Positions 1-64,000 are shown, counted from the stretch's first letter. The stretch: 64,000 nucleotides of DNA from a candidate division FCPU426 bacterium (GCA_040756875.1 JBFLYH010000003.1:64001-128000), one strand, 5' to 3'. Notes: generated by a model not told the origin, from the sequence alone. Translations and numbers: made by a program.

Positions 1-7
1 CGCCTCG

Positions 8-3000
8 GTGGAAGTGGTGGTGTACCAGAACCCGTATTACCACTGGTGGCAGCCGGATTATGAATTCCCCTGGTTTTACGCGGACATGCAGCCGCAGCGC
101 GGTTACTGGGGCGACGGCCAGGTGGTGAAGCGCGAAATGCTCAAGACCGACGCCCAGGGACGGGCCAGCGTGTTCTTCGCCACGCCCCGCGGCGGCTCCC
201 AGGACTTCGAGTACCGGATCGAGGCCCGCGTGACCGATTCCTCCCGCCGCGAAATCATCGGTTCGGAAAGCGTGCGCGTCACCCGGCACCGCTACGAAGT
301 CTATCTGCGGCCCGAGCACAGCCTGTACCGGCCCCAGGACAAAATCCGCATCCTGGTCAAGGCGCTCGACGCCAACCAGAATCCCGTGGCCGTGGCCGGC
401 CAGGTGCGCGTGACCCGTGACCGCTGGGTGGAGCTCTGGCTCAACCCCTCGGGCAAGACCGTGGCCGCGGACGCCTGGCGCAAGGAGCACCCCCGCGGCC
501 CGGCCGCGCCCTGGACCGGAGACAAGCCCGAGCTCGGCTGGCAGGTCAAGTTCCAGGGGTATGAACACGAGGACGTGCTGACCACCAAATTGAAGACCGA
601 CGACCAGGGCGAAGCCGAGTTGTCGTGGGTCGCCGGGCGCGAAGGGTATTACCGCGTGGCTTGGGAGAGCGAAGATGCAATACCCAGGGGCTTGCCCCTG
701 GGTCTGCGGATGTCATCCCCCAAGTCTGACTCCAGCGATGGTCTGCAACCGCAATCGTCCGGATGGATGGCGAAGGGGGACAGCCGCTCCGGCGAACCGG
801 TGACAGCCGAAACCACGGTGTGGGCGGCCTCGAACGCCACCACCGAACTCGGCTACCGGCACGGTGGCCTGGAGATCGTCATTGACAAGGACACCGTGCG
901 GGCCGGCGAGAAGGCGCCGGTGCTGCTGACCGCGCCGTCGTCCGGCCGTTGCGTGTTGTTCTCGGTGGAAGCCGACGACCTTTATTCCTACCAGGTCGTG
1001 CGCATGCAGGGCGCGGCCAAGCTCCTGGAAGTGCCGATCGAGCCCTCCTATGTGCCCAACGTATTCCTCAGCGCCACCATGGTGAACGACCTGCAGCTGT
1101 TCCAGGACACCAAGCAGGTGGTGGTGCCGCCGGTGGAGCATTTCCTCAACCTGGAAGTGAAGCCCGACCGCGAGCAATACCAGCCCCGGACCGAAGGCAC
1201 GCTCACCCTGACCACCCGCGACCATCAGGGCAAGCCCGTGTCCGCGGAAGTGGCGCTGGCCCTGGTGGACGAGGCCGTTTCCTACATTCAAGCCGATTAC
1301 ACCGGCGACCTCCGCCAGTTCTATTTCGGCTCCAAGCGCGGGCACAGCGTGCAGACCGAAGGCACGCTCAACCAGCGCAGTTATGTGCGCCTGGCGCCCC
1401 CGCCTCCGCCGGCCGAAATGCCCGTCGGCGGCATGGAACGGGACGAAGCCGAGGAAGTCTCGGCCAGCATGGATGACCGGGCCATGGGCGCCGGCATGCG
1501 CGCCAAATCCGCGCCCGCGCCCAGCGCGCAGGCCCCCAAACGGCGCATGGCCGCGAAGGAATCCAAGCAGGAGCGCGCCTCGGTGGCCAAACCCCAGGTT
1601 ACGACCGAGGGGGCCCCGGAGCCCGAGGAGGCCGGCCAGCCGTCCGTGGTCGTGCGCCAGGATTTCCGGGCCACGGCCTTCTGGCAGCCGGACGTGCAGA
1701 CCGGACCTGACGGCCAGGCCGTGGTCAAGGTCAAGTATCCGGATTCCCTCACCACCTGGAAAGCCGTGGGCCGTGCGGTGTCGGCGGGCAGCCAGTTCGG
1801 CCAGGCTTCGGCGTCCACCCGCACCAAGATGCCCCTGATCGTGCGCCTGCAGGCGCCGCGCTTCTTCCTGACCAGCGACAAAGTCGTGGTCTCGGCCGTG
1901 GTCAACAACAACACGGACCAGGCGCTTGCCGTAACCGTGTCCCTCAAGGCCCTGGGACTGGACGTGGCCAAGGACGCGCCCGTCAAACTCAAGGTGGCGG
2001 CCAATTCCGAAGCGCGCGCGGATTGGACGGCCGCGGTCAAGAACCCGGGCGAGGCCAAGCTGACCGTGGAAGCCCGGGGCGGGGCCTTTGCCGACGCCAT
2101 GGAAAAAACCTACCCGGTGTACGAGCACGGCATCGAAAAATTCGTGGCCAAGGCCGGCCGGGTCCGCGGCCGCGAAAGCCTGGTCAAGCTGGATCTGCCC
2201 AAGGAGCGCAAAGACGAATCCACCAGCCTCACCATCCAGGTGGCGCCCAGCCTGGCCGTGGCCCTGCTGGACGCCCTGCCCTATCTCTTCGACTACCCCT
2301 ACGGCTGCACGGAACAGACCCTGAGCCGTTTCCTGCCCGCGGTGATTGTGGCCAAAACCCTGCAGGACCTGCACGTCAAGCCCCAGACCATTGCTGACAA
2401 GATGTTCGGCGGCGTGGAAAAGGCCACGGCGGATAAAACGCATTCCGCGGGCGCCAAGGATTTCAAGCTGCTGGACAAGATGGTCAAGCAGGGGCTGGAA
2501 CGCCTGTATGACTTCCAGCACAGCGACGGCGGCTGGGGCTGGTGGAAGGAAGGCTCAAGCGACGTGTACATGACCGCCTACGTGCTCTGGGGCCTGTGCC
2601 TGGCCAGCGAGGCGGGCGTGGACATCCGGTCCGCGGTGTTGGACCGCGCGGACACCTTCCTCAACCAGCGGCTGGTGGAATACGAAAACCAGCCGGACCT
2701 CCAAGCCTGGATGCTGCACGCCCAGGCCCGGCTCTTCGCGCTGTGGAAGCGGCCGAAGCTCCACGCCTATCAAACCAAGGCGTTCGACCGCGTATGGAGC
2801 CAGCGCGACAAATTGAACGCCTACACCCGCTCCCTGCTGGCCCTGGCGGCCCGTGATTTCGGCCTGCAGGACAAGGCGCAGATCCTTATCCGCAACCTGG
2901 AGAACGGCGTCATCAAAGATGACAAGCCGGACACCACGGTGCTCCACGCCGGCGGCGGCCAGGGCGAGACCCTCATGCCCACGGCGCACTGGGGCGAGGA

Positions 3001-3991
3001 AGGCTTCTACTGGCGCTGGTCCGAAGGCGGGATCGAGGCTACGGCTTTCGCCCTGCGCGCGCTCATGGCCGTGGACCCGAAGAACGCCTTGGTGGAGCCG
3101 GTGATGAACTGGCTGGTTAAAAACCGCCGGGGCGCGCAATGGTCCAACACGCGCGACACGGCCATCGCGGTCCTGGCGCTCACGGACTACCTGCGCGTCA
3201 GCCGCGAACTCAAGCAGGACCTGGAATTCGAGGTCCTGGTCAACGGCCGCCCGGTGGTCAGCAAGAAGCTTTCCGCCGAGGAGTCGCTGGGCGCGCCCAG
3301 CGTATTCGCGGTCAAGCGCGAGTTCCTGAAGGACGGCGCCAATGAGATCCTGTTCAGAAACAAGACCGGCCAGGGCGCCATCTATTTCTCCGCCCAGGCC
3401 TCCTTCTTCAGCCTGGAGGAGCCGATCACGCCGGTCGGCAACGAGATCTTCGCGCGGCGGCAGTACTTCAAGTTCGTGGGCCGTCCCACCCTGCTCAAGG
3501 GCTACGTGTACGACAAGGTACCCCTGGCGGACAACGAAACCGTGGAGAGCGGCCAGCGCATCGAGACCGTAGTCACGGTGGAGGCCAAGAACAACTACGA
3601 GTACCTGGTGTTCGAGGATTTGAAGCCCGCGGGCGTGGAAGCCGTGGAAGTAAAAAGCGGCCAGCCCCTGTACGCGCAGGAGATCAAGTCCGGCGCCCAG
3701 GAGCGGGTGTTCAAGGGCAAGCCCGGCAAAAAACCCAGGCTCGCGGCCGATGCCGGAGACACGACGGGCCGCACGGCCTGGGTGTACCAGGAATTGCGCG
3801 ACCGCAAGGTGGCGCTGTTCATCGACCACCTGCCCCAAGGCGTGTGGGAGATGCGCTATACCCTGCGCGCCGAAACGCCGGGCACCTACCACGCCCTGCC
3901 CGTGGTCGGGCACGCCATGTACGTGCCCGAGCTGCGCTGCAACGGCGCGGAAGTGCGGATCAAGGTCGAGGAGTCCTCAGCCGGAAAATAG
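8..3991 (+). CDS. Bacterial alpha-2-macroglobulin family protein (5'-truncated by the window edge)
   Basis: Thioester motif YPYGCTEQ; 'VRQDFRATAFWQP', 'FQHSDGGWGWW' and 'WSNTRDT' segments; C-terminal 'HAMYVPE'. A low-complexity bait-like region follows 'PPPPPAEM'. Confidence 0.93.
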   Translation: MEVVVYQNPYYHWWQPDYEFPWFYADMQPQRGYWGDGQVVKREMLKTDAQGRASVFFATPRGGSQDFEYRIEARVTDSSRREIIGSESVRVTRHRYEVYLRPEHSLYRPQDKIRILVKALDANQNPVAVAGQVRVTRDRWVELWLNPSGKTVAADAWRKEHPRGPAAPWTGDKPELGWQVKFQGYEHEDVLTTKLKTDDQGEAELSWVAGREGYYRVAWESEDAIPRGLPLGLRMSSPKSDSSDGLQPQSSGWMAKGDSRSGEPVTAETTVWAASNATTELGYRHGGLEIVIDKDTVRAGEKAPVLLTAPSSGRCVLFSVEADDLYSYQVVRMQGAAKLLEVPIEPSYVPNVFLSATMVNDLQLFQDTKQVVVPPVEHFLNLEVKPDREQYQPRTEGTLTLTTRDHQGKPVSAEVALALVDEAVSYIQADYTGDLRQFYFGSKRGHSVQTEGTLNQRSYVRLAPPPPPAEMPVGGMERDEAEEVSASMDDRAMGAGMRAKSAPAPSAQAPKRRMAAKESKQERASVAKPQVTTEGAPEPEEAGQPSVVVRQDFRATAFWQPDVQTGPDGQAVVKVKYPDSLTTWKAVGRAVSAGSQFGQASASTRTKMPLIVRLQAPRFFLTSDKVVVSAVVNNNTDQALAVTVSLKALGLDVAKDAPVKLKVAANSEARADWTAAVKNPGEAKLTVEARGGAFADAMEKTYPVYEHGIEKFVAKAGRVRGRESLVKLDLPKERKDESTSLTIQVAPSLAVALLDALPYLFDYPYGCTEQTLSRFLPAVIVAKTLQDLHVKPQTIADKMFGGVEKATADKTHSAGAKDFKLLDKMVKQGLERLYDFQHSDGGWGWWKEGSSDVYMTAYVLWGLCLASEAGVDIRSAVLDRADTFLNQRLVEYENQPDLQAWMLHAQARLFALWKRPKLHAYQTKAFDRVWSQRDKLNAYTRSLLALAARDFGLQDKAQILIRNLENGVIKDDKPDTTVLHAGGGQGETLMPTAHWGEEGFYWRWSEGGIEATAFALRALMAVDPKNALVEPVMNWLVKNRRGAQWSNTRDTAIAVLALTDYLRVSRELKQDLEFEVLVNGRPVVSKKLSAEESLGAPSVFAVKREFLKDGANEILFRNKTGQGAIYFSAQASFFSLEEPITPVGNEIFARRQYFKFVGRPTLLKGYVYDKVPLADNETVESGQRIETVVTVEAKNNYEYLVFEDLKPAGVEAVEVKSGQPLYAQEIKSGAQERVFKGKPGKKPRLAADAGDTTGRTAWVYQELRDRKVALFIDHLPQGVWEMRYTLRAETPGTYHALPVVGHAMYVPELRCNGAEVRIKVEESSAGK
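677..781. repeat. Palindromic in-frame insertion (about 105 bp) within the macroglobulin CDS
   Basis: Perfect hairpin ACCCAGGGG-CTTG-CCCCTGGGT at 682-703. Codons such as ATA, AGG, TCA, TCT and CAA are atypical for the surrounding GC3-rich gene. Boundaries are approximate. Confidence 0.55.
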
Positions 3992-4026
3992 GGTTATTCA
4001 GGACGCGGCGGGTTTCAGGCGGCTTT

Positions 4027-5115
4027 TCAGCGGCGGAGGCGGAGCGCGGCTTTCAGGACCAGGGCCCCGAGCGCGACGGCGAGCACGAATAGCTTTCTCA
4101 TGCTGCCGCGGTTCTCGGCCCAGCCCGCGCGGAAGCACTGGTAGGTTTCGCGGTATTCGTGAAAGGCGTGCAGGGCCAGCCAGGTGACCGATTGCTGGAT
4201 GGGCCAGTTGAGCGCAGGCCGGCGTTCCCGGTCAGCTGGATCCAGCCGGCGGCGCGTGGCCGCTGAAGGCCGCCCCTGCCAGGTCCGAAGCAACCGGCGG
4301 GTTTCCGCCAGAACGCGCGGGTCCTTCGCCCATCCCCGCGCCAGTTCGTCCAAACGGTTTTCGTACTGCACGTGCCAGTTGCCGTTGTACCCGGCCGCGT
4401 GGTGCGGGACGCTGGCGTCCTGCACCGCGTGCAGCACGGGCCCCAGGTGTTCGATCCGCTCCGATTGTTGCCTGAACCTTCCCCACCAATAACGGGCAAG
4501 ATTGTCCACGGGCATGAACACGCTGTAGGGCACGCCGCGTCCTTTGCGGCCCCGCCCTTCGGCCAGGGGAAACCGGGCCGCCAGCTCGGCGCGCTTGCCG
4601 GCATAGCGCCCTTGGTCCTGCGGATAGGAATACCGTTCCAGGGACGGCGAGCAGTTGCGATACCATTTGCGGCCGGGTGCGTGCACGTACATGTCGGCCA
4701 GCCAGGCGTGGATGGCCTGGTCCACCTTGAACCCGCTGAGGCGCGCGAGGAGGACCTGCCAGCGTCCGGCCACCTCGTGCGCGGCCTGGTATTGCCCCTG
4801 GTGCGCGGACCCGCGGCAGTAACTGTAGCCGTCGTAGTCGTCGAAGCGGCCGGGGCCCTTTTGGATGTCGATGAAATGGTTGAAGGCCGTGAGCGTGCGG
4901 CGATCCAGGGTCAGGTGCGGCCGGTCGTTGATTGCGCCCGCTTCCTCGCGGTGCGGATTGTCGCGGCCGAAATTCACGTCCACCAGCTCCAGGTCCTGAA
5001 AGGCGTCCGTGGCTTCGCTGGCCCGGGCCAGGCGTTCGCCGTTCTGGCGGCCCAGCCGCAGCCCGCTGGCGCGCACGGACAAGCGGGTGGCCAGCAGGTG
5101 GGACAGCTCGTTCAT
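4027..5115 (-). CDS. Zn-dependent phospholipase C / S1-P1 nuclease-like protein
   Basis: Motifs 'NHFID', 'LHAVQDASVPHHA' (HxxxDxxxPxH) and 'HVQYE'. The ATG at 5115 overlaps the upstream stop (ATGA). Confidence 0.65.
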   Translation of the reverse strand: MNELSHLLATRLSVRASGLRLGRQNGERLARASEATDAFQDLELVDVNFGRDNPHREEAGAINDRPHLTLDRRTLTAFNHFIDIQKGPGRFDDYDGYSYCRGSAHQGQYQAAHEVAGRWQVLLARLSGFKVDQAIHAWLADMYVHAPGRKWYRNCSPSLERYSYPQDQGRYAGKRAELAARFPLAEGRGRKGRGVPYSVFMPVDNLARYWWGRFRQQSERIEHLGPVLHAVQDASVPHHAAGYNGNWHVQYENRLDELARGWAKDPRVLAETRRLLRTWQGRPSAATRRRLDPADRERRPALNWPIQQSVTWLALHAFHEYRETYQCFRAGWAENRGSMRKLFVLAVALGALVLKAALRLRR

Positions 5116-5882
5116 GCTCGCGGACGGTCCTGGCTGGTTTCCATTTCCCAGTGCTTGGCGTGCTTGACCAGGGTGTTGAGGGCCGAGAGGCTGCACAGGG
5201 CCAGGCCCGGAAACCCGTCCAGCCAGCCGGCTTTGAGGAAATACATCTTGCTGAAGGTCCATGGAGGATCGAAAAGCAGGCGCGCCAGGGAAAAACGTTT
5301 GCCCCGGGCCTGGCGTTCCTGGGCGGCAAGCGAAGTGTAGGTGTTCATGCGGCTGAGATAATCCCTGACCGAACGGTAGGTGAAGTGCTCGAGCGGGTGT
5401 TGCAGTCGCCCGACTGTGCCGCGAACCCGCAGGGCTTCGTGCACCTGCCGGGTCTCGAAGGCGCCGGCCCCGGCCCGGAACAGCCGCAGTTGCCAGTCCG
5501 GGTTCCAGCCGCAGTGCCGGATGCAATGCCCGAGGAAATAATTGCGCCGCGACACCTCGAAGCCCGCGAAGGGCGGGTCCAGGGCCAGCGCGCTTTTGAT
5601 CTCCCGCGCCAGGTCCGCGGTGGCGATTTCGTCCGCGTCCACGGAAAATATCCAGCCTTCCCTGACGTCCGCGATCAGGCGGTTCTTGGTCTGGCCGTAG
5701 CCTTCCCAGGCCACGCGCCGGACCTCTGCGCCCGCGGCCCGCGCTTTTTCCGCGGTATCGTCCCCTGAGCCGTTTTCAGCCACGACCACGCGGTCGCAAA
5801 AACCCAGGGCCTGGACGCAGGCGGCGATGGTCGGGCCGGCGTCGCGCGCGATGATCAGGGCGGTGAGCAGGGGTTCGGTCAT
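5112..5882 (-). CDS. Glycosyltransferase family 2 (WaaE/KdtX-like LPS core glucosyltransferase)
   Basis: Motifs 'ENGSGDDT', 'WIFSVDADE', 'VHE' and 'GWLDGFPG'. Confidence 0.85.
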   Translation of the reverse strand: MTEPLLTALIIARDAGPTIAACVQALGFCDRVVVAENGSGDDTAEKARAAGAEVRRVAWEGYGQTKNRLIADVREGWIFSVDADEIATADLAREIKSALALDPPFAGFEVSRRNYFLGHCIRHCGWNPDWQLRLFRAGAGAFETRQVHEALRVRGTVGRLQHPLEHFTYRSVRDYLSRMNTYTSLAAQERQARGKRFSLARLLFDPPWTFSKMYFLKAGWLDGFPGLALCSLSALNTLVKHAKHWEMETSQDRPRA

Positions 5883-5883
5883 G

Positions 5884-6936
5884 TCAGGCGCTGCGTTTGG
5901 ACAGCGGCTGGGTGGCCAGCAAGTCGCGGCAGGCCGCGACCGCCTGCTCCGGCGTGGTCAGGCTGAGGCAGTGGTGGTGCTGCAAGGGGCAGCGGACGCC
6001 TCCATGCAGGCTGCAGGGGCGGCAGTGCAGGTTTTGTTCCAGCACCCGGGCGCGGGGATGGGTGAGGGGCGCGAACCCGAACGCGGACACCGTGGGCCCG
6101 AACAGGGCCACGGCCGGCGCGCCGGCGGCCAGGCCCAGATGCAAGGGGCCGGAATCATTGGTCACCAGCACCTCGGCCAGGGACAGCACCGCGGCCAGGG
6201 TGGGCAGCGAAGTCAAGCCAGCCAGGGACACGGCCTTGCCACCGGTCTGTTGGGCCAGGGTCTCGCACAATTTGCGTTCCCCTGCCGAGCCGATGAACAC
6301 GGGCCTTAGGCCCAGCTCGGACTGCAGCAGGCGGGCGGTCTGTGCGAAATGCTCCTGGGGCCACTGTTTGGCCGGCCAGGCCGCGCCCGGCGCCAAGACC
6401 GCGAAGCGGTCCTGGCCCGCCAGCTTGGCGCCGCGCAGGATCTGCTCGGCCGCGGCCAGCACCCATTCGGGCAGGGCCAGGCGCGGCGGCAGCGTGGGCG
6501 CCGCGATTCCGGCCTGCCGGGCCGCGGCCGCATACCATTCCGTGACCTGCTGGCCCTGGGCGATCGACTCCCAGGCATGCCAGGGCATGCGCCGTCCGGC
6601 CGGGCGCACGAGCAGGCGCCTGGCCAGCGGGTGCTTGTTGTAACGGAGCTTGCGCCCGGCCTGCACGCGGCGGCCCAGGCGCCGGCTGCGGGGCGTGTCG
6701 TGCAGGTCCAGCACCAGCGCGTAGCGCGGTTCGAGGTCCGCGGGCGCGGACAGGACGCGGGCCGCTCCGGGCAGCAATTTGCCGAGCGCGACGTATTCAG
6801 GCTTTACGAACAGGTCCACGCGGTATCCGGCCCGTTCCATCTGCGCGAGCACGGGCTGGGTCAGCACGATGTCGCCCAGCGAACTCAGGCGGATGACCAG
6901 GGCGCGCTGCTTGGGCATGGTGGTTTGATGGTTCAC
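5884..6936 (-). CDS. Glycosyltransferase family 9 (ADP-heptose:LPS heptosyltransferase-like)
   Basis: Motifs 'IRLSSLGDIV', 'APGAAWPAKQW', 'TNDSGPLH' and 'CRPCSLHG'. The GTG start overlaps the lpxK stop and has a GGAGG RBS. Confidence 0.88.
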   Translation of the reverse strand: MNHQTTMPKQRALVIRLSSLGDIVLTQPVLAQMERAGYRVDLFVKPEYVALGKLLPGAARVLSAPADLEPRYALVLDLHDTPRSRRLGRRVQAGRKLRYNKHPLARRLLVRPAGRRMPWHAWESIAQGQQVTEWYAAAARQAGIAAPTLPPRLALPEWVLAAAEQILRGAKLAGQDRFAVLAPGAAWPAKQWPQEHFAQTARLLQSELGLRPVFIGSAGERKLCETLAQQTGGKAVSLAGLTSLPTLAAVLSLAEVLVTNDSGPLHLGLAAGAPAVALFGPTVSAFGFAPLTHPRARVLEQNLHCRPCSLHGGVRCPLQHHHCLSLTTPEQAVAACRDLLATQPLSKRSA

Positions 6937-7961
6937 GCGATTCCCTCCAAAGCCTGCCGCAGCCACTCCTGCCAGGAAGCGGGGGAAGGCGAAATCTCCA
7001 GGCGAACGTCCAGAATCCAGCCCGGCAGGGATGTTCCCGCGACCGCGGCCAGGCGCACCGCGTCCTTGGCCGTGGTTACGATGCGGGCGCGCAGGGCCGT
7101 GGCGTGGGCCAGCAGGCGCCGGCAATCCGCGGGCCGGAACCAATGATGATCCCGGAAGGCAAAATGCCCCGCGACCTCGGCGCGCAGGCTTTCCAATGTT
7201 TTGATAAACGCCCCGGGCCGCGCGATGCCGCTCACGGCCAGCACGCGCTCGTTGGCCAAGGCGGACAGCGGCGCTTCGGCGCCGGTGGCCAGCTCCCGCA
7301 GGCCGCTGGCCGCGTGACGCGACTGCCAGACCGGTTTCTCCGGATACCAGCGCCGCAGGTCCGCCAGCAGGGGCGCGGGATCCTGCTGGTCGCAGCGCGT
7401 GAGCAAAAGCGCGCCGGCTTCAGCCAGCGCGGCCACGGGTTCCCGCAGCCGGCCGGCGGGCAGCAGGTCGCCGCCGCCGAAAGGGTCCGTGGCGTCCAGA
7501 AGCACCAGGTCCGCGTCGCGGTGGATCTGGTCCCGCCGCTGAAAACCGTCGTCCAGCACCACGGAGCGGCAGCCCAGTTGTTCGCGGGCCATCCGGCACG
7601 AGGCCGCGCGGTCCGCGCCCACCACCACGGCCACGCCCGCCAGGCGCTGCGCGAGCAAATACGGTTCGTCGCCGGCCGCCTGCACGTTCACGACCGGGCC
7701 TTCGCCGCGCGAGACGACCAGCACCGCCTCCCGGCTCCGGCGGCCGTAGCCGCGCGACAACACCGCGGGCCGCAGGCCGCGGTCCCGCAGCCATTCCGCA
7801 ATCAGGGCCACAGCCTCGGTTTTGCCCGTGCCGCCGACCGTCAGATTGCCTACGGACACCGTGGCCAGGCCGAGGCGTGTAGCCGGCCGGCGCTTGAGCC
7901 AGGCGCGGCGCGCGGCCACGCCCAGGCCGTAGAGCCAGCTCAGCGGGCAGAGGCTTACCAT
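6933..7961 (-). CDS. lpxK: Tetraacyldisaccharide 4'-kinase
   Basis: Motifs 'SVGNLTVGGTGKT', 'LSRGYG', 'GDEP', 'LDDGFQ', 'LLPAGRLRE' and 'TTAKDAV'. Confidence 0.93.
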   Translation of the reverse strand: MVSLCPLSWLYGLGVAARRAWLKRRPATRLGLATVSVGNLTVGGTGKTEAVALIAEWLRDRGLRPAVLSRGYGRRSREAVLVVSRGEGPVVNVQAAGDEPYLLAQRLAGVAVVVGADRAASCRMAREQLGCRSVVLDDGFQRRDQIHRDADLVLLDATDPFGGGDLLPAGRLREPVAALAEAGALLLTRCDQQDPAPLLADLRRWYPEKPVWQSRHAASGLRELATGAEAPLSALANERVLAVSGIARPGAFIKTLESLRAEVAGHFAFRDHHWFRPADCRRLLAHATALRARIVTTAKDAVRLAAVAGTSLPGWILDVRLEISPSPASWQEWLRQALEGIA

Positions 7962-9361
7962 TCCGGCCAGTCTTCGGGCAGTTTTTCCACGGCCGCGGGC
8001 CGCGGCGCCTGGGCCAGCGACTCCTGCCGCCACCTGCGCACTTCCCCGGCCCACTGCTTGATCAACATGAGCTTTTGCAGCATTTCCACGGTCTCCACGG
8101 CCCCGCCCTGGGACGCAGCCACCACGTCCCTGGCTTTGCCGCCCCGGCGTTTGGCTTCCCGGGAATCGGCCAGGAGCCGGATGACCGCCTGGGCCAGGTC
8201 GCTGGCCTGGGTGACGACCTGCGCACCGCCGGCCGCGGTCAACGCGGCCACGGCCTGGCTGAAGTGTTCGGTATGCGGGCCGACCAGCACCGGCACGCCC
8301 CAGGCCGCGGGTTCGAGCGGGTTGTGGCCGCCGAACGGCATGAGGCTTCCGCCCACGAACGCCACGTTGGCCAACCCGTAGAATTTGGCGAGTTCTCCCA
8401 TGGTGTCCACCAGGATCACCGGAAAATCCAGGAGCTCCTTGGCCACCCGGGACCTGAGGGCATAAGCCAGGCGCCGCTCGCCGAGCAGGCGCTGGATTTC
8501 CTTGATCCGCTCCAGGTGGCGGACCGCCAGGATCAGCAGGGCCGAAGGCTGGGCGGCCAGCACCTGCTGGAAAGCTTCCACGACGATCGCTTCCTCGCCC
8601 GGCCGGGTGCTGCCGGCCACCCACACGGGCCGGTCCGGCGCCAGGCGCAGCTCCGCGCGCAGGGGCTCCAGGTCCGTTTCCACTGGCACGTCGAACTTGA
8701 CGTTGCCGATGACTTTGACGCGCTGCGGATTGGCGCCCAGGGCCTGGAACCGCTCCTGGTCCTTTTCGGTCTGCACGGCCAGCAGGTCGAAGCGTTCCAA
8801 CAGCCGGCGGATCAGGGGTTGGAGCCGGCGGTAGCGGCTGAAGCTGCGCTCGGACATGCGGCCGTTGATGAGCGCGAGCTGGCTGCCGTGGCGTTTGACC
8901 TGGCGCGCGAAGTTCGGCCACAATTCGGTCTCCGCGATGGCCACCAGCTGGGGCTCGGCCACGTTCAGCACGCGGCGCGCGGCCCCGTAAAAATCCAGCG
9001 GCAGCAGCAGGGTCGCGGCCGCAAAGGGGATCTGCCGCTTGGCCTGTTCCTGCCCGCTCTGGGTCATGGTGGAAACCAGCAGGCTCCACTGGGGGTTCCG
9101 GTCGTGGAGCTGGCGCGCCACCGGCGCGATGGCCGCGATCTCGCCCACGCTGGCCGCGTGCAGCCAGACTCGCGGCCTGGGCGCGGCTTGGATGGTTTCG
9201 CGCAGGGACTTGGGCAGGAACCCCAGGCGCTGGCCCAGGCCCTTGGCCAGCTTGGGGCGGACCGCAAAAGCAGCTAGCCAGACCGGCAGGCTCGCCAGAC
9301 CGATCAGGGGCAGAACCAGGTTATACAGCAGCTGCACGGGAATGCCTTTCGCGTTTTTCAT
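7955..9361 (-). CDS. waaA: 3-deoxy-D-manno-octulosonic acid (Kdo) transferase
   Basis: Motifs 'WLHAASVGE', 'ETELWPN', 'GNVKFD' and 'GGHNPLEPA'. Confidence 0.95.
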   Translation of the reverse strand: MKNAKGIPVQLLYNLVLPLIGLASLPVWLAAFAVRPKLAKGLGQRLGFLPKSLRETIQAAPRPRVWLHAASVGEIAAIAPVARQLHDRNPQWSLLVSTMTQSGQEQAKRQIPFAAATLLLPLDFYGAARRVLNVAEPQLVAIAETELWPNFARQVKRHGSQLALINGRMSERSFSRYRRLQPLIRRLLERFDLLAVQTEKDQERFQALGANPQRVKVIGNVKFDVPVETDLEPLRAELRLAPDRPVWVAGSTRPGEEAIVVEAFQQVLAAQPSALLILAVRHLERIKEIQRLLGERRLAYALRSRVAKELLDFPVILVDTMGELAKFYGLANVAFVGGSLMPFGGHNPLEPAAWGVPVLVGPHTEHFSQAVAALTAAGGAQVVTQASDLAQAVIRLLADSREAKRRGGKARDVVAASQGGAVETVEMLQKLMLIKQWAGEVRRWRQESLAQAPRPAAVEKLPEDWPEW

Positions 9362-9366
9362 CGTGC

Positions 9367-9394
9367 GTAGGGGCGTTCACTTGACCGCCCCTAC
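9367..9394. repeat. GTAG-type REP palindrome (copy 1)
   Basis: GTAGGGGCGTTCAC-TTGACCGCCCCTAC. Overlaps the lpxB stop codon. Confidence 0.75.
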
Positions 9395-10545
9395 GAGGGA
9401 TTCTTTTTCGCAGACAAAAAATCCAGGATCTCGCCGGCGGCCCGCTCCGCGACGCCCGGTCCGCCCAGATGCTTCCGCAAATCATCCCAGGCCCGGCGCT
9501 GCGCCTGGGCGGCCGCCGAATCGGTCAGGAGTCTGACCGCGGCCGCAAAGACCGCCTCAGCCGTGTATTCGTGCTGCAGGAATTCAGGGGCGACCCGCTC
9601 GCCGGCCACCAGGTTGGCCAGGCCGAAAAAATCCAGCTTAACGAAACGCCGGGCCAGCCAGTAACTGACGGACTGCATGCGGTAGACGATGAGCTGGGGC
9701 GTGCCCAGGAGCGCGGTCTCCAGGGTGGCGGTCCCCGAGGAAACGATGGCCAGGTCCGCGGCTGCCCGGGCGGCAAACGGCCGTTCGCGCACCAGCACGG
9801 CCGGGCACCTGGCCGCGGTCAGCAGGCCGGCCACGCGCGCTTCGGACACGGTCCGGGCCAGGGGCAGGATCAGACGGCAGCCGGGAAACCGCTCGGTCAG
9901 GCGCCGCCCGGCCTCGGCCATGGCCGGCAGGATGAATTCGATCTCCTGGGACCGGCTGCCCGGCAGGAGCGCGACCAGGGGGCCGGCCGCCCCGGCCAGC
10001 AGTCGCCGCCGTTCCTCCTGCGGATCGGTTTCCAGCTTGACTTGGTCCACCAGGGGGTTGCCCACGAACGCCACGGGGATCCCCGCCTCGCGGTAGATCG
10101 CCTCCTCGAACGGCAGGATGACGAGCATCCGGTCCACCAGGCGGCGCAGGGTGTTGATCCGGCCCCGGCGCCAGGCCCAGATCTGCGGGCTGATGTAATA
10201 CACCACCGGGATGCCCAGGGCCTTGGCCATGGCGCCGATGCGGAAATTCAGGTCCGGGAGGTCGATCAGCACGACCGCGTCCGGCCGCTCGCGCCGCAGG
10301 AGGTCGCGCGCGCAGCGCAGGGCCCGCAGGAAAGAACCGAGCTTGCGCAGCGCCTCGGTGATGCCGATGACCGCGTGCGACACCAGGTCGAATTCCACGC
10401 GCGCGCCGGCCTGCCGCAGCCGCTCGCCGCCCAGGGCCAGGACCTGCAGGCCGGGACGGCGTTGGCGCAGCGCGGCCACCAGGTCCGCGCCGTGCTGGTC
10501 GCCGGAAGCCTCTCCGGCCACGACCAGGATCTTGGGTTCCGCCAT
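9391..10545 (-). CDS. lpxB: Lipid-A-disaccharide synthase
   Basis: Motifs 'VAGEASGD', 'YISPQIWAWR', 'LLPGSRSQE' and 'SGTATLE'. Confidence 0.95.
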   Translation of the reverse strand: MAEPKILVVAGEASGDQHGADLVAALRQRRPGLQVLALGGERLRQAGARVEFDLVSHAVIGITEALRKLGSFLRALRCARDLLRRERPDAVVLIDLPDLNFRIGAMAKALGIPVVYYISPQIWAWRRGRINTLRRLVDRMLVILPFEEAIYREAGIPVAFVGNPLVDQVKLETDPQEERRRLLAGAAGPLVALLPGSRSQEIEFILPAMAEAGRRLTERFPGCRLILPLARTVSEARVAGLLTAARCPAVLVRERPFAARAAADLAIVSSGTATLETALLGTPQLIVYRMQSVSYWLARRFVKLDFFGLANLVAGERVAPEFLQHEYTAEAVFAAAVRLLTDSAAAQAQRRAWDDLRKHLGGPGVAERAAGEILDFLSAKKNPS

Positions 10546-10547
10546 GG

Positions 10548-11534
10548 TCACGCCCGGGCGTAGAAATTCTGCTTGCGGATCTGGGCCGTGATGTCCAAGG
10601 CCACGGCCAGGGCCTGCCGCCCCACCTCGCCCGTCACTTCGGGAACCTGGCCCAGGCGGACCGAATCTACGAACGCGCTCAGTTCCAGCATCAGCGGTTC
10701 CCGCTTGCCAAAGGTCAGCCGCTCGCGTTCGATCAGATGCATCAGGTTCTGGTCGTTGGGCGCGGCCCCGGGCTTCAGGCGGTAAATCGTCATCTCCTGT
10801 TTTTGGTAATCCAGGCTGATGTAGCTCCCCGGCGAGAAGATCCTGATCTTGCGCTGGGCTTCCAAAGTCACCCTCGAGGCCGTGACATTGGCCACGCAGC
10901 CGTTGGCGAAAGTCAGACGGGCGTTGGCGATGTCCTCGTAATCCGAAAGGATCTGCACGCCCGTGCCTTCCACCCGCGCGACCGGCGAGTTGACGAGGTG
11001 CAGCAGGATGTCCAGGTCGTGGATCATCAGGTCCAGGGTGACCCCGATGTCCGTGTTGCGCTGGGAGAACGGCCCCAGCCGGTGGACTTCGACGAACCCC
11101 GGCGCAGTCAGGAAGCGCTTCAATTCCTGAAAGGCCTCGTTGAAGCGCTCGATGTGCCCGATCTGGAACACGCTCCCGCTTTGCTGGGCCAGGGCGACCA
11201 GCTCGTCCGCCTCCTCCAGGGTCCGGGTCATGGGTTTTTCCAGCAGCACGTGCACGCCCTGCTGCAGAAAGGGGCGCGTCACGGAAAAATGGAGCCACGT
11301 GGGGACCACGATGGAGACCAGGTCCACCTGGCCGAGCAGGGCCTGGGGGTCGGTGTACGCCTGGCAGTGGTGGCGCTTGGCCACTTCCTTGGCCCGCTGT
11401 TCGTTCGCATCCACCACGCCGACCAGGGAAACGCCCGGAATTTGCGTGTATACACGGGCATGATGCTGGCCGAGACTGCCCACGCCCACTACGCCCGCGC
11501 GCAACGGCTTGGCGCCCGCGCTTGCATCTGACAT
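10548..11534 (-). CDS. Gfo/Idh/MocA oxidoreductase (GnnA-like UDP-GlcNAc 3-dehydrogenase)
   Basis: Motifs 'GVVGVGSLGQHH', 'EKP', 'GHIERFN' and 'DLMIHDLD'. Directly upstream of lpxB with an AGGAGG RBS. Confidence 0.8.
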   Translation of the reverse strand: MSDASAGAKPLRAGVVGVGSLGQHHARVYTQIPGVSLVGVVDANEQRAKEVAKRHHCQAYTDPQALLGQVDLVSIVVPTWLHFSVTRPFLQQGVHVLLEKPMTRTLEEADELVALAQQSGSVFQIGHIERFNEAFQELKRFLTAPGFVEVHRLGPFSQRNTDIGVTLDLMIHDLDILLHLVNSPVARVEGTGVQILSDYEDIANARLTFANGCVANVTASRVTLEAQRKIRIFSPGSYISLDYQKQEMTIYRLKPGAAPNDQNLMHLIERERLTFGKREPLMLELSAFVDSVRLGQVPEVTGEVGRQALAVALDITAQIRKQNFYARA

Positions 11535-11568
11535 GTTGGCATTACCTCCTTGCGGTTCGGGGAAAACG

Positions 11569-11597
11569 ATTATCCGACCCGCGTTTGGCCCTGTCAA
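11569..11597 (-). promoter_or_regulatory. Sigma70-type promoter of the LPS operon
   Basis: TTGACA-N17-GATAAT on the minus strand. Confidence 0.65.
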
Positions 11598-11606
11598 GCC
11601 CTTCGG

Positions 11607-12893
11607 TCAGGCGCTCTCCGGCGATTCCTGGCGCCATTCCCGCTGCCATTGCCGCACTTTTTGCAGGAATTTGGGCGGCAGTTCGATCCGCAGGGTGATG
11701 ACCTTGGGCCCGTAAGTCTCCGAAAGCACGCGCCCGCGCTTGAGCAGCTGGGCCCTGGCCTCCGCGCGGTGGTAAGGCAGGCGCAGGGTCACGGCCTGCC
11801 AGTCCGAGGCCAGGCGGGCGGCCACGGCCCGGCGCAATTCGTCCAGGCCTTCTCCGGTCAGGGCCGACACCTGCAGGGCCTCCGGGAACTGGTAGCGCAG
11901 ACGCCGCTGCAGCCCCGCGCTGAATTTGTCTCGTTTGTTGAAGACCAGGATATTGGGCTTGGCGCCGGCCTCCAATTCCTCCAGCACCTGGTCCACGGTG
12001 CGGGCCTGGGCCTCCCAGTCCGGATGCGACCCGTCCACCACGTGCAGCAGCAGGTCCGCGAACTTCACTTCTTCCAGCGTGCCGCGGAACGCGGCCACGA
12101 GGTGGTGCGGCAGCCGCCGGATGAAGCCTACGGTGTCCGTTAAAAGCGCCTCCTGGGAAGGCGGCAGCACCAGCCGCCGCGTGGACAAATCCAGGGTCGC
12201 GAACAGCTTGTCCTCCACGAACGCCTGACTGCCGGTCAGGGCCCGCAGCAGGGCGGATTTGCCCGCGTTGGTATAGCCCACCAGGGAGACCAGGGGCAGG
12301 GGCACGGTCCCCCGGTCCTGGCGGTGCAACTGCCGGGTCCGGCGCAGGGCTTCCAACTGCCGGCGAAGCACGGCGATGCGGTCGCGGACGCGGCGGCGGT
12401 CGTATTCCAGCTTGGTTTCGCCCGGGCCGCGGGTCGCGCCGCGCGTGGCAATGCCTCCGCCGCCCAGCCGCGACATCTCCAGCCCCTTGCCGATGAGCCT
12501 CGGCAGCAGGTAGGTCAATTGCGCCAGTTCGACCTGGATCTTGCCCTCGTGGGACTTGGCGCGCCGCGCGAAAATGTCCAGAATCAGCTGGGTGCGGTCC
12601 ATCACAGCCAGGCCTATGGCCCGCTCCAGGTTGCGCTGCTGCATGGGTTTCAGTTCGTGATCCACGACCAGCAGCGTGGCCTGGTGATCAGCGGCCAGTT
12701 TCTTCAGCTCCTGCGCCTGCCCCGGCCCCAGGAACAGGGCCGCGTCCGGGTGCGGCCGGGTGAAGGCGTGCGACCCCACCACGGCCATGCCCGCGGTCTC
12801 GGCCAGACGGTGCAATTCCAGCAGGGACTCGCGGGAATCCGCGGGGCCTTCCATGTAGGACAAACTGGTGAGAAAGCTGCGCTCGGCGATCAT
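11607..12893 (-). CDS. hflX: GTPase HflX
   Basis: Motifs 'GPGETKLE', 'VGYTNAGKS', 'LFATLD', 'DTVGFI' and 'NKRD'. Confidence 0.95.
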   Translation of the reverse strand: MIAERSFLTSLSYMEGPADSRESLLELHRLAETAGMAVVGSHAFTRPHPDAALFLGPGQAQELKKLAADHQATLLVVDHELKPMQQRNLERAIGLAVMDRTQLILDIFARRAKSHEGKIQVELAQLTYLLPRLIGKGLEMSRLGGGGIATRGATRGPGETKLEYDRRRVRDRIAVLRRQLEALRRTRQLHRQDRGTVPLPLVSLVGYTNAGKSALLRALTGSQAFVEDKLFATLDLSTRRLVLPPSQEALLTDTVGFIRRLPHHLVAAFRGTLEEVKFADLLLHVVDGSHPDWEAQARTVDQVLEELEAGAKPNILVFNKRDKFSAGLQRRLRYQFPEALQVSALTGEGLDELRRAVAARLASDWQAVTLRLPYHRAEARAQLLKRGRVLSETYGPKVITLRIELPPKFLQKVRQWQREWRQESPESA

Positions 12894-12956
12894 GGATTGG
12901 GATGATTATACCGGAAATTGCCAGCCCCTGGCACAGGCATTTTATATATAGGAAAG

Positions 12957-12986
12957 CGCGGGGGCGTTCACATGAACGCCCCCGCG
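12957..12986. repeat. REP palindrome variant (copy 2)
   Basis: Perfect 14-bp stem CGCGGGGGCGTTCA-CA-TGAACGCCCCCGCG with the same core as the GTAG REPs. Confidence 0.65.
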
Positions 12987-13051
12987 AAAAGATGGACCCG
13001 CAGCCCAAGCGTATGGTACGATGCCTGAAAAACCCACGAGGTGCCAATCCC

Positions 13052-15577
13052 ATGCGATTTTCACGGCCTTTTTCCACTCTGGCCTTGCTGGCCGCCCTGC
13101 CCTGGCTGGCAGGCGCCGCTGCCCCGGCTGCGGCCCCCAAACCCCTGCAGGTCAAGCTGTCCGGCGCCCAGGAAACCAGCCTGCAAGCCCAGTGGACCGC
13201 TGTTTCCGGCGCCACGGGTTACGAACTGTCCTGGGGACTGGGGCCGGACGCCTCGCAAGCCGGCCAGGCCAGCCTTACGGAAACCAAGAACCGGATCAAG
13301 GACCTTCTGCCCGGCACAGTGTACTACTTCAAAGTCCGCGCCCTGACGGGTAAAACCACCGGGGACTGGAGCCCGGCGGCCTCATTGTCCACGGCCATGC
13401 CCAAACTCGACCCGCCGGTTCCCGGCGAAGTGCTCGATGCCCGGGCCGAACTCGCGCTCAAGCATCCTTTCCCCAGCCTGGACCAGCGCTGGTTTGAAGT
13501 CAGCTATGGCACGGACCGCCAGGCCGCGAACGTCGGCGTGGAAAAAACCCGCACCGCGTCCGCGCACCTGGGCAAGCTCAAACCCGACACCGCGTATTGG
13601 GTCAAAGTCCGCGTCTGCAACGCTTCCGCCAACGGCCCGTGGAGCGACGCCGTTTCCCTGACCACCCTGCCCTATTCCCCGGGCCAAGCTCCCGAGGGCC
13701 TGGCGGTGAAGAACCTGGCTCCGGGTCGGGTGGAGGCCACTTGGCAGCGCGTGGCTGCCGCGGAAAAATACGAAGTGGGGTTCGCCCTCGACGCCTCGCT
13801 CATGGACCGGAAGTCCTCGGTCACCAACGCCACCCGCGCGGAACTGACGCTCGCGCCCAACACCCGCTATTTCTTCAAAGTCCGCTCCCTGATCGAAGAC
13901 CGGCCGAGCTATTGGTCCGTGGAAGCCGAACTGTTGTCCCTGCCCGACACGCCGCGGGAATTGAAGCTGGACAACCGCAGCCAGCAGCAAATCATCATCA
14001 GCTGGCGGCCCGGGACAGGTTCGGACGAGACGCAGCTGTATGAAGTGGCCTGGGACGGCGGCCTGAAAGGCTCCACGCTCACCGCCATGACCAACCTTTC
14101 CCTGGAGGGGTTGCCGGCCGGGCGTTCCTTCTCCTTCAGGGTCCGCAGCCGCAACGACAGCGGCGCGAGTCCTTGGAGCCAGACCTTGAACGTTTCGACC
14201 CAGTCCCTGCCGCCTGCCGTGACCGGCGTCCGCATTGAACGGACCGAAAAGGAGCAGGCCCAGGTCACCTGGTCCCAGCAGGGCGGGGCCCGGGCCTACG
14301 AAGTGTCCTACGGTTCGGACCCCGAGGCTGAAAACCGGGGATTTTTCGAAACGCCCCGGCCTCCCGCGCTGCTGCGCGACCTGCTGCCGGGCGTGACCTA
14401 TCAGGCCAAGGTGCGTCCGATCCTGATTGACCAAACCCCGGGCGCGTGGTCCCAGCCCGTCACGTTCGCGACCCTGGGCGTTCCCTCGGACGTGGAAGGG
14501 TTTCTGTTGGCCGGCCAAGCCGGCCGCGAAGCGAACTTCACCTGGCAATCCGGCGGGGTGGAAGCTTACGAATTGGAAATCCGCATGCCCTCGGACATGT
14601 CCCTGGGGCGGATCATCAAGGCGGCCAAGCCTCCGGCCAAAGTGAGCGGGTTGGAGCCCAACCACGAATACCGCGCCGCCATTCGCGCCTGCCAGGGCGA
14701 CAGCGCCGGCCCCTGGTCTGAACCCGTGTCCTTCACCACCCTGCCCCAGCAGGCGCCGGCCCGGGTCAGCGTCAGCGGCGTTACGGCTGCCGAGGCCACA
14801 GTGACCTGGGAGCGCCTTCCCGGCCCGGTGGCTGCGACCTACAACGTACGCTGGGCTGCCGCCGGCCAGGAATGGCAGCAACGGACTTCCCTTTCCAGCC
14901 TGGCCGCCACCTTGTCGCCCCTGGACCCCAACCTGACTTACCGGGTTGAAGTGCAGGCCCAAAACGCGGGCGGCGCCGGCCCCTGGAGCCCGGAGACGAC
15001 CTTTCGCACGCCCAATGCCCCGCCCCAGTACCCGCCCGAGCGGCTGCGCGTGGACCAGGTGACAGACCTGTCGGCGCGCGTCTCCTGGCGGCCTGTTCCC
15101 GGCGCCCAGGGTTACCACCTGGGCCTCGGCCTGACCAGCGATGTCAGCGACCGCCCGCAGGTCGTCTCGGGCGAGACGCATCAAACTCTGCGCAACCTCG
15201 TCCCCGAGACCAATTACTACGTCAAGGTCCGCGCTTACAACGCCACGGGCGAAGGTCCCTGGACCGAAGCGCTATGGTTTTCCACGCCGCCCTCGCCGCC
15301 CATTACCGCGCCCACCCAGTCGGCCATCGGCAACGTCAAGACGCGCTCCCTGGTGCTGTCCTGGGACGCGGATCCCAAGGCCCTGCGTTATGAAGTGAGC
15401 ATCGGCACGGACGCCCTGGGCGAGGACCAGGGCCCGCCGCAAGTCAGCCATGATGCCACCTTTACGTTCGTCAACCTCCAGCCCAACACCACTTACCGGG
15501 CCAAAGTCCGCCTGGTCAACAGCGGCGGGCAAGGGCCGTGGAGCCAAGTCCGCATCGCCACCACCCTGCCGGAGTGA
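13052..15577 (+). CDS. Secreted protein of nine tandem fibronectin type III domains
   Basis: Signal peptide 'MRFSRPFSTLALLAALPWLAGA'. Nine units each show W...Y.V...L.P.T.Y..KVRA....G.WS. Confidence 0.85.
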   Translation: MRFSRPFSTLALLAALPWLAGAAAPAAAPKPLQVKLSGAQETSLQAQWTAVSGATGYELSWGLGPDASQAGQASLTETKNRIKDLLPGTVYYFKVRALTGKTTGDWSPAASLSTAMPKLDPPVPGEVLDARAELALKHPFPSLDQRWFEVSYGTDRQAANVGVEKTRTASAHLGKLKPDTAYWVKVRVCNASANGPWSDAVSLTTLPYSPGQAPEGLAVKNLAPGRVEATWQRVAAAEKYEVGFALDASLMDRKSSVTNATRAELTLAPNTRYFFKVRSLIEDRPSYWSVEAELLSLPDTPRELKLDNRSQQQIIISWRPGTGSDETQLYEVAWDGGLKGSTLTAMTNLSLEGLPAGRSFSFRVRSRNDSGASPWSQTLNVSTQSLPPAVTGVRIERTEKEQAQVTWSQQGGARAYEVSYGSDPEAENRGFFETPRPPALLRDLLPGVTYQAKVRPILIDQTPGAWSQPVTFATLGVPSDVEGFLLAGQAGREANFTWQSGGVEAYELEIRMPSDMSLGRIIKAAKPPAKVSGLEPNHEYRAAIRACQGDSAGPWSEPVSFTTLPQQAPARVSVSGVTAAEATVTWERLPGPVAATYNVRWAAAGQEWQQRTSLSSLAATLSPLDPNLTYRVEVQAQNAGGAGPWSPETTFRTPNAPPQYPPERLRVDQVTDLSARVSWRPVPGAQGYHLGLGLTSDVSDRPQVVSGETHQTLRNLVPETNYYVKVRAYNATGEGPWTEALWFSTPPSPPITAPTQSAIGNVKTRSLVLSWDADPKALRYEVSIGTDALGEDQGPPQVSHDATFTFVNLQPNTTYRAKVRLVNSGGQGPWSQVRIATTLPE

Positions 15578-15587
15578 GACTGCGAAT

Positions 15588-15720
15588 ATGGAGCCCCCCG
15601 GGCATAGCCCGGGGTCCCAGTGAGAACCTCGCATCGCCGGCTCATTAGGCAGGCGACATCCCTGCAACGCTTAAATCGCATTTATCCCTAGGCAAACCCG
15701 GTTTTTTTTGCGTTGCAGGG
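15588..15720 (-). mobile_element. Non-autonomous IS200/IS605-like mini-element, copy A
   Basis: Homologous to 30594-30741 and 63010-63127. Has subterminal hairpins and follows TTTAT on the minus strand. Confidence 0.6.
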
Positions 15721-15722
15721 AT

Positions 15723-15762
15723 AAAAAAAAGCCCCGCACCCTCATGGGTGCGGGGCTTTTTT
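15723..15762. terminator. Bidirectional rho-independent terminator
   Basis: A8-GCCCCGCACCC-TCAT-GGGTGCGGGGC-T6 between convergent genes. Confidence 0.85.
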
Positions 15763-15778
15763 CTCCCCCCCCGTGCTT

Positions 15779-16339
15779 TTACTCGGTCTTATATTTCCGC
15801 CAGCTATCCTTCAGCTTGGCCAGCGCGGCCTGGATTTCCGACCCTTTGGCGGTCTTGCCGCCCGCGCCCTTTTTGGCGGCTTCCATGGCGTCCTCCACCA
15901 GCTTCCGGTTTCGGACCACTTCCTCCCGCCACTGCGAGCTAAGCGTGTTGAACAAATCCACCATGGAAGTGAACTCATCCGAACGCCGCAACTCGATGTG
16001 CTGGGTCAAATCGCCCTCCCGCAGGGCCTTCAGGGTCTGTTCGAAGCGGTACATCGGTCCGGCAATAGTATGCGAGATGAACACGGACAGCAGCGCCGCG
16101 ACCAGCAGGAAAAGGAACAGCAGGAAGACCAGCGTGCGGTTGACGGAAAAAAACAGGGGCGCAAATTGCGAAGCCACGGGCGGGATGTTGTAGAACTGGT
16201 CCATGATCCGCACCCAGGTGGTGTAGTACGCGGTGAAGGCCACGAACAGGGCCATGATCAGGATTCCAAACAGGGTGCGGATGATGAACCGCAGCTGGAA
16301 ATCCTTGTTGATGAGAAAATTCCGCCGACGCCATTTCAT
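15779..16339 (-). CDS. Small membrane protein with two TM helices and a HAMP domain
   Basis: Two hydrophobic stretches, then 'SHTIAGPMYRFEQTLKALREGDLTQHIELRRSDEF' (HAMP-like). Confidence 0.75.
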   Translation of the reverse strand: MKWRRRNFLINKDFQLRFIIRTLFGILIMALFVAFTAYYTTWVRIMDQFYNIPPVASQFAPLFFSVNRTLVFLLFLFLLVAALLSVFISHTIAGPMYRFEQTLKALREGDLTQHIELRRSDEFTSMVDLFNTLSSQWREEVVRNRKLVEDAMEAAKKGAGGKTAKGSEIQAALAKLKDSWRKYKTE

Positions 16340-16388
16340 GGCGCCACCTCCTCGCTAGGAGCCTGAGCACATAGCCGCTCGGGCTCTA

Positions 16389-16467
16389 GAGCAATTGAGC
16401 AAATTGAACAACTTGAGCAAATCAAGGCTCGATTGCGGTCAATTTGCTCCGCTTGCTCCATTCAATT
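16389..16467. repeat. Short tandem (8-9 bp) GAGCAAATT-like repeats with an inverted counterpart
   Basis: GAGCAATT-GAGCAAATT-GAACAACTT-GAGCAAAT, then ATTTGCTC..TTGCTC.ATTCAATT. Confidence 0.6.
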
Positions 16468-16897
16468 AATAGGCCGAATACGCCACCCCGCGCGTATCCT
16501 GGCCGATGGAATTGATGTAAATCTGCCCGGTTTCGTAGTTGTAATACCAGCCGCGGCCGAACCCTCGCGGCGAGTCAGTGCCGTAAGTCACTTCACCGCC
16601 CGCGGGCGAAGCCGCGCCCGCGCGCGGGTGCAGGGTCGCCACGGCCGGAAGTCCGGACAGGTACCGTCCGAACGGCGACTGCGGGCTCAATTCCCGGGGA
16701 TGAACGCCGTTGTGGTCCTGGTAATATAGCAACAGCGCCTGGCGGATGTGGTGCAGGTTGCCGACCGTGGTCCCTTCCCGGGTCTTCTCCAGCAGGAAGC
16801 TGAAGCGTACTCCCACCATCAGAATCAGCAGCAGGAGCAGCGCTCCGGGAATGACGTAATCCTTGAGCAGAATCCGCTGTCGGGTCGGCAAGGTCAT
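16466..16897 (-). CDS. Pseudopilin (GspG)-like membrane-anchored protein
   Basis: N-terminal TM helix followed by 'KTREGTTVGNLHHIRQALLLYYQDHNGVHP', typical of the pilin alpha helix. No canonical G/FxxxE site. Confidence 0.55.
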   Translation of the reverse strand: MTLPTRQRILLKDYVIPGALLLLLILMVGVRFSFLLEKTREGTTVGNLHHIRQALLLYYQDHNGVHPRELSPQSPFGRYLSGLPAVATLHPRAGAASPAGGEVTYGTDSPRGFGRGWYYNYETGQIYINSIGQDTRGVAYSAY

Positions 16898-16900
16898 GAA

Positions 16901-17749
16901 TCAGGCCTCCTTATGGCCGCGGCGGGGAGCGAGCGCGTCCCGCAGGGTTTTGATCAGGCTGGCGTGCAGTCGGCCGTTGCTGGCCAGGAAAGTGCCGCCG
17001 TAAAGGTTGTGCGGCTTGCCGGCCAGGTCGGTCAGGCGTCCGCCGGCTTCGGCGATCATGACCGACGCAGCCGCCACGTCCCAGGGCTTCAGTTTGTACT
17101 CCCAAAACCCGTCGAACCGGCCGGCGGCCACGTCGCACAGGTCCAGGGAGGCGGAACCGGCGCGCCGGACCGCCTGGCAGTGCTGGGACAGGTACTGGAA
17201 TTCGACGAAATTGTTGCGGGTGCTGATGCGCAAATCGTAGGGAAAGCCGGTGGCCAGCAGGGCGTGGCGGAGCGTGGCGGTCCGCGAAACCTTCAGGCGG
17301 CGGCCGTTGCGCCAGGCGCCTTGCCCCAGGCGGCCGATGAACAGCTCGTCGAGCATGGGGTTGTACACCGCGCCCAGGCGCACGCGGCCGTCCCATTCGA
17401 CGCCCGCGGACACCGCGAAATGCGGAAATCCGTGCGCGTAATTGGTCGTGCCGTCCAGGGGATCGACGATCCAGCGGACCCGGCCCCGCGGAGCCGGCGA
17501 CGAGGGAAACCCGCGGCCCGAGGCTTCGACCAGTTCTTCGGACACCAGTTCATGGCCCGGAAAATGGCGGCGCAAGGCCTGCACAAACAAGGCCTCGACC
17601 GCGTGGTCCATTTCGGTCACCAGGTCGACTTCGCTTTTGAAACGGATGTGGTGGGTTTTTCCCAGGCCGCGGCGCAGTCGTTCTCCGGCGGACAATACGA
17701 TTTGTCTGAGTAATCCCTGTATGCGAGTCAGTTGATGGGGAAGGCTCAA
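16901..17749 (-). CDS. suhB: Inositol monophosphatase family protein
   Basis: Motifs 'WIVDPLDGTTNY', 'TGFPYD', 'RRAGSASLDLC' and 'KPWDVAA'. Confidence 0.85.
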   Translation of the reverse strand: MSLPHQLTRIQGLLRQIVLSAGERLRRGLGKTHHIRFKSEVDLVTEMDHAVEALFVQALRRHFPGHELVSEELVEASGRGFPSSPAPRGRVRWIVDPLDGTTNYAHGFPHFAVSAGVEWDGRVRLGAVYNPMLDELFIGRLGQGAWRNGRRLKVSRTATLRHALLATGFPYDLRISTRNNFVEFQYLSQHCQAVRRAGSASLDLCDVAAGRFDGFWEYKLKPWDVAAASVMIAEAGGRLTDLAGKPHNLYGGTFLASNGRLHASLIKTLRDALAPRRGHKEA

Positions 17750-17789
17750 AGGCGCATTAGTCTCCGTTTATGCTAAGGAAAACAAAGCA

Positions 17790-17966
17790 TTACGATATGT
17801 CTACACAGCGTTTGGCGTATGGTGAATTAATATTATAACCCGTCGTTTTAAGACCTTTAATACGTAATTCCCCAAGTATTTTCAGAACATCATTTAATTG
17901 TGCACGATCAATTTTAATGTTCTTTTTTAAAATCGTCTTTTTATTAATACTATGTATCTTTTTCAT
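17790..17966 (-). CDS. Small basic hypothetical protein (58 aa; absent from the ORF track)
   Basis: Hand translation gives MKKIHSINKKTILKKNIKIDRAQLNDVLKILGELRIKGLKTTGYNINSPYAKRCVDIS. ATGA overlap with the stop of the upstream protease gene. Confidence 0.55.
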   Translation of the reverse strand: MKKIHSINKKTILKKNIKIDRAQLNDVLKILGELRIKGLKTTGYNINSPYAKRCVDIS

Positions 17967-18865
17967 CTTAAAGACACCCCCGAATACTTATTATATGCAT
18001 GCAAAACAATATCGTGACCCCTCCTCTGCGCATAATCAGAAATCAATTTATAATAATGTTTAATCTCACTGTCAAATTCGTTATCTTGACCAAAATCTTC
18101 AATTTTTAGCTTTATATCCCTTACTAATATTTCCATCGTAATTCCACAACTATGTGAATGCCATCTATCGGTGTCGTTTAATTTTCTTGCTATCTCTGCC
18201 GCTCTCGAAGCTTTCATTTTTGGTGTCACATTCTTTCTTCTACCAGAAGTAGTCGCCCAATTTTTAAACTTGTATTTTACCAACCACTCTTTAAGGAGAC
18301 TAATCGACAATTCTCTTTCCTGTTCAAAACGATATAATTCGGCAGGATCAAATTTTTCTGTTAAAAAAACCATTTCTGCAGTGGTTAATTTTCCTTTTCT
18401 TGATTTTTCAATTAATCTTTCGTATTGAATTAAATAACCTAGCGCCGGAACGAGCCCTTTTACAGAAGGGCGGTCTATTTGTGGGTCAATTGGCCCTAAT
18501 ACTGAATAATAATTCATATAAATAGTATCGCCAGACATCACTAAAATTGTACCCGCAGACATAGCATAATTCGGCACAATAAATTCAACTGTTTGATAAT
18601 AATGCCTAGTTACTTCTGCAATTCTTTTTGCAACTTCAATATACCCCCCCTGAGTTTCCAAGATAAAAATCAGTTTTGATTTCTTATCTTTTTTCGACTC
18701 AATAGCTTCTTTAATCAGATCATCAATAGGAGTCATTATTGGTCCCATGAAAAATAACAAATCTCCATCGAGTCTTTTTTCTAATGGTTTTGATCTTTCA
18801 TCAAGTAATTCCTCTAGGATTTCATTAGAACTATGTCTTATAACTTTAGTTGAGGAATCACCCAT
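17963..18865 (-). CDS. SDH family ClpP-class serine protease (serine dehydrogenase proteinase-like), on an AT-rich islet
   Basis: Motifs 'ILETQGG', 'VPNYAMSAGTILVMSGD', 'LGPIDPQ' and 'WHSHS'. Markedly AT-rich relative to its flanks. Confidence 0.8.
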   Translation of the reverse strand: MGDSSTKVIRHSSNEILEELLDERSKPLEKRLDGDLLFFMGPIMTPIDDLIKEAIESKKDKKSKLIFILETQGGYIEVAKRIAEVTRHYYQTVEFIVPNYAMSAGTILVMSGDTIYMNYYSVLGPIDPQIDRPSVKGLVPALGYLIQYERLIEKSRKGKLTTAEMVFLTEKFDPAELYRFEQERELSISLLKEWLVKYKFKNWATTSGRRKNVTPKMKASRAAEIARKLNDTDRWHSHSCGITMEILVRDIKLKIEDFGQDNEFDSEIKHYYKLISDYAQRRGHDIVLHAYNKYSGVSLR

Positions 18866-18904
18866 AATTACACCAACTTTAATTATTTTTAATTTCTTTC
18901 TCCA

Positions 18905-19013
18905 AGGTGTCCGAGATAAGCGTTTGCGAAAAGGACTGGTATTTTTAAGTTTTCGCGAGCCGAGGCCGCTTTCCCCGAAGCGGACGTCTTTCGAAGCTAT
19001 ACCTCGAACACCT
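18905..19013. repeat. Structured TIR-bounded element, copy 1
   Basis: Homologous to 25326-25444 (shared AAGCGTTTGCGAAAAGGACTGGT and GTCTTTCGAAGC..CCTCGAACA). Confidence 0.75.
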
Positions 19014-19117
19014 AAAATCAGGACTTTTTTTAGAGGTTTCAGATTATTACTGAGATAAATAAATTATGGCATATTTATAGCAAAATGTATAGTCTTCGAA
19101 GTGTAAACCTTAAGCTC

Positions 19118-20605
19118 TCAGTTGGCGGAGGGAAACAGGGTGAAGCGGAGGTTGAAATAGCCGAGAAAAGCCCAGCCCTGGTCCCAGTGCAGGTAGGCGA
19201 CGTCGAAGTTGAACAGCCGGTCCACGTGCATGTTGACCAGCACCGGGTGCTGCTGGGACCGGAGTTCGGCGTCCGTGGGATACAGGATCTCCCACGCCAG
19301 GTTGACGCGGCGGGCCAGGGGCAGGTCCATGCCGAAGTAAAACATGTTGCGGGTGCGCACGGTGTCGCCGTAGCGCAGGTACTTGGACAGGTACAGCAGC
19401 GGGTCGCCGAGCGAGCCGAACACGTATCCGCTGTGCAGCCCCAGGTCGCCTAATGAGCGGCTGATGACCGCGTAGCCGCCCCAGACGTAATCCAGTTCCG
19501 ACTTGTTGGAAAAAGTGAAGCTGCCGGAGGTCTGGCTCTGCTGGCCGGCGAAGAGCTGGAGCGAGGCTTTGCCGCCCACGGCTGCGGTCAGGGGCCAGTT
19601 CTTCTCGGACACCGGCGTGTACTTGGCGTCCGCGGACAGGAGCCACAAGCTGATGGGATCCAGGTACAGCGGCAGGGGCGACAATTCCTTGGCCTGCTCG
19701 CCGTAGAGCGTGCCGATGTAGTAGGTGAACATCATGTCGCCGGTCAGGCCCGTGTCCAGCCAGTCCACGCCCCGGTAGGCGGTGGACATGAGGATCAGAC
19801 CGTTGCGGCTGCGCGGCCGCGCCCGGGCGCTTACCTCGGCGCTGGCCGGGCCGGTCTGCCCGCGCGCATCCACGGCCAAAACTTCGTACAGGTAGTTCCG
19901 GCGCGGATCGCCGGTCTCGTCATAATATTCTTCCTTGGCGACCGGGGCCGGGGTCAGAAGCACGGCCGTTTCGCCCGGCCCGGTTTTCCGCCGCACCAGA
20001 TAAGCGGTCACCTCGTAGGAGGTGCGGGTGGGTTTTTTCCACTTCAGTTGCACGCGCTCCTCCTGGTTGCTGGCCGACACTTCGGGCGCCAGCGGCGGCA
20101 CGGCGGGCAGCAGGCGGGCGAGAATCGTGGCCGAGGAAACCAGGGTGTCGCCGCTGCCGCTGACTGCGGTGACTTGGTACGTATACCAGGTGCCGGCCGT
20201 GGCGCTGAGGTCCTGATAACTGGCCGTGGTCAGGGCCTGGGACGTCATGGGCTCCAGCGCGCGGCCGGCCTCGGCCCGGGAAACCAGGTATCCGGCCAGG
20301 GCCACGGCGGTCTGAGTGGTGGACCAGGAAAGGGTGATCGTTTCGGAGGTGGCCGTGGCGGTCAAGCCCAGGGGGTCGACGACAGCGGAAGTCCATTCCC
20401 CGCCCGAGGCCTGCGCGGCCGTCGTGGAGCCCGCGGCGTCGGCCTGCAAACCGGCGGACCGGGCCGTGGCTGTGGCGCTGCCGGCTTCAGAGGACTGGCC
20501 GGCCAGCGCGCGCAGGGCCCGCTCCAGGGGCGTAAGGGTTTTGGCGCCCATGCCCAGGCCGGCCGCCAGCAACAGGCCGCAGGCAGCGAGGATGCGCGCG
20601 CGCAC
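19118..20605 (-). CDS. Secreted protein with two Fn3-like domains and a predicted C-terminal beta-barrel-like region
   Basis: Signal peptide; two 'TLSW...YLV.R...Y.D....Y.Y.V.AV' units; aromatic amphipathic strands at the C-terminus. Confidence 0.6.
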   Translation of the reverse strand: MRARILAACGLLLAAGLGMGAKTLTPLERALRALAGQSSEAGSATATARSAGLQADAAGSTTAAQASGGEWTSAVVDPLGLTATATSETITLSWSTTQTAVALAGYLVSRAEAGRALEPMTSQALTTASYQDLSATAGTWYTYQVTAVSGSGDTLVSSATILARLLPAVPPLAPEVSASNQEERVQLKWKKPTRTSYEVTAYLVRRKTGPGETAVLLTPAPVAKEEYYDETGDPRRNYLYEVLAVDARGQTGPASAEVSARARPRSRNGLILMSTAYRGVDWLDTGLTGDMMFTYYIGTLYGEQAKELSPLPLYLDPISLWLLSADAKYTPVSEKNWPLTAAVGGKASLQLFAGQQSQTSGSFTFSNKSELDYVWGGYAVISRSLGDLGLHSGYVFGSLGDPLLYLSKYLRYGDTVRTRNMFYFGMDLPLARRVNLAWEILYPTDAELRSQQHPVLVNMHVDRLFNFDVAYLHWDQGWAFLGYFNLRFTLFPSAN

Positions 20606-20609
20606 GGCG

Positions 20610-21194
20610 TCAGCCCTTCCGGCGCGCGGGCCGGAACTTGAGAAAATTGGCGAGCAGCGCTTTGCCGGCCACGGTCAGGATGGACTCCGGGTGAAATTGC
20701 ACGCCCTCGGTCGGGAAGTGCTTATGCCGCAGTCCCATGATTTCACCGGCCTGCGTCTTGGCCGTGACGACCAGGCAGTCCGGCAGGTTGCGGGGCGACA
20801 CCAGCAGCGAATGATAGCGGGTGGCGGTCAGCGGGTTGGGCAGGCCCTTGAACACGCCGCGGTTGTCGTGGCGGACCTCCGACGTCTTGCCGTGCATGAG
20901 CCGGCTGGCGCGCACCACGCGCCCGCCGAAAGCCTCGCCGATGGCCTGGTGCCCGAGGCACACGCCCAGGATGGGCAGGCGCGGGGCGAAGGTCCGGATC
21001 GCGGCCACCGAAATGCCGGCTTCGCGGGGCGTGCAGGGCCCGGGCGAAATCACCAGGTGGTCCGGCCGCAGGCGCGCGATGCCCGGCAGATCGATCCGGT
21101 CGTTGCGGACCACGCGCAGGCGCTGTCCCAGTTCGCCCAGATACTGGACCAGGTTATACGTGAAAGAATCGTAATTGTCGATGACCAGGATCAT
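20610..21194 (-). CDS. trpG: Anthranilate synthase component II / glutamine amidotransferase
   Basis: Motifs '[10 protein letters not shown]', 'GVCLGHQ', 'RYHSL' and 'QFHPES'. Confidence 0.9.
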
Positions 21195-22699
21195 GCCTTG
21201 CGCCTCCTCGCCGCGCCCAGGGGCCAGCCCTGGCTGGCCAGCTCCAAGGCCCGCTTGAGCGCCCGCATCTTGTTCTCGGTCTCCAGGTATTCCCTATCGG
21301 GCTTGGAATCAGCCACGATGCCGGCCGCGGCCTGCAGGTGATAGGTCCCCCGCGAATAGAGGATGGTGCGGATGGTGATGCCCGTGTCCAGGTCCCCGGA
21401 GTAATCGAAGTAGCCCACCGCGCCCGCGTACGGGCCCCGCCGCTCGGTTTCGAGTTCCTCGATGATTTCCATGGCCCGGATCTTGGGCGCGCCGGTCACG
21501 GTGCCGGCCGGAAACGCGGCCTGCAGGGCGTCGCACTGGTCCTGGCCGGCCTGCAGTTTCCCCTCCACGTGGGACACGATGTGCATCACGTGGGAATAGC
21601 GCTCGATGACCATCAGCTCCGGGACCCGCACGCTGCCGAAGCGGCTGACGCGCCCCACGTCGTTCCGCCCCAGGTCCACCAGCATGATGTGCTCGGCCCT
21701 CTCCTTGGGGTCGGCCAGCAGCTTGGCCTCCAGGCGCTGGTCCTGGGTGGCCGTGGCGCCCCGCCGGACCGTGCCGGCGATGGGCCGGGTGGCGACCATC
21801 GCTCCGGTCTTGCGGAGCAGCAATTCGGGCGAGGAGCCCAGGAGCTCGCACTCCGGAAAGCGCAGGTAGAACATGTACGGCGAGGGATTGATGGTGCGCA
21901 GGGCCCGGTAGACGGAGAACGGCGGCACGGGCACCTCGGCGCTCAGCCGCCGCGAAATCTGCACCTGGATGATGTCGCCGGCCCGGATGTACGCTTTGGC
22001 CTTGCGCACCTGGTCCAGGAACTGGGCCCGCGTCACGTTGGAACGCAGGCGCGGCGCGGGCAGCGACGGCGCTTTGCCTTCGGCGCGCGGCAGGGGCTGG
22101 CGCAGCTTCCGGCTCAGGTTGCGGATCGCGGCCACGGCGCGCTGGTAGGCCCGGGCCGGATCGCCGGTCACGTGGGCGTTGCTCACCACTTTGATCACGT
22201 GCTGCACGTGGTCGAACACCAGCAGGTTTTCCGTGAACACCAGCAGCGCATCAGGAAGCCCGAGAGGGTCCGGGTTCCGGGTGGGCAGCTTTTCGAAATA
22301 ACGCGCCAGATCGTAGCTGAGGTAGCCCACGGCCCCGCCGTGGAACGGCGGCAGGCCGGGCGTGGCCACGTGCCGGTAGCGTTTCAGGAGCTGCCGGACC
22401 ACGTCCAGGGGGTTGCCGCCGTGAGGCAGCATGCGGACCTTGCCGGCCACATGGTGCTCCACCACGCCGCCCCGCACGGCCACCCACTCCGCGGGGTCCG
22501 CGCCCAAAAAGGAATACCGTCCGACCTGGTCGCCGCCTTCCACGCTCTCGAGCAAAAAGGCCCGGGACGCCCGGTCGGCGATCTTCAGGAAGGCCGACAC
22601 CGGCGTCTCCACGTCCGCGGGCAGCTCGGCGTAAACCGGAATCAGGTTGCCCCGGCGGCTGCGGCGCTTGAATTCGTCCCAGCTGGGATAAAAGTTCAT
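21191..22699 (-). CDS. trpE: Anthranilate synthase component I
   Basis: Motifs 'LLESVEGG', 'NPSPYM', 'RPIAGT', '[13 protein letters not shown]' and '[10 protein letters not shown]'. Confidence 0.93.
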
Positions 22700-22725
22700 G
22701 ATGCCCTCACGCGATCATCCGCTTT

Positions 22726-23112
22726 TCAATGGGAGGAGTACTTGTCCCCCGGTTCGAACACCTTCTCGCCGTCCACGATCAGGCTGCCGTCTTCGGCCAC
22801 GCGGCGGAAAAAGCAGGAGCGGTAGCCCTCGTGGCAGGCGCCGCCCACCTGCTCCACCTTCATGAGCACGGCGTCCTGGTCGCAGTCCACGTGCAGGCTT
22901 TTGACCCGCTGCACATGGCCCGAGGTCTCGCCTTTTTTCCATAGTTTATTGCGGGAGCGGCTGTAATAGTGGGCCACTCCGGTTTCCAAGGTCAGGCGCA
23001 GGGCTTCGTCGTTCATAAAGGCCTGCATCAGGACCTCCTGGGTGGCCGCGTCCTGGACAATGGCCACCAACAGGCCCTGGGAATTGAATTTCATACCGTT
23101 GGGAACGGGCAT
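22726..23112 (-). CDS. hisI: Phosphoribosyl-AMP cyclohydrolase
   Basis: Motifs 'YSRSRNKLWKKGETSG', 'DCDQD' and 'ACHEGYRSCF'. Confidence 0.95.
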   Translation of the reverse strand: MPVPNGMKFNSQGLLVAIVQDAATQEVLMQAFMNDEALRLTLETGVAHYYSRSRNKLWKKGETSGHVQRVKSLHVDCDQDAVLMKVEQVGGACHEGYRSCFFRRVAEDGSLIVDGEKVFEPGDKYSSH

Positions 23113-23158
23113 GCGACTTCCTCCTTTTTCTTTTCCTGATTTTCCGCGAAACGCGTCC

Positions 23159-23938
23159 CTATTTTGCGCCGTGCGTCAGCCGCACCGGCACGCCGCGCCG
23201 GGCCAGATACCGCTTGGCCTGGCTGATCGTGTACTTGCCGTAGTGAAAAATGCTGGCCGCCAGCACCGCGTCGGCCCAGCCCTGGTCCAGCACTTCGGCC
23301 AGGTGCTTGAGCTGCCCGGCCCCGCCGCTGGCGATCACGGGCACGCTCACGGCCTGCGAAACGGTCCGGGTCAGTTCCACGTCGTACCCGTTCTGCGTGC
23401 CGTCGCAATCCATGGAGGTGAGCAGGATTTCGCCCGCGCCCAGGGCCACGCCGCGCCTGGCCCACTTGACCGCGTCCAGGCCCGTGGGCGTGCGGCCGCC
23501 GTGGATGAAGACCTCCCACAGGGACTGGCGCCCGGGCCGACGCCGGGCGTCGATGGCCAGCACGATCGTGCTGCGCCCGAACACCTCGGACGCCTGCCGC
23601 AGCAGCTCCGGCCGCTGGACCGCCGTGGTGTTGATGGATACCTTGTCCGCACCGGCCCGCAGCAGGTCCCGGATGTCCTGGATGCTGCGGATGCCCCCGC
23701 CCACGGTCAGCGGCATGAACACCTGCTCCGCGCAGCGCTCCACCACGCGCAGCATGGTGCGCCGGCTCTCCACGCTGGCGGTGATGTCGAGAAACACCAG
23801 CTCGTCCGCGCCGGCGCGGTCGTACACCTTGGCTTGCGCCACCGGATCGCCGGCGTCGCGCAGGTGCACGAAATTCACGCCCTTCACCACCCGGCCGTCC
23901 TTGACGTCCAGGCAGGGGATGATGCGTTTGGCCAGCAC
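23159..23938 (-). CDS. hisF: Imidazole glycerol phosphate synthase cyclase subunit
   Basis: Motifs 'RIIPCLDV', '[11 protein letters not shown]' and 'LTSMDCDGT'. Confidence 0.95.
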
Positions 23939-23947
23939 CGTGCCTCC

Positions 23948-24673
23948 TTAGGCCGCGGCGGCCGCGACCGCGTCCTTCAGGTCCAGGGCGCCGGTGTAGA
24001 GCGCCTTGCCGATGATGCAGCCGCTGACGCCGTATTTTTCGAGGTTCTTCAGATGCTTGATGTCCTTGACCGAGGCCACGCCGCCCGAGGCGATGATCGG
24101 AATGTTCACCGCGCAGGCCATGGCCTTGATGCCCTTGAAATTGGGGCCGGACAGCAGGCCGTCGCGCTTGACGTCCGTGAAGATGAGGTGCCTCACCCCC
24201 GCTTTTTCCAGTTCCTGGGCGAACTCGATCGCGGACTTGTCCGTCACGTCCTTCCAGCCGCGGATGGCGACCTTGCCGTCGCGGCTGTCCACGCCCACCA
24301 CGATGCGCGCGGCGCCGAAACGCTTCAGGGCCTTGGTGAGGAAATCCAGGGAGAGCGCGTTCGTGCCCAGGATGACGCGGCGGATGCCGTTGTCCAGCAC
24401 TTCCTTGATCAGGTCCAGGTCGCGGATCCCGCCGCCGAACTGGATCGGAATGCGGACGGCCTTGGCGATCTGGTAGACGTATTTCAGGTTCTTCGGCGTG
24501 CCGGTCAGGGCGCCGTCCAGGTCCACGACGTGCAGGTATTTGGCCCCCTTGAGCTGCCACAGCTTGGCCATGGAGCTGGGTTCCTTGGAATACACGGTTT
24601 CATCGCGGACGTCGCCGCGCACCAGCCGCACGCAGCGGCCTTTGCGCAAATCAATGGCAGGATAAATCATCAT
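23948..24673 (-). CDS. hisA: ProFAR isomerase
   Basis: Motifs 'IYPAIDL', 'LHVVDLDGA', 'GGGIR' and 'GKALY'. Confidence 0.95.
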   Translation of the reverse strand: MMIYPAIDLRKGRCVRLVRGDVRDETVYSKEPSSMAKLWQLKGAKYLHVVDLDGALTGTPKNLKYVYQIAKAVRIPIQFGGGIRDLDLIKEVLDNGIRRVILGTNALSLDFLTKALKRFGAARIVVGVDSRDGKVAIRGWKDVTDKSAIEFAQELEKAGVRHLIFTDVKRDGLLSGPNFKGIKAMACAVNIPIIASGGVASVKDIKHLKNLEKYGVSGCIIGKALYTGALDLKDAVAAAAA

Positions 24674-24679
24674 GGTCCT

Positions 24680-25294
24680 TCACCCCTTGCGCTGCAACCA
24701 GCGCGCCAGATTACGGTAAACCTGCAGGCCCAGGTCCTGGCTCTTCTCCGGGTGGAACTGGGTGGCCAGGATGTTGTCTTTGCCGACCGCGGCCGCGACC
24801 TCGATGCCGTAGGCCGTGGTCGCCAGCGTCAACTGCGGGTCCGCGGGCTCGCAGTAAAACGAATGCACGAAATACATGTAAGAGCCGTCCGGAATGCCGC
24901 GCAGCAGGGGGTGGCGCCGCTTGACCGAAAGGCTGTTCCACCCCATGTGCGGCACTTTGTATTTCTTGGGGAACGGCCGCACGCGCCCCGGAAAAATGCC
25001 CAGGCCCGCGTGCCGGCCGAACTCCTCGGAGGTCTCGAACAGCAGCTGCATGCCCAGGCACACGCCCAGGAGCGGCTTGCCGTTGAAGGCCGCCTCCTTC
25101 AGGACGCCGATCAGCCGCTGCCGCGACAGGTTCTGCATGGCGTGCCCGAACGCGCCCACGCCGGGCAGTATGATCGCCCGGCTGCGGCGCAGGTCCCGCG
25201 CCTGCGACGTGATCCGCGACGGCAGTCCGGCCCGGGTGCAGGCTTTCTGCACCGAGTGCAGGTTTCCCATGCGGTAATCGACGATAGCCACCAT
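24680..25294 (-). CDS. hisH: Imidazole glycerol phosphate synthase glutaminase subunit
   Basis: Motifs 'DYRMGN', 'GVCLGMQ', 'VPHMGWN' and 'QFHPEKS'. Confidence 0.95.
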   Translation of the reverse strand: MVAIVDYRMGNLHSVQKACTRAGLPSRITSQARDLRRSRAIILPGVGAFGHAMQNLSRQRLIGVLKEAAFNGKPLLGVCLGMQLLFETSEEFGRHAGLGIFPGRVRPFPKKYKVPHMGWNSLSVKRRHPLLRGIPDGSYMYFVHSFYCEPADPQLTLATTAYGIEVAAAVGKDNILATQFHPEKSQDLGLQVYRNLARWLQRKG

Positions 25295-25325
25295 AACCGG
25301 TCGTCCTTCTGTGATCTTTTCAGCG

Positions 25326-25444
25326 GGGTGTTCGAGGTATTGCTGAGAAAGCGTTTGCGAAAAGGACTGGTCCTGCCGCCTTTTCGCAAGCCGAGGCCGC
25401 CCTCCTGATGGCGGCCGTCTTTCGAAGCAATGCCTCGAACATCT
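25326..25444. repeat. Structured TIR-bounded element, copy 2 (hisB-hisH spacer)
   Basis: Imperfect terminal inverted repeat GGTGTTCGAGGTATTGCT / AGCAATGCCTCGAACATC enclosing two internal hairpins. Confidence 0.75.
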
Positions 25445-25454
25445 ATTCCATCCG

Positions 25455-26048
25455 CTACAGCCGGCCTTTGGTGCTGGGGACGCCCTGTTGGCGGGAATCC
25501 CGTTCCAGAGCCTGCCGGAGCGCCCGTCCCAGGCCTTTGAAGGCCGCTTCCACGACGTGGTGCGTGTTGCCGCCGGCCAGCTGCGCCAAGTGCAGCGTCA
25601 GGCCGGCTTGATTGCTCAGGGCGCGGAAAAACTCCGTCGCCAGTTCCGTGTCAAAGGTCCCCAGCCGGCGCTGACGCAGCTTCAACCCGAAATTCAGAAA
25701 CGGCCGGCCCGACAGGTCGACGGCCACGGCCACCAGCGACTCGTCCATGGGAATCATGGCCCAGCCGTAGCGCCTGAGGCCGCGCTTGTCGCCCCAGGCT
25801 TTGGCCAGCGCCTGCCCCAGGGTCAGGCCCACGTCCTCGACCAGATGGTGCTGATCCACCTTCAAATCTCCCTTGGCCCGGATGTCCAAATCCACCAGGC
25901 TGTGGCCGGCCAACAGCGTCAGCATGTGCTCCAGGAAGGGAATGCCCAGGTCCAGGCGGGCCCGGCCGCTGCCATCCAGGTTCACGGACAGCGAAATGTC
26001 GGTCTCCTTGGTTTGGCGCCGTATGCGGGCAATGCGTGATTTGGGCAT
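25455..26048 (-). CDS. hisB: Imidazoleglycerol-phosphate dehydratase
   Basis: Motifs 'RQTKETDI', 'FLEHML', 'DQHHLVED' and 'NTHHVVEA'. Confidence 0.95.
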   Translation of the reverse strand: MPKSRIARIRRQTKETDISLSVNLDGSGRARLDLGIPFLEHMLTLLAGHSLVDLDIRAKGDLKVDQHHLVEDVGLTLGQALAKAWGDKRGLRRYGWAMIPMDESLVAVAVDLSGRPFLNFGLKLRQRRLGTFDTELATEFFRALSNQAGLTLHLAQLAGGNTHHVVEAAFKGLGRALRQALERDSRQQGVPSTKGRL

Positions 26049-26060
26049 GGGGATCCCTCC

Positions 26061-27242
26061 CTATCCTTTTCCGAGGGCCAGCGCAAGCTGCCTCAGCAAA
26101 TTATCGTTCTCCGGCGGACGGCCGATCGTGATCCGCAGGCACTGGGCCAGCGCCGGATCGCCGGCAAAGCCCCGCACCGCGATGTCCCGTTCGGCCAGCC
26201 GCGCCTTGATCCGCAGCGCGCGGGGCATTCTCACCAGCAGAAAATTGGCCTGGCTGGGGAAAACCTCCACGCCGCCAAGGCCGGCTAGGGCCCGGCTGAC
26301 GCGCTCCCGTTCCGAAACGATCAGGCGCGCCTGGCTTTGCCAGGCATCCGGGTGCTCCAGCGCGACCTCGGCCGCAGTTTGGGCGAAGGCGTCGAGGTTG
26401 AACGGCAGCCGCACGCGGTTGACCATTTCGACCAGCTCCGGCCGCGCGATCAGGTAGCCCACGCGCAGCCCGGCCAGGGACCAGGCTTTGGAAAAAGTCC
26501 CCAGTACAACCAGGTGCGGATGGGCTTTAAGCCGGGGCACCAGGCTGCCGGAATCGGAACCCGCGAACAGGCGGTAGGCTTCGTCCACCACCACCAGCCG
26601 GTCCGTGGCTTCCAGAATCCGTTCGATCTGCGCCAGGGGCGCGCTGCGCCCCGTGGGGTTGTTCGGCGTGGCCAGAAACAGCAGGCGGGCCCGGGGATGC
26701 CGCAAGGCTTCGAGCACGGCCGGCAGGTCGAGCGACCAATCCGGCCGCAGGGGCACTGCCGCGGCTTCGCCGCCCAGCGCGCGGCTGAGCGCCGCGTACA
26801 TGCTGAACGTGGGCGTGGGCACGACGGCCCGCGTGCCCGGGCCGCCGAAGCAGACCAGCAGGTCGCGGATCAGCTCATCCGAGCCGTTGCCCATGAGCAC
26901 CTGTTCCGGCGCGACCCCTTCCTGCGCGGCCAGGGCCTGCCGCAGAGTCCGGCATTCCGGATCAGGATAGCGGTTCCATTCCCGCTTGGAAAAACGCTCC
27001 GCCACTTCCCGCTTGAGCGCAACCGGAAAATCAAACGCGCTCTCGTTGGCGTCCAGGCGCACGGCCGGCCCGGCCGGTTCGGGCTGGTAGGCCGCGAGCC
27101 GGCTCACGTGCGGCCTCACCCAGGACGTCCAGGGGGAGGGGGGCGCCGTGCGGGTTTTCCGCGCCGAAGGCGCCCGGCGGGAGCGGGCCTTTTTTACCGG
27201 TTTGCGCCCGAGCGGAACCACGATCGCGGGCACTGGGTTCAC
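26061..27242 (-). CDS. hisC: Histidinol-phosphate aminotransferase
   Basis: Motifs 'RYPD', 'GNGSDE', 'PNNPTG', 'DEAY' and 'TFSKAWSLAGLRVG'. Confidence 0.93.
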   Translation of the reverse strand: MNPVPAIVVPLGRKPVKKARSRRAPSARKTRTAPPSPWTSWVRPHVSRLAAYQPEPAGPAVRLDANESAFDFPVALKREVAERFSKREWNRYPDPECRTLRQALAAQEGVAPEQVLMGNGSDELIRDLLVCFGGPGTRAVVPTPTFSMYAALSRALGGEAAAVPLRPDWSLDLPAVLEALRHPRARLLFLATPNNPTGRSAPLAQIERILEATDRLVVVDEAYRLFAGSDSGSLVPRLKAHPHLVVLGTFSKAWSLAGLRVGYLIARPELVEMVNRVRLPFNLDAFAQTAAEVALEHPDAWQSQARLIVSERERVSRALAGLGGVEVFPSQANFLLVRMPRALRIKARLAERDIAVRGFAGDPALAQCLRITIGRPPENDNLLRQLALALGKG

Positions 27243-28579
27243 GCTTTCCGGCCGCGCAGGCGCGCGATCATGGAGGCGGCGTGCGCACGCAAACCCTCGG
27301 CCTCGGCCAGGACCACGGCCGGCGGCCCTTCCCGTTTAACACCCTGGGAAGTAAACTCCACCACGCTGGTGTGGCGTTCAAAATCGCGCACGGACAGGGC
27401 CGACGACCACCGCGCCGTGCCGTTGGTCGGCAGCACGTGGTTCGACCCCGCGATGTAGTCACCCAAAGCCTGGGCGGTCATGGGGCCCAGGAACGCCGCG
27501 CCCACCCGGCGGATGCGCGCCAGCCACTGCCGCGGCTGCCGCGTCTGCAGGGAAAGGTGCTCGGGCGCGTATTCTTCGGCTAAGGCCGCGGCTTCGCGCA
27601 GGTCCCTGGTCTTGATCCCCGCGACCATCAGGCCGGCCGGATTGAGCCCGGGGAACGCGGCGGCGATGCACCGGATCTCCGTTGCCACGGCCGCGAGCAG
27701 CTGCCGCGAAGGCGTCAAGAGCAGCGCGACCGCGCCTGACCCGTGCTCAGCCTGGGCAAGCAGGTCCCAGGCCAGCTGGTCGGGCCGGGCCGAATCGTCG
27801 GCCAGAATCAGAATCTCGCTGGGACCGGCCAGGCTGTCGATGCCCACCTGCCCCACCACCTGGCGCTTGGCCTCGGTGCCGAACACGTTGGCTGGCCCCA
27901 CGATTTTGTCCACGGCCGGTACGGTTTCCGTGCCGTAGGCGAACGCAGCCACGGCCACCGCGCCGCCCAGGCGGTAGACCACGTCCACGCCGGCCAGATC
28001 AGCCGCATACAGCAAAGCCGGCAGCACGCGGCCGCCGCGGCCCGGCGGCGTGGCGAGAAGGACCTCCCGCACGCCGGCCACGCGGGCCGGCAGCGCGTTC
28101 ATCAGCACGGTGGACACCAAGGGCGCCATGCCGCCGGGTACGTAGACGCCCACGCGGTCCAGGGGCAGGCGGCGCTCGGAAACGCGCGCGCCCGGCCGCG
28201 CCACCCGGCCGGGCCGGGACTGCTGGCTGCGGTGAAAGGCGCGGATGTGGCCGGCAGCCGTGGCCAGGGCCTGCCGCAGGGCTCTGGGCACGAGCTTGGC
28301 TGCGGCCCGGCGTTCGGATTCGGAAACTTTCAGCGCCGCCCGGGCCGGCTGCCAGCCGTCGAGCAGGCGTTCATACTTCAGGACCGCGCGGTCGCCCTGG
28401 CTCCGGACCGCCGTGATAATCCCGGCCACGGCCTCGCGGGCCGACATCGGCCGCCCGAACGCGCGCAGCGTGCGTTCGTCGCGGCGCACAGCCAGCGGGT
28501 CCGCCAAAGCGGACTGCCGGAGCACAAGTTGCCGCCACTGTTTTTTGCCCGCGGGGGTCGCAAGGTCGATTCGGCGCAT
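27239..28579 (-). CDS. hisD: Histidinol dehydrogenase
   Basis: Motifs 'GVYVPGG', 'AGPSE', 'AQAEH', 'APEHL' and 'GSNHVLPT'. An alternative GTG start lies at 28591. Confidence 0.95.
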   Translation of the reverse strand: MRRIDLATPAGKKQWRQLVLRQSALADPLAVRRDERTLRAFGRPMSAREAVAGIITAVRSQGDRAVLKYERLLDGWQPARAALKVSESERRAAAKLVPRALRQALATAAGHIRAFHRSQQSRPGRVARPGARVSERRLPLDRVGVYVPGGMAPLVSTVLMNALPARVAGVREVLLATPPGRGGRVLPALLYAADLAGVDVVYRLGGAVAVAAFAYGTETVPAVDKIVGPANVFGTEAKRQVVGQVGIDSLAGPSEILILADDSARPDQLAWDLLAQAEHGSGAVALLLTPSRQLLAAVATEIRCIAAAFPGLNPAGLMVAGIKTRDLREAAALAEEYAPEHLSLQTRQPRQWLARIRRVGAAFLGPMTAQALGDYIAGSNHVLPTNGTARWSSALSVRDFERHTSVVEFTSQGVKREGPPAVVLAEAEGLRAHAASMIARLRGRKA

Positions 28580-28615
28580 GTTCGGGGACACTCCGTGGAT
28601 AAGAAAGAAAGGAGT

Positions 28616-28644
28616 ACTATAGCATCCGTCACGCGGAGGGGCAA
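28616..28644 (-). promoter_or_regulatory. Sigma70-type promoter of the his-trp operon
   Basis: TTGCCC-N17-TATAGT with an extended -10 TG. Confidence 0.55.
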
Positions 28645-28706
28645 GGTTTTTCCCGCCGGGAAAAAGACTGTTTTATCCGGGTTTTAAATGCAAACCGGCG
28701 GGCCTG

Positions 28707-29225
28707 CTAGCGGTGCGGCGCGGACTTTTTCCAGTCGGCTTCGAACTGCTCCAGCGCCTGCCGGACCATTGCCGGCTCCTGCAGGTCGAGCATGGCTTCG
28801 TGGTGCAGGGTCAGGCCCCAGTGCGTCCAATTGGCGCTGCCCAGGAGCAGCCGCTTTTGGTCCAGGACGCCCAGCTTCATGTGCATCAGCTGGTCCGGAT
28901 GCGTCAGGGGGTACCAGCGCACTTCCACGCCGGCCTTGGACAGTTGTTCCGCGCCGCGCCGGTTCTGTCGGCCACTCGGGCACAGGATGACCCGCACCTT
29001 GACCCCGCGCTGCGCGGCCTGCTGCAGGGTTTCGATTACTCCCCAGTCGGTCAGAAGATAGACTTCTACGGCGATGTCAGTACGGCTGTCCGCCACGGCG
29101 GTCATGACCAGATCGCGCAACCCCGGGTCGAACTGCAGCCTGGCCCCGCTGTCGGCGCTGGCCGCGGTGCACATGAGAACCGCCAGTGCAGCGGCCCAGC
29201 CCAGTCGGAGCGCGGCCCGTTTCAT
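28707..29225 (-). CDS. Secreted single-HKD phospholipase D / Nuc-like protein
   Basis: 'HMKLGVLDQKRLLLGSANWT' matches HxKxxxxD-x6-GSxN. Signal peptide; ATGA overlap with the murA stop. Confidence 0.8.
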   Translation of the reverse strand: MKRAALRLGWAAALAVLMCTAASADSGARLQFDPGLRDLVMTAVADSRTDIAVEVYLLTDWGVIETLQQAAQRGVKVRVILCPSGRQNRRGAEQLSKAGVEVRWYPLTHPDQLMHMKLGVLDQKRLLLGSANWTHWGLTLHHEAMLDLQEPAMVRQALEQFEADWKKSAPHR

Positions 29226-30484
29226 GCCTTGACGCGCTGTATGGAGGCGCCCAGGGCGGCGAGCTTGCGCTCTAAATGTTCGTACCCCCGGTCCAGATGA
29301 TAAATGCGCGACACCTGGGTCTCGCCCTCGGCTACCAGCGCGGCCAGGATCAAGGCCGCCGAGGCGCGGAGGTCCGAGGCCATCACCTGGGCGCCGGACA
29401 GCGGCCGGCCTCCCCGGATCAGGGCATTGCTGCCCTCGATCTGGATGTCCGCGCCCATGCGGTTCAGTTCCGCCACGTGCATGAAACGGTTCTCCCACAC
29501 GGTTTCCGTGACCACGGACCGGCCGGGAGCCAGGCACATCAGGGCCATCCACTGGGCCTGCAGGTCCGTGGGAAAGCCGGGATAAGGCAGGGTCACGACA
29601 TCCACGGGCCGCAGGGGGGCCTGGCGCGGCGCCAGCCGCAGGACAGTCTCCCCTTCGTGGCGCCATTCCACGCCCGCCTCCTGAAGCTTGCTCTCCAGCG
29701 CCGCCAGATGGCTCGCGGGATACCCTTCCAGCGTCACTTCCCCGCCGGTCATGGCGCCGGCCAGGGCGAGGGTGCCGGCTTCGATCCGGTCCGGGATCAC
29801 GGTCAGGGTCGCGGTCCCCAGTTGTGTTACGCCCTCCACCACGATCCGGCTGCTGCCCGCCCCCTGGATGCGCGCGCCCAGGGCGTTCAAACCATCGGCC
29901 AGATGCATGATTTCCGGCTCGCAGGCCGCGTGTTCCAGAACCGTCCGGCCCTTGGCCAGAACCGCGGCCAATAAGATCGTCACCGTGGCGCCCACGCTGG
30001 CCACATCCAGGTAAATCTCCCCGCCCTTCAGGCCTTGGGGCGCGGCCGCCCGGATGTAGCCGTGCTCCAGCTGCACGCGCGCGCCGAGCGCTTCCAGGCC
30101 CTTGAGGTGCTGGTCAATGGGGCGCAGCCCGATGGCGCACCCTCCGGGTTGGGCCACTTCCGCCTCGCCGAAGCGGCTCAAAAGCGGCGCCAGCACGTAG
30201 ATCGAAGCACGCATGGTGCTGACCAGCTCGTAGGGTGCCCGCCGGTTGGCCAGCTTGGCTGGATCCAGCACCAGGGCATGGTCTTCACGCCGGACGGAAA
30301 CGCCCATCAGCTCCAGCATTTGCGCCATGGTGCGGATGTCCTGCACATCCGGCACGTTCTGCAGGCGGCAAGCCCCTCCGGCGAGCATGCAGGCGGCCAT
30401 GAGCGGCAGGCAGGCGTTTTTAGATCCGCCCACCCGGACCGAACCGGCCAGAGGCCGCCCGCCTTGAATGATGATTTTGTCCAT
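29222..30484 (-). CDS. murA: UDP-N-acetylglucosamine 1-carboxyvinyltransferase
   Basis: Motifs 'GSKNA', 'MRAS', '[10 protein letters not shown]', 'PDRIEAGT', 'PGFPTDLQ' and 'HLDRGYE'. Confidence 0.97.
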
Positions 30485-30533
30485 ATGGATGTTCCTTTTT
30501 AAAAAGGATGCCCCCCGCCAATAACGCTGACGC

Positions 30534-30563
30534 AGTATAGCATTCCAGGCTAGGGGGATGCAA
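30534..30563 (-). promoter_or_regulatory. Sigma70-type promoter of murA
   Basis: TTGCAT-N18-TATACT with an extended -10 TG. Confidence 0.5.
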
Positions 30564-30593
30564 GCAGAGGGCCGGCGGAAGTGCAGACAGGCC

Positions 30594-30741
30594 GTGGAGC
30601 CCCCCGGCGATCCCTGCAGGGACCGAAGGCCGGGGCACCACTAAAAAATCTTGCGTCTCCGGCCCATTCGGCAGGCGACATCCTGCAACGCCGCTGGGGC
30701 CTTCATCCCCAGGCGTGCCCGGGTCTTTCGGCGTTGCAGGG
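30594..30741 (-). mobile_element. Non-autonomous IS200/IS605-like mini-element, copy B
   Basis: Aligns with copy A (GGAGCCCCCCGG ... GGCAGGCGACATCC.TGCAACGC ... GCGTTGCAGGG). Confidence 0.6.
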
Positions 30742-30743
30742 TT

Positions 30744-30781
30744 AAAAAAAACCCTGCCCGCGGAAATCTCCGCGGGCAGGG
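30744..30781 (-). terminator. Rho-independent terminator of the giant gene
   Basis: 13-bp stem CCCTGCCCGCGGA/TCCGCGGGCAGGG followed by T8 on the minus strand. Confidence 0.85.
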
Positions 30782-30814
30782 CGAACTGACCCAGCGCGAT
30801 GGTCCGGCGGCTGC

Positions 30815-33800
30815 CTAGGGCTTCAAGGGCGCGAACGCCGGCGACTGGTTCATCAAACGCATCCCCTCCAGGCGCTGTTCTTCGAACGGGTCCTTGCCCA
30901 GCAACTCGAACTTGAAGGCCGCCTCGGACAGCGTGCCTTCCTCGGCCATCTTGATCACGCGGGAAGCGTGCTTGCCCGTGGCCGTGATCAGACGGCCGTC
31001 CCCGTTGTACTTCATGTAGGTCTTGGCGCCGTCCGTGTCCGTGACTTCCTGGGTCACGGCCAGCACCTTGCCGTCGTCGTCTGACAGGTAGTTGTACTTC
31101 ACCACGCTGCCGGACGCGGTCTTCTTGCTGATCAGCTTCCCGTTCTGGTAGTTGCGCGATTCCAGGAACCCGCCGCTTGGCCCATACACCGTGGCCGTGT
31201 AGGCGTTCGCGGACTTGTCGCCGTACTGGTACACGGTCTTCTGGTTGGCCTGCGTAAACTGCAGCAACTGGCCGTCGGCGTCGTATTCCAGGGTGACGGT
31301 CCCGGCGGCCGTGCGTTCGGTCAGGGTCATCCGGCCGTCGGCCCCGTAATCGAACACCCGCGAGCGGCCGTCCACGTTCTCGGATTTCAGCTGTCCGCTG
31401 TTGTCGTAGAAACGGACGCACAGCGTGCGGTCGGCATACTTGATGGTCTGCGTGAACCCTTGCGCTTCGTAGGTGAAATCGTGGGTCAAGCCGCGGTCGT
31501 CCACGGCCTGCACCACGCGGCCCTGGTCGTCCCGCTTGATCTCCGCGGCCTGCTTCACGTTCTTGTCCACCATCAGGGCGATATCCGCCTGCGGAGAGAC
31601 CGCCGGCGCGCCCGCAAGCGTGGCGCGGGTTTCCTCGACCGCGGGCGCCCCTGTCACAGGGGCCAGCAGCCGTTTGAGCAGCGACGCGTCAAGCAAGCCG
31701 CCGAAAACCTTGTTATAGGCATCGGAGGCAGTCTGCGCCACGGTGCCGGGCACCGAACTGCCCAGCGCTTTGCCGATCGTGCCGGTGCCGATCACCTGGG
31801 TGGCGCCCGCGGCCTGGACGCCCTCCCGTGCTTTGCCGCTCCCGGCTTGCGTGCCGGCCGTCAGGCCGCCGGCCAAGCTCACGCCGCCGGCCTTGTTGCC
31901 CCAGGAGGTGTGGTACTTCCGCAGGTTGGTGGCCGCCGCCGTGGCCAGCCCCTCCTGCCCAAACGGCGAGGCATTGACCGTCACCACCGTGCTCTGCAGC
32001 GGATTGTCGTAGAACTGCGTCACGTCCTCGTTGGCATCCGTCCACATCCAGCCGTCAGACACTTTGTACCAGCTCTCCTCGCTGACGGTCCACTTGGTGC
32101 TGTAGAGGATGGTCTCGGTCGTCCGGGGCGTGTACAGGGCCTTGCCGGTCGTGTCATACGCCTGCTGGTCGTGAATGACCTCCCGGTACTCGTTTTCCGG
32201 CGTGGCCGGATCGTCCTGCTGCACGACCTCGACGTACACGGTCGTCTGTTGGCGACCCACTTCGACCTGTTCGGAACCGGTGACCTTGGTCACCTTGCCC
32301 ACGTCGCCGGTGTAGAAAACGTTGTTGTACTTGCTCATGTCGCGGTAGTCGCCCACCGTGGGCTGGGTGTCCGAAACCACGGTGTAGGAGCGGCTGCTGG
32401 AAGCCGGGCGGTAGCGGTTGCGTTTGGTGAACTGCGCCTCGGTGTAGCGGATGTTGCGGTACTCGGCCACGGCCGTGCCGTCCGCCTGCACCGTGACCAC
32501 CACATCCGCGTAACCGGTCACATCCCCCGTGGAGAACTTGGCCAGCTTGTATTCCGCCAGGGTTTTGGGGGAGGCGGTTTCGCCCGGCGCCTTCCAGGTG
32601 TAGGTTTCCTTTTCGGGATTGTGCTCCGCGATCAGCGTGCGGATCAGGTTGGCGGCCGCGTTCTTATCCATGGACACCAGGCCGTCCGCGGTCGGCGCGT
32701 CCGCCTTGGCGTTCTGGGCCACCAGGGTCTCGCCGGCGAAATAGAAGCCTTTGGAAGCATACTGAATCGTGCCGTTCCAAACCGTCCCGTTCTTGTCCGT
32801 AAAAGTCTCGGTGCCGCTGGTCACGTAGACCTTGTTCTTGGTGGTGGCGGTGTAACGGTGGACCACGCCCTGCGAATCCGTCCACTCCTGCACGTTCCAA
32901 TACTGGTCCATCTTCACCTGCCCGCCGGCCGCGGTTTCGCCCTGGATCCCGACCAAAGCCGCCCCGGAATAGGTATAGGTAAAGGTGCCCAATCCGCCGG
33001 TGGTCGAAGTCCTGCGCTGCGTGGGCACGTCCCAGGTGGTGACGCCCTTGTCGTCCGCGCTGGCGGCGATCTCGTTCATGCCCGTATAGGAATAGGTGGT
33101 GGTCACGCCGTCTTCGCGCTGGCCGCTGGCCGTGGTCACGTAGGTGCCGTCGTTCTGGAACGTGATGTCTTCATCCCAGGTTTCGGTGTTGTTGAGCACC
33201 TGGTGGGTCAGAATGCCGGTGGTGGTGTAGGTTTCCATGCCCACGCCGTTGTGCAGGCCCATGTACAGCGTATAGCTGATGTCCGCCGAGGTGTGGAACG
33301 GACCGGTCGGCGTGTCGGTATACACCCAGGTAAAGGTGCTGCCGTCCTTGTTGACGCGGCTGCGGACCTGGATCGAAGACTGCTCGTAGCCGCCGTTGAT
33401 GGTCCAGACTTCGCTGCCTTGGTTGTCGGTGATGGTGGCGCTGATCGGCCCGTTGTCCGTCAGGTTGTAGATGACCGTGGCATTGGTGACGTAATTGCCG
33501 TAATCGTAGACCACCTCGGCCCAGCGGGGCATCGTGGTCAGGCGGTCCTGGTTTTCGTCCCGGGTGATGTCGTGCTGGATGATGGTCATGGTTTGGCCAT
33601 AGCCCGCGCCGCTGTAACTCACGGCCGCGGTGGTCGGATCGCCGTAATTGTCGTTGCCGTAGTAGTGGGTGACTTCCCGGACCTGTCCGCTGGGATACCA
33701 GCTGCTGTCGCCGTAGGAGCTGTTCTCCACCCCGTGGATGTCGTAAAAAACGGTCTTGTTCTGGCTGCCCCAGCGTACTTCCTTCTTCAACAGGCCGGTC

Positions 33801-36800
33801 CAGTTGTTGTAGCTGTAGGAGGAGTAATAGGTGTCGGTTGACTTTTTCTTTCCGCTGCCGACCGTTTGGCTGGTACTGGACGAACCCTTGCGGCCATGCG
33901 CATCGTAACTGCCGCCGGTATGGACGTAATCGTTTTTCCCGGTGGTGCGGGAATAATTGGTCATGCCCGTATAGGGATTGAAGCCCGTGGTCGTGGTGGT
34001 GACATCGCCTTTCCGGTTCCAGGCCTGCATATAGGTCGCCACGCCGAATTGCGGTTCGTAGGCCGAATACGTCTGGGCCGAACCGTAACGCACGCCCGGC
34101 GAACTGTATTTGTATTGCCAGGAAGAGGAATTCAAACCGGTATGGGGATTGACATTGTAGGAGGTGTAGGTCAGGGCGTCGCCCAACGCGCCGTACAAAT
34201 TGCCGGTCCAGCTGCCGGTGGTAAAACCGTTGGCGTCGTTATAGTTTTCGCTGACCGAGATGGCGGTCCGGGTGATCGTCTTCTTGGGGTTGCCGCTCCA
34301 GTGCAGGTCCTCGGCCCCGGAATCCGCGACTTCCGTGGTTTCGTAGTAGGCGCCTTCGGCCGCGCCGTAGAAACTTCGTTTCTCCTGGTAGACCCCGGCC
34401 CTGGGAACCCCGTGTTCATTGAACCAGGCGTGCGTTTGGTTCAGGCCGCTTTCCGAATAACTTTCCGTGCGGATGCCGGTATTTTCGCTGTAATTCACGG
34501 TCCAATCCGTGGTGGTCCGGCCGTTGTACGGCCCGATGTAGCTGTTGCTGATGGTTTTCAGGTCCACGCCCTTGGCATTGGACCAGGTCTGGCTGTTGGA
34601 CAGATCGCAGGTGGTGTAGGAGTAGGTTTTGACGCCGGTTTCGATATCGTTCGTCATGGTGGTGGTTTTAATCCGTCCGGCAAGCGGGCCGCTGAAACTG
34701 TGGTTCACGGCCTGCCAGGCCATGCCGTGCCCGTCATAATAGGTCGTGGTGCTGGACAAGGCATAATTGCTGTTGATGGCTGAATAGGCCGTGGCCACGG
34801 AAGAGGCGTTGAACCCGGTCTGCAGATCCGGGGTGTAGGTGGTGTAGGTCATATAGACGATGCCGTACAGCGAGTAGTTCCAGCTCTGGTTGATAAACCC
34901 GTTCTGGTCGTAGGTCGAATAAGTGGTGCTGAGATTGTTGACCGCCGTGGAGGCGGCCATGAGCCCGGTCCAGGAGTCCATGGTGTAATCGTTTAAAGTC
35001 CAGACCGCATAATTAAGGGTGATGCCCTCGTTCATCTTGGTCACGGCCGCATCCTGGAAACCGTTGCTGTCGTATGTGGTCCAGCTGTCGCTGAGCATGG
35101 AATGGCTGTAGGTGGCGCGGTTCAGCCCCGTGGTCTTGCTGGAATCGATAATGGTCTCCACGTGCCGTCCGAAGGTGGCGCCCCGATAGCTGTCCGAAAC
35201 GCTGCCCCGGGCATTGCCGCACAAGGTGTCGTATTCAGTGACCGTGCTGGACATGCCGTTGGTGGCCGAGGTCCAGTAATTGATTCCGGTCCAGCGGTTG
35301 GTGGTGAATACCGTGGTGGTCAGGCTGGCCAGGCGGGCGCCGTATTTGTTATCCGACACCGAATAGGTATTGATACCATACGTCGGATCATAATAGGTGG
35401 TCGTGACGGACAGGACCCGGTTGGGGTTGTTTTTATCGTGGGCCGTGCTGACGGTGTAGTTGTTCACGCCGGTGTTTTCATTGACATTGAACACCGTGGT
35501 GGTGTGGCGGCTGCCCAGGGCGCCGTAGTTATTATCCGCCACGCTGTAGTCAATGGAGCCGCTGCCCCACCACTTATAATAGGATTCCGTCCGGCCGTAC
35601 TGGTTGGTGGCCACGGTCGAGACGTTCTGGCCGGTGTAATCACTGGCATTGATATCGGTATGCGTACTCCGCACCGCGAGCAGTCCCCAGTATTGGATCG
35701 TATCCGAGGAAGTGGCTTTGCCCGTGTTCGTGCCGTCAAAACGCGTCACCGTGACGCTGTAGTCGTTAATGGCGACGCTGCTGTTGTTGAGGCCGTTGTC
35801 CTTGCGTGCGTCAAGAATGGTGTGCGTAATCCGGGTGGAAAGCAGGCCGTAATGCGTTTCCGCAAACGATTCATACGCCTGCCCGTAGTTTTGATCGTCA
35901 TACAGCGTAATGGTCGTGCCGTAGCCGTTCGTGGCCAAGGTCGCCTGGTTCAATCCGTTCCAGGGATTGATGTTGTTCACGGTGCGGGTGTTGCGGGTCA
36001 GGCCCAGTCCGAAATTATTCGCCGTGAGGTTGTAGAGTGCCAGGCCGGTGTCTTCGTCGTCAAAGACCGTAACGGTCCTGCCGTAGGCGTTTAGGGTTTC
36101 CGTCTCCTTGTTCAAACCGTTGAACTTGTTGACCACGGAACGGGTGGTCCAGGTTTCGCGGGCGGCGCCGAACCCGAAATTATTGCGTGTATAGGACCCG
36201 GTGACCGTGCCATAGCCGAGGTAGTCGTAATCGGTCCGGATAAAGGAATAAGCGCTCCAGGCTTCGGTCCGTATGTTCAGGCCCGTATCCGGGCTGCCTA
36301 TAATGTTGGTGGTGGTCACGCGGGTCGCCGCGAGGCCGAAATGATTGCTGGTGACGGAGGTGGTCGCGGTACCGTAGTTCGCACTGTCGAAATCCGTGAT
36401 CGTGGTGCCGTAAGAGGTATAGGCGACGCTGCGGATGTTCAGGCCGGAATAGGCGCTGGCCGTAATGTCGGATACATTGTCGCGGGTGGCGCCCAGGCCG
36501 TAATTATTGTGGGCCCGGGACCAATCCGGCACGCCGAAATTCTGGCTCTCGAAGAACGTTTCGGTCCAGCCGTAGTCATTGACGGCAAACGTCCGGGTAT
36601 TGAGTCCGTTCTTCAGGTTGACTTCGGAGTATGTTTGGGTCCGGCGCGCGGCGCCCAGCCCGTAATTGTTTTCCGCCATCGAACGGACAGTCACGCCGTA
36701 AGTGACGTCGTCGTAAAGGGTCGTGGTGCGGCCGTAGGCGTTGCTGGCCACGGTCTGCCGGTTCAAGCCGTTTTCCTGGTTGGCCGTGATGGTGGTATAG

Positions 36801-39800
36801 GTGCTGCGGCTGGCGCGGATGCCGAAATTGTTGTTGGCCAGCGAATACTGTGACACGCCGCTGCGCTGGTCGTCGTAACGGGTGTAGGTCGACCCGTAAG
36901 CATTCGCGGCGTTGGTCTCACGGTTCAGGCCGTTCCAGGTGTTGGCCGATACGCTGGTATACGTCTGCCGGGAGGCGACAATGCCGAAGTTGTTCGTGGT
37001 CCAGGATTCCCGGGTGACGCCGGTGGAGGTGTCGTCGAAATTCGTGATCACCGAACTATAGCGGCTGGCGGCCTGGGTCTGGCGGTTCAACCCGGTGGCC
37101 ACGTTGGCGTCGATGGTGGTCAAGGTCACGCGGGCGTCCTCAATGCCATAGTTGTTCCAGCTCAGGGAGGTTTCGGACGTGCCATAGTGCTCGTCGTCGT
37201 ATTGCGTCAGGGTGGTCCCGTAATTGTTGCAGCCGATGGTGTACTGGTTCAGGCCCGTGTCCGTATTGGCCACGATGGTGGTGTCGGTCTCTTTGGCGGC
37301 GCCCAGGCCGAAGTTGTTGGAGGAGCGCGAGAAGACCGAAACACCGTAATTGTCGTCGTCGAACTGGGTCACCGTGGTGCCGTAGGCATTGACGGCCCGG
37401 GTGGTCGTGTTCAAGCCGGTTTGCAGGTTGGCCGTGATCTCCGTCTCGGTCAGCCGCGAGGCGCCAATTCCGTATACGTTCTGGGCCAAGGAGCGTTCCG
37501 CCACGCCCGTGGAGGCCGCATCGTAATAGGTCCAGGTGGTGCCGTAGCCGTTGACCGCCTTGGTTTCGCGGTTCAAGCCGTTCCAGTCGCTGGCGTCGAT
37601 CTCCGTGCGCGTGGTGCGTGTGGTCAGCAGTCCGAAATAATTCACCGCGTTCGATTCGAGGGAAACGCCGGACCGCTGCTCGTCATAGCGCGTGACGGTT
37701 TCCCCGTACCGGTTCGTGGCCGTGGTGGAGCGGTTCAACCCGTTCCAGGTGTTGCAGACCATCTCGGTGTGCGTGTTCCGCGTGGCGCCCAGGCCGTAGC
37801 GGTTGAGGGCGTCCGAGTTGACGGCCGTGCCGTAGAACTGGTCGTCATAGCGCGTGACCGTGGTGCCGTAGTCGTTGACCGCCGAGGTCTCGCGGTTTAG
37901 GCCGTTCCAGACATTGGCCGTGACCGAAGTTTGGGTGATGCGCGTGGCGTACAAGCCGAAATTATTTTCCGCCAGCGAATGGGTGGCCACGCCCGCATCG
38001 CGGTCGTCATAGTTCGTGGTCGTACGGCCGTAGGCATTGATCGCCGTGGTGCGGGTGTTCAGCCCGCTGTAGGTGTTGGCGTCGATGTCCGTGAAAGTCA
38101 GGCGGCTCGCCCCCAGGCCGAAGTTGTTCTGGGCCAGGGACCATTCCGCCACGCCACTCTGCTGTTCGTCGAAGAACGTCCAGGTCGTGCCGTAGTCATT
38201 TTCCGCGCGGGTGCTGATGTTCAGGCCATTGTGCCGGCTGGCGTTGATTTCCGTGCGGGTCAAACGGGTGGAGCCGAGACCGAAATAATTTTCGGCAACG
38301 GACTCCTCGGCTTTGCCGGTTTCGGCTTCATCGTACTCGGTCCGGGTGAGCGAGTAGGCGTTCCGGGCCGTGGTGCGGATGTTCAGGCCGTTCCAGTCGT
38401 TCGCCTCGATGGCGGTCTCCGAGTACCGGCTGGCGCCCAGGCCGAAATTGTTCCACCCGAACGATTGCTGGGCGATGCCGGTGGACGCACTGTCGTACAG
38501 GGTCAAGGAGCGGCCGTAGGCATTGAGCGCGTCGGTCTGGATATTGAGGCCGTTCCAGGTGTTGGCCGTGACCACGGTATCCGTAAACTGGGAGGCGCCC
38601 AATCCGAAGTTGTTTTCCGCATGCGAGGCGACCGCCACGCCGCTGGCCGCGTGGTCGTATTCCGTGACCGTCCGGCTGTAATCATTGACTGCGATAGTGC
38701 TGCGGTTCAGGCCGGTGTCCGTGTCCGCCTGGATGGAGGAGTACGTGTGGCGCGTGTCGAGCAGCCCGTAGTTGTTGTCAGCCACGGACCAGCGCGCGGT
38801 CCCGAAATTTTCGTTGTCATACACCGTGTAGGTCTGGCCGTAATAATTTTCGGCCAGCGTGGTGTTGTTCAAGCCGTTTTCAATGTTGGCGTTGATGTGA
38901 GTGGCGGTCAGGCGCGTGGACTTCAGGCCGAAGTTGTTAAGCGCCAGGGTTTGCTCGGCCACGCCGTAATGGTCACCGTCGAAATCCGTGTACGTCCAGC
39001 CGTAATCCGAGTTCGCCAGGGTCCACTCATTGAGGCCGTTATAGGTGTTGGCTTCAATGTCTGTCTCGGTATGGCGGGTGGCCCCCAAGCCGAAGTTGTT
39101 GTCAGCGACTGAATTCAGCGCCACGCCGGTCTTCTGTTCTTCAAATTCGGTCTTGGTGGTGCTGTATCGGCTGGTGGCCAGGGTTTCCCGGTTCAGCCCG
39201 TTCCAGGTATTGGCCGAGATTTCCGTATGGGTCTGGCGGGCTGCGCCGATGCCGAAGTTATTGGCCGCTTCGGAGGTCTGCGCCACGCCGTAAACAGCGT
39301 CGTCGTAGCGCGTCAGGGTCTGGCCGTATTGGTTGGAGGCGAAGGTCTCGCGGTTCAAGCCGTTCCAATGGTTGGCCGCAACTTGGGTATGAGTGAACCG
39401 GGTGTCCATCAATCCGAAGTTGTTCAAAGTCAGGGATTGGACCGCCACTCCGGAATCCTCATTGTCAAACAGCGTCAGGGTATTGCCGTACTCGTTGGAG
39501 GCGAAAGTGTGATCGTTCAGGCCGTTGTCCAGATTGGCCGTGATCTTGGTCTGGGAGCGCAGGGTGGCGCCCAGCCCGAAGTTGTTTTGGGCGTAGCTGG
39601 CCGTGGCCACGCCGAATTCCTCGCTGTCATAGATGGTCCGCGTGGTCCCGTAGTCGTTGACCGCGTAGGTCTGCTCGTTGAGTCCGTTGTAGGTGTTGGC
39701 CTGGATATCCGTGAGCGTCTTGCGCGTGGCGCCCAGGCCGAAGTAGTTCAGGGCGAAGGATTGCAGGGACACTCCGCTGTGGACGTCGTCATACGAGGTG

Positions 39801-42800
39801 GTGGTCTCGCAGTAGGCGTTGCGCGCGAACGTCATCTGGTTGAGGCCGTTGTACGTGTTGGCCTGGATGTTGGTCTCGGTATTCCGGCTCGCGCCCAGGC
39901 CGTAGACGTTTTCGGCTTGGGAGCGTTCGGAAACGCCGTAGACCTCGTCGTCGTAATAGGTGGTGGTGGTGCCGTAATCATTGGCGGCCACGGTCGAACG
40001 GTTCAGGCCGTTCCAGACATTGGCATCGACGTCCGTGCCGGTTTTACGGCTCGCGCGGATGCCGAAGTTGTTGGCGGCGTCCGAATGCAGGGACACGCCG
40101 TACTCCCGGTCGTCGTAGTACGTGACCGTGGTCCCGTAGGCATTGGCGCCCGTGGTGACCGTATTCATGCCGTTGTACACATTCGCCAGGATGGCGGTGT
40201 GGGTCTGCAGCGTTGCGCCCAGCCCGAAGTTGTTTTCCACCCAGGATTCCACGGCCACGCCGTAGCTGTCGTCGTAGAACGAGGTGGTGGTGCCGTATTC
40301 GTTGACCGCCACGGTCTTTTCGTTCAAGCCCGTGTCATGGCTGGCGGTGATGACCGTGCGGGTCTGGCGGGTGGCGCCCAGGCCGAAATTATTGAACGCC
40401 ATGGATTCCTCCGCCACGCCGGATTTCTGATGGTCGTAGCGGGTCACGGTCATGCCGTAGGCGTTGCGGGCCACGGTCAGCTCGCTGAGACCGTTGTAAT
40501 GGTTGGAAGTGATCTTGGTCTTGTTTTCCCGGGTGGCGCCCAGGCCGAAATTATTGACGGCCAGGGATTCCTCGGCTGTGCCATATTTCAGGTCATCATA
40601 TTGGGTGGTGGTAACGCCGTACTCGTTCACAGCCACGGTTTCCTGGTTCAGGCCATTGTTGCGGTTGGCCTTGATCGCCGTGTGGGTTTGGCGGCCGGCG
40701 CCCAGGCCGTAGTTGTTGTCCGTGTCCGACGTCAGGGCCACGCCGCTGATCTGCTCGTCGTAGCGGGTCAGGGTGGTGCCGTAATCGTTCTTGGCCAGGG
40801 TTTCGCGGTTCAGGCCGTTGAAAATGTTGGCGGTAATCTGGGTGTGGGTCTTGAGCGTTTTGCCCAGGCCGAAGTTGTTGTCCGCGTCCGAGGTCAGGGC
40901 CACGCCGGTCTCTTCGCTTTCATAGCGCGTCACGGTGGTGCCGTACTCGTTGCGGGCCACGGTGACCTCATTGAGGCCGTTGAAGGTGTTCGCGCGGATG
41001 GCAGTCAAGGTTTCCTCGGTGGCGATCAGGCCGAAATTGTTGAGCGTATAGGAATGGGTGGCCACGCCGTAGCGGCCGCCCTCCAGGGCATCGTACTCGG
41101 TCAGGGTGAGGCCGTATTTGTTCTGCGCCTTGGTCCGCAGGTTCTGGCCGGTGTGGACATCCGCCTCGATCACGGTCGCGGTGTCCAGGGTGTACCCCAG
41201 CCCGAAGTTGTTGATGGAACGGCTCGAAACCGCCACGCCGTAAGGGCCTTCGCTCTCGGTGTCGAAATGGGTCAAGGTCCGGCCATAGGCGTTGTTGGCG
41301 ATGGTCTGCCGGGTCAGCCCGTGGCGGATGTCCAGGTCCACCTGGCTGTCCGTCAAACGCGTGGCCAGCAGGCCGAAATTATTCTCTGCAACCTGGCGGC
41401 TTTCCAGGCCGGTCACCGGATCGAAATTCAAGCTGGTGGTGGTGCCGTAGAGGCTGCGGGACACGCGGGAGGTGGTCATGCCCGTGTCCTTTTCGTACGT
41501 GGCCTGGGTGTAGGACTGGCGCGAGGCGCCCAATCCGATGGTGGCCTCCCGGTGGCTGCGGACCGCGTCGCCGTGGATGTCATAGTCGCTGGTGGTGGTG
41601 CCCAAATCGTCGGTGGTGATATTGCTCAGCAGGTGTCCTTCATTATCATATTCGAAGTCGTGGGACTCCTTGTAGCGCCCGTCCAATACCCCGTAATTGT
41701 CCTGTTGCTGCTGCACCTGGACCAGGGCGTCCCGGTCGAATTCCTTCTCCATGGTGGTCAGGAGGTTCTTGCTCCGGGCCTTGGTCATGAACCCTTCCCA
41801 ATCATATTCATTGAAGGTGACCGTATTGCGGCCGTACACCACTCCGTAATGGTCCAGGCGCAGGCTTTCCGTGGCCAGGGAGTCGCGGTTAAAGCGGGTG
41901 ACGGTCGCGCCTTTCAGGTCCGTTTCCTTGCTTACGGTCATGAAGCCTTCGTCATCGTACTCGTTGATCGACCACTGCTCACGGGCGTGCCCGTATTTGT
42001 TTTCCCGGTAGGAAACCGCGACCAGTTCGTCGATATTGTAGTAATTCTGGGTGAACCCGTTGATGTCGCGGGTTTCGCTGTAGGTCATGTAGCCGTTGCC
42101 GTCGTAATCGTAGGTGGAGTTTTCCACGCGGGGGAAACCGTATTTCTTGACGCGCTTGCTTTCCCGCATCAGGCCGTCTTCGTCGAATTTATTGTAGGAC
42201 GTGCCGCGCTGGTCGTCGGTCATGCTGGTTACCAGCTCGCCGGCCTCGTATTGATATGTCGTATATTTCCGCTTGGGGAACCCGTAAATGTCGATCCGTT
42301 CGCTGTCTTCCATCAGGCCGTCGCCGTCGTAATTGTTGCGGGTAAAGCCCCGGTTGTCGCGCTGGAAGCTCTTGGTCAGCTCGCCGCTGTCGTTGTAGAC
42401 GTTGCTGACCCAGTTCTCGCGGGGGAACCCATGGTGGTTGATGCGGTGCACGGTCTCGGACAGTTCGTAGGCATTGTAGGTGGTGATGCTTTTGCCTTTA
42501 ACGTCACGGGAAACGCTCTTGGAGAGGATGCCGTCGGTGTAGGTTCGTTCCTCCACCGAGCGGCGCGGGAAGCCGATCTGGTTGACCCTTGTGATCCGCA
42601 CTGGGTCCTCAAATTTGTTGTACTCCGTGCTGGTTTTGCCCTTGCGGTCCACCATCAGCGACAACGTCATGCGGCCGCGGGCGTACTGGTGGGTGGTTTC
42701 CTGAACCCGTCCCCATTTATCCTCCTGCAGGACGTGATAAGGCTTGCCGAACGCGTTATACAGGGTTTGCGAGGTGCCGTTCGGCCCGGTATCCTTGCTG

Positions 42801-44422
42801 GCCAGCAGGTGTTCCCCGACATATTCGTAGGTGGAAAGGGTTTGCAGGCCGTTGTTCTTGGTGAACACCACCTGCTCCGGCTGTTCGCTCTGGCCGCCGC
42901 GATAGGTCGTGGTGCGCACGCCGAAGGATTCCAACGTCTGGGAAATCCGGCGGCCCGTGCCGTCCAGCGAATAGCTGGTCGGCTCGACGATGCCGCTGTT
43001 CTTGACTTTCACTTTTTGGTCAGGCAGCTTGGTTTTGATGTCGAAATGGGTATAAGTCGTGCTCTTGTGGTCGATGGTCAGGCTGCTAATCAGGTTGTCC
43101 TGCTCGTCGTAGGCAAACAGCGACAGTTCATACTCGTTTTCGCTGCGGATGCGATTGCCCTTGGCGTCGTAGGTGTACTCCGTCCGCAGGCCGTCGTCGT
43201 CCGTCTTGGCGGTGACGCGGCCGTCGCGATCGTGCTCCTTGCGCACCTGCTGGGTGAAAGTCTGGGGGCCCACGGAGATGGTGATGGTTTCGAGAGAGGC
43301 CAGGATGTTGCCCTTGTCGTCCAGGACATAGGAGGTCTTGGTGTCCTGCCCCGCCTCCTTCACGCCGGTGATGCGCCCGGCCTCGTCGTAGTACGTGGTT
43401 TTTTCCTCGGGCTCGACGCCGGCTTCCTTTTTCACGGTCCGTTCGAACCGCGACCGGACCCGGCCGTTCTCGTCCACCGCATAGGTGTAGGTGTGGTCGC
43501 CGGTTTTGTCCTGCTGGCGGACCACGCGGCCGCTCTCGTCAAAGTCCTTGATCGTGACGTCCTCCACGGTGTGGCCGCCCTGGCCGCCGAGCAGTTTGCG
43601 TTCGGTCTTGCGGACCAGCTGGCCTTTGTCGTCGACCAGGTTCTGGTGCATAATGCGGACGCCGTCCTCCACGGATTCCACGACCTGGCCGTCCTTGAAT
43701 TGTTTTACCTTCACGTGGCCCCGGGTATCGCGCTCGGTGGTGGCCACGATGTCGCCCCGGGCGTCGCGTTCGTACTGGATATCGGTCCGCACTCCGTTTT
43801 CATCGACCTTGCTTTTAATGGAACCGGTGTCCGGTTCCAGGAACACCCGGAAGGTCTTGCCGGTCCCGAGCTCGCGTTCCACGTAGCTGGTGGTCTTGCC
43901 CTTGTGGTTTTTCTCGTACTGGCTGTAAAATTTGGTGCCCTGCGAGTTGGTGATCTGGATGATATTGCCCTGGGGGTCGAAGCTTTTGGTTTCCGTGCCG
44001 GCGCGGCCGGTTTTCACCAACTTAAGGATCGTCCCCTGGCTGGAGCGGAAATACTTCGTGCGCGAAATCAAGTCGCCGGCCGCATCGCGTTCCTCGACCG
44101 GCAATCCGTTTTCATACCGCGTGACTTTGCCGTCCTTGTCCTTGACTTCCTGCAGGCGTCCCTGACTGTCGTATTTCCTCGTCTCGCCGTCGGCAAGGAC
44201 CACGGTGACCACGGTTTGCCCTTCACCCAGGTCCATGACCTGGGTGCTCTTGATTTTTTTACCCATGTCGCGCAGCTGCTCGAGAATCGAACTCAGCAGC
44301 CGGTCGGACGCGGCTTGGGCAAAGGCCATGGGGCCCATCACCAGCCCAAAGACCAGCGCGCCTCCCAAGAGATAGCGCAGCATGCGCTTGGCGTCGAGTT
44401 GACTCGGATGATTGGAAGTCAT
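30815..44422 (-). CDS. Giant (4535 aa) secreted YD/RHS-like repeat protein with about 38 tandem 54-aa repeats
   Basis: Single open frame with a GAGGAGGGAG RBS and a Sec-type signal peptide (..PMAFAQA). YD-type repeats (YD.xG..) at both ends flank a central 162-nt periodic repeat. Confidence 0.9.
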   Translation of the reverse strand: MTSNHPSQLDAKRMLRYLLGGALVFGLVMGPMAFAQAASDRLLSSILEQLRDMGKKIKSTQVMDLGEGQTVVTVVLADGETRKYDSQGRLQEVKDKDGKVTRYENGLPVEERDAAGDLISRTKYFRSSQGTILKLVKTGRAGTETKSFDPQGNIIQITNSQGTKFYSQYEKNHKGKTTSYVERELGTGKTFRVFLEPDTGSIKSKVDENGVRTDIQYERDARGDIVATTERDTRGHVKVKQFKDGQVVESVEDGVRIMHQNLVDDKGQLVRKTERKLLGGQGGHTVEDVTIKDFDESGRVVRQQDKTGDHTYTYAVDENGRVRSRFERTVKKEAGVEPEEKTTYYDEAGRITGVKEAGQDTKTSYVLDDKGNILASLETITISVGPQTFTQQVRKEHDRDGRVTAKTDDDGLRTEYTYDAKGNRIRSENEYELSLFAYDEQDNLISSLTIDHKSTTYTHFDIKTKLPDQKVKVKNSGIVEPTSYSLDGTGRRISQTLESFGVRTTTYRGGQSEQPEQVVFTKNNGLQTLSTYEYVGEHLLASKDTGPNGTSQTLYNAFGKPYHVLQEDKWGRVQETTHQYARGRMTLSLMVDRKGKTSTEYNKFEDPVRITRVNQIGFPRRSVEERTYTDGILSKSVSRDVKGKSITTYNAYELSETVHRINHHGFPRENWVSNVYNDSGELTKSFQRDNRGFTRNNYDGDGLMEDSERIDIYGFPKRKYTTYQYEAGELVTSMTDDQRGTSYNKFDEDGLMRESKRVKKYGFPRVENSTYDYDGNGYMTYSETRDINGFTQNYYNIDELVAVSYRENKYGHAREQWSINEYDDEGFMTVSKETDLKGATVTRFNRDSLATESLRLDHYGVVYGRNTVTFNEYDWEGFMTKARSKNLLTTMEKEFDRDALVQVQQQQDNYGVLDGRYKESHDFEYDNEGHLLSNITTDDLGTTTSDYDIHGDAVRSHREATIGLGASRQSYTQATYEKDTGMTTSRVSRSLYGTTTSLNFDPVTGLESRQVAENNFGLLATRLTDSQVDLDIRHGLTRQTIANNAYGRTLTHFDTESEGPYGVAVSSRSINNFGLGYTLDTATVIEADVHTGQNLRTKAQNKYGLTLTEYDALEGGRYGVATHSYTLNNFGLIATEETLTAIRANTFNGLNEVTVARNEYGTTVTRYESEETGVALTSDADNNFGLGKTLKTHTQITANIFNGLNRETLAKNDYGTTLTRYDEQISGVALTSDTDNNYGLGAGRQTHTAIKANRNNGLNQETVAVNEYGVTTTQYDDLKYGTAEESLAVNNFGLGATRENKTKITSNHYNGLSELTVARNAYGMTVTRYDHQKSGVAEESMAFNNFGLGATRQTRTVITASHDTGLNEKTVAVNEYGTTTSFYDDSYGVAVESWVENNFGLGATLQTHTAILANVYNGMNTVTTGANAYGTTVTYYDDREYGVSLHSDAANNFGIRASRKTGTDVDANVWNGLNRSTVAANDYGTTTTYYDDEVYGVSERSQAENVYGLGASRNTETNIQANTYNGLNQMTFARNAYCETTTSYDDVHSGVSLQSFALNYFGLGATRKTLTDIQANTYNGLNEQTYAVNDYGTTRTIYDSEEFGVATASYAQNNFGLGATLRSQTKITANLDNGLNDHTFASNEYGNTLTLFDNEDSGVAVQSLTLNNFGLMDTRFTHTQVAANHWNGLNRETFASNQYGQTLTRYDDAVYGVAQTSEAANNFGIGAARQTHTEISANTWNGLNRETLATSRYSTTKTEFEEQKTGVALNSVADNNFGLGATRHTETDIEANTYNGLNEWTLANSDYGWTYTDFDGDHYGVAEQTLALNNFGLKSTRLTATHINANIENGLNNTTLAENYYGQTYTVYDNENFGTARWSVADNNYGLLDTRHTYSSIQADTDTGLNRSTIAVNDYSRTVTEYDHAASGVAVASHAENNFGLGASQFTDTVVTANTWNGLNIQTDALNAYGRSLTLYDSASTGIAQQSFGWNNFGLGASRYSETAIEANDWNGLNIRTTARNAYSLTRTEYDEAETGKAEESVAENYFGLGSTRLTRTEINASRHNGLNISTRAENDYGTTWTFFDEQQSGVAEWSLAQNNFGLGASRLTFTDIDANTYSGLNTRTTAINAYGRTTTNYDDRDAGVATHSLAENNFGLYATRITQTSVTANVWNGLNRETSAVNDYGTTVTRYDDQFYGTAVNSDALNRYGLGATRNTHTEMVCNTWNGLNRSTTATNRYGETVTRYDEQRSGVSLESNAVNYFGLLTTRTTRTEIDASDWNGLNRETKAVNGYGTTWTYYDAASTGVAERSLAQNVYGIGASRLTETEITANLQTGLNTTTRAVNAYGTTVTQFDDDNYGVSVFSRSSNNFGLGAAKETDTTIVANTDTGLNQYTIGCNNYGTTLTQYDDEHYGTSETSLSWNNYGIEDARVTLTTIDANVATGLNRQTQAASRYSSVITNFDDTSTGVTRESWTTNNFGIVASRQTYTSVSANTWNGLNRETNAANAYGSTYTRYDDQRSGVSQYSLANNNFGIRASRSTYTTITANQENGLNRQTVASNAYGRTTTLYDDVTYGVTVRSMAENNYGLGAARRTQTYSEVNLKNGLNTRTFAVNDYGWTETFFESQNFGVPDWSRAHNNYGLGATRDNVSDITASAYSGLNIRSVAYTSYGTTITDFDSANYGTATTSVTSNHFGLAATRVTTTNIIGSPDTGLNIRTEAWSAYSFIRTDYDYLGYGTVTGSYTRNNFGFGAARETWTTRSVVNKFNGLNKETETLNAYGRTVTVFDDEDTGLALYNLTANNFGLGLTRNTRTVNNINPWNGLNQATLATNGYGTTITLYDDQNYGQAYESFAETHYGLLSTRITHTILDARKDNGLNNSSVAINDYSVTVTRFDGTNTGKATSSDTIQYWGLLAVRSTHTDINASDYTGQNVSTVATNQYGRTESYYKWWGSGSIDYSVADNNYGALGSRHTTTVFNVNENTGVNNYTVSTAHDKNNPNRVLSVTTTYYDPTYGINTYSVSDNKYGARLASLTTTVFTTNRWTGINYWTSATNGMSSTVTEYDTLCGNARGSVSDSYRGATFGRHVETIIDSSKTTGLNRATYSHSMLSDSWTTYDSNGFQDAAVTKMNEGITLNYAVWTLNDYTMDSWTGLMAASTAVNNLSTTYSTYDQNGFINQSWNYSLYGIVYMTYTTYTPDLQTGFNASSVATAYSAINSNYALSSTTTYYDGHGMAWQAVNHSFSGPLAGRIKTTTMTNDIETGVKTYSYTTCDLSNSQTWSNAKGVDLKTISNSYIGPYNGRTTTDWTVNYSENTGIRTESYSESGLNQTHAWFNEHGVPRAGVYQEKRSFYGAAEGAYYETTEVADSGAEDLHWSGNPKKTITRTAISVSENYNDANGFTTGSWTGNLYGALGDALTYTSYNVNPHTGLNSSSWQYKYSSPGVRYGSAQTYSAYEPQFGVATYMQAWNRKGDVTTTTTGFNPYTGMTNYSRTTGKNDYVHTGGSYDAHGRKGSSSTSQTVGSGKKKSTDTYYSSYSYNNWTGLLKKEVRWGSQNKTVFYDIHGVENSSYGDSSWYPSGQVREVTHYYGNDNYGDPTTAAVSYSGAGYGQTMTIIQHDITRDENQDRLTTMPRWAEVVYDYGNYVTNATVIYNLTDNGPISATITDNQGSEVWTINGGYEQSSIQVRSRVNKDGSTFTWVYTDTPTGPFHTSADISYTLYMGLHNGVGMETYTTTGILTHQVLNNTETWDEDITFQNDGTYVTTASGQREDGVTTTYSYTGMNEIAASADDKGVTTWDVPTQRRTSTTGGLGTFTYTYSGAALVGIQGETAAGGQVKMDQYWNVQEWTDSQGVVHRYTATTKNKVYVTSGTETFTDKNGTVWNGTIQYASKGFYFAGETLVAQNAKADAPTADGLVSMDKNAAANLIRTLIAEHNPEKETYTWKAPGETASPKTLAEYKLAKFSTGDVTGYADVVVTVQADGTAVAEYRNIRYTEAQFTKRNRYRPASSSRSYTVVSDTQPTVGDYRDMSKYNNVFYTGDVGKVTKVTGSEQVEVGRQQTTVYVEVVQQDDPATPENEYREVIHDQQAYDTTGKALYTPRTTETILYSTKWTVSEESWYKVSDGWMWTDANEDVTQFYDNPLQSTVVTVNASPFGQEGLATAAATNLRKYHTSWGNKAGGVSLAGGLTAGTQAGSGKAREGVQAAGATQVIGTGTIGKALGSSVPGTVAQTASDAYNKVFGGLLDASLLKRLLAPVTGAPAVEETRATLAGAPAVSPQADIALMVDKNVKQAAEIKRDDQGRVVQAVDDRGLTHDFTYEAQGFTQTIKYADRTLCVRFYDNSGQLKSENVDGRSRVFDYGADGRMTLTERTAAGTVTLEYDADGQLLQFTQANQKTVYQYGDKSANAYTATVYGPSGGFLESRNYQNGKLISKKTASGSVVKYNYLSDDDGKVLAVTQEVTDTDGAKTYMKYNGDGRLITATGKHASRVIKMAEEGTLSEAAFKFELLGKDPFEEQRLEGMRLMNQSPAFAPLKP
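35190..41383 (-). repeat. Coding tandem repeat array, about 38 x 54 aa (162 nt)
   Basis: Consensus NNFGLGAtRxTxTxIxANxxNGLNxxTxAxNxYGxTxTxYDDxxxGVAxxSxAx, counted by hand in the translation. Confidence 0.9.
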
Positions 44423-44497
44423 ACTCGCTCCCTCCTCGATAACCCGGAAATTTACAAAAACGCAAATAAATGCGCGAATTTATTATCTTTCGACTGA

Positions 44498-44526
44498 AGT
44501 ATATCATAGGAAAAATGCCATTGCAA
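44498..44526 (-). promoter_or_regulatory. Sigma70-type promoter of the giant gene
   Basis: TTGCAA-N17-TATACT with an extended -10 TG, in an AT-rich spacer. Confidence 0.65.
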
Positions 44527-44683
44527 ATCGGCGGATTAATTAAAACCCTTTAAAATGAAGGGTTTTCGTGGAACGCAGCCAAATTGACGCCACTTGTAAA
44601 AAACCGGGAATTCATCGGAAGAAATAATCCAAAAAAATGTTAGTTTCTTCGGAATCCCGGACTGACGGATGAAAAAAGGCGGG

Positions 44684-45238
44684 TTATTTGGACTTTTTTG
44701 GGGAACCGGAGGAATTGAATTGCACCAAAGACACTGCAAAGGCAGCCAGGCCTTCTTGGCGGCCCACAAACCCCAACCCCTCATTGGTCGTGGCTTTAAC
44801 CGCAACCTGGTCCGGGAGAATCCCCAGGGCTTTGGCCATACGTCGCCGCATGAGTGCAACCTTGCCGGCGATCTTGGGTGCCTCGGCCACCAGCGAGCAG
44901 TCCAGGTTGACGACACTCACGCCCCGCGCGCGCAATATCCCGCCGACCTGGCGGAGAAAATCCAGCGAATTGCGCCGGCGGTGGCGGGGGTCGGTGTTCG
45001 GAAACCAGGTGCCGATATCGGCAAAGCCCGAGGCGCCCAGCAGCGCGTCGCACGCCGCATGCAGCAGCACATCCGCGTCCGAGTGCCCTTCCAGGGAAAA
45101 ACCCGCGTTTGGAAACGCCACGCCGCCGAGCTTAAGGTCGCGGCCCGGCCGGGTCCGGTGCACGTCGTAGCCGAAGCCCACGCGGAACGCGGGCGCGGTC
45201 AGGGTTTGCAGTTTACTTTTTTGACGCCGATCCACCAT
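44684..45238 (-). CDS. ispF: 2-C-methyl-D-erythritol 2,4-cyclodiphosphate synthase
   Basis: Motifs 'GFGYDVH', 'GHSDADVLLHA', 'DIG' and 'KATTNEGLGF'. Start position uncertain. Confidence 0.93.
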   Translation of the reverse strand: MVDRRQKSKLQTLTAPAFRVGFGYDVHRTRPGRDLKLGGVAFPNAGFSLEGHSDADVLLHAACDALLGASGFADIGTWFPNTDPRHRRRNSLDFLRQVGGILRARGVSVVNLDCSLVAEAPKIAGKVALMRRRMAKALGILPDQVAVKATTNEGLGFVGRQEGLAAFAVSLVQFNSSGSPKKSK

Positions 45239-45906
45239 TCCGCCAACTCCAGGTCATGGGACCTTGTGATTTTAAAATTGATCGCTTCCCCCTCGACCAC
45301 GGACACGGGCTGCCCCGCCAATTCCACCAGTCCGGCGTCGTCGGTCGCGGCCAGGTTGTCCTTCCAGGCGTGCTGGTAAGCCTGGCGCAGCACGGCGCTT
45401 TGGAACCCCTGCGGCGTCTGCACGGCCACGAGGTTGCGCCGGTCCACCGTGCCTTCAATGCGCCCCTCGGCGCTCACGCGTTTGAGCGTATCCACGACCG
45501 GAAGCCCGGGCACGGACGCGCCGGTCCGCGCGGCGGCTTCGGCCACGCGGCGGATGAGCGCCGCGCTGGCGAACGGCCGGGCGGCGTCGTGAACCAGCAC
45601 CAACTCCGCGTCGCCGGACAGGGCGTCCATGCCGTTGCGCACGGAATCCTGGCGCCTGGGGCCCGCGTCCGCGATCTCGCGCACCTTGCCGTTGTCCGGA
45701 AGCTGCCTGACTTCCTTCCACGCCCGCTCCGCCTGGCCGGCCGGGACCACCAGGATCACGCCCGAAACTTCAGGCAGGCCGGCGAACGTCCTGAGGCTGT
45801 ACATATAGAGCGGCAGGCCTGCCAGGGCAAGAAACGCCTTGGGCTGCGGTTGTTGCATTCGCCGACCCTGCCCGCCGGCCACCAGGATCACTTCCCATTT
45901 CGCCAT
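45199..45906 (-). CDS. ispD: 2-C-methyl-D-erythritol 4-phosphate cytidylyltransferase
   Basis: Motifs 'AGGQGRRM', 'RQDSV', 'VHDAARP', 'QTPQGF' and 'NFKIT'. Confidence 0.95.
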   Translation of the reverse strand: MAKWEVILVAGGQGRRMQQPQPKAFLALAGLPLYMYSLRTFAGLPEVSGVILVVPAGQAERAWKEVRQLPDNGKVREIADAGPRRQDSVRNGMDALSGDAELVLVHDAARPFASAALIRRVAEAAARTGASVPGLPVVDTLKRVSAEGRIEGTVDRRNLVAVQTPQGFQSAVLRQAYQHAWKDNLAATDDAGLVELAGQPVSVVEGEAINFKITRSHDLELAEWWIGVKKVNCKP

Positions 45907-45926
45907 CGCAATGGCTCCTTCGCATT

Positions 45927-47297
45927 TCAGCCGCGGACCGCGGCCAGGGCTTCGGCCAGCGTGGCCACGCCCACGATATCCATACCCGGCGGCGTTTTCA
46001 GATCCGCAAGGTTCGGGCCGGGCACCAGGCAGCGCTGGAACCCCAGCTGCTGCGCCTCCCGGCAGCGCCGCTCGGCCTGGGACACGGCGCGAATGTCCCC
46101 GCCCAGGCTCACCTCGCCCATGACCGCCAGGGACGGTGGCAGCGGCTGGTCCTTGAGGCTCGACGCCACGGCCAGGGCCACGGCCAGATCCACGGCCGGC
46201 TCGGTGACCGAGAGGCCGCCGGCCACGGACAGAAAGACATCCTGGCCGCCGACCGAAATCCCGGCGCGCCGTTCCAGCACGGCCAAAAGCAGGCAGCAGC
46301 GGTTGTAATCCAGGCCCGAAACCCGGCGCTGCGGCATGCCGAAATACGCGGTCGCGGTCAGGGCTTGGATTTCCACCAAGAGCGGCCGGGTGCCTTCCAG
46401 GCTCACGGCCACGGCCGAACCCGCGGCGCCCGGATGGCGCTCCTTGAGCAGCCAGCGGGAGGGATCAGGCACGGCCTGGAGGCCGCTGGCCGTCATCTCG
46501 AACAAGCCGACTTCATTGGTGGAGCCAAAACGGTTCTTCACGGTCCGCAGCACGCGGTACCCCTGCTGGCGGTCGCCCTCGAAATACAGCACCGTATCCA
46601 CCAGGTGCTCCAGCACCCGCGGCCCGGCCAGCACGCCTTCCTTGGTCACGTGCCCGACCAGGAGGATGGCCGGCCCGTCGGCCTTGGCGCAGGCCAGCAG
46701 GGCCTGGCCGCATTCGCGGATTTGGCTCACGGACCCGGGCACTGCGCCCTGATCCGGATGGGTCAGGGTTTGAATGGAATCCACGACCACCACGGCCGGC
46801 CGCTGGGCCGCGATGGCGCCCAGGATCTCGTCCACCCGGGTTTCGCACAGAAGCCAGAGCGAATCCGGCGCCGAACCCAGCCGTCCGGCCCTCAGGCTGA
46901 TCTGGCCGGCTGATTCCTCGCCGCTCACGTACAGCACCGGCAGGCCGCTTTGGGCCAGGCTGAAAACCGCCTGGAGCAACAAAGTGGATTTGCCGATGCC
47001 CGGATCGCCGCCGATGAGGACCAAGGACCCCGGCACCAGCCCGCCGCCCAGCACCCGGTCGAATTCCTCGAGACCGGTCCGCAGGCGGCCGGTTTCCTGT
47101 CGCGACACCTCGTTCAAGCGCAGGGGCGGGCGGCTGGGTGCCGGCACGGCTGCGCTGGACGGCCGCGCGGCCTGGCGCTCCTCGGCGAACGAGTTCCACG
47201 CGCCGCAGGCCGGGCAGCGCCCCAGCCATTTGGGCGAAGGCTGCCCGCACGCCTGGCACACGAACTGGAGCTTGGCCTTGGCCTGCCGTGCGCTCAT
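45927..47297 (-). CDS. radA: DNA repair protein RadA/Sms
   Basis: Zn finger CxxC..CxxC; 'GDPGIGKST'; 'KNRFG'. ATGA overlap with the mlaD stop. Confidence 0.96.
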   Translation of the reverse strand: MSARQAKAKLQFVCQACGQPSPKWLGRCPACGAWNSFAEERQAARPSSAAVPAPSRPPLRLNEVSRQETGRLRTGLEEFDRVLGGGLVPGSLVLIGGDPGIGKSTLLLQAVFSLAQSGLPVLYVSGEESAGQISLRAGRLGSAPDSLWLLCETRVDEILGAIAAQRPAVVVVDSIQTLTHPDQGAVPGSVSQIRECGQALLACAKADGPAILLVGHVTKEGVLAGPRVLEHLVDTVLYFEGDRQQGYRVLRTVKNRFGSTNEVGLFEMTASGLQAVPDPSRWLLKERHPGAAGSAVAVSLEGTRPLLVEIQALTATAYFGMPQRRVSGLDYNRCCLLLAVLERRAGISVGGQDVFLSVAGGLSVTEPAVDLAVALAVASSLKDQPLPPSLAVMGEVSLGGDIRAVSQAERRCREAQQLGFQRCLVPGPNLADLKTPPGMDIVGVATLAEALAAVRG

Positions 47298-48160
47298 TGC
47301 TTCCACAGCAGTTTCCAGGGATTCTCCCGCAACTCCCGCACCAGGGCCTTCAAATTGTTGGCCATGTCCTTGTCGTTGAACAGCGCGCCCAGGGGCGTAT
47401 CGGTCTTTTCCATATTGGAGACCTGCGCGTCCAGGCGGCTGCTCAGGGACCGCAGCTTGTCCAGCGTCACTTCGATGTTTTTGCGGTTGTCTTCGGACAG
47501 CAGTTTTTCCAGTTCGCTGGTCACGTTCTCCATTTCCGCGGTCAGGCGGTTCACGGATTTCGCGGCCACGGTGAAATCGCCGACCGAACGGTTGATGTTC
47601 CGTTCGTTCACCTCGACCAGGCGGTCCAGACGCTTGGACAGGCTGCTGAAATTTTTCATCATGTCGCCGAACGAGGTTTTCAGCTCTGGATCGCCCAGGA
47701 GCATCTTGATCGAGTCCGCCACCTGGCCCAGGCGCTGAAAAGCCTTGTCAATATTGGTCGGTTCGACACCTTCGATCCGCGCGTTTTCCTCGATGTATTC
47801 GCCCGTGTCCTCCGCGGTCACGACGTTGAGGTACTTGTCGCCCATGAGCCCCTTGGAGAGGATTTGGAACCTGGCGCTGGTGGGGATCTTGACGTTGTGG
47901 TTGACCATGACCTTCAGCTGGATCCGCTCGCCCTGCACGTCGATGGCCTCCACGCTGCCGATCTTGACGCCGCCGCCGATCACCACGTCGGCCTGCGGTT
48001 TGATCGCGTCCACGAACTGGAAGGAGACGTAGATCGGATAGCCGGCCTTGCCGAAGCGGACTTTCTCGACCGTGAAAATGATGACCGCGAGCATGATCAG
48101 GGCGACCGCGGCTGTAATGCCGACCTTGAGCTCGAGGGCGGTGGTTTTTCTTTGCGGCAT
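47294..48160 (-). CDS. mlaD: MCE/MlaD family protein
   Basis: TM anchor, 'GVKIGSV', 'GLMGDKYL' and a helical C-terminus. Confidence 0.85.
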   Translation of the reverse strand: MPQRKTTALELKVGITAAVALIMLAVIIFTVEKVRFGKAGYPIYVSFQFVDAIKPQADVVIGGGVKIGSVEAIDVQGERIQLKVMVNHNVKIPTSARFQILSKGLMGDKYLNVVTAEDTGEYIEENARIEGVEPTNIDKAFQRLGQVADSIKMLLGDPELKTSFGDMMKNFSSLSKRLDRLVEVNERNINRSVGDFTVAAKSVNRLTAEMENVTSELEKLLSEDNRKNIEVTLDKLRSLSSRLDAQVSNMEKTDTPLGALFNDKDMANNLKALVRELRENPWKLLWKQ

Positions 48161-48170
48161 GGGAGTCCTC

Positions 48171-48950
48171 CTAGACCAACCGGATCGGGCCTTGGGCCGA
48201 ACCGGTGATGAATTGATGGATGAGGGGATTTTTGGACCGCCGGATCTGATCCGGCGTGCCCACGCCCACGATGCGCCCCTCGTGCAGCATCGCGATGCGG
48301 TCGGCGATTTTGTAGGCGCTGACCATGTCGTGCGTCACCACCAGGGACGTGACCGAGAGTTTCCGCTTCATCTCGATGATGAGGTCGTTGATGGCGTCCG
48401 CGGTGATGGGGTCCACGCCCGTGGTCGGCTCGTCGTAGAGGATGACCTCCGGGCTCATGGCCACGGCCCGCGCCAGGGCCACGCGCTTCTTCATGCCGCC
48501 CGAAAGCTCGGAGGGAAACTGCTCCTCGATGTTCTTCAGGCCCACCAGGGCGAGACGGTCGCGCACGATGTGCTTGATCTCCGCCTCGGACAGGGTCTTC
48601 ATGCGCCGCAACCCGAAGCTGACGTTGTCCTCCACGGACAGGGAGTCGAACAGGGCCGCGCCCTGAAAGAGCATGCCGAAGTGCTTGCGGAACTCCGCCT
48701 GCTCCGCAGGCGTGGCCGAGGTGATGTCGTGCTCCTCGTAGAACACCCGGCCGTCGTCCGGCTCGAGCAGGTTGAGGATGCACTTCAGGAGCACGCTCTT
48801 CCCGCCGCCCGAACGGCCAATGATCACCATGGTCTCGCCCTTGCGGATCTCCAGGTCGGCGCCGCGCAGGACATAGTTGCCGCCGAAGCGCTTGTGAAGA
48901 CCATCAATCCGGAGCAAGATCCGGTCGCGGGCGGATTCAGAAGATCGCAT
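48171..48950 (-). CDS. mlaF: ABC transporter ATP-binding protein, MlaF family
   Basis: Motifs 'GRSGGGKS', 'LSGGMKKRVALARA' and 'YDEPTTG'. Confidence 0.88.
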   Translation of the reverse strand: MRSSESARDRILLRIDGLHKRFGGNYVLRGADLEIRKGETMVIIGRSGGGKSVLLKCILNLLEPDDGRVFYEEHDITSATPAEQAEFRKHFGMLFQGAALFDSLSVEDNVSFGLRRMKTLSEAEIKHIVRDRLALVGLKNIEEQFPSELSGGMKKRVALARAVAMSPEVILYDEPTTGVDPITADAINDLIIEMKRKLSVTSLVVTHDMVSAYKIADRIAMLHEGRIVGVGTPDQIRRSKNPLIHQFITGSAQGPIRLV

Positions 48951-49764
48951 AGAGCTGGGTCAGGAAATAATCAGCGATCAGGATGGTGATCGAGGCGTTC
49001 ACCACCGCGCCGGTGGTCGCGCGCCCCACGCCCACGGCCCCGCCCTGGGTGTTGAATCCGCGGTAGAGCGCGAACAGGGCGAGGATGACGGCGAAGAAGA
49101 AACTCTTGGAAAGCCCTGAAAACACGTCGGAAAATTCAACCGTGCTGCGGGCGCCCTCCCAATAGACCGTGGAACTCAGCCCCAGGTGATATGAAGCCAC
49201 CAGCCAGCCGCCCATGGAGCCGAACACGTCCGCGAGGATCGTGAGCAGCGGGATCATGCACAACACGGCCACAAAGCGGGGCACGCCGATGTATTCCACC
49301 GGGTTGGCCGCCAGGGTCCTCAGGGCGTCGATCTGCTCCGTGATCTTCATGGAACCGATCTCGGCGGCCATGGCCGATCCCACGCGGCCCGTGACCAGGA
49401 TCGCGGTCAGGACCGGCCCCAGCTCGCGGATGAGGGAGAGGTTGACGATGTTGCCGATGAACACCGACGTGCCCTGGATCTTGGATTCCAGGGTGACGCC
49501 CGTCTGCAGGGCCAGCACCATGCCCGTGAACAACGCCGTGGTCAGGACCACGGGAATGGAGTCCACCCCCACCCGCACCATTTGTTCGAGCAGGGGCTGG
49601 TAGTAAAACCGCCTGAGCTTGCGCGGGTGCGAAAACAAGTTGAAGGTGGCGGCCAGAAGTTCACCCAGGAGGATGAAAAGCTGCCCGATCTCCTGGACGA
49701 CGGTGATGACGGGTTGGGAAAAGCGCTCGGAGAATTTCCAAACCCACAACAGGTTCCGGTTCAT
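48937..49764 (-). CDS. mlaE: ABC transporter permease, MlaE family
   Basis: 'RELGPVLTAILVTGRVGSAMAAEIGSMKITEQIDAL'. Confidence 0.9.
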   Translation of the reverse strand: MNRNLLWVWKFSERFSQPVITVVQEIGQLFILLGELLAATFNLFSHPRKLRRFYYQPLLEQMVRVGVDSIPVVLTTALFTGMVLALQTGVTLESKIQGTSVFIGNIVNLSLIRELGPVLTAILVTGRVGSAMAAEIGSMKITEQIDALRTLAANPVEYIGVPRFVAVLCMIPLLTILADVFGSMGGWLVASYHLGLSSTVYWEGARSTVEFSDVFSGLSKSFFFAVILALFALYRGFNTQGGAVGVGRATTGAVVNASITILIADYFLTQLYAIF

Positions 49765-50900
49765 ACCCGGCCTCCTTGAAAACGCCGCGGCACGCGGCTG
49801 CCGATCGTGCTCACGACCTCGTAGGAAATGGTCTTCAGGGTCCCGGCCATGCGTTCGGCGCCGAGCGTTTGCCGGCCCTGCCGGCCGATCAAGACCGCTT
49901 CTTCGCCGGCCTGCACCTCTCCCAGACCGGTGACGTCCGCCAGGCACATGTCCATGCACACGCGGCCCACCACCGGGCATTCCCGGCCGCGCACCAGCAC
50001 GGTCCCCCGGTTGGAGAGGCCGCGCGAGTATCCGTCCGCGTAACCCACGGGCAGGGTGGCGATGCGCGAGGGCCGGCGCGTGGTGAAAGTGTGGCCGTAG
50101 GAGAGCCCGGTGCCGGCCGGGACCTGCTTCACCTGGATGATCCGCGTGCGCCAGCTCAACACGGGCCGCAAGGCCGCCCGGCGGCGCAGGCGCGGCGCCG
50201 GATAGAGTCCGTACAGCATGAGCCCGGGCCGGACCATGTCCGCGTGCGCTTCGGGCGTCTCCATGACTGCGGCCGAATTGGCCATGTGCACCGCGAAGCC
50301 GCGGCCGCCCGCTTCCCGGGCTGCTTGGGCCGCGTCGCACTGCAACTTGATTTGCCGGCGCAGGAGGGTGCGGTCGCCTCCGTCCGCGTTGGCGAAATGG
50401 GTGAAGACGCCGGCCAGCGAAAGTCCGGGCTGGGTTAGCAGCCAGCGGACGAACGAGCCGGTTTCCTCCGGATGGATGCCGATCCGGCCCATGCCTGTGT
50501 CCACTTTAACGTGCACGCCCAGCCGCCGGCCCCGGCGCCGGGCCGCCTGGGCCAGGGCCCGCACCTGCACGGCCGAGACGACCGTCGGCGCCAGCCCGAG
50601 GCGCGCGACCTCGGCCGCCTCCTGGGGCTGGACCAGCCCGAACACCACCAGGGGCTTGCGGATTCCGGCCTCCCGCAGTTCTCGGCCCTCCTCCACCGTG
50701 GCCACGCCCAGCTGGTCCACTCCCGCGGCCGCGAGCACACGGGAGCAGGCCACGGCGCCGTGGCCGTAGGCATTGGCCTTGACCACGGCCAGGATGCGGG
50801 TCGTCCGGCCCACGAGTTTCCGGACCTGTCCGAAGTTCCAGCGCAGGGCCGCAAGATCGATCTCCGCCCAGGTGGGGCGGCCGGCGGGGAGGGCGCCCAT
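49761..50900 (-). CDS. alr: Alanine racemase
   Basis: Motifs 'VVKANAYGHG', 'KVDTGMGRIG', 'GYADG' and 'GRVCMD'. Confidence 0.96.
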   Translation of the reverse strand: MGALPAGRPTWAEIDLAALRWNFGQVRKLVGRTTRILAVVKANAYGHGAVACSRVLAAAGVDQLGVATVEEGRELREAGIRKPLVVFGLVQPQEAAEVARLGLAPTVVSAVQVRALAQAARRRGRRLGVHVKVDTGMGRIGIHPEETGSFVRWLLTQPGLSLAGVFTHFANADGGDRTLLRRQIKLQCDAAQAAREAGGRGFAVHMANSAAVMETPEAHADMVRPGLMLYGLYPAPRLRRRAALRPVLSWRTRIIQVKQVPAGTGLSYGHTFTTRRPSRIATLPVGYADGYSRGLSNRGTVLVRGRECPVVGRVCMDMCLADVTGLGEVQAGEEAVLIGRQGRQTLGAERMAGTLKTISYEVVSTIGSRVPRRFQGGRV

Positions 50901-52258
50901 TACGCGACCCCCGCGGGCAGGCGGAAAGACATGCTGTCGAAGCGCGTGTACTGCTGGTTGAAGATCAGCTTGACCGTTCCGGTCGGCCCGTTGCGCTGCT
51001 TGGCTACGATGATTTCGGCAGTCTTGTCCTCGCGCTTGTCCTGGTTGTAGTAGGCTTCGCGGTAAATGAACGCCACCACGTCCGCGTCCTGTTCGATGGC
51101 GCCGGATTCGCGCAGGTCGGACAGCTGCGGCCGCCGGCCCTCGCCGCCGCGCGACTCGGGCGCGCGCGAAAGCTGCGACAGCACCAGCACGGGCACGCGC
51201 AGCTCCTTGGCCAGGCTTTTCAGGCTGCGGGAAATGCCGGCGATTTCCTGCTGGCGGTTGTCCGTTCGCCCCAGGCCGGGCATCATCTGGATGTAGTCGA
51301 TCATGATCAGGCCGACGTGCTGCTCGGCCTTGAGGCGCCGGGCCTTGGAACGGATCTCCAGCACGTTGCAGCTGGGCGAATCGTCGATGAACACGGGCGA
51401 GTCGAACAGGCGGCCGGCGGCCATGGACAAATGCCCCAGGTCGCCCTCGCCCAGCCGTCCGGTGCGCACGTTTTTCAGGTCCACCCGGGCCTCGGCGCAG
51501 AGCATGCGCGTGACCAGCGATTCCGAGCTCATTTCCATGGAAAACACCACCACCGGAATCTTGGCTTCCAGGGCCGCGTGGGCGGCGATGTTGAGCGCCA
51601 GCGCGGTCTTGCCCATGGAGGGGCGCGCGGCGAGGATGACCAGTTCCCCGGGCTGCAGCCCCGCGGTCATCTGGTCGAGTTCCGAAAAACCGGTGGGCAC
51701 GCCGGTAATGTGCGATTCATGTTTGGACAGGTTCTCCACCATCTCCATGGCGTCGTGGATCACGTCGCGGATGGCCAGAACCGAACCCCGCTGGCGGTCC
51801 TGGGAGAGGTCGAAGATCGCCTTCTCAGCTTGGTCCAGCAACTGGTCGGCGTTCTCCTCCTCGCCGTAGCAGCGGCCGACCACCTGCGTGGCCGTGCGGA
51901 TCAGGCTGCGCAGCAGGTACTTCTCCTTGACGATGCGGGCGTAATGCTCCACATGGGCCGTGGTCGGCACCAGGTCGGTCAGGCTGGTCAGGTACGCGGC
52001 GCCGCCGATCCGTTCCAGTTCGCCCCAGCGGGTCAGCAGGTCGGTCAGGGTGATGTAGTCCACGGGCTCGTTGCGGTTGTAAAGGTCGAGGATGGCGCGG
52101 AAGATGGTGCGGTGGGTTTCCTGATAAAAAGCGTCTTCCTTGAGCAGTTCCAGCACGCGGGCGATGGCCTCGGCGTCGAGCAGCATGGCGCCTAGCGTGG
52201 AACGCTCAGCTTCCAGGTTCTGCGGCGGTATTTTATCCGGGGCTGGAACAGACGTCAT
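50900..52258 (-). CDS. dnaB: Replicative DNA helicase
   Basis: Motifs 'AARPSMGKT', 'LSQLSR', 'LRESGAIEQDAD' and 'KQRNGPTG'. No intein. Confidence 0.97.
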   Translation of the reverse strand: MTSVPAPDKIPPQNLEAERSTLGAMLLDAEAIARVLELLKEDAFYQETHRTIFRAILDLYNRNEPVDYITLTDLLTRWGELERIGGAAYLTSLTDLVPTTAHVEHYARIVKEKYLLRSLIRTATQVVGRCYGEEENADQLLDQAEKAIFDLSQDRQRGSVLAIRDVIHDAMEMVENLSKHESHITGVPTGFSELDQMTAGLQPGELVILAARPSMGKTALALNIAAHAALEAKIPVVVFSMEMSSESLVTRMLCAEARVDLKNVRTGRLGEGDLGHLSMAAGRLFDSPVFIDDSPSCNVLEIRSKARRLKAEQHVGLIMIDYIQMMPGLGRTDNRQQEIAGISRSLKSLAKELRVPVLVLSQLSRAPESRGGEGRRPQLSDLRESGAIEQDADVVAFIYREAYYNQDKREDKTAEIIVAKQRNGPTGTVKLIFNQQYTRFDSMSFRLPAGVA

Positions 52259-52412
52259 GCTGCCGCCTCACACAAGGACATGAAAAACTTTCGCTTCCCA
52301 CAGGACGGTCGCCGCTCCTGTCTGCGGGCGGCCCGAGCAGGGCGAAGACACTCAAATATTAATATATGGTGAAAAGCTTTGGCCACAAAAAAAGCGGATG
52401 TCGATGTCCGTT

Positions 52413-52895
52413 TCAGGCGGTTGCTTCAGGGGCCGGTTCGGCCGCCGGCGGCGTTTCAGATTGCACGACCACCGTCAACTCGGCTGCCACTTCCGGATGC
52501 AGTTTGACCTTTACTTTGAAGGTGCCGAGCGTCTTGATGGGCTCCTCCAGTTCGATTTTGCGTTTGTCCACTTCGAAACCGCGTTGGGCCAGTTTCTGCT
52601 CAATGTCCGAGGCCGTGACCGACCCGAACAATTTCCCGCCTTCGCCCGCGGTGGCGGTGAACACCAGCGGCTGTCCGGCCAGCTCTTCGGCCTGGTACTG
52701 CGCGTCGAGCTGCACCCGGCGTTCGCGGCCCTTTTTGCTGTTCAACTCCTGCTGCAGCCGCTTGAGATTGGAGGGCGTGGCCGCCACGGCCAGCTTTTTA
52801 GGCAGCAGGTAATTCCGGCCGTATCCCTCGGCGACCGTCACCGTGTCGCCGGCCCGGCCCAGGCTTTTTACGTCTTCGCGCAAAATGAGTTTCAT
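52413..52895 (-). CDS. rplI: 50S ribosomal protein L9
   Basis: Motifs 'GYGRNYLLP' and 'KLFGSVT'. Confidence 0.96.
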   Translation of the reverse strand: MKLILREDVKSLGRAGDTVTVAEGYGRNYLLPKKLAVAATPSNLKRLQQELNSKKGRERRVQLDAQYQAEELAGQPLVFTATAGEGGKLFGSVTASDIEQKLAQRGFEVDKRKIELEEPIKTLGTFKVKVKLHPEVAAELTVVVQSETPPAAEPAPEATA

Positions 52896-52929
52896 GTGAA
52901 TCGCACTCCTTGGATGTTTCCGACGGCTT

Positions 52930-53694
52930 TCACGCCGTGCGTCCTTCGGCCTTCAGCCGCCGCCAGTCCCACCAGGTGTCCAGCACGCCCACCAGGGAGA
53001 GCAGCAGCCACAACGATGGCATCAGCGCCAGGGCCGCCAGGATCAAGACTTTGACCAGGCGGGGCACCTGTTTCCGCAACAGGTAATAAGCAACCACCGC
53101 CGCTCCGATCGTCAAATACAGGCAGGCCAGCACAATCAGCAGGTTGTATCCCGCCCAGGCGTACAGCGCGGGCAGCCGGCCGCTGAGAAGCTTCAGGACC
53201 AAACCGGCCAGCAACAACCAGACCACGTTGTCCGGCACCACCCATCTGCGGAAGGGCGTCCAGGCCATTTGCGCGCCCGGCAGTTTGGGGGCCGCTGTCC
53301 GGAAAACGCCGTAAACGGCAAGGGAAAAACCCATGGCCGCGGCGATCACCCAGCCCACGGCGCCGTCCCAAAAAACCTTCCTGACCATCCCCAGGGCCCG
53401 CTGCACTTCGGTTTCAGGCCAGCCCCATTGGCGGTAGAATTCCGCGGTCAGGTGAAGGCTGGTTTCAAACTCCTGGCGCCACCGGGCCAGCAGGCTCGCC
53501 GGATTCCATCCGCTGGCCAGCAGGCAGGCCGCAGCCAGCATGGCCAGCAACGCCAGCGTGCCCATGGCCACGCACTGTCCGGGCCGCTTCCCCATCTTCA
53601 ACCCCAGCCAGACGGCGCCGACCGCGCTTCCCGGAATTAGCCATCCGAACCAAAACCATAACGCCGGCGTCCATCCGAAATTCATACTCATCAA
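52930..53694 (-). CDS. DUF2232 (YybS-like) membrane protein
   Basis: Multi-TM protein ending 'VGVLDTWWDWRR', in the conserved position between rpsR and rplI. Confidence 0.75.
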   Translation of the reverse strand: MMSMNFGWTPALWFWFGWLIPGSAVGAVWLGLKMGKRPGQCVAMGTLALLAMLAAACLLASGWNPASLLARWRQEFETSLHLTAEFYRQWGWPETEVQRALGMVRKVFWDGAVGWVIAAAMGFSLAVYGVFRTAAPKLPGAQMAWTPFRRWVVPDNVVWLLLAGLVLKLLSGRLPALYAWAGYNLLIVLACLYLTIGAAVVAYYLLRKQVPRLVKVLILAALALMPSLWLLLSLVGVLDTWWDWRRLKAEGRTA

Positions 53695-53769
53695 TCCTCG
53701 AGGGCCAACCGTGCAGCGGATGAAGAATCAAAAGGGGAGGCGGTCATGCAGAACGGCGGCAGCCGTCTG

Positions 53770-54060
53770 TTATCCGGCGGTGTACGGAAGCAGTGCCAGG
53801 ACACGGGCGCGTTTCAAGGCCACAGTCAGCGCGCGCTGATGTTTGGCGCAGTTGCCGGTAATCCGCCGGGGCATGATCTTTCCCCGTTCGCTGATGTAGG
53901 CCCTGAGCAAGTCCGCTTGTTTATAATCGATATGGCGCACCTTATCCGCGCAGAAACGGCAACTCTTGCGGTGCGGCCGCCGCTTGCGCGTCGGGTCCTT
54001 CGGTCTGCCGCCCTTGAAGGGTCCTGGTTTGGATGGTCTGCTTGCTCCGGTGTCATTCAT
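53770..54060 (-). CDS. rpsR: 30S ribosomal protein S18
   Basis: Motifs 'CRFC', 'IDYK', '[14 protein letters not shown]' and 'LLPY'. Confidence 0.97.
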
Positions 54061-54075
54061 GCTTTGCTGCCTCGC

Positions 54076-54510
54076 TTAAAAAGGAATGTCGTCTTCCGGC
54101 GCGGCCTCGCCGCCGCCGGCAACTGGTTCGTGTTCCGCGCCGCCCGGGCGTTCGCTGCGGCTTTCGCCGCCGGCCGAACGCTTTCGTTCCAGGAACTGGA
54201 CCCGGTCGGCCACGACTTCAATCGTGGAGCGTTTCTGGCCGTCGTCGGTTTCCCATTGGCGGCTTTGCAGCCGGCCTTCGACGAAGATCGAGCTGCCCTT
54301 GGCCAGGTACTCGGCGCAATTCTCCGCCTGTTTGCCCCACACCACCACGTTGACGTACGTCACTTCTTCCTTCAACTCCCCGGCCTGGTTCTTGTAGGAC
54401 CGGTTAACCGCCAGGCGCAAGTTGGTCACCGCTGATCCGTTGGGAATGTACCGCAGTTCAGGATCGCGCGTCAAATTGCCCATGAGCAGGACGCGATTGT
54501 AATTGGCCAC
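54076..54510 (-). CDS. ssb: Single-stranded DNA-binding protein
   Basis: 'GNLTRDPELRY' and C-terminal 'DDIPF'. Confidence 0.97.
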   Translation of the reverse strand: MANYNRVLLMGNLTRDPELRYIPNGSAVTNLRLAVNRSYKNQAGELKEEVTYVNVVVWGKQAENCAEYLAKGSSIFVEGRLQSRQWETDDGQKRSTIEVVADRVQFLERKRSAGGESRSERPGGAEHEPVAGGGEAAPEDDIPF

Positions 54511-54514
54511 GGTT

Positions 54515-54934
54515 CTACTCCTGCGAAGCGCTCGTTGCGCCGCTCTCGGTCGGGTTCACGTCAACCACGGCGGCCGGTTCGCTGGCCACCGCCGGCGCGG
54601 CGGCCGGTTCGGGCCGCGGCCGGCGTTCCACGACCGGGGCCGGCTTGGTGGTGATTTTGGTGGAAAGATATTTCAGGACTTCGTCGCTGTTGCGGAGCAT
54701 GCGTTCCACTTCCTGGATCGTCTCCCCGCGCCCGCGGTACTGCAGCAGCACATAGTAGGCTGCGTTGAGTTTGTTCACTACGTAAGCGGTCTTGCGCACG
54801 CCCATCTTCTCGGCGGCCGTGACTTCTCCGTGCTTCTTCTCGATGCTCTCGCGCAGCCGTCCGAGAAATTCGTCGATCTTGTCCTCGGCCATGGTGGGCG
54901 GCAGCAAGAACATCGTTTCGTACGGGGTCTTCAT
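54515..54934 (-). CDS. rpsF: 30S ribosomal protein S6
   Basis: 'YETMFLL' and 'MGVRKTAY'; GGAGG RBS; rpsF-ssb-rpsR gene order. Confidence 0.92.
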   Translation of the reverse strand: MKTPYETMFLLPPTMAEDKIDEFLGRLRESIEKKHGEVTAAEKMGVRKTAYVVNKLNAAYYVLLQYRGRGETIQEVERMLRNSDEVLKYLSTKITTKPAPVVERRPRPEPAAAPAVASEPAAVVDVNPTESGATSASQE

Positions 54935-54993
54935 GCAACACCTCCGACTGTGGGCAACAGTCTCCAACCTGCTTTCCGGCTTGGAAAGCAAGC
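54935..54993 (-). promoter_or_regulatory. Possible S6:S18 ribosomal-protein leader
   Basis: CTTGCTTTCCAAGCCG (small hairpin followed by CCG) upstream of the rpsF RBS. Resemblance judged by eye only. Confidence 0.3.
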
Positions 54994-55025
54994 TATTTAA
55001 TTATTTTAATTATGGTAAAGCGGGA

Positions 55026-55054
55026 ATGATAGCATACTCGGTTTTCCGACGCAA
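55026..55054 (-). promoter_or_regulatory. Sigma70-type promoter of the rpsF operon
   Basis: TTGCGT-N17-TATCAT with an extended -10 TG. Confidence 0.55.
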
Positions 55055-55148
55055 TCATTTTATTCACAGAAATCATGCAGCCTTCGGCTTGACGCAGCCG
55101 CATCCGTGCGGCCGGTCCCCTTTGTATTTTCCTTATATTTCAAGCCTT

Positions 55149-55802
55149 TTAACCGGCCGCGTCCCAAATGACCCGGCGCAGTTCCCGCACCCTGGCCGCC
55201 ACGTCGGGCGCCTGCGTGATTTCCGTGACCATGGCCACGCGGCGGCAGCCCAGGCGCACTACTGCTTCGAGATTGTCCGCATGAATGCCGCCCATGACCG
55301 TAAAGGGGATTTTCACCAGCGGCAGCAAGGCTTCCAGGCCCGCGAGGCCGAGCGCGGACATTCCCGGACCCTTGGTGGCGGTCGCAAACACCGGGCCCAG
55401 GTTGAGGTAGTCGGCGTCCTGCGTCTGGGCGCGCAGCACTTCCTCGCGGTTGTGCGTGGATTGCCCCAGGATCAGTTCGGGCGCCTGGCGCCGCGCTTCG
55501 GAAAGCGGCGTGTCCTCCTGGCCCAGGTGCACGCCGTCCGCGGCGCTGGCCAGGGCCAGGTCCACGTCGTCGTTCACGATGAACAGCGCCTGGTGCCGGT
55601 CGCACAAGCGCCGGAATTCCCGCGCCAAGGCCAGCAGCTCCTCCCTGCCCTTTCCCTTCTCGCGCAGCTGCACGATCCGCGCGCCGCCGGCCAGCGCCTG
55701 TTCCAGCACGTCCAAACTGGCGCGCCCGGCGCAGAAAGCCCCGGTGATCACCGGATAGACGTCCGCCGCTTCGAACCGCCGCTTCCGCTCCCCGCGGGTC
55801 AT
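55149..55802 (-). CDS. thiE: Thiamine-phosphate synthase
   Basis: Motifs 'VQLREK', 'IVNDD', 'GVHLGQED', 'STH' and 'ATATK'. Confidence 0.93.
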   Translation of the reverse strand: MTRGERKRRFEAADVYPVITGAFCAGRASLDVLEQALAGGARIVQLREKGKGREELLALAREFRRLCDRHQALFIVNDDVDLALASAADGVHLGQEDTPLSEARRQAPELILGQSTHNREEVLRAQTQDADYLNLGPVFATATKGPGMSALGLAGLEALLPLVKIPFTVMGGIHADNLEAVVRLGCRRVAMVTEITQAPDVAARVRELRRVIWDAAG

Positions 55803-56953
55803 GCTTCTGCTCCCGTCGCGGCGGCCGCGAATCCGGCGTCCCAATCCTTCCACACGGGCTCGAAACCCAGGCGCTCGAGGCCGGCCGCGATGTCCGCCGC
55901 GCTGCGCCGGTCCTCCACCGTAAACTGCGCGGCAGCCGGCCGTTCGCCCACTCCGGCGCTGATGGCCGGATACCCGCCGGGTTCGGTGCAGCTGCCCGCG
56001 CTCATCTGGGTGAACCCCAGGCCCAGCAGATGGTCGCGCAGGGACTCAGGCTCCCGGGTCGAGAGCGAGAACGGCGCGTCCGGCAGAAACAGCCGCAACG
56101 CCGCGACCAGTTGCACGAACTGGCGGTCGCTCACCGGCTGCGGCGGCGCATAACCGCCGGTCGCTGGCCGCAGGCGGGGAAACGAAAGGGCCACGTTTGT
56201 GCGCCAGTACTGTTTTTGCAGGCTGCGGGCGTGCAGCCCCAGGTAATAAGCGTCCAGACGGAAATCCGCGAGCCCGAGCAGCGCGCCCAGGGACACCTGC
56301 CTGAGGCCGGCCGCAGCCGCCAGTTGGGGCGCCAGCAGCCGCTTCCTGAAGTCCCGTTTTTCGCCGCTGGGATGCACGGCCGCGTAGACTTCGGGCTGGT
56401 ACGTCTCCTGGTACAAGGCCAGGCCGTAGAGCCCGGCCTCAGCCAGGCTGCGGTACTCTTCGGCTTCCAGTGGATAGACTTCGAGGCTCAGTTCCGGAAA
56501 GCGCGGCCCGAGCCGCAGCAGGCACTGGCGCAGATACTCCACGGGCACGGATTTCCGCGACTCGCCTGACACCAGCAGCAGGTTTTGAAAACCCTGGTCA
56601 GCCAGGAATCCGGCCTGGGCTTCCACTTCGCCGAGCGACAGGGTGCGGCGACGGATGTCATGGCTGCGGTTGAAGCCGCAATACACGCAGGCATTGGTGC
56701 ACTCGTTGGAAACATACAAGGGCGCGTACAGCTTCATGACCCGGCCGAAGCGCCGGCGCGTGAGCGCCTGGGCCTGGCGGGCCATGGTTTCCAAGAACGG
56801 CTCGGCTGCCGAAGAAAGCAGGGCCAGCAGGTCCTCCGCCTCGAGGCGCGGCTTGGACAGGCTGCGTTCCACCTCCGCAGCGGTCAGGCCCGCCAATTGG
56901 CCGGCCAGGGTCTGCGGTGAAGGCTGTTGCTCAGGGGAAAAGCAGGGGTGCAT
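55799..56953 (-). CDS. thiH: 2-iminoacetate synthase (radical SAM)
   Basis: Motifs 'YAPLYVSNECTNACVYCGF', 'YQETY', 'SFPRLRP' and 'PVWKDWD'. Confidence 0.94.
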   Translation of the reverse strand: MHPCFSPEQQPSPQTLAGQLAGLTAAEVERSLSKPRLEAEDLLALLSSAAEPFLETMARQAQALTRRRFGRVMKLYAPLYVSNECTNACVYCGFNRSHDIRRRTLSLGEVEAQAGFLADQGFQNLLLVSGESRKSVPVEYLRQCLLRLGPRFPELSLEVYPLEAEEYRSLAEAGLYGLALYQETYQPEVYAAVHPSGEKRDFRKRLLAPQLAAAAGLRQVSLGALLGLADFRLDAYYLGLHARSLQKQYWRTNVALSFPRLRPATGGYAPPQPVSDRQFVQLVAALRLFLPDAPFSLSTREPESLRDHLLGLGFTQMSAGSCTEPGGYPAISAGVGERPAAAQFTVEDRRSAADIAAGLERLGFEPVWKDWDAGFAAAATGAEA

Positions 56954-56971
56954 GGGATCAGCTTCCTTAAC

Positions 56972-56999
56972 GTAGGGAGCGGGCAAACCCGCTCCCTAC
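56972..56999. repeat. GTAG-type REP palindrome (copy 3, divergent stem)
   Basis: Perfect stem GTAGGGAGCGGG-CAAA-CCCGCTCCCTAC. Confidence 0.7.
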
Positions 57000-57011
57000 A
57001 TCATATATATA

Positions 57012-57791
57012 TCATTTCTTAGATTGATCTAAAAAACCGGTGAGGGGGCTGGAGGCTTCGGCCTGTCCCTGGACCGCGCCCAGTCCGGACAGGAATCCCT
57101 GCCGCCCCGCGGCCACGGCCCAGCCGAAGGCCTCGGCCATGCGGACCGGGTCCTGCGCCACGGCCAGGGCCGTGTTGACCAGCACCGCGTCCGCGCCCAT
57201 TTCCATGGCTTCAGCCGCGTGCGAGGGCGCGCCCAAGCCCGCGTCCACCACCACCGGCACCCGGGCGTCCGCGATGATGAGCCCCAGGCTGTCTTTGGTG
57301 CGCAGGCCCTGGTTCGTGCCGATGGGCGAACCCAGGGGCATGACCGTGGCGGTCCCGGCCTCTTCCAGGCGCTTGGCCAGCACCGGGTCCGCATTAATAT
57401 ACGGCAGCACCACAAAACCCTCGGCCACCAGGATCTCGGCGGCCTTGAGGGTCTCCACCGGGTCAGGCAGGAGGTTGCGCGGATCAGGCGTGACCTCGAG
57501 CTTGACCCAGGCGTTGCCCGAGAGCGCGCGGGCCAGCCGCGCGATGCGGACCGCTTCCTCGGCCGTGCGCGCGCCCGAGGTGTTGGGCAGGATCAGATAG
57601 CGCTGCGGATCCAGTGCCGCCAGGGTCGGGTCAGCCGGCTGCTTGAGGTCCACCCGCCGCAGGGCCACGGTCACCACTTCCGCGCCCGAAGCCTCCACGG
57701 CCGCAGCCATGACCGCGGGCGAGGAAAACTTTCCCGTGCCCACGAACAGCCGCGATTTGACCGCCCGGCCGGCGATGATCAGTTCATCCAT
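57012..57791 (-). CDS. thiG: Thiazole synthase
   Basis: Motifs 'RLFVGTGK', 'LPNTSG', 'WVKLEV', 'VMPLGSPIG' and 'VDAGLG'. Confidence 0.96.
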
Positions 57792-57817
57792 GTGTTCCGT
57801 ATTTCCTTTCATGTCAT

Positions 57818-57845
57818 GTAGGGGCGTTCAAGCGAACGCCCCTAC
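57818..57845. repeat. GTAG-type REP palindrome (copy 4)
   Basis: GTAGGGGCGTTC-AAGC-GAACGCCCCTAC. Confidence 0.75.
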
Positions 57846-57880
57846 GCGATCTTGGGGCCTTGATTCGCTTCCGGAATGAT

Positions 57881-58081
57881 TTATCCGCCGCCCAAAAATT
57901 TCACGATCTCGACCACGTCGCCGGCCGACAAAACCGTGCCCGCAAAATCCGGCTGGCGCAAAATGGCGCCGTTGCGCTCCACGACCACCTGCTGCGGATC
58001 CACCCCGAGCCGGGCGAGCAGGTCCGAAAGCTTCAGTTGGTCGCCGACTTCACGCGGCTCTCCATTGACCGTCAGGCGCAT
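57881..58081 (-). CDS. thiS: Sulfur carrier protein
   Basis: 66 aa; 'VNGE' and 'VERNG'; C-terminal GG; directly upstream of thiG. Confidence 0.93.
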   Translation of the reverse strand: MRLTVNGEPREVGDQLKLSDLLARLGVDPQQVVVERNGAILRQPDFAGTVLSAGDVVEIVKFLGGG

Positions 58082-58117
58082 TCCTGGTTCCTTGTGAACG
58101 GAATTTCCGGCGAGCGG

Positions 58118-59614
58118 CTATTCCATCTCCAGCCGGGGCGGCGTGAACGAAAGCGTCGTTTGGGGCCGGAACGGCTCCACAGCCGGCAGATGCACGATGC
58201 CGACCGTGCGGCAGAGGCGTTCTTCCAGTTCCTCGCGCAACACCGAACCCCGCGACACCTGGCAGAACGAAGCGTACAACCCTTCGGAGGTGAGCAGGCC
58301 CAGGCGCATTTCCCTGGCCCGGGCCACGACTTCTGCCGGGAAAGCCGCGGGCCGCTCGCTGCTGGGGTCGTCCAGCCGGTAGTGGTTGAAAACCAGGACG
58401 CCTTTCCAAATGCGGCCGTCCTCCTCCTGGGCGAAAACCGCGTAGCGCAGCAGGAGCTGCAGGTCTTCCATTTCCGCGGGCCCGGACCGGCCGCTGGCGT
58501 CCATCAGCAGGTTGCCCAGGCGGGTTTCGACCACCAGCAGCGAGTGGTCCTGGGGGTAAGGCCGGACCGTGAATTGCATCCGCCCCAGCACGTCGGCCAC
58601 TTCGCGCCGGAGGTTGTCGCCGTGTTCGTACAGCAGGGACTTGGTCCGCTGCAGTTCGCGGTAGGTCTGGAAATATTTCCGCTGTTCGCGCTCCGCGGCC
58701 CGGATCCGGCGGTTGGCGTCCTCGATCCTCGCCTCCAGCTGCTCCTCGCCCGGCACGTGATAGAGCTCGGCCCAGTCCGGGGTCAGGGTCCGGGCCGGCA
58801 GGCCCTTGGCCTCCTCCACCAGGAGGTCAATGCCCTCCTCCAGGGTGCGTTTGGTGGGCGGCGGCAGCAGGTGCAGGAAATCGGAGATGAAGCGGATCTT
58901 GCCTTCCCCGCCCTGCGGGGCGGGCGCGTCGGCCTGGCGCACGCCGAAGCAGAGCGAGGCAGCCAGGGGTTTGCCGTACCGGTTCAGCGCCAGCGGGATG
59001 CTCTGCCAGAAGAGCTCGTCGCCGCCTTTGAGTTTGCCGTCCCGCCGCAGCCGCTCCTCCAGGTAGCCGAGCCCGGCCGTGGCGTTCAGGTAGCAGTCCC
59101 AACCCGCCACCTGGCGAAGGTATTCCTCGAACTTGACGTCGCTTTCGATCTGGACCGTCTCGCCGCGGATTTCGGTGAGGGAAAAAGCGATGGGCGACCA
59201 GTTGAGGTTGGACCACTCGGGCTCCATGGTGCCGTCCGCGAAATCCACGTAGGAGCCGAACGCCAGGAACGGCGCGAGGATGCAGTACACCTCGCCCCGC
59301 GACATCATCAGGTCGAACAGCTGCGCGCGCATGCGCCCCAGCCGTTCCTTGTCCACGCGCGACATTTTCACGAGGGTGACGCGGTCCAGGGCCGGCAGGT
59401 TGATGATGACCACGTCGAAATCGGCCAGGTCTGGCCAGGGGTCGAGCCAGCCCACGGTGGGCACGGTGCGGGACTGCTGGGAGCCGATGACCAGCACGCG
59501 GCGCTCGCGCGAATCGAGGCGGTAAAACTCGCGCACCATCTCCTCGGCGCGCGGTTCGGCTATCCGCTCGCCGCTCAGGTGAAACAGGTTTTGGTGCCGA
59601 ACGCGTCCGCGCAT
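58118..59614 (-). CDS. Hypothetical protein with a coiled coil and a C-terminal restriction-endonuclease-like fold (catalytic residues apparently lost)
   Basis: Long ORF with host-like codon usage; 'LLYEHGDNLRREVADVL ... KGVLVFNHYRLDDP..R...F'. Start uncertain (59614 or 59539). Confidence 0.6.
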   Translation of the reverse strand: MRGRVRHQNLFHLSGERIAEPRAEEMVREFYRLDSRERRVLVIGSQQSRTVPTVGWLDPWPDLADFDVVIINLPALDRVTLVKMSRVDKERLGRMRAQLFDLMMSRGEVYCILAPFLAFGSYVDFADGTMEPEWSNLNWSPIAFSLTEIRGETVQIESDVKFEEYLRQVAGWDCYLNATAGLGYLEERLRRDGKLKGGDELFWQSIPLALNRYGKPLAASLCFGVRQADAPAPQGGEGKIRFISDFLHLLPPPTKRTLEEGIDLLVEEAKGLPARTLTPDWAELYHVPGEEQLEARIEDANRRIRAAEREQRKYFQTYRELQRTKSLLYEHGDNLRREVADVLGRMQFTVRPYPQDHSLLVVETRLGNLLMDASGRSGPAEMEDLQLLLRYAVFAQEEDGRIWKGVLVFNHYRLDDPSSERPAAFPAEVVARAREMRLGLLTSEGLYASFCQVSRGSVLREELEERLCRTVGIVHLPAVEPFRPQTTLSFTPPRLEME

Positions 59615-59649
59615 GCCTGCCTTGTTTTGATGACTTTTTCTCCACACGA

Positions 59650-59787
59650 GGGCGGTGGGGTGTGCCCGGAACCGGCCTCGCCAGCCTAAACAATAAAAAA
59701 TCTCGGTTTGGATTCGGGTTTGCTTTCCCGAATCCAAACTTAAAATGTCGAAGGCCTTGAGACGGCGAAGGGCGCGCCCCACCGCCC
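59650..59787. repeat. 138-bp rod-like inverted-repeat element downstream of argS
   Basis: 18-nt outer arms match at 16 of 18 positions; perfect 13-bp central stem at 59706-59739. Confidence 0.7.
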
Positions 59788-59794
59788 GACATGT

Positions 59795-61504
59795 TTACAT
59801 CGTTTGCGGGGCGCTGATGCCCAGTAGCGACAATCCGTTCTGCAGCACCTGACGAACGGCCTGCACCAGGGCCAGCCGGCTGCGGGAGGTTTCGGGATCG
59901 CCGGCGTCGAGTACGCGGCAGACCGTGTAGAAGCGGTGGAAAAGAGTCGCCAGGTCGCGCAGGTAAAACGCCAGGCCGTGCGGCTCCAGCGCGACGGCGC
60001 AGGCGGCCAGCGTCTCCGGGAAGGCGGCCAGCTCCCGGGCCAGGGCCAGTTCCTCGGCTGCAGGCGCGTGCCCCGCGAGCGCGGCCTGGTCCACGGCCGG
60101 CGCGGCCAGATTTTCGTCCGCCGCCTTGCTGAGTATACTACAAATCCTCGCGTAAGCATACTGCACATAATAGACGGGGTTGTCCTCGGTGTGCTTGCGC
60201 GCCAGGTCCAGGTCGAAATCCAGGTGGGCCGAGGTGGCGCGCATCAGGAAAAAGAAGCGGGCCACGTCCCGCCCCACCTCGCGCACCAGATCGGCCATGG
60301 TCACGAACTTGCCCGCGCGCTTGGACATGGCCACCGGCTGCCCGGCCTCAAACAGGTTCACCTGCTGGGCGATCAGCACGCGGAAAGCCTCCGGCGGATG
60401 GCCGAGGGCCTGCATGGCCGCTTTCATGCGCGGGATGTAGCCGTGGTGGTCCGGGCCCCAGATGTCCACCAGTTCGGCGTAGCCGCGGGCGTACTTATGG
60501 ACATGGTAGGCGATGTCCGTGGCCAGGTAGGTGAACGAACCGTCGCTTTTTTTCACCACCCGGTCCTTGTCGTCGCCGAAGGCCGTGGAACGGAACCACA
60601 GGGCCCCGTCCTGTTCGAAGAGGTGGCCCCGCGCCTGCAGGTCTTCGATCACCTCGCCGAACGTCCGGATGCCCGAGCCGTCCGGAGGGGTCACCAGGTG
60701 CTGTTCGCGGAACCAGGCGTCGAATTGGACCTCGAAGCTTTGCAGGTCGCGCTGGTGCCAGCCGACGATTTTGGAGATGCCCTGCTCCCGGAACAGCGCC
60801 AAGAGCCGCGCCTGCGGATTTTGGCCCGCCCGCGCGGCCTGGATCGCATCCGCCTGCTCGCGGGCGATCTCCCCCGCCAGTTCGGCGACGTACTCGCCCT
60901 GATAGCCTTCTTCCGGCACCTCGGCCGCCTCGCCCAGGGACTGGCGGTAGCGCGCCAGCAGGGACGCGCCCAGCAGCTGCGCCTGGTTGCCCGCGTCGTT
61001 GACGTAATATTCCGTCGCCACGTCCACGCCCTGGCTGCGCAGGATGCGCGCCAGCGAATCCCCGACCGCCGCGGCCCGGGCGGAGACGATGTTCAGGGGG
61101 CCGGTCGGATTGGCGGAAACGAACTCCAAGAGCAGGCGGCGTCCGCGTCCGGCGTCCGAACGGCCGTAGTCCGCGCCCAGCCGGCGGATGTGGTCGCACT
61201 CCGCCATGAGCACGCGGGGCGAGAGCCTCAGGTTGACAAACCCGGGCTTGACGCCTTCGGCGGATTCGATGTCCGGGTCCTGCCGCAGGAGGTCGGCCGC
61301 GGCCTGGGCCACGACCAGGGGCGGCTTTTTGGTCTGCTTGGCGTACCGCATGGCGAAGTTGCAGGAGAAATCGCCGAAAGCCGGATTGGCGGGGCGCTCC
61401 ACTTCAGGCCGGATATCCAGCCCGGCCGGAATCGCGCCGTCCGCTTCCAGGCGGGCGACGGTATTTTTGATTTTTTCCACGACCTGGTCGGCCAAATAGT
61501 TCAC
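59795..61504 (-). CDS. argS: Arginine--tRNA ligase
   Basis: Motifs 'GDFSCN', 'EFVSANPTGPL', 'EYYVND', 'GPDHHGY', 'MSKRAG' and 'YVQYAYARICSI'. Confidence 0.96.
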   Translation of the reverse strand: MNYLADQVVEKIKNTVARLEADGAIPAGLDIRPEVERPANPAFGDFSCNFAMRYAKQTKKPPLVVAQAAADLLRQDPDIESAEGVKPGFVNLRLSPRVLMAECDHIRRLGADYGRSDAGRGRRLLLEFVSANPTGPLNIVSARAAAVGDSLARILRSQGVDVATEYYVNDAGNQAQLLGASLLARYRQSLGEAAEVPEEGYQGEYVAELAGEIAREQADAIQAARAGQNPQARLLALFREQGISKIVGWHQRDLQSFEVQFDAWFREQHLVTPPDGSGIRTFGEVIEDLQARGHLFEQDGALWFRSTAFGDDKDRVVKKSDGSFTYLATDIAYHVHKYARGYAELVDIWGPDHHGYIPRMKAAMQALGHPPEAFRVLIAQQVNLFEAGQPVAMSKRAGKFVTMADLVREVGRDVARFFFLMRATSAHLDFDLDLARKHTEDNPVYYVQYAYARICSILSKAADENLAAPAVDQAALAGHAPAAEELALARELAAFPETLAACAVALEPHGLAFYLRDLATLFHRFYTVCRVLDAGDPETSRSRLALVQAVRQVLQNGLSLLGISAPQTM

Positions 61505-61538
61505 TGCGACTGATCCTCGTTTCCCTCGCCATTCTTCG

Positions 61539-61566
61539 GTAGGGGCGTTTAATTAAACGCCCCTAC
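61539..61566. repeat. GTAG-type REP palindrome (copy 5)
   Basis: GTAGGGGCGTTTAATTAAACGCCCCTAC. Confidence 0.75.
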
Positions 61567-61582
61567 TCCGGGCGGAGAATTT

Positions 61583-62977
61583 TCATTTTAAATATTCCTG
61601 GTAATCGCCGCCGATCACGAGCGTGACCGAGGGATAGGCGATGTTTTTCGGGATCACCTGGATGCTGTCCTCGCCGAGCCCCAGGATTGTAGCAATTCGC
61701 CGGGCCCAGGGCAAGTTTTCCTGCCTGGTTTTGATAACCGTGCGGGCGAAATCAAAGGACGGCGCGTTGGTCACGTCGCTTTCGCGCGTGTGGATGTTTT
61801 TGGCCAGCAGCCGTTGCGTCACGCGGCTGGCCACGCCCTGCACCCCGCAGCCGTTGAGCACGCGGACCACGGGCTGGGGCCCGCTGGGCAATGGCGCCAG
61901 GCGCGGAGCCGGAGTGGGGGCCGGGGTCGGGGCGGGCGTGGGCAACTCGGCGGCGGGTTCAGCTTCGGAGGATCCGGCGGGTTCGGCTTTCGCGGCGGGA
62001 GCGTCCGTGGGCCGGGCTGCGGGTTCGGCCCGGCGCTTCGGCGGGTTCCCCAGTTCGGCCATCACCCGCCGCACTTCGACCGGATCGGACTCCCAATAAG
62101 AGCGCCCTTCCAGGTAAACCGCCCGGCCGGGCAGGATGGCCTGCCGCCAGGAACCGCCGGCCGCGGTTTTCAGCTCCCAGGCCAGAAACGTGGCCACCGG
62201 CCAGGTGAGGTTGGTCTCCACCTGTTTCATGAAAGTGAAAAACGCCCGGACTGTGCGGGGCAGGCGGGAGAAGCGGATCAACTGGCTGACACAGGCTTTC
62301 ATGAAATTCTGCTGCCGGCGGATGCGCCCCAGATCGCCCTCGCGGTCCTGGCGAAAGCGCACGTAATCCAGGGCCTGACGGCCGTCGAGCAGCTGATACC
62401 CCGGCTCCAGCTGGATGTTCACGCCGCCGGCCTGGTCCTGGTAGTGCATGGCCTTGTCCACGTACAGCGGGATCCCGCCCAGGGCGTCCACCACGCCGAT
62501 GAAATTGGTGTAGCGCAGATGCACGACATAATGCACCTTGACGCCGAGCAGGCTTTCCACGGCGGCGCGGGTCATGGCCAGGGCGTAGCGGCGCGTGCCC
62601 ACGGCGTTGCCGTAGGCGTAGACCGCGTTGATTTTCATGAGGCCGCGCTTGGGCAGGCGGATCAGCGTGTCGCGCGGGACCGAGAGCAGCGCCAGGCGGC
62701 GCGCCAGCGGCTTCCAGTGCATCAGCATGATGGTGTCCGTGTGCTTGGCGTAATCCACATCGTCCGTGCCCAGCACCAGAATATTCACGGATACGGTCGA
62801 AAGGTAGATCGCCCCGGCGGCCAGCAAGGCCAGCCCGGCCAGCCGCACCCCGGTCCGCCAGGCCGGATAATCCGACGCCTGGCTGTCAGCCGGCTGGTCC
62901 GGCACGCGCGCAGCCAGCCGCTGCTGGATGCGGCGGTTGCGTTGGAACCATTTGCGCGGCCGGTGGTGGAGCGGCAT
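61583..62977 (-). CDS. LCP (LytR-CpsA-Psr) family protein with a C-terminal LytR_C domain
   Basis: Motifs 'NILVLGTD', 'TDTIML', 'LSVPRDT' and 'YVRFR..EGDLGRIRRQQ'; C-terminal 'VRVLNGCG' and 'LVIGGDY'. Confidence 0.9.
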   Translation of the reverse strand: MPLHHRPRKWFQRNRRIQQRLAARVPDQPADSQASDYPAWRTGVRLAGLALLAAGAIYLSTVSVNILVLGTDDVDYAKHTDTIMLMHWKPLARRLALLSVPRDTLIRLPKRGLMKINAVYAYGNAVGTRRYALAMTRAAVESLLGVKVHYVVHLRYTNFIGVVDALGGIPLYVDKAMHYQDQAGGVNIQLEPGYQLLDGRQALDYVRFRQDREGDLGRIRRQQNFMKACVSQLIRFSRLPRTVRAFFTFMKQVETNLTWPVATFLAWELKTAAGGSWRQAILPGRAVYLEGRSYWESDPVEVRRVMAELGNPPKRRAEPAARPTDAPAAKAEPAGSSEAEPAAELPTPAPTPAPTPAPRLAPLPSGPQPVVRVLNGCGVQGVASRVTQRLLAKNIHTRESDVTNAPSFDFARTVIKTRQENLPWARRIATILGLGEDSIQVIPKNIAYPSVTLVIGGDYQEYLK

Positions 62978-63009
62978 GGACACCCTTTCTTCCCGAAACC
63001 CGGCCGGAT

Positions 63010-63127
63010 ATGGAGGCCCGGGGTACCCATTCCTACCCTGCGTTTCTTGCAGGGTAGGCGGCGACATCCCCGCAGCAGAAGATCCGTATTCATCCCCGGC
63101 CATAGGCCGGGGTTTTCTGCGAAGGGG
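63010..63127 (-). mobile_element. Non-autonomous IS200/IS605-like mini-element, copy C
   Basis: Hairpin TTCATCCCCGGCC-ATA-GGCCGGGGTTTT; shares GGCGACATCCC and the GGGATAAAA junction with copy A. Confidence 0.55.
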
Positions 63128-63266
63128 ATAAAAAAATCCTCCGGCAGGAGGATGGCTTCATTATAGTAAAGCCCATGAAAACTTCAACCCTATTCCCTGG
63201 CCCCGCGCGCTGCCGGGGAAAATTCACGCTGCAATTCAGCGTTTTTCCGGCATTCCGACTTTTCGC

Positions 63267-63294
63267 TTGCATCCGGGGATTTACGCGGTAAAAT
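63267..63294 (+). promoter_or_regulatory. Sigma70-type promoter of bioB
   Basis: TTGCAT-N16-TAAAAT. Confidence 0.5.
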
Positions 63295-63295
63295 C

Positions 63296-63329
63296 ATTGT
63301 CAACCTTGGCCTGTCAAGAGGTGAACATT
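63296..63329. promoter_or_regulatory. BirA-type biotin operator
   Basis: ATTGTCAAC-N16-GTGAACATT matches the TGTtAAC-N14/16-GTTaACA pattern and lies between the promoter and RBS of bioB. Confidence 0.65.
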
Positions 63330-63346
63330 TCGGTTTGGAGGATTCC

Positions 63347-64000
63347 ATGACCATCAGCGCCGCCGTTCCCATCGGCCTGCATCCAAAGGTGCAGGCCGCA
63401 TACGATGTGCTGTCCGGCCGGCTCCTTGACCGCGACCTGGCCCTGAGCCTGGGCTGCCTGGAAGGCGCGGACATCCTCGACCTCGCCTCCCTCGCCCATA
63501 AAGTCAGGCTGGCTTTCGCGCCCCAGACCCGGCTGTGCACGATCCTGAACGCCAAATCCGGCGCCTGCTCGGAGGACTGCAAGTTCTGCGCCCAGTCCGG
63601 CCATCACTCGGCCGGCATCGAGGTCTATCCCCTGCTGTCTGAAAGCCGGATCCTCGAAGCCGCGGGTCAGGCCTACGACCAGGGCGTGCGCACTTTCGGC
63701 CTGGTCACCAGCGGCCGGGGCTGGGATCGCCTCTCGCCCGAAACGGAGACCGTGCTGGCCATGGTCCGGGCCCTGCGCGGCCGGTTTCCAGACCTGGAAA
63801 TCTGCGGTTCGTTCGGCATGCTGGGCGAGGACGTGGCGGCGGCCCTGGCCGCGGCCGGCGTCCGCCGTTACAATCTGAACCTGCAGGTGGCGCCCGGCCG
63901 CTACGCGGACCTGGTGTCATCCACCCACGCGGTTTCCGAACGCCTGGACACGATCAGGCTCCTGAAACGCCACGGCATCCAGACCTGCGTGGGCGGCATC
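63347..64000 (+). CDS. bioB: Biotin synthase (3'-truncated by the window edge; absent from the ORF track)
   Basis: Hand translation from the ATG at 63347 (GGAGG RBS) gives 'CTILNAKSGACSEDCKFCAQS', the BioB radical SAM signature. Confidence 0.9.
   Translation, partial: MTISAAVPIGLHPKVQAAYDVLSGRLLDRDLALSLGCLEGADILDLASLAHKVRLAFAPQTRLCTILNAKSGACSEDCKFCAQSGHHSAGIEVYPLLSESRILEAAGQAYDQGVRTFGLVTSGRGWDRLSPETETVLAMVRALRGRFPDLEICGSFGMLGEDVAAALAAAGVRRYNLNLQVAPGRYADLVSSTHAVSERLDTIRLLKRHGIQTCVGGI

Follow-up and report, generated by a model that had tools for sequence, protein, structure and literature searches.

Three related repeats, designated copies A, B, and C, lie in one shared orientation in the window, i.e., the whole 64,000-nt stretch of DNA that was analyzed here (Table 1). 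An earlier sequence-only reading of this stretch had described them as IS200/IS605-like mini-elements with matching guide and cleavage tetranucleotides, and all three were recovered where that reading had placed them, with an uncertainty of 1 nt at the left boundary of copy B. The tetranucleotides that precede the right-end GC hairpin and close the element on the minus strand also read as claimed, namely GGGA and CCAT in copy A, GGTG and CCAC in copy B, and GGTA and CCAT in copy C, and the 5' arm of the right GC hairpin is indeed missing from copy C.

On the minus strand, each copy is preceded by a hairpin and a T-run, again in agreement with that reading. These structures were located by a hairpin scan for copies B and C and by direct reading for copy A, whose hairpin is not in the hairpin-scan list but is conserved in a second species of the same genus (genome G001). 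The T-run of this hairpin provides the target tetranucleotide of copy A, which is found also at the corresponding empty site of G001. The window had been said to hold neither tnpA nor tnpB; this was confirmed for the entire contig to which it belongs, where matches to Y1_Tnp, TnpB-type (PF07282, PF01385), and IS110 models were all absent.

Table 1. Positions of copies A, B, and C and of their parts and neighboring structures, counted from the first letter of the window
Feature	Position	Strand	Remarks
Copy A, whole element	15588..15720	-	Active ("top") strand is the minus strand of the window
Copy A, right-end terminal tetranucleotide	15588..15591	-	ATGG on plus strand, CCAT on top strand
Copy A, right-end hairpin H1	15596..15614	-	8-bp GC stem, 3-nt loop
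Copy A, right-end guide tetranucleotide	15615..15618	-	TCCC on plus strand, GGGA on top strand; 5' of hairpin foot
Copy A, 10-mer	15652..15661	.	Most conserved 10-mer of the family, (near-)invariant in alignments; linker before stem H3
Copy A, long stem H3	15658..15722	-	Arms 15658-15670 and 15710-15722
Copy A, inner hairpin H4	~15686-15701	-	Decayed; enclosed by H3
Copy A, left-end guide	15706..15709	-	TTTT on plus strand, AAAA on top strand
Copy A, target tetranucleotide in flank	15721..15724	-	ATAA on plus strand, TTAT on top strand
Two-way terminator-like hairpin by copy A	15731..15756	.	A-run on one side, T-run on the other
Copy B, whole element	30594..30741	-	Left boundary uncertain by 1 nt
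Copy B, nested small hairpin insert in H1 loop	~30609-30624
Terminator-like hairpin (14 pairs) and T-run	30751..30782	-	Upstream of copy B on top strand
Copy C, whole element	63010..63127	-	5' arm of H1 deleted
Copy C, 10-mer	63060-63069
Copy C, H4	63094-63112
Copy C, guide TTTT	63113-63116
Copy C, target tetranucleotide	63128..63131	-	ATAA on plus strand, TTAT on top strand
Hairpin and T-run	63136..63153	-	Upstream of copy C on top strand
Promoter-like site (10/12)	63187-63160		Directly before hairpin 63136..63153

Size, distribution, and anatomy of the repeat family

A profile built from the three copies produced 30 matches at E < 1e-4 in the 3.22-Mb genome analyzed here (G000), which represent 29 elements after the two halves of one interrupted copy are joined; about ten weaker fragments were found in addition. 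The window copies themselves were recovered with E values of 1e-40 to 9e-29, and the likeness among them is far beyond chance. The 10-mer occurs 53 times in the genome. When one copy was used as a BLAST query, the family was detected in 8 of the 10 other genomes of the same taxonomic family, with at least 39 matches in G001, and in none of 30 genomes from the other families of the phylum. It spans six genera of this one taxonomic family. The further copies to be expected of a mobile family are therefore present, both in this genome and in its relatives.

The elements are 115-175 nt long (114-159 nt by another measurement), which is too short for protein coding. In the plus orientation, defined as the strand that reads ATGGAG...GGGG, they consist in turn of RTGG, AGCC, a hairpin (H1), YACC, a variable hairpin (H2), the 10-mer, and a long stem (H3) that encloses an inner hairpin (H4). 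X denotes the four bases that separate H4 from the 3' arm of H3, and F the four bases that follow the last G-run, usually AT plus two variable ones. H1 and H4 have GC stems of 7-8 bp with loops of 2-5 nt and are alike within each lineage, and compensating changes between subfamilies and between genera maintain all stems. No terminal inverted repeats are present in the alignments, which comprise 29 and 19 copies and in which the ends read ATGGAGCC... and ...GGGG.

Slippage of the long-stem arms between subfamilies limited RNAalifold to the recovery of H1 from the MAFFT alignment, and automatic calls of the end of H4 from minimum-energy folds were unstable and were replaced by a position-based rule. 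A loose pattern applied to the genome contigs matched at least 117 stretches; among the 80 loci listed, all but seven (in G001) were chance-like matches in GC-rich genomes, and none of the matches listed was an autonomous parent element.

Empty sites and insertion junctions

The region of the window from 13000 to 32000 is syntenic with a contig of G001 at 75-89% identity. Copy A is cleanly absent from G001, where the site reads ...GAAT/AAAAAAGCCCC (the slash marks the insertion point here and below). Copy B is absent from its syntenic site, where the DNA has diverged and the junction is unreadable to the base, and the interval syntenic with copy C is 168 nt shorter in G001, with an equally unreadable junction. 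Locus L012 is likewise empty in G001. In the reverse comparison, both flanks of 19 of the 31 G001 copies map to a single locus of G000; 14 of these loci lack the element and are shorter in G000 by at least 90 nt, three are filled in both genomes, and two show another arrangement. At C, L012, L021, L008, L013, L073, and L074, the element is absent or replaced in the other genome, but the junctions cannot be read there because the intergenic DNA is too diverged. Orthologous loci that always contained the sequence would have spoken against the sequence-only reading; instead, they are often empty, in both directions, and the elements are or formerly were mobile.

The age of the copies differs among genomes. 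At least 95% identity was found in 20 of 276 copy pairs in G001, in 2 of 15 pairs in G006, and in 1 of 3 pairs in G003; these near-identical copies indicate that the family was recently active in all three. None of the 300 copy pairs in G000 reaches 90% identity, and by this measure its copies look older than those of the sister genomes. Among the assembled Logan contigs of public runs from one study, none joins across copy A or copy B as an excision product would, and contigs of one run (X1) span both copies unbroken. A single joint in the same run, which starts inside copy A and connects 15615 to 18920 with a shorter side of 28 letters, was taken as a repeat artifact.

Only four junctions are readable to the base, namely those of copy A and of loci L065, L066, and L054. 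At each of them, the left flank has AT in common with the sequence that follows the last G-run, and in L065 this extends to the whole ATGG. The presence of AT, in some copies ATGG, at both junctions of filled sites would also be the signature of an ordinary cut-and-paste MITE that is moved by a DDE transposase and generates a very short target duplication of AT or ATGG. Such an element is, however, hardly credible here and is already contradicted by the junctions themselves. Irrespective of F (ATAA, ATGA, or ATTG), the 5' junction reads ATGG or GTGG, so that the two sides are not duplicates and the duplication model fails; the empty sites of A and L066 are devoid of ATGG; and the terminal inverted repeats of a MITE are lacking. 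No target duplication is present at the four readable junctions, which share only the AT or ATGG that is expected from guide-placed insertion.

The same empty sites also identify the side that carries the target. Those of copy A (...GAAT/AAAA...) and L066 (...GGGAT/TGAC...) contain F (ATAA and ATTG, respectively) without ATGG. F is therefore chromosomal, RTGG is part of the element, and the minus strand is consequently the top strand. It follows that the reverse complement of F is the target located 5' of the left end, and that CCAY is the last tetranucleotide of the element. Both guides, i.e., the reverse complements of X and of YACC, are located 5' of the hairpin feet, as they are at IS200/IS605 ends. 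Head-to-tail tandem copies have one AT in common, which would be the expected outcome if a CCAT target, or the CCAT terminus of another copy, were reused. In the accessible text of PMC6006769, IS200/IS605 elements are described with the same arrangement, comprising a guide 5' of the hairpin foot, a target that flanks the left end, and a terminal tetranucleotide that closes the right end.

Guide/target covariation and landing sites

The relationship between guides and targets was analyzed in 81 candidates from eight genomes, from which X and F were extracted by a script that aligns four hand-typed consensus arms. Four candidates without the marker and seven with poor arm alignment were dropped, leaving 70 copies, among which a few mis-registered rows were kept. 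In 46 of the 70 copies, bases 1 and 2 of the left-end guide (X3X4 on the plus strand) complement those at positions 1 and 2 of the flanking target (F4F3), compared with a shuffle mean of 17.1; none of 20,000 shuffles reached this number. The result was the same for the copies that retain H4 (37/49; shuffle mean, 13.4) and after removal of duplicates and orthologues (33/45; shuffle mean, 12.4), again with none of 20,000 shuffles reaching the observed count in either set, while controls with shifted positions yielded 6/45 and 6/45. The rule is broken in 24 of the 70 copies, and those without H4 fit it less well (9/21). The pairing of left-end guide and target that the sequence-only reading had proposed thus holds for the dinucleotide but not for position 4 (X1:F1), which is at chance (49/70; shuffle mean, 45.7; reached by 1219 of 20,000 shuffles).

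The matching copies fall into discrete classes, in which the guide TT is associated with the flank AA (20 copies), CC with GG (17 copies), and TC with GA (8 copies). Changes in step are evident even between close relatives: copy C combines TTTT with ATAA, whereas L003 combines TTTC with ATGA; in G006, L031 combines TCTC with ATGA, whereas L206, which the script had mis-registered and which was read by eye, combines TCCC with ATGG. Because F3F4 belongs to the flank, every insertion represents a separate trial of the rule. Near-identical copies in G001 differ at F3 (ATGG versus ATTG), as would be expected of flanking bases.

The guide at the right end also shows covariation, in that its final base changes together with the final base of the element. 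The base that follows H1 (Y) pairs with the base that precedes TGG (R) in 42 of 60 copies, a number that none of 20,000 shuffles reached (mean, 29.1), and the right-end covariation claimed for the three window copies thus extends to further members of the family. The observed states are A:T in 32 copies, G:C in 10, A:C in 6, and G:T in 1. Y and R both lie inside the element and are therefore common to related copies, yet both paired states occur within at least two subfamilies. The pairs at positions 1-2 and 2-1 are near-invariant GG:CC (49/60 and 48/60) and exceed the shuffles only slightly. Simple lengthening of the hairpin cannot account for the Y:R pair, which crosses the TGG/CCA pairs. 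In IS608, guide and cleavage site pair at positions 1-2, 2-1, and 4-4, and the crossing arrangement in the present family is the one that the sequence-only reading had given for IS608.

The choice of target accounts for the location of the copies. TT guides are associated with TTAT targets, which are common in the T-tails of terminators, and this explains the sites of all three window copies. TC guides are associated with TCAT, and CC guides with CCAT, often in the form of CCAT/G at a start codon, which is rebuilt by the AT at the element's own terminus (L065). The earlier claim that the family lands in terminator tails therefore applies to copies with TT guides, including all three in the window, but not to those with CC guides (CCAT) or TC guides (TCAT). 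Whereas copies with TT guides are situated after terminators, those with CC guides are often placed exactly at start codons, where they exchange the native upstream region for a GC hairpin and a G-run. Such insertions could alter the translation of many genes.

Gene context was determined with a gene caller based on codon usage, as a GC3-filter caller proved too crude. In 22 of the 29 G000 copies, the gene at the TGGAG end is encoded on the top strand, and in 9 of these 22 the start codon lies within 30 nt. The top strand coincides with the G-rich strand, i.e., the lagging-strand template, in 24 of the 29 copies; the same 24 are co-directional with most of the local genes, and the bias is confounded in that genes are strongly co-oriented with replication. 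A location of the top strand on the lagging-strand template has been reported for IS608 and ISDra2. The strand bias of the present family is consistent with IS200/IS605-type transposition without deciding the matter.

Alternatively, the element could be mainly a structured RNA (for instance, a small RNA, a leader, or a stabilizer of mRNA) that is retained for a function in transcripts, was spread by duplication or recombination instead of site-specific transposition, and has stems that covary for the sake of RNA folding. Strong covariation is seen in all stems, both among copies and among genera, the orientation relative to neighboring genes (24/29) and the proximity to start codons fit this alternative, the minus strand folds more stably in 18 of the 29 copies, and the mismatches at the right end favor pairing on the minus strand (six A:C versus one G:T). 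That the element is mainly an RNA module is nevertheless improbable. The neighboring genes are unrelated to each other, presence and absence differ between sister genomes, and near-identical copies occupy many loci in G001. Searches against Rfam 15 gave no match at the gathering score in the window and, for seven loci searched at E values up to 1, only three chance-level matches (E 0.45-0.77), and among the public runs listed by a single search, none was recorded as RNA. Nor does an RNA fold predict that an internal dinucleotide should be complementary to flanking bases that pre-exist at empty sites.

Proposed mode of transposition and candidate enzyme

Together, the presence of at least 29 copies, the empty orthologous loci, and the covariation in further copies support the earlier reading of the repeats as a non-autonomous mobile family. 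The three repeats of the window are probably non-autonomous IS200/IS605-type transposable elements, known as palindrome-associated transposable elements (PATEs), for which guide-placed transposition by a Y1 HUH enzyme is proposed. In the accessible text of PMC3119063, PATEs are gene-less derivatives of IS200/IS605 elements and are described in Haloquadratum; PATE-like elements of Geobacillus stearothermophilus are described in the consulted part of PMC10055086.

On the top strand, the proposed layout would begin with the 4-nt target in the flank, followed by the first cut, about 11 nt that form one arm of the long stem, the 4-nt left guide, and H4. The other arm of the long stem, the 10-mer, and the variable hairpin would form the middle part, and the 4-nt right guide, H1, another 4 nt, and the terminal CCAY would lead to the second cut. 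A Y1 HUH tyrosine transposase would bind both hairpins on single-stranded DNA and place the cuts with the help of the guides. The element would then be excised as a single-stranded circle and inserted 3' of a tetranucleotide that matches its left guide, and a point change in this guide would be sufficient to retarget a lineage, with TT leading to TTAT, TC to TCAT, and CC to CCAT.

The resemblance to PATEs, as far as they are characterized in the accessible text of PMC3119063, is extensive. Both lack inverted terminal repeats and target duplications, have similar near-terminal palindromes at both ends and a conserved terminal oligonucleotide, and are too short for a protein. In both cases, insertions differ between strains, the 5' palindrome lies farther from its end than the 3' palindrome does, and smaller repeats have inserted into the palindromes. 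The present family shows every structural feature of the PATEs described there and lacks only the cognate TnpA. Measured against the same text, it differs from PATEs in that no IS200-type tnpA, tnpB, or full-length parent was found in this genome, in the addition of a long stem around the left hairpin and of an invariant 10-mer, and in the use of different guide/target pairs by lineages within one family. The family further follows the DNA-guide logic of IS200/IS605, and its target and transposon-encoded motifs correspond to those treated in the consulted part of PMC10055086.

The comparison with IS200/IS605 elements themselves leads in the same direction. IS608, ISDra2, and other members are moved by TnpA, a Y1 HUH transposase, in a "peel and paste" fashion, according to the accessible text of PMC6006769. 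Like these elements, the family has a guide tetranucleotide 5' of each hairpin foot on one strand, a target tetranucleotide that flanks the left end, and a terminal tetranucleotide that closes the right end, and at both ends, guide bases 1 and 2 pair with cleavage-site bases 2 and 1, respectively, supplemented by position 4 at the right end. Unlike these elements, it has perfect GC palindromes without an obvious bulge, a different spacing (left end, about 11 nt; right end, 4 nt), and no detectable pairing of position 4 at the left end, and a cognate TnpA (Y1, about 130-155 aa) with the same ends was not found in G000 or G001. The chemistry corresponds to the known IS200/IS605 scheme, and the element itself is not a new kind. 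What sets this bacterial PATE-like family apart is its natural retargeting (to TTAT, TCAT, and CCAT), in which sister lineages that are one guide base apart land on the matching target. For IS608, retargeting by guide change has been shown mainly by engineering.

The search for a gene with the same ends, which the sequence-only reading had envisaged as a tnpA/tnpB element, had a different outcome. A canonical IS200-type TnpA was found in neither G000 nor G001, and no transposase gene flanked by the family's ends was found in either genome. Searches of G000 with TnpB-type (PF07282, PF01385) and IS110 models gave no match, and the idea of omega/reRNA-like transcripts is unsupported because no TnpB was found in the genome. 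A search of G000 for Y2 enzymes found nothing and was uninformative, since the control genomes gave nothing as well.

The only matches to PF01797 (Y1_Tnp) in G000 are two 336-aa reading frames on another contig, and G001 likewise has only two Y1 genes, which encode proteins of 348 and 350 aa. These proteins combine Y1_Tnp with a DnaA-C-like (Bac_DnaA_C-like) helix-turn-helix tail and are referred to as Y1-HTH; a PDB sequence search with a Y1-HTH protein gave no match at E values up to 0.01. According to the accessible text of PMC6006769, proteins of this type constitute subclass 2.1 ("TIRYT"), for which that text reports no REP-like partner. Their status as the only Y1 HUH genes in G000 and in G001, combined with the young copies of G001 (the 20 near-identical pairs), counts in favor of a link between Y1-HTH and the family. 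It is conceivable, though far from assured, that PATEs are the missing DNA substrate of orphan Y1-HTH transposases (RAYT subclass 2.1/TIRYT), and the 10-mer beside the long stem could be a candidate binding site of the HTH domain.

The same enzymes are the starting point for another explanation, in which a domesticated RAYT-type Y1 enzyme with vertical inheritance maintains and copies the repeats, a REPIN- or REP-like population that has long been resident in the lineage. The chemistry would be similar, with single-stranded hairpins and a guide tetranucleotide, but without descent from an IS200/IS605 insertion sequence, and the biology would be that of a low-copy, host-like enzyme, persistence over millions of years, and a possible benefit to the host. 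In line with this, the only Y1 proteins of G000 and G001 are low-copy (two genes per genome) and score 75.6 and 79.8 bits with the NCBIfam model "REP-associated tyrosine transposase" (cut-off, 80) compared with 16 bits with the IS200 transposase model. The hairpin repeats are intergenic and persist within the lineage; their occurrence in six genera of one taxonomic family, and not outside it, fits vertical persistence, and some of the copies in G000 have orthologues in G001. Proteins closely homologous to the first Y1-HTH protein (at least 47% identity) are present in seven of the eight other element-bearing genomes of the family and absent from the two genus g7 genomes in which the element is missing, a co-occurrence that carries little weight because related genomes are not independent.

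A REP-like origin is rather unlikely. The element is asymmetric and does not consist of two inverted REPs, and its top-strand heads read GGTA, GGTG, or GGGA instead of GTAG or GTGG. The same genome contains at least 24 copies of a separate, classic REP family with GTAG heads. Nor do copies of the element border the Y1-HTH genes: none was found within 1.5 kb of the ten Y1-HTH loci retrieved from nine genomes or of L001 and L002; no inverted repeats were found at the latter two. Moreover, the missing report of a REP partner for subclass 2.1 in the accessible text of PMC6006769 speaks against such a pairing. In the related genome G007, Y1-HTH genes are multi-copy and have inverted-repeat ends of their own, contained in units of 1.07-1.13 kb whose terminal inverted repeats are unlike the ends of the element; this counts against a link between the Y1-HTH enzymes and the family as well. 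The mini-element was not found in G007 by BLAST, and the ends of the G007 units bear no convincing likeness to it except for a short GACAT..CCCC motif.

For the IS200/IS605-type reading of the repeats, the assignment of the transposase to the RAYT/TIRYT-like Y1-HTH proteins is accordingly tentative. As these are the only Y1 enzymes where the family thrives, the family offers a candidate substrate for a widespread orphan subclass. If this is true, the enzyme drives a population of elements that retargets itself via a 2-nt DNA guide, single-base changes shift lineages between terminator tails (TTAT) and start codons (CCAT/G), and the element rebuilds the ATG that it splits. For genome annotation, the repeats should be handled as mobile elements, and masked accordingly, rather than as regulatory RNAs.

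A small insert within the PATE copies

Several copies of the palindrome-associated transposable elements (PATE) carry a tiny hairpin insert of about 20–45 nt with the core GGAAGTCCCT..AGGGA (table), which is located in the loop of either of the GC hairpins near the element ends (H1 or H4) or after the invariant 10-mer. In every case, the insert is directly preceded by GCGAC, and a second GCGAC is often present at its end. The insert appears to be another site-specific mobile repeat, smaller than the PATE copies and targeting them. In this respect, it resembles the small mobile repeats that attack the PATE palindromes of Haloquadratum (PMC3119063).

Coordinates of the small insert and of other features (C1–C3, prefixes of coordinates in G000, the genome holding the window)
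Feature	Location	Strand
Small hairpin insert, copy B	window 30609-30624	
Small hairpin insert, other loci	L011, L013, L019, L023, L024, L025	
Small hairpin insert, further G000 sites	C1:626679, C1:1367903, C1:1466361, C1:1505491, C2:621213	
REP-like copies	window 9356-9395, 12947-12986, 57807-57846, 61528-61567	
Y1-HTH locus L001	G000 C1:1038925-1042254	
PATE copy L019 (orthologue in G001, L052)	G000 C3:15435-15597	
Promoter-like site	window 63160-63187	minus
162-nt repeat array	window 34700-42400	minus
Dispersed repeat, first	window 25325-25445	
Dispersed repeat, second	window 16347-16464	

REP-like elements and the Y1-HTH genes

The window also contains a classic REP-like family, in whose members a 10-bp GC hairpin follows a GTAG head. 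This family is distinct from the PATE family and comprises at least 24 copies across the genome in a strict pattern search; one of the two RAYT-like genes is possibly its partner. Both Y1-HTH genes (L001 and L002) share about 70 nt of downstream sequence. The region upstream of the first gene, L001, contains three repeats of about 90 nt and a sequence resembling the left inverted repeat of the Y1-HTH units in G007, a related genome.

Surroundings of PATE copies and other repeats

A promoter-like site (TTGAAG, 16 nt, TATAAT; 10/12) lies directly upstream of the hairpin and T-run preceding copy C, so that this hairpin may function as a leader structure and not as the terminator of an upstream gene. 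The PATE copy present in both G000 and its congener G001 (L019/L052) adjoins 96 nt of sequence showing 100% identity in the two species, possibly a tRNA gene.

The array of 162-nt repeats is very long: it comprises more than 30 units of 54 codons each, with 60–80% identity, and falls within a 4536-aa protein predicted by the gene caller, which adjoins copy B. Among the dispersed repeats, the first has nine matches in G000 (BLAST), and the second has three in G000 and several in G001.
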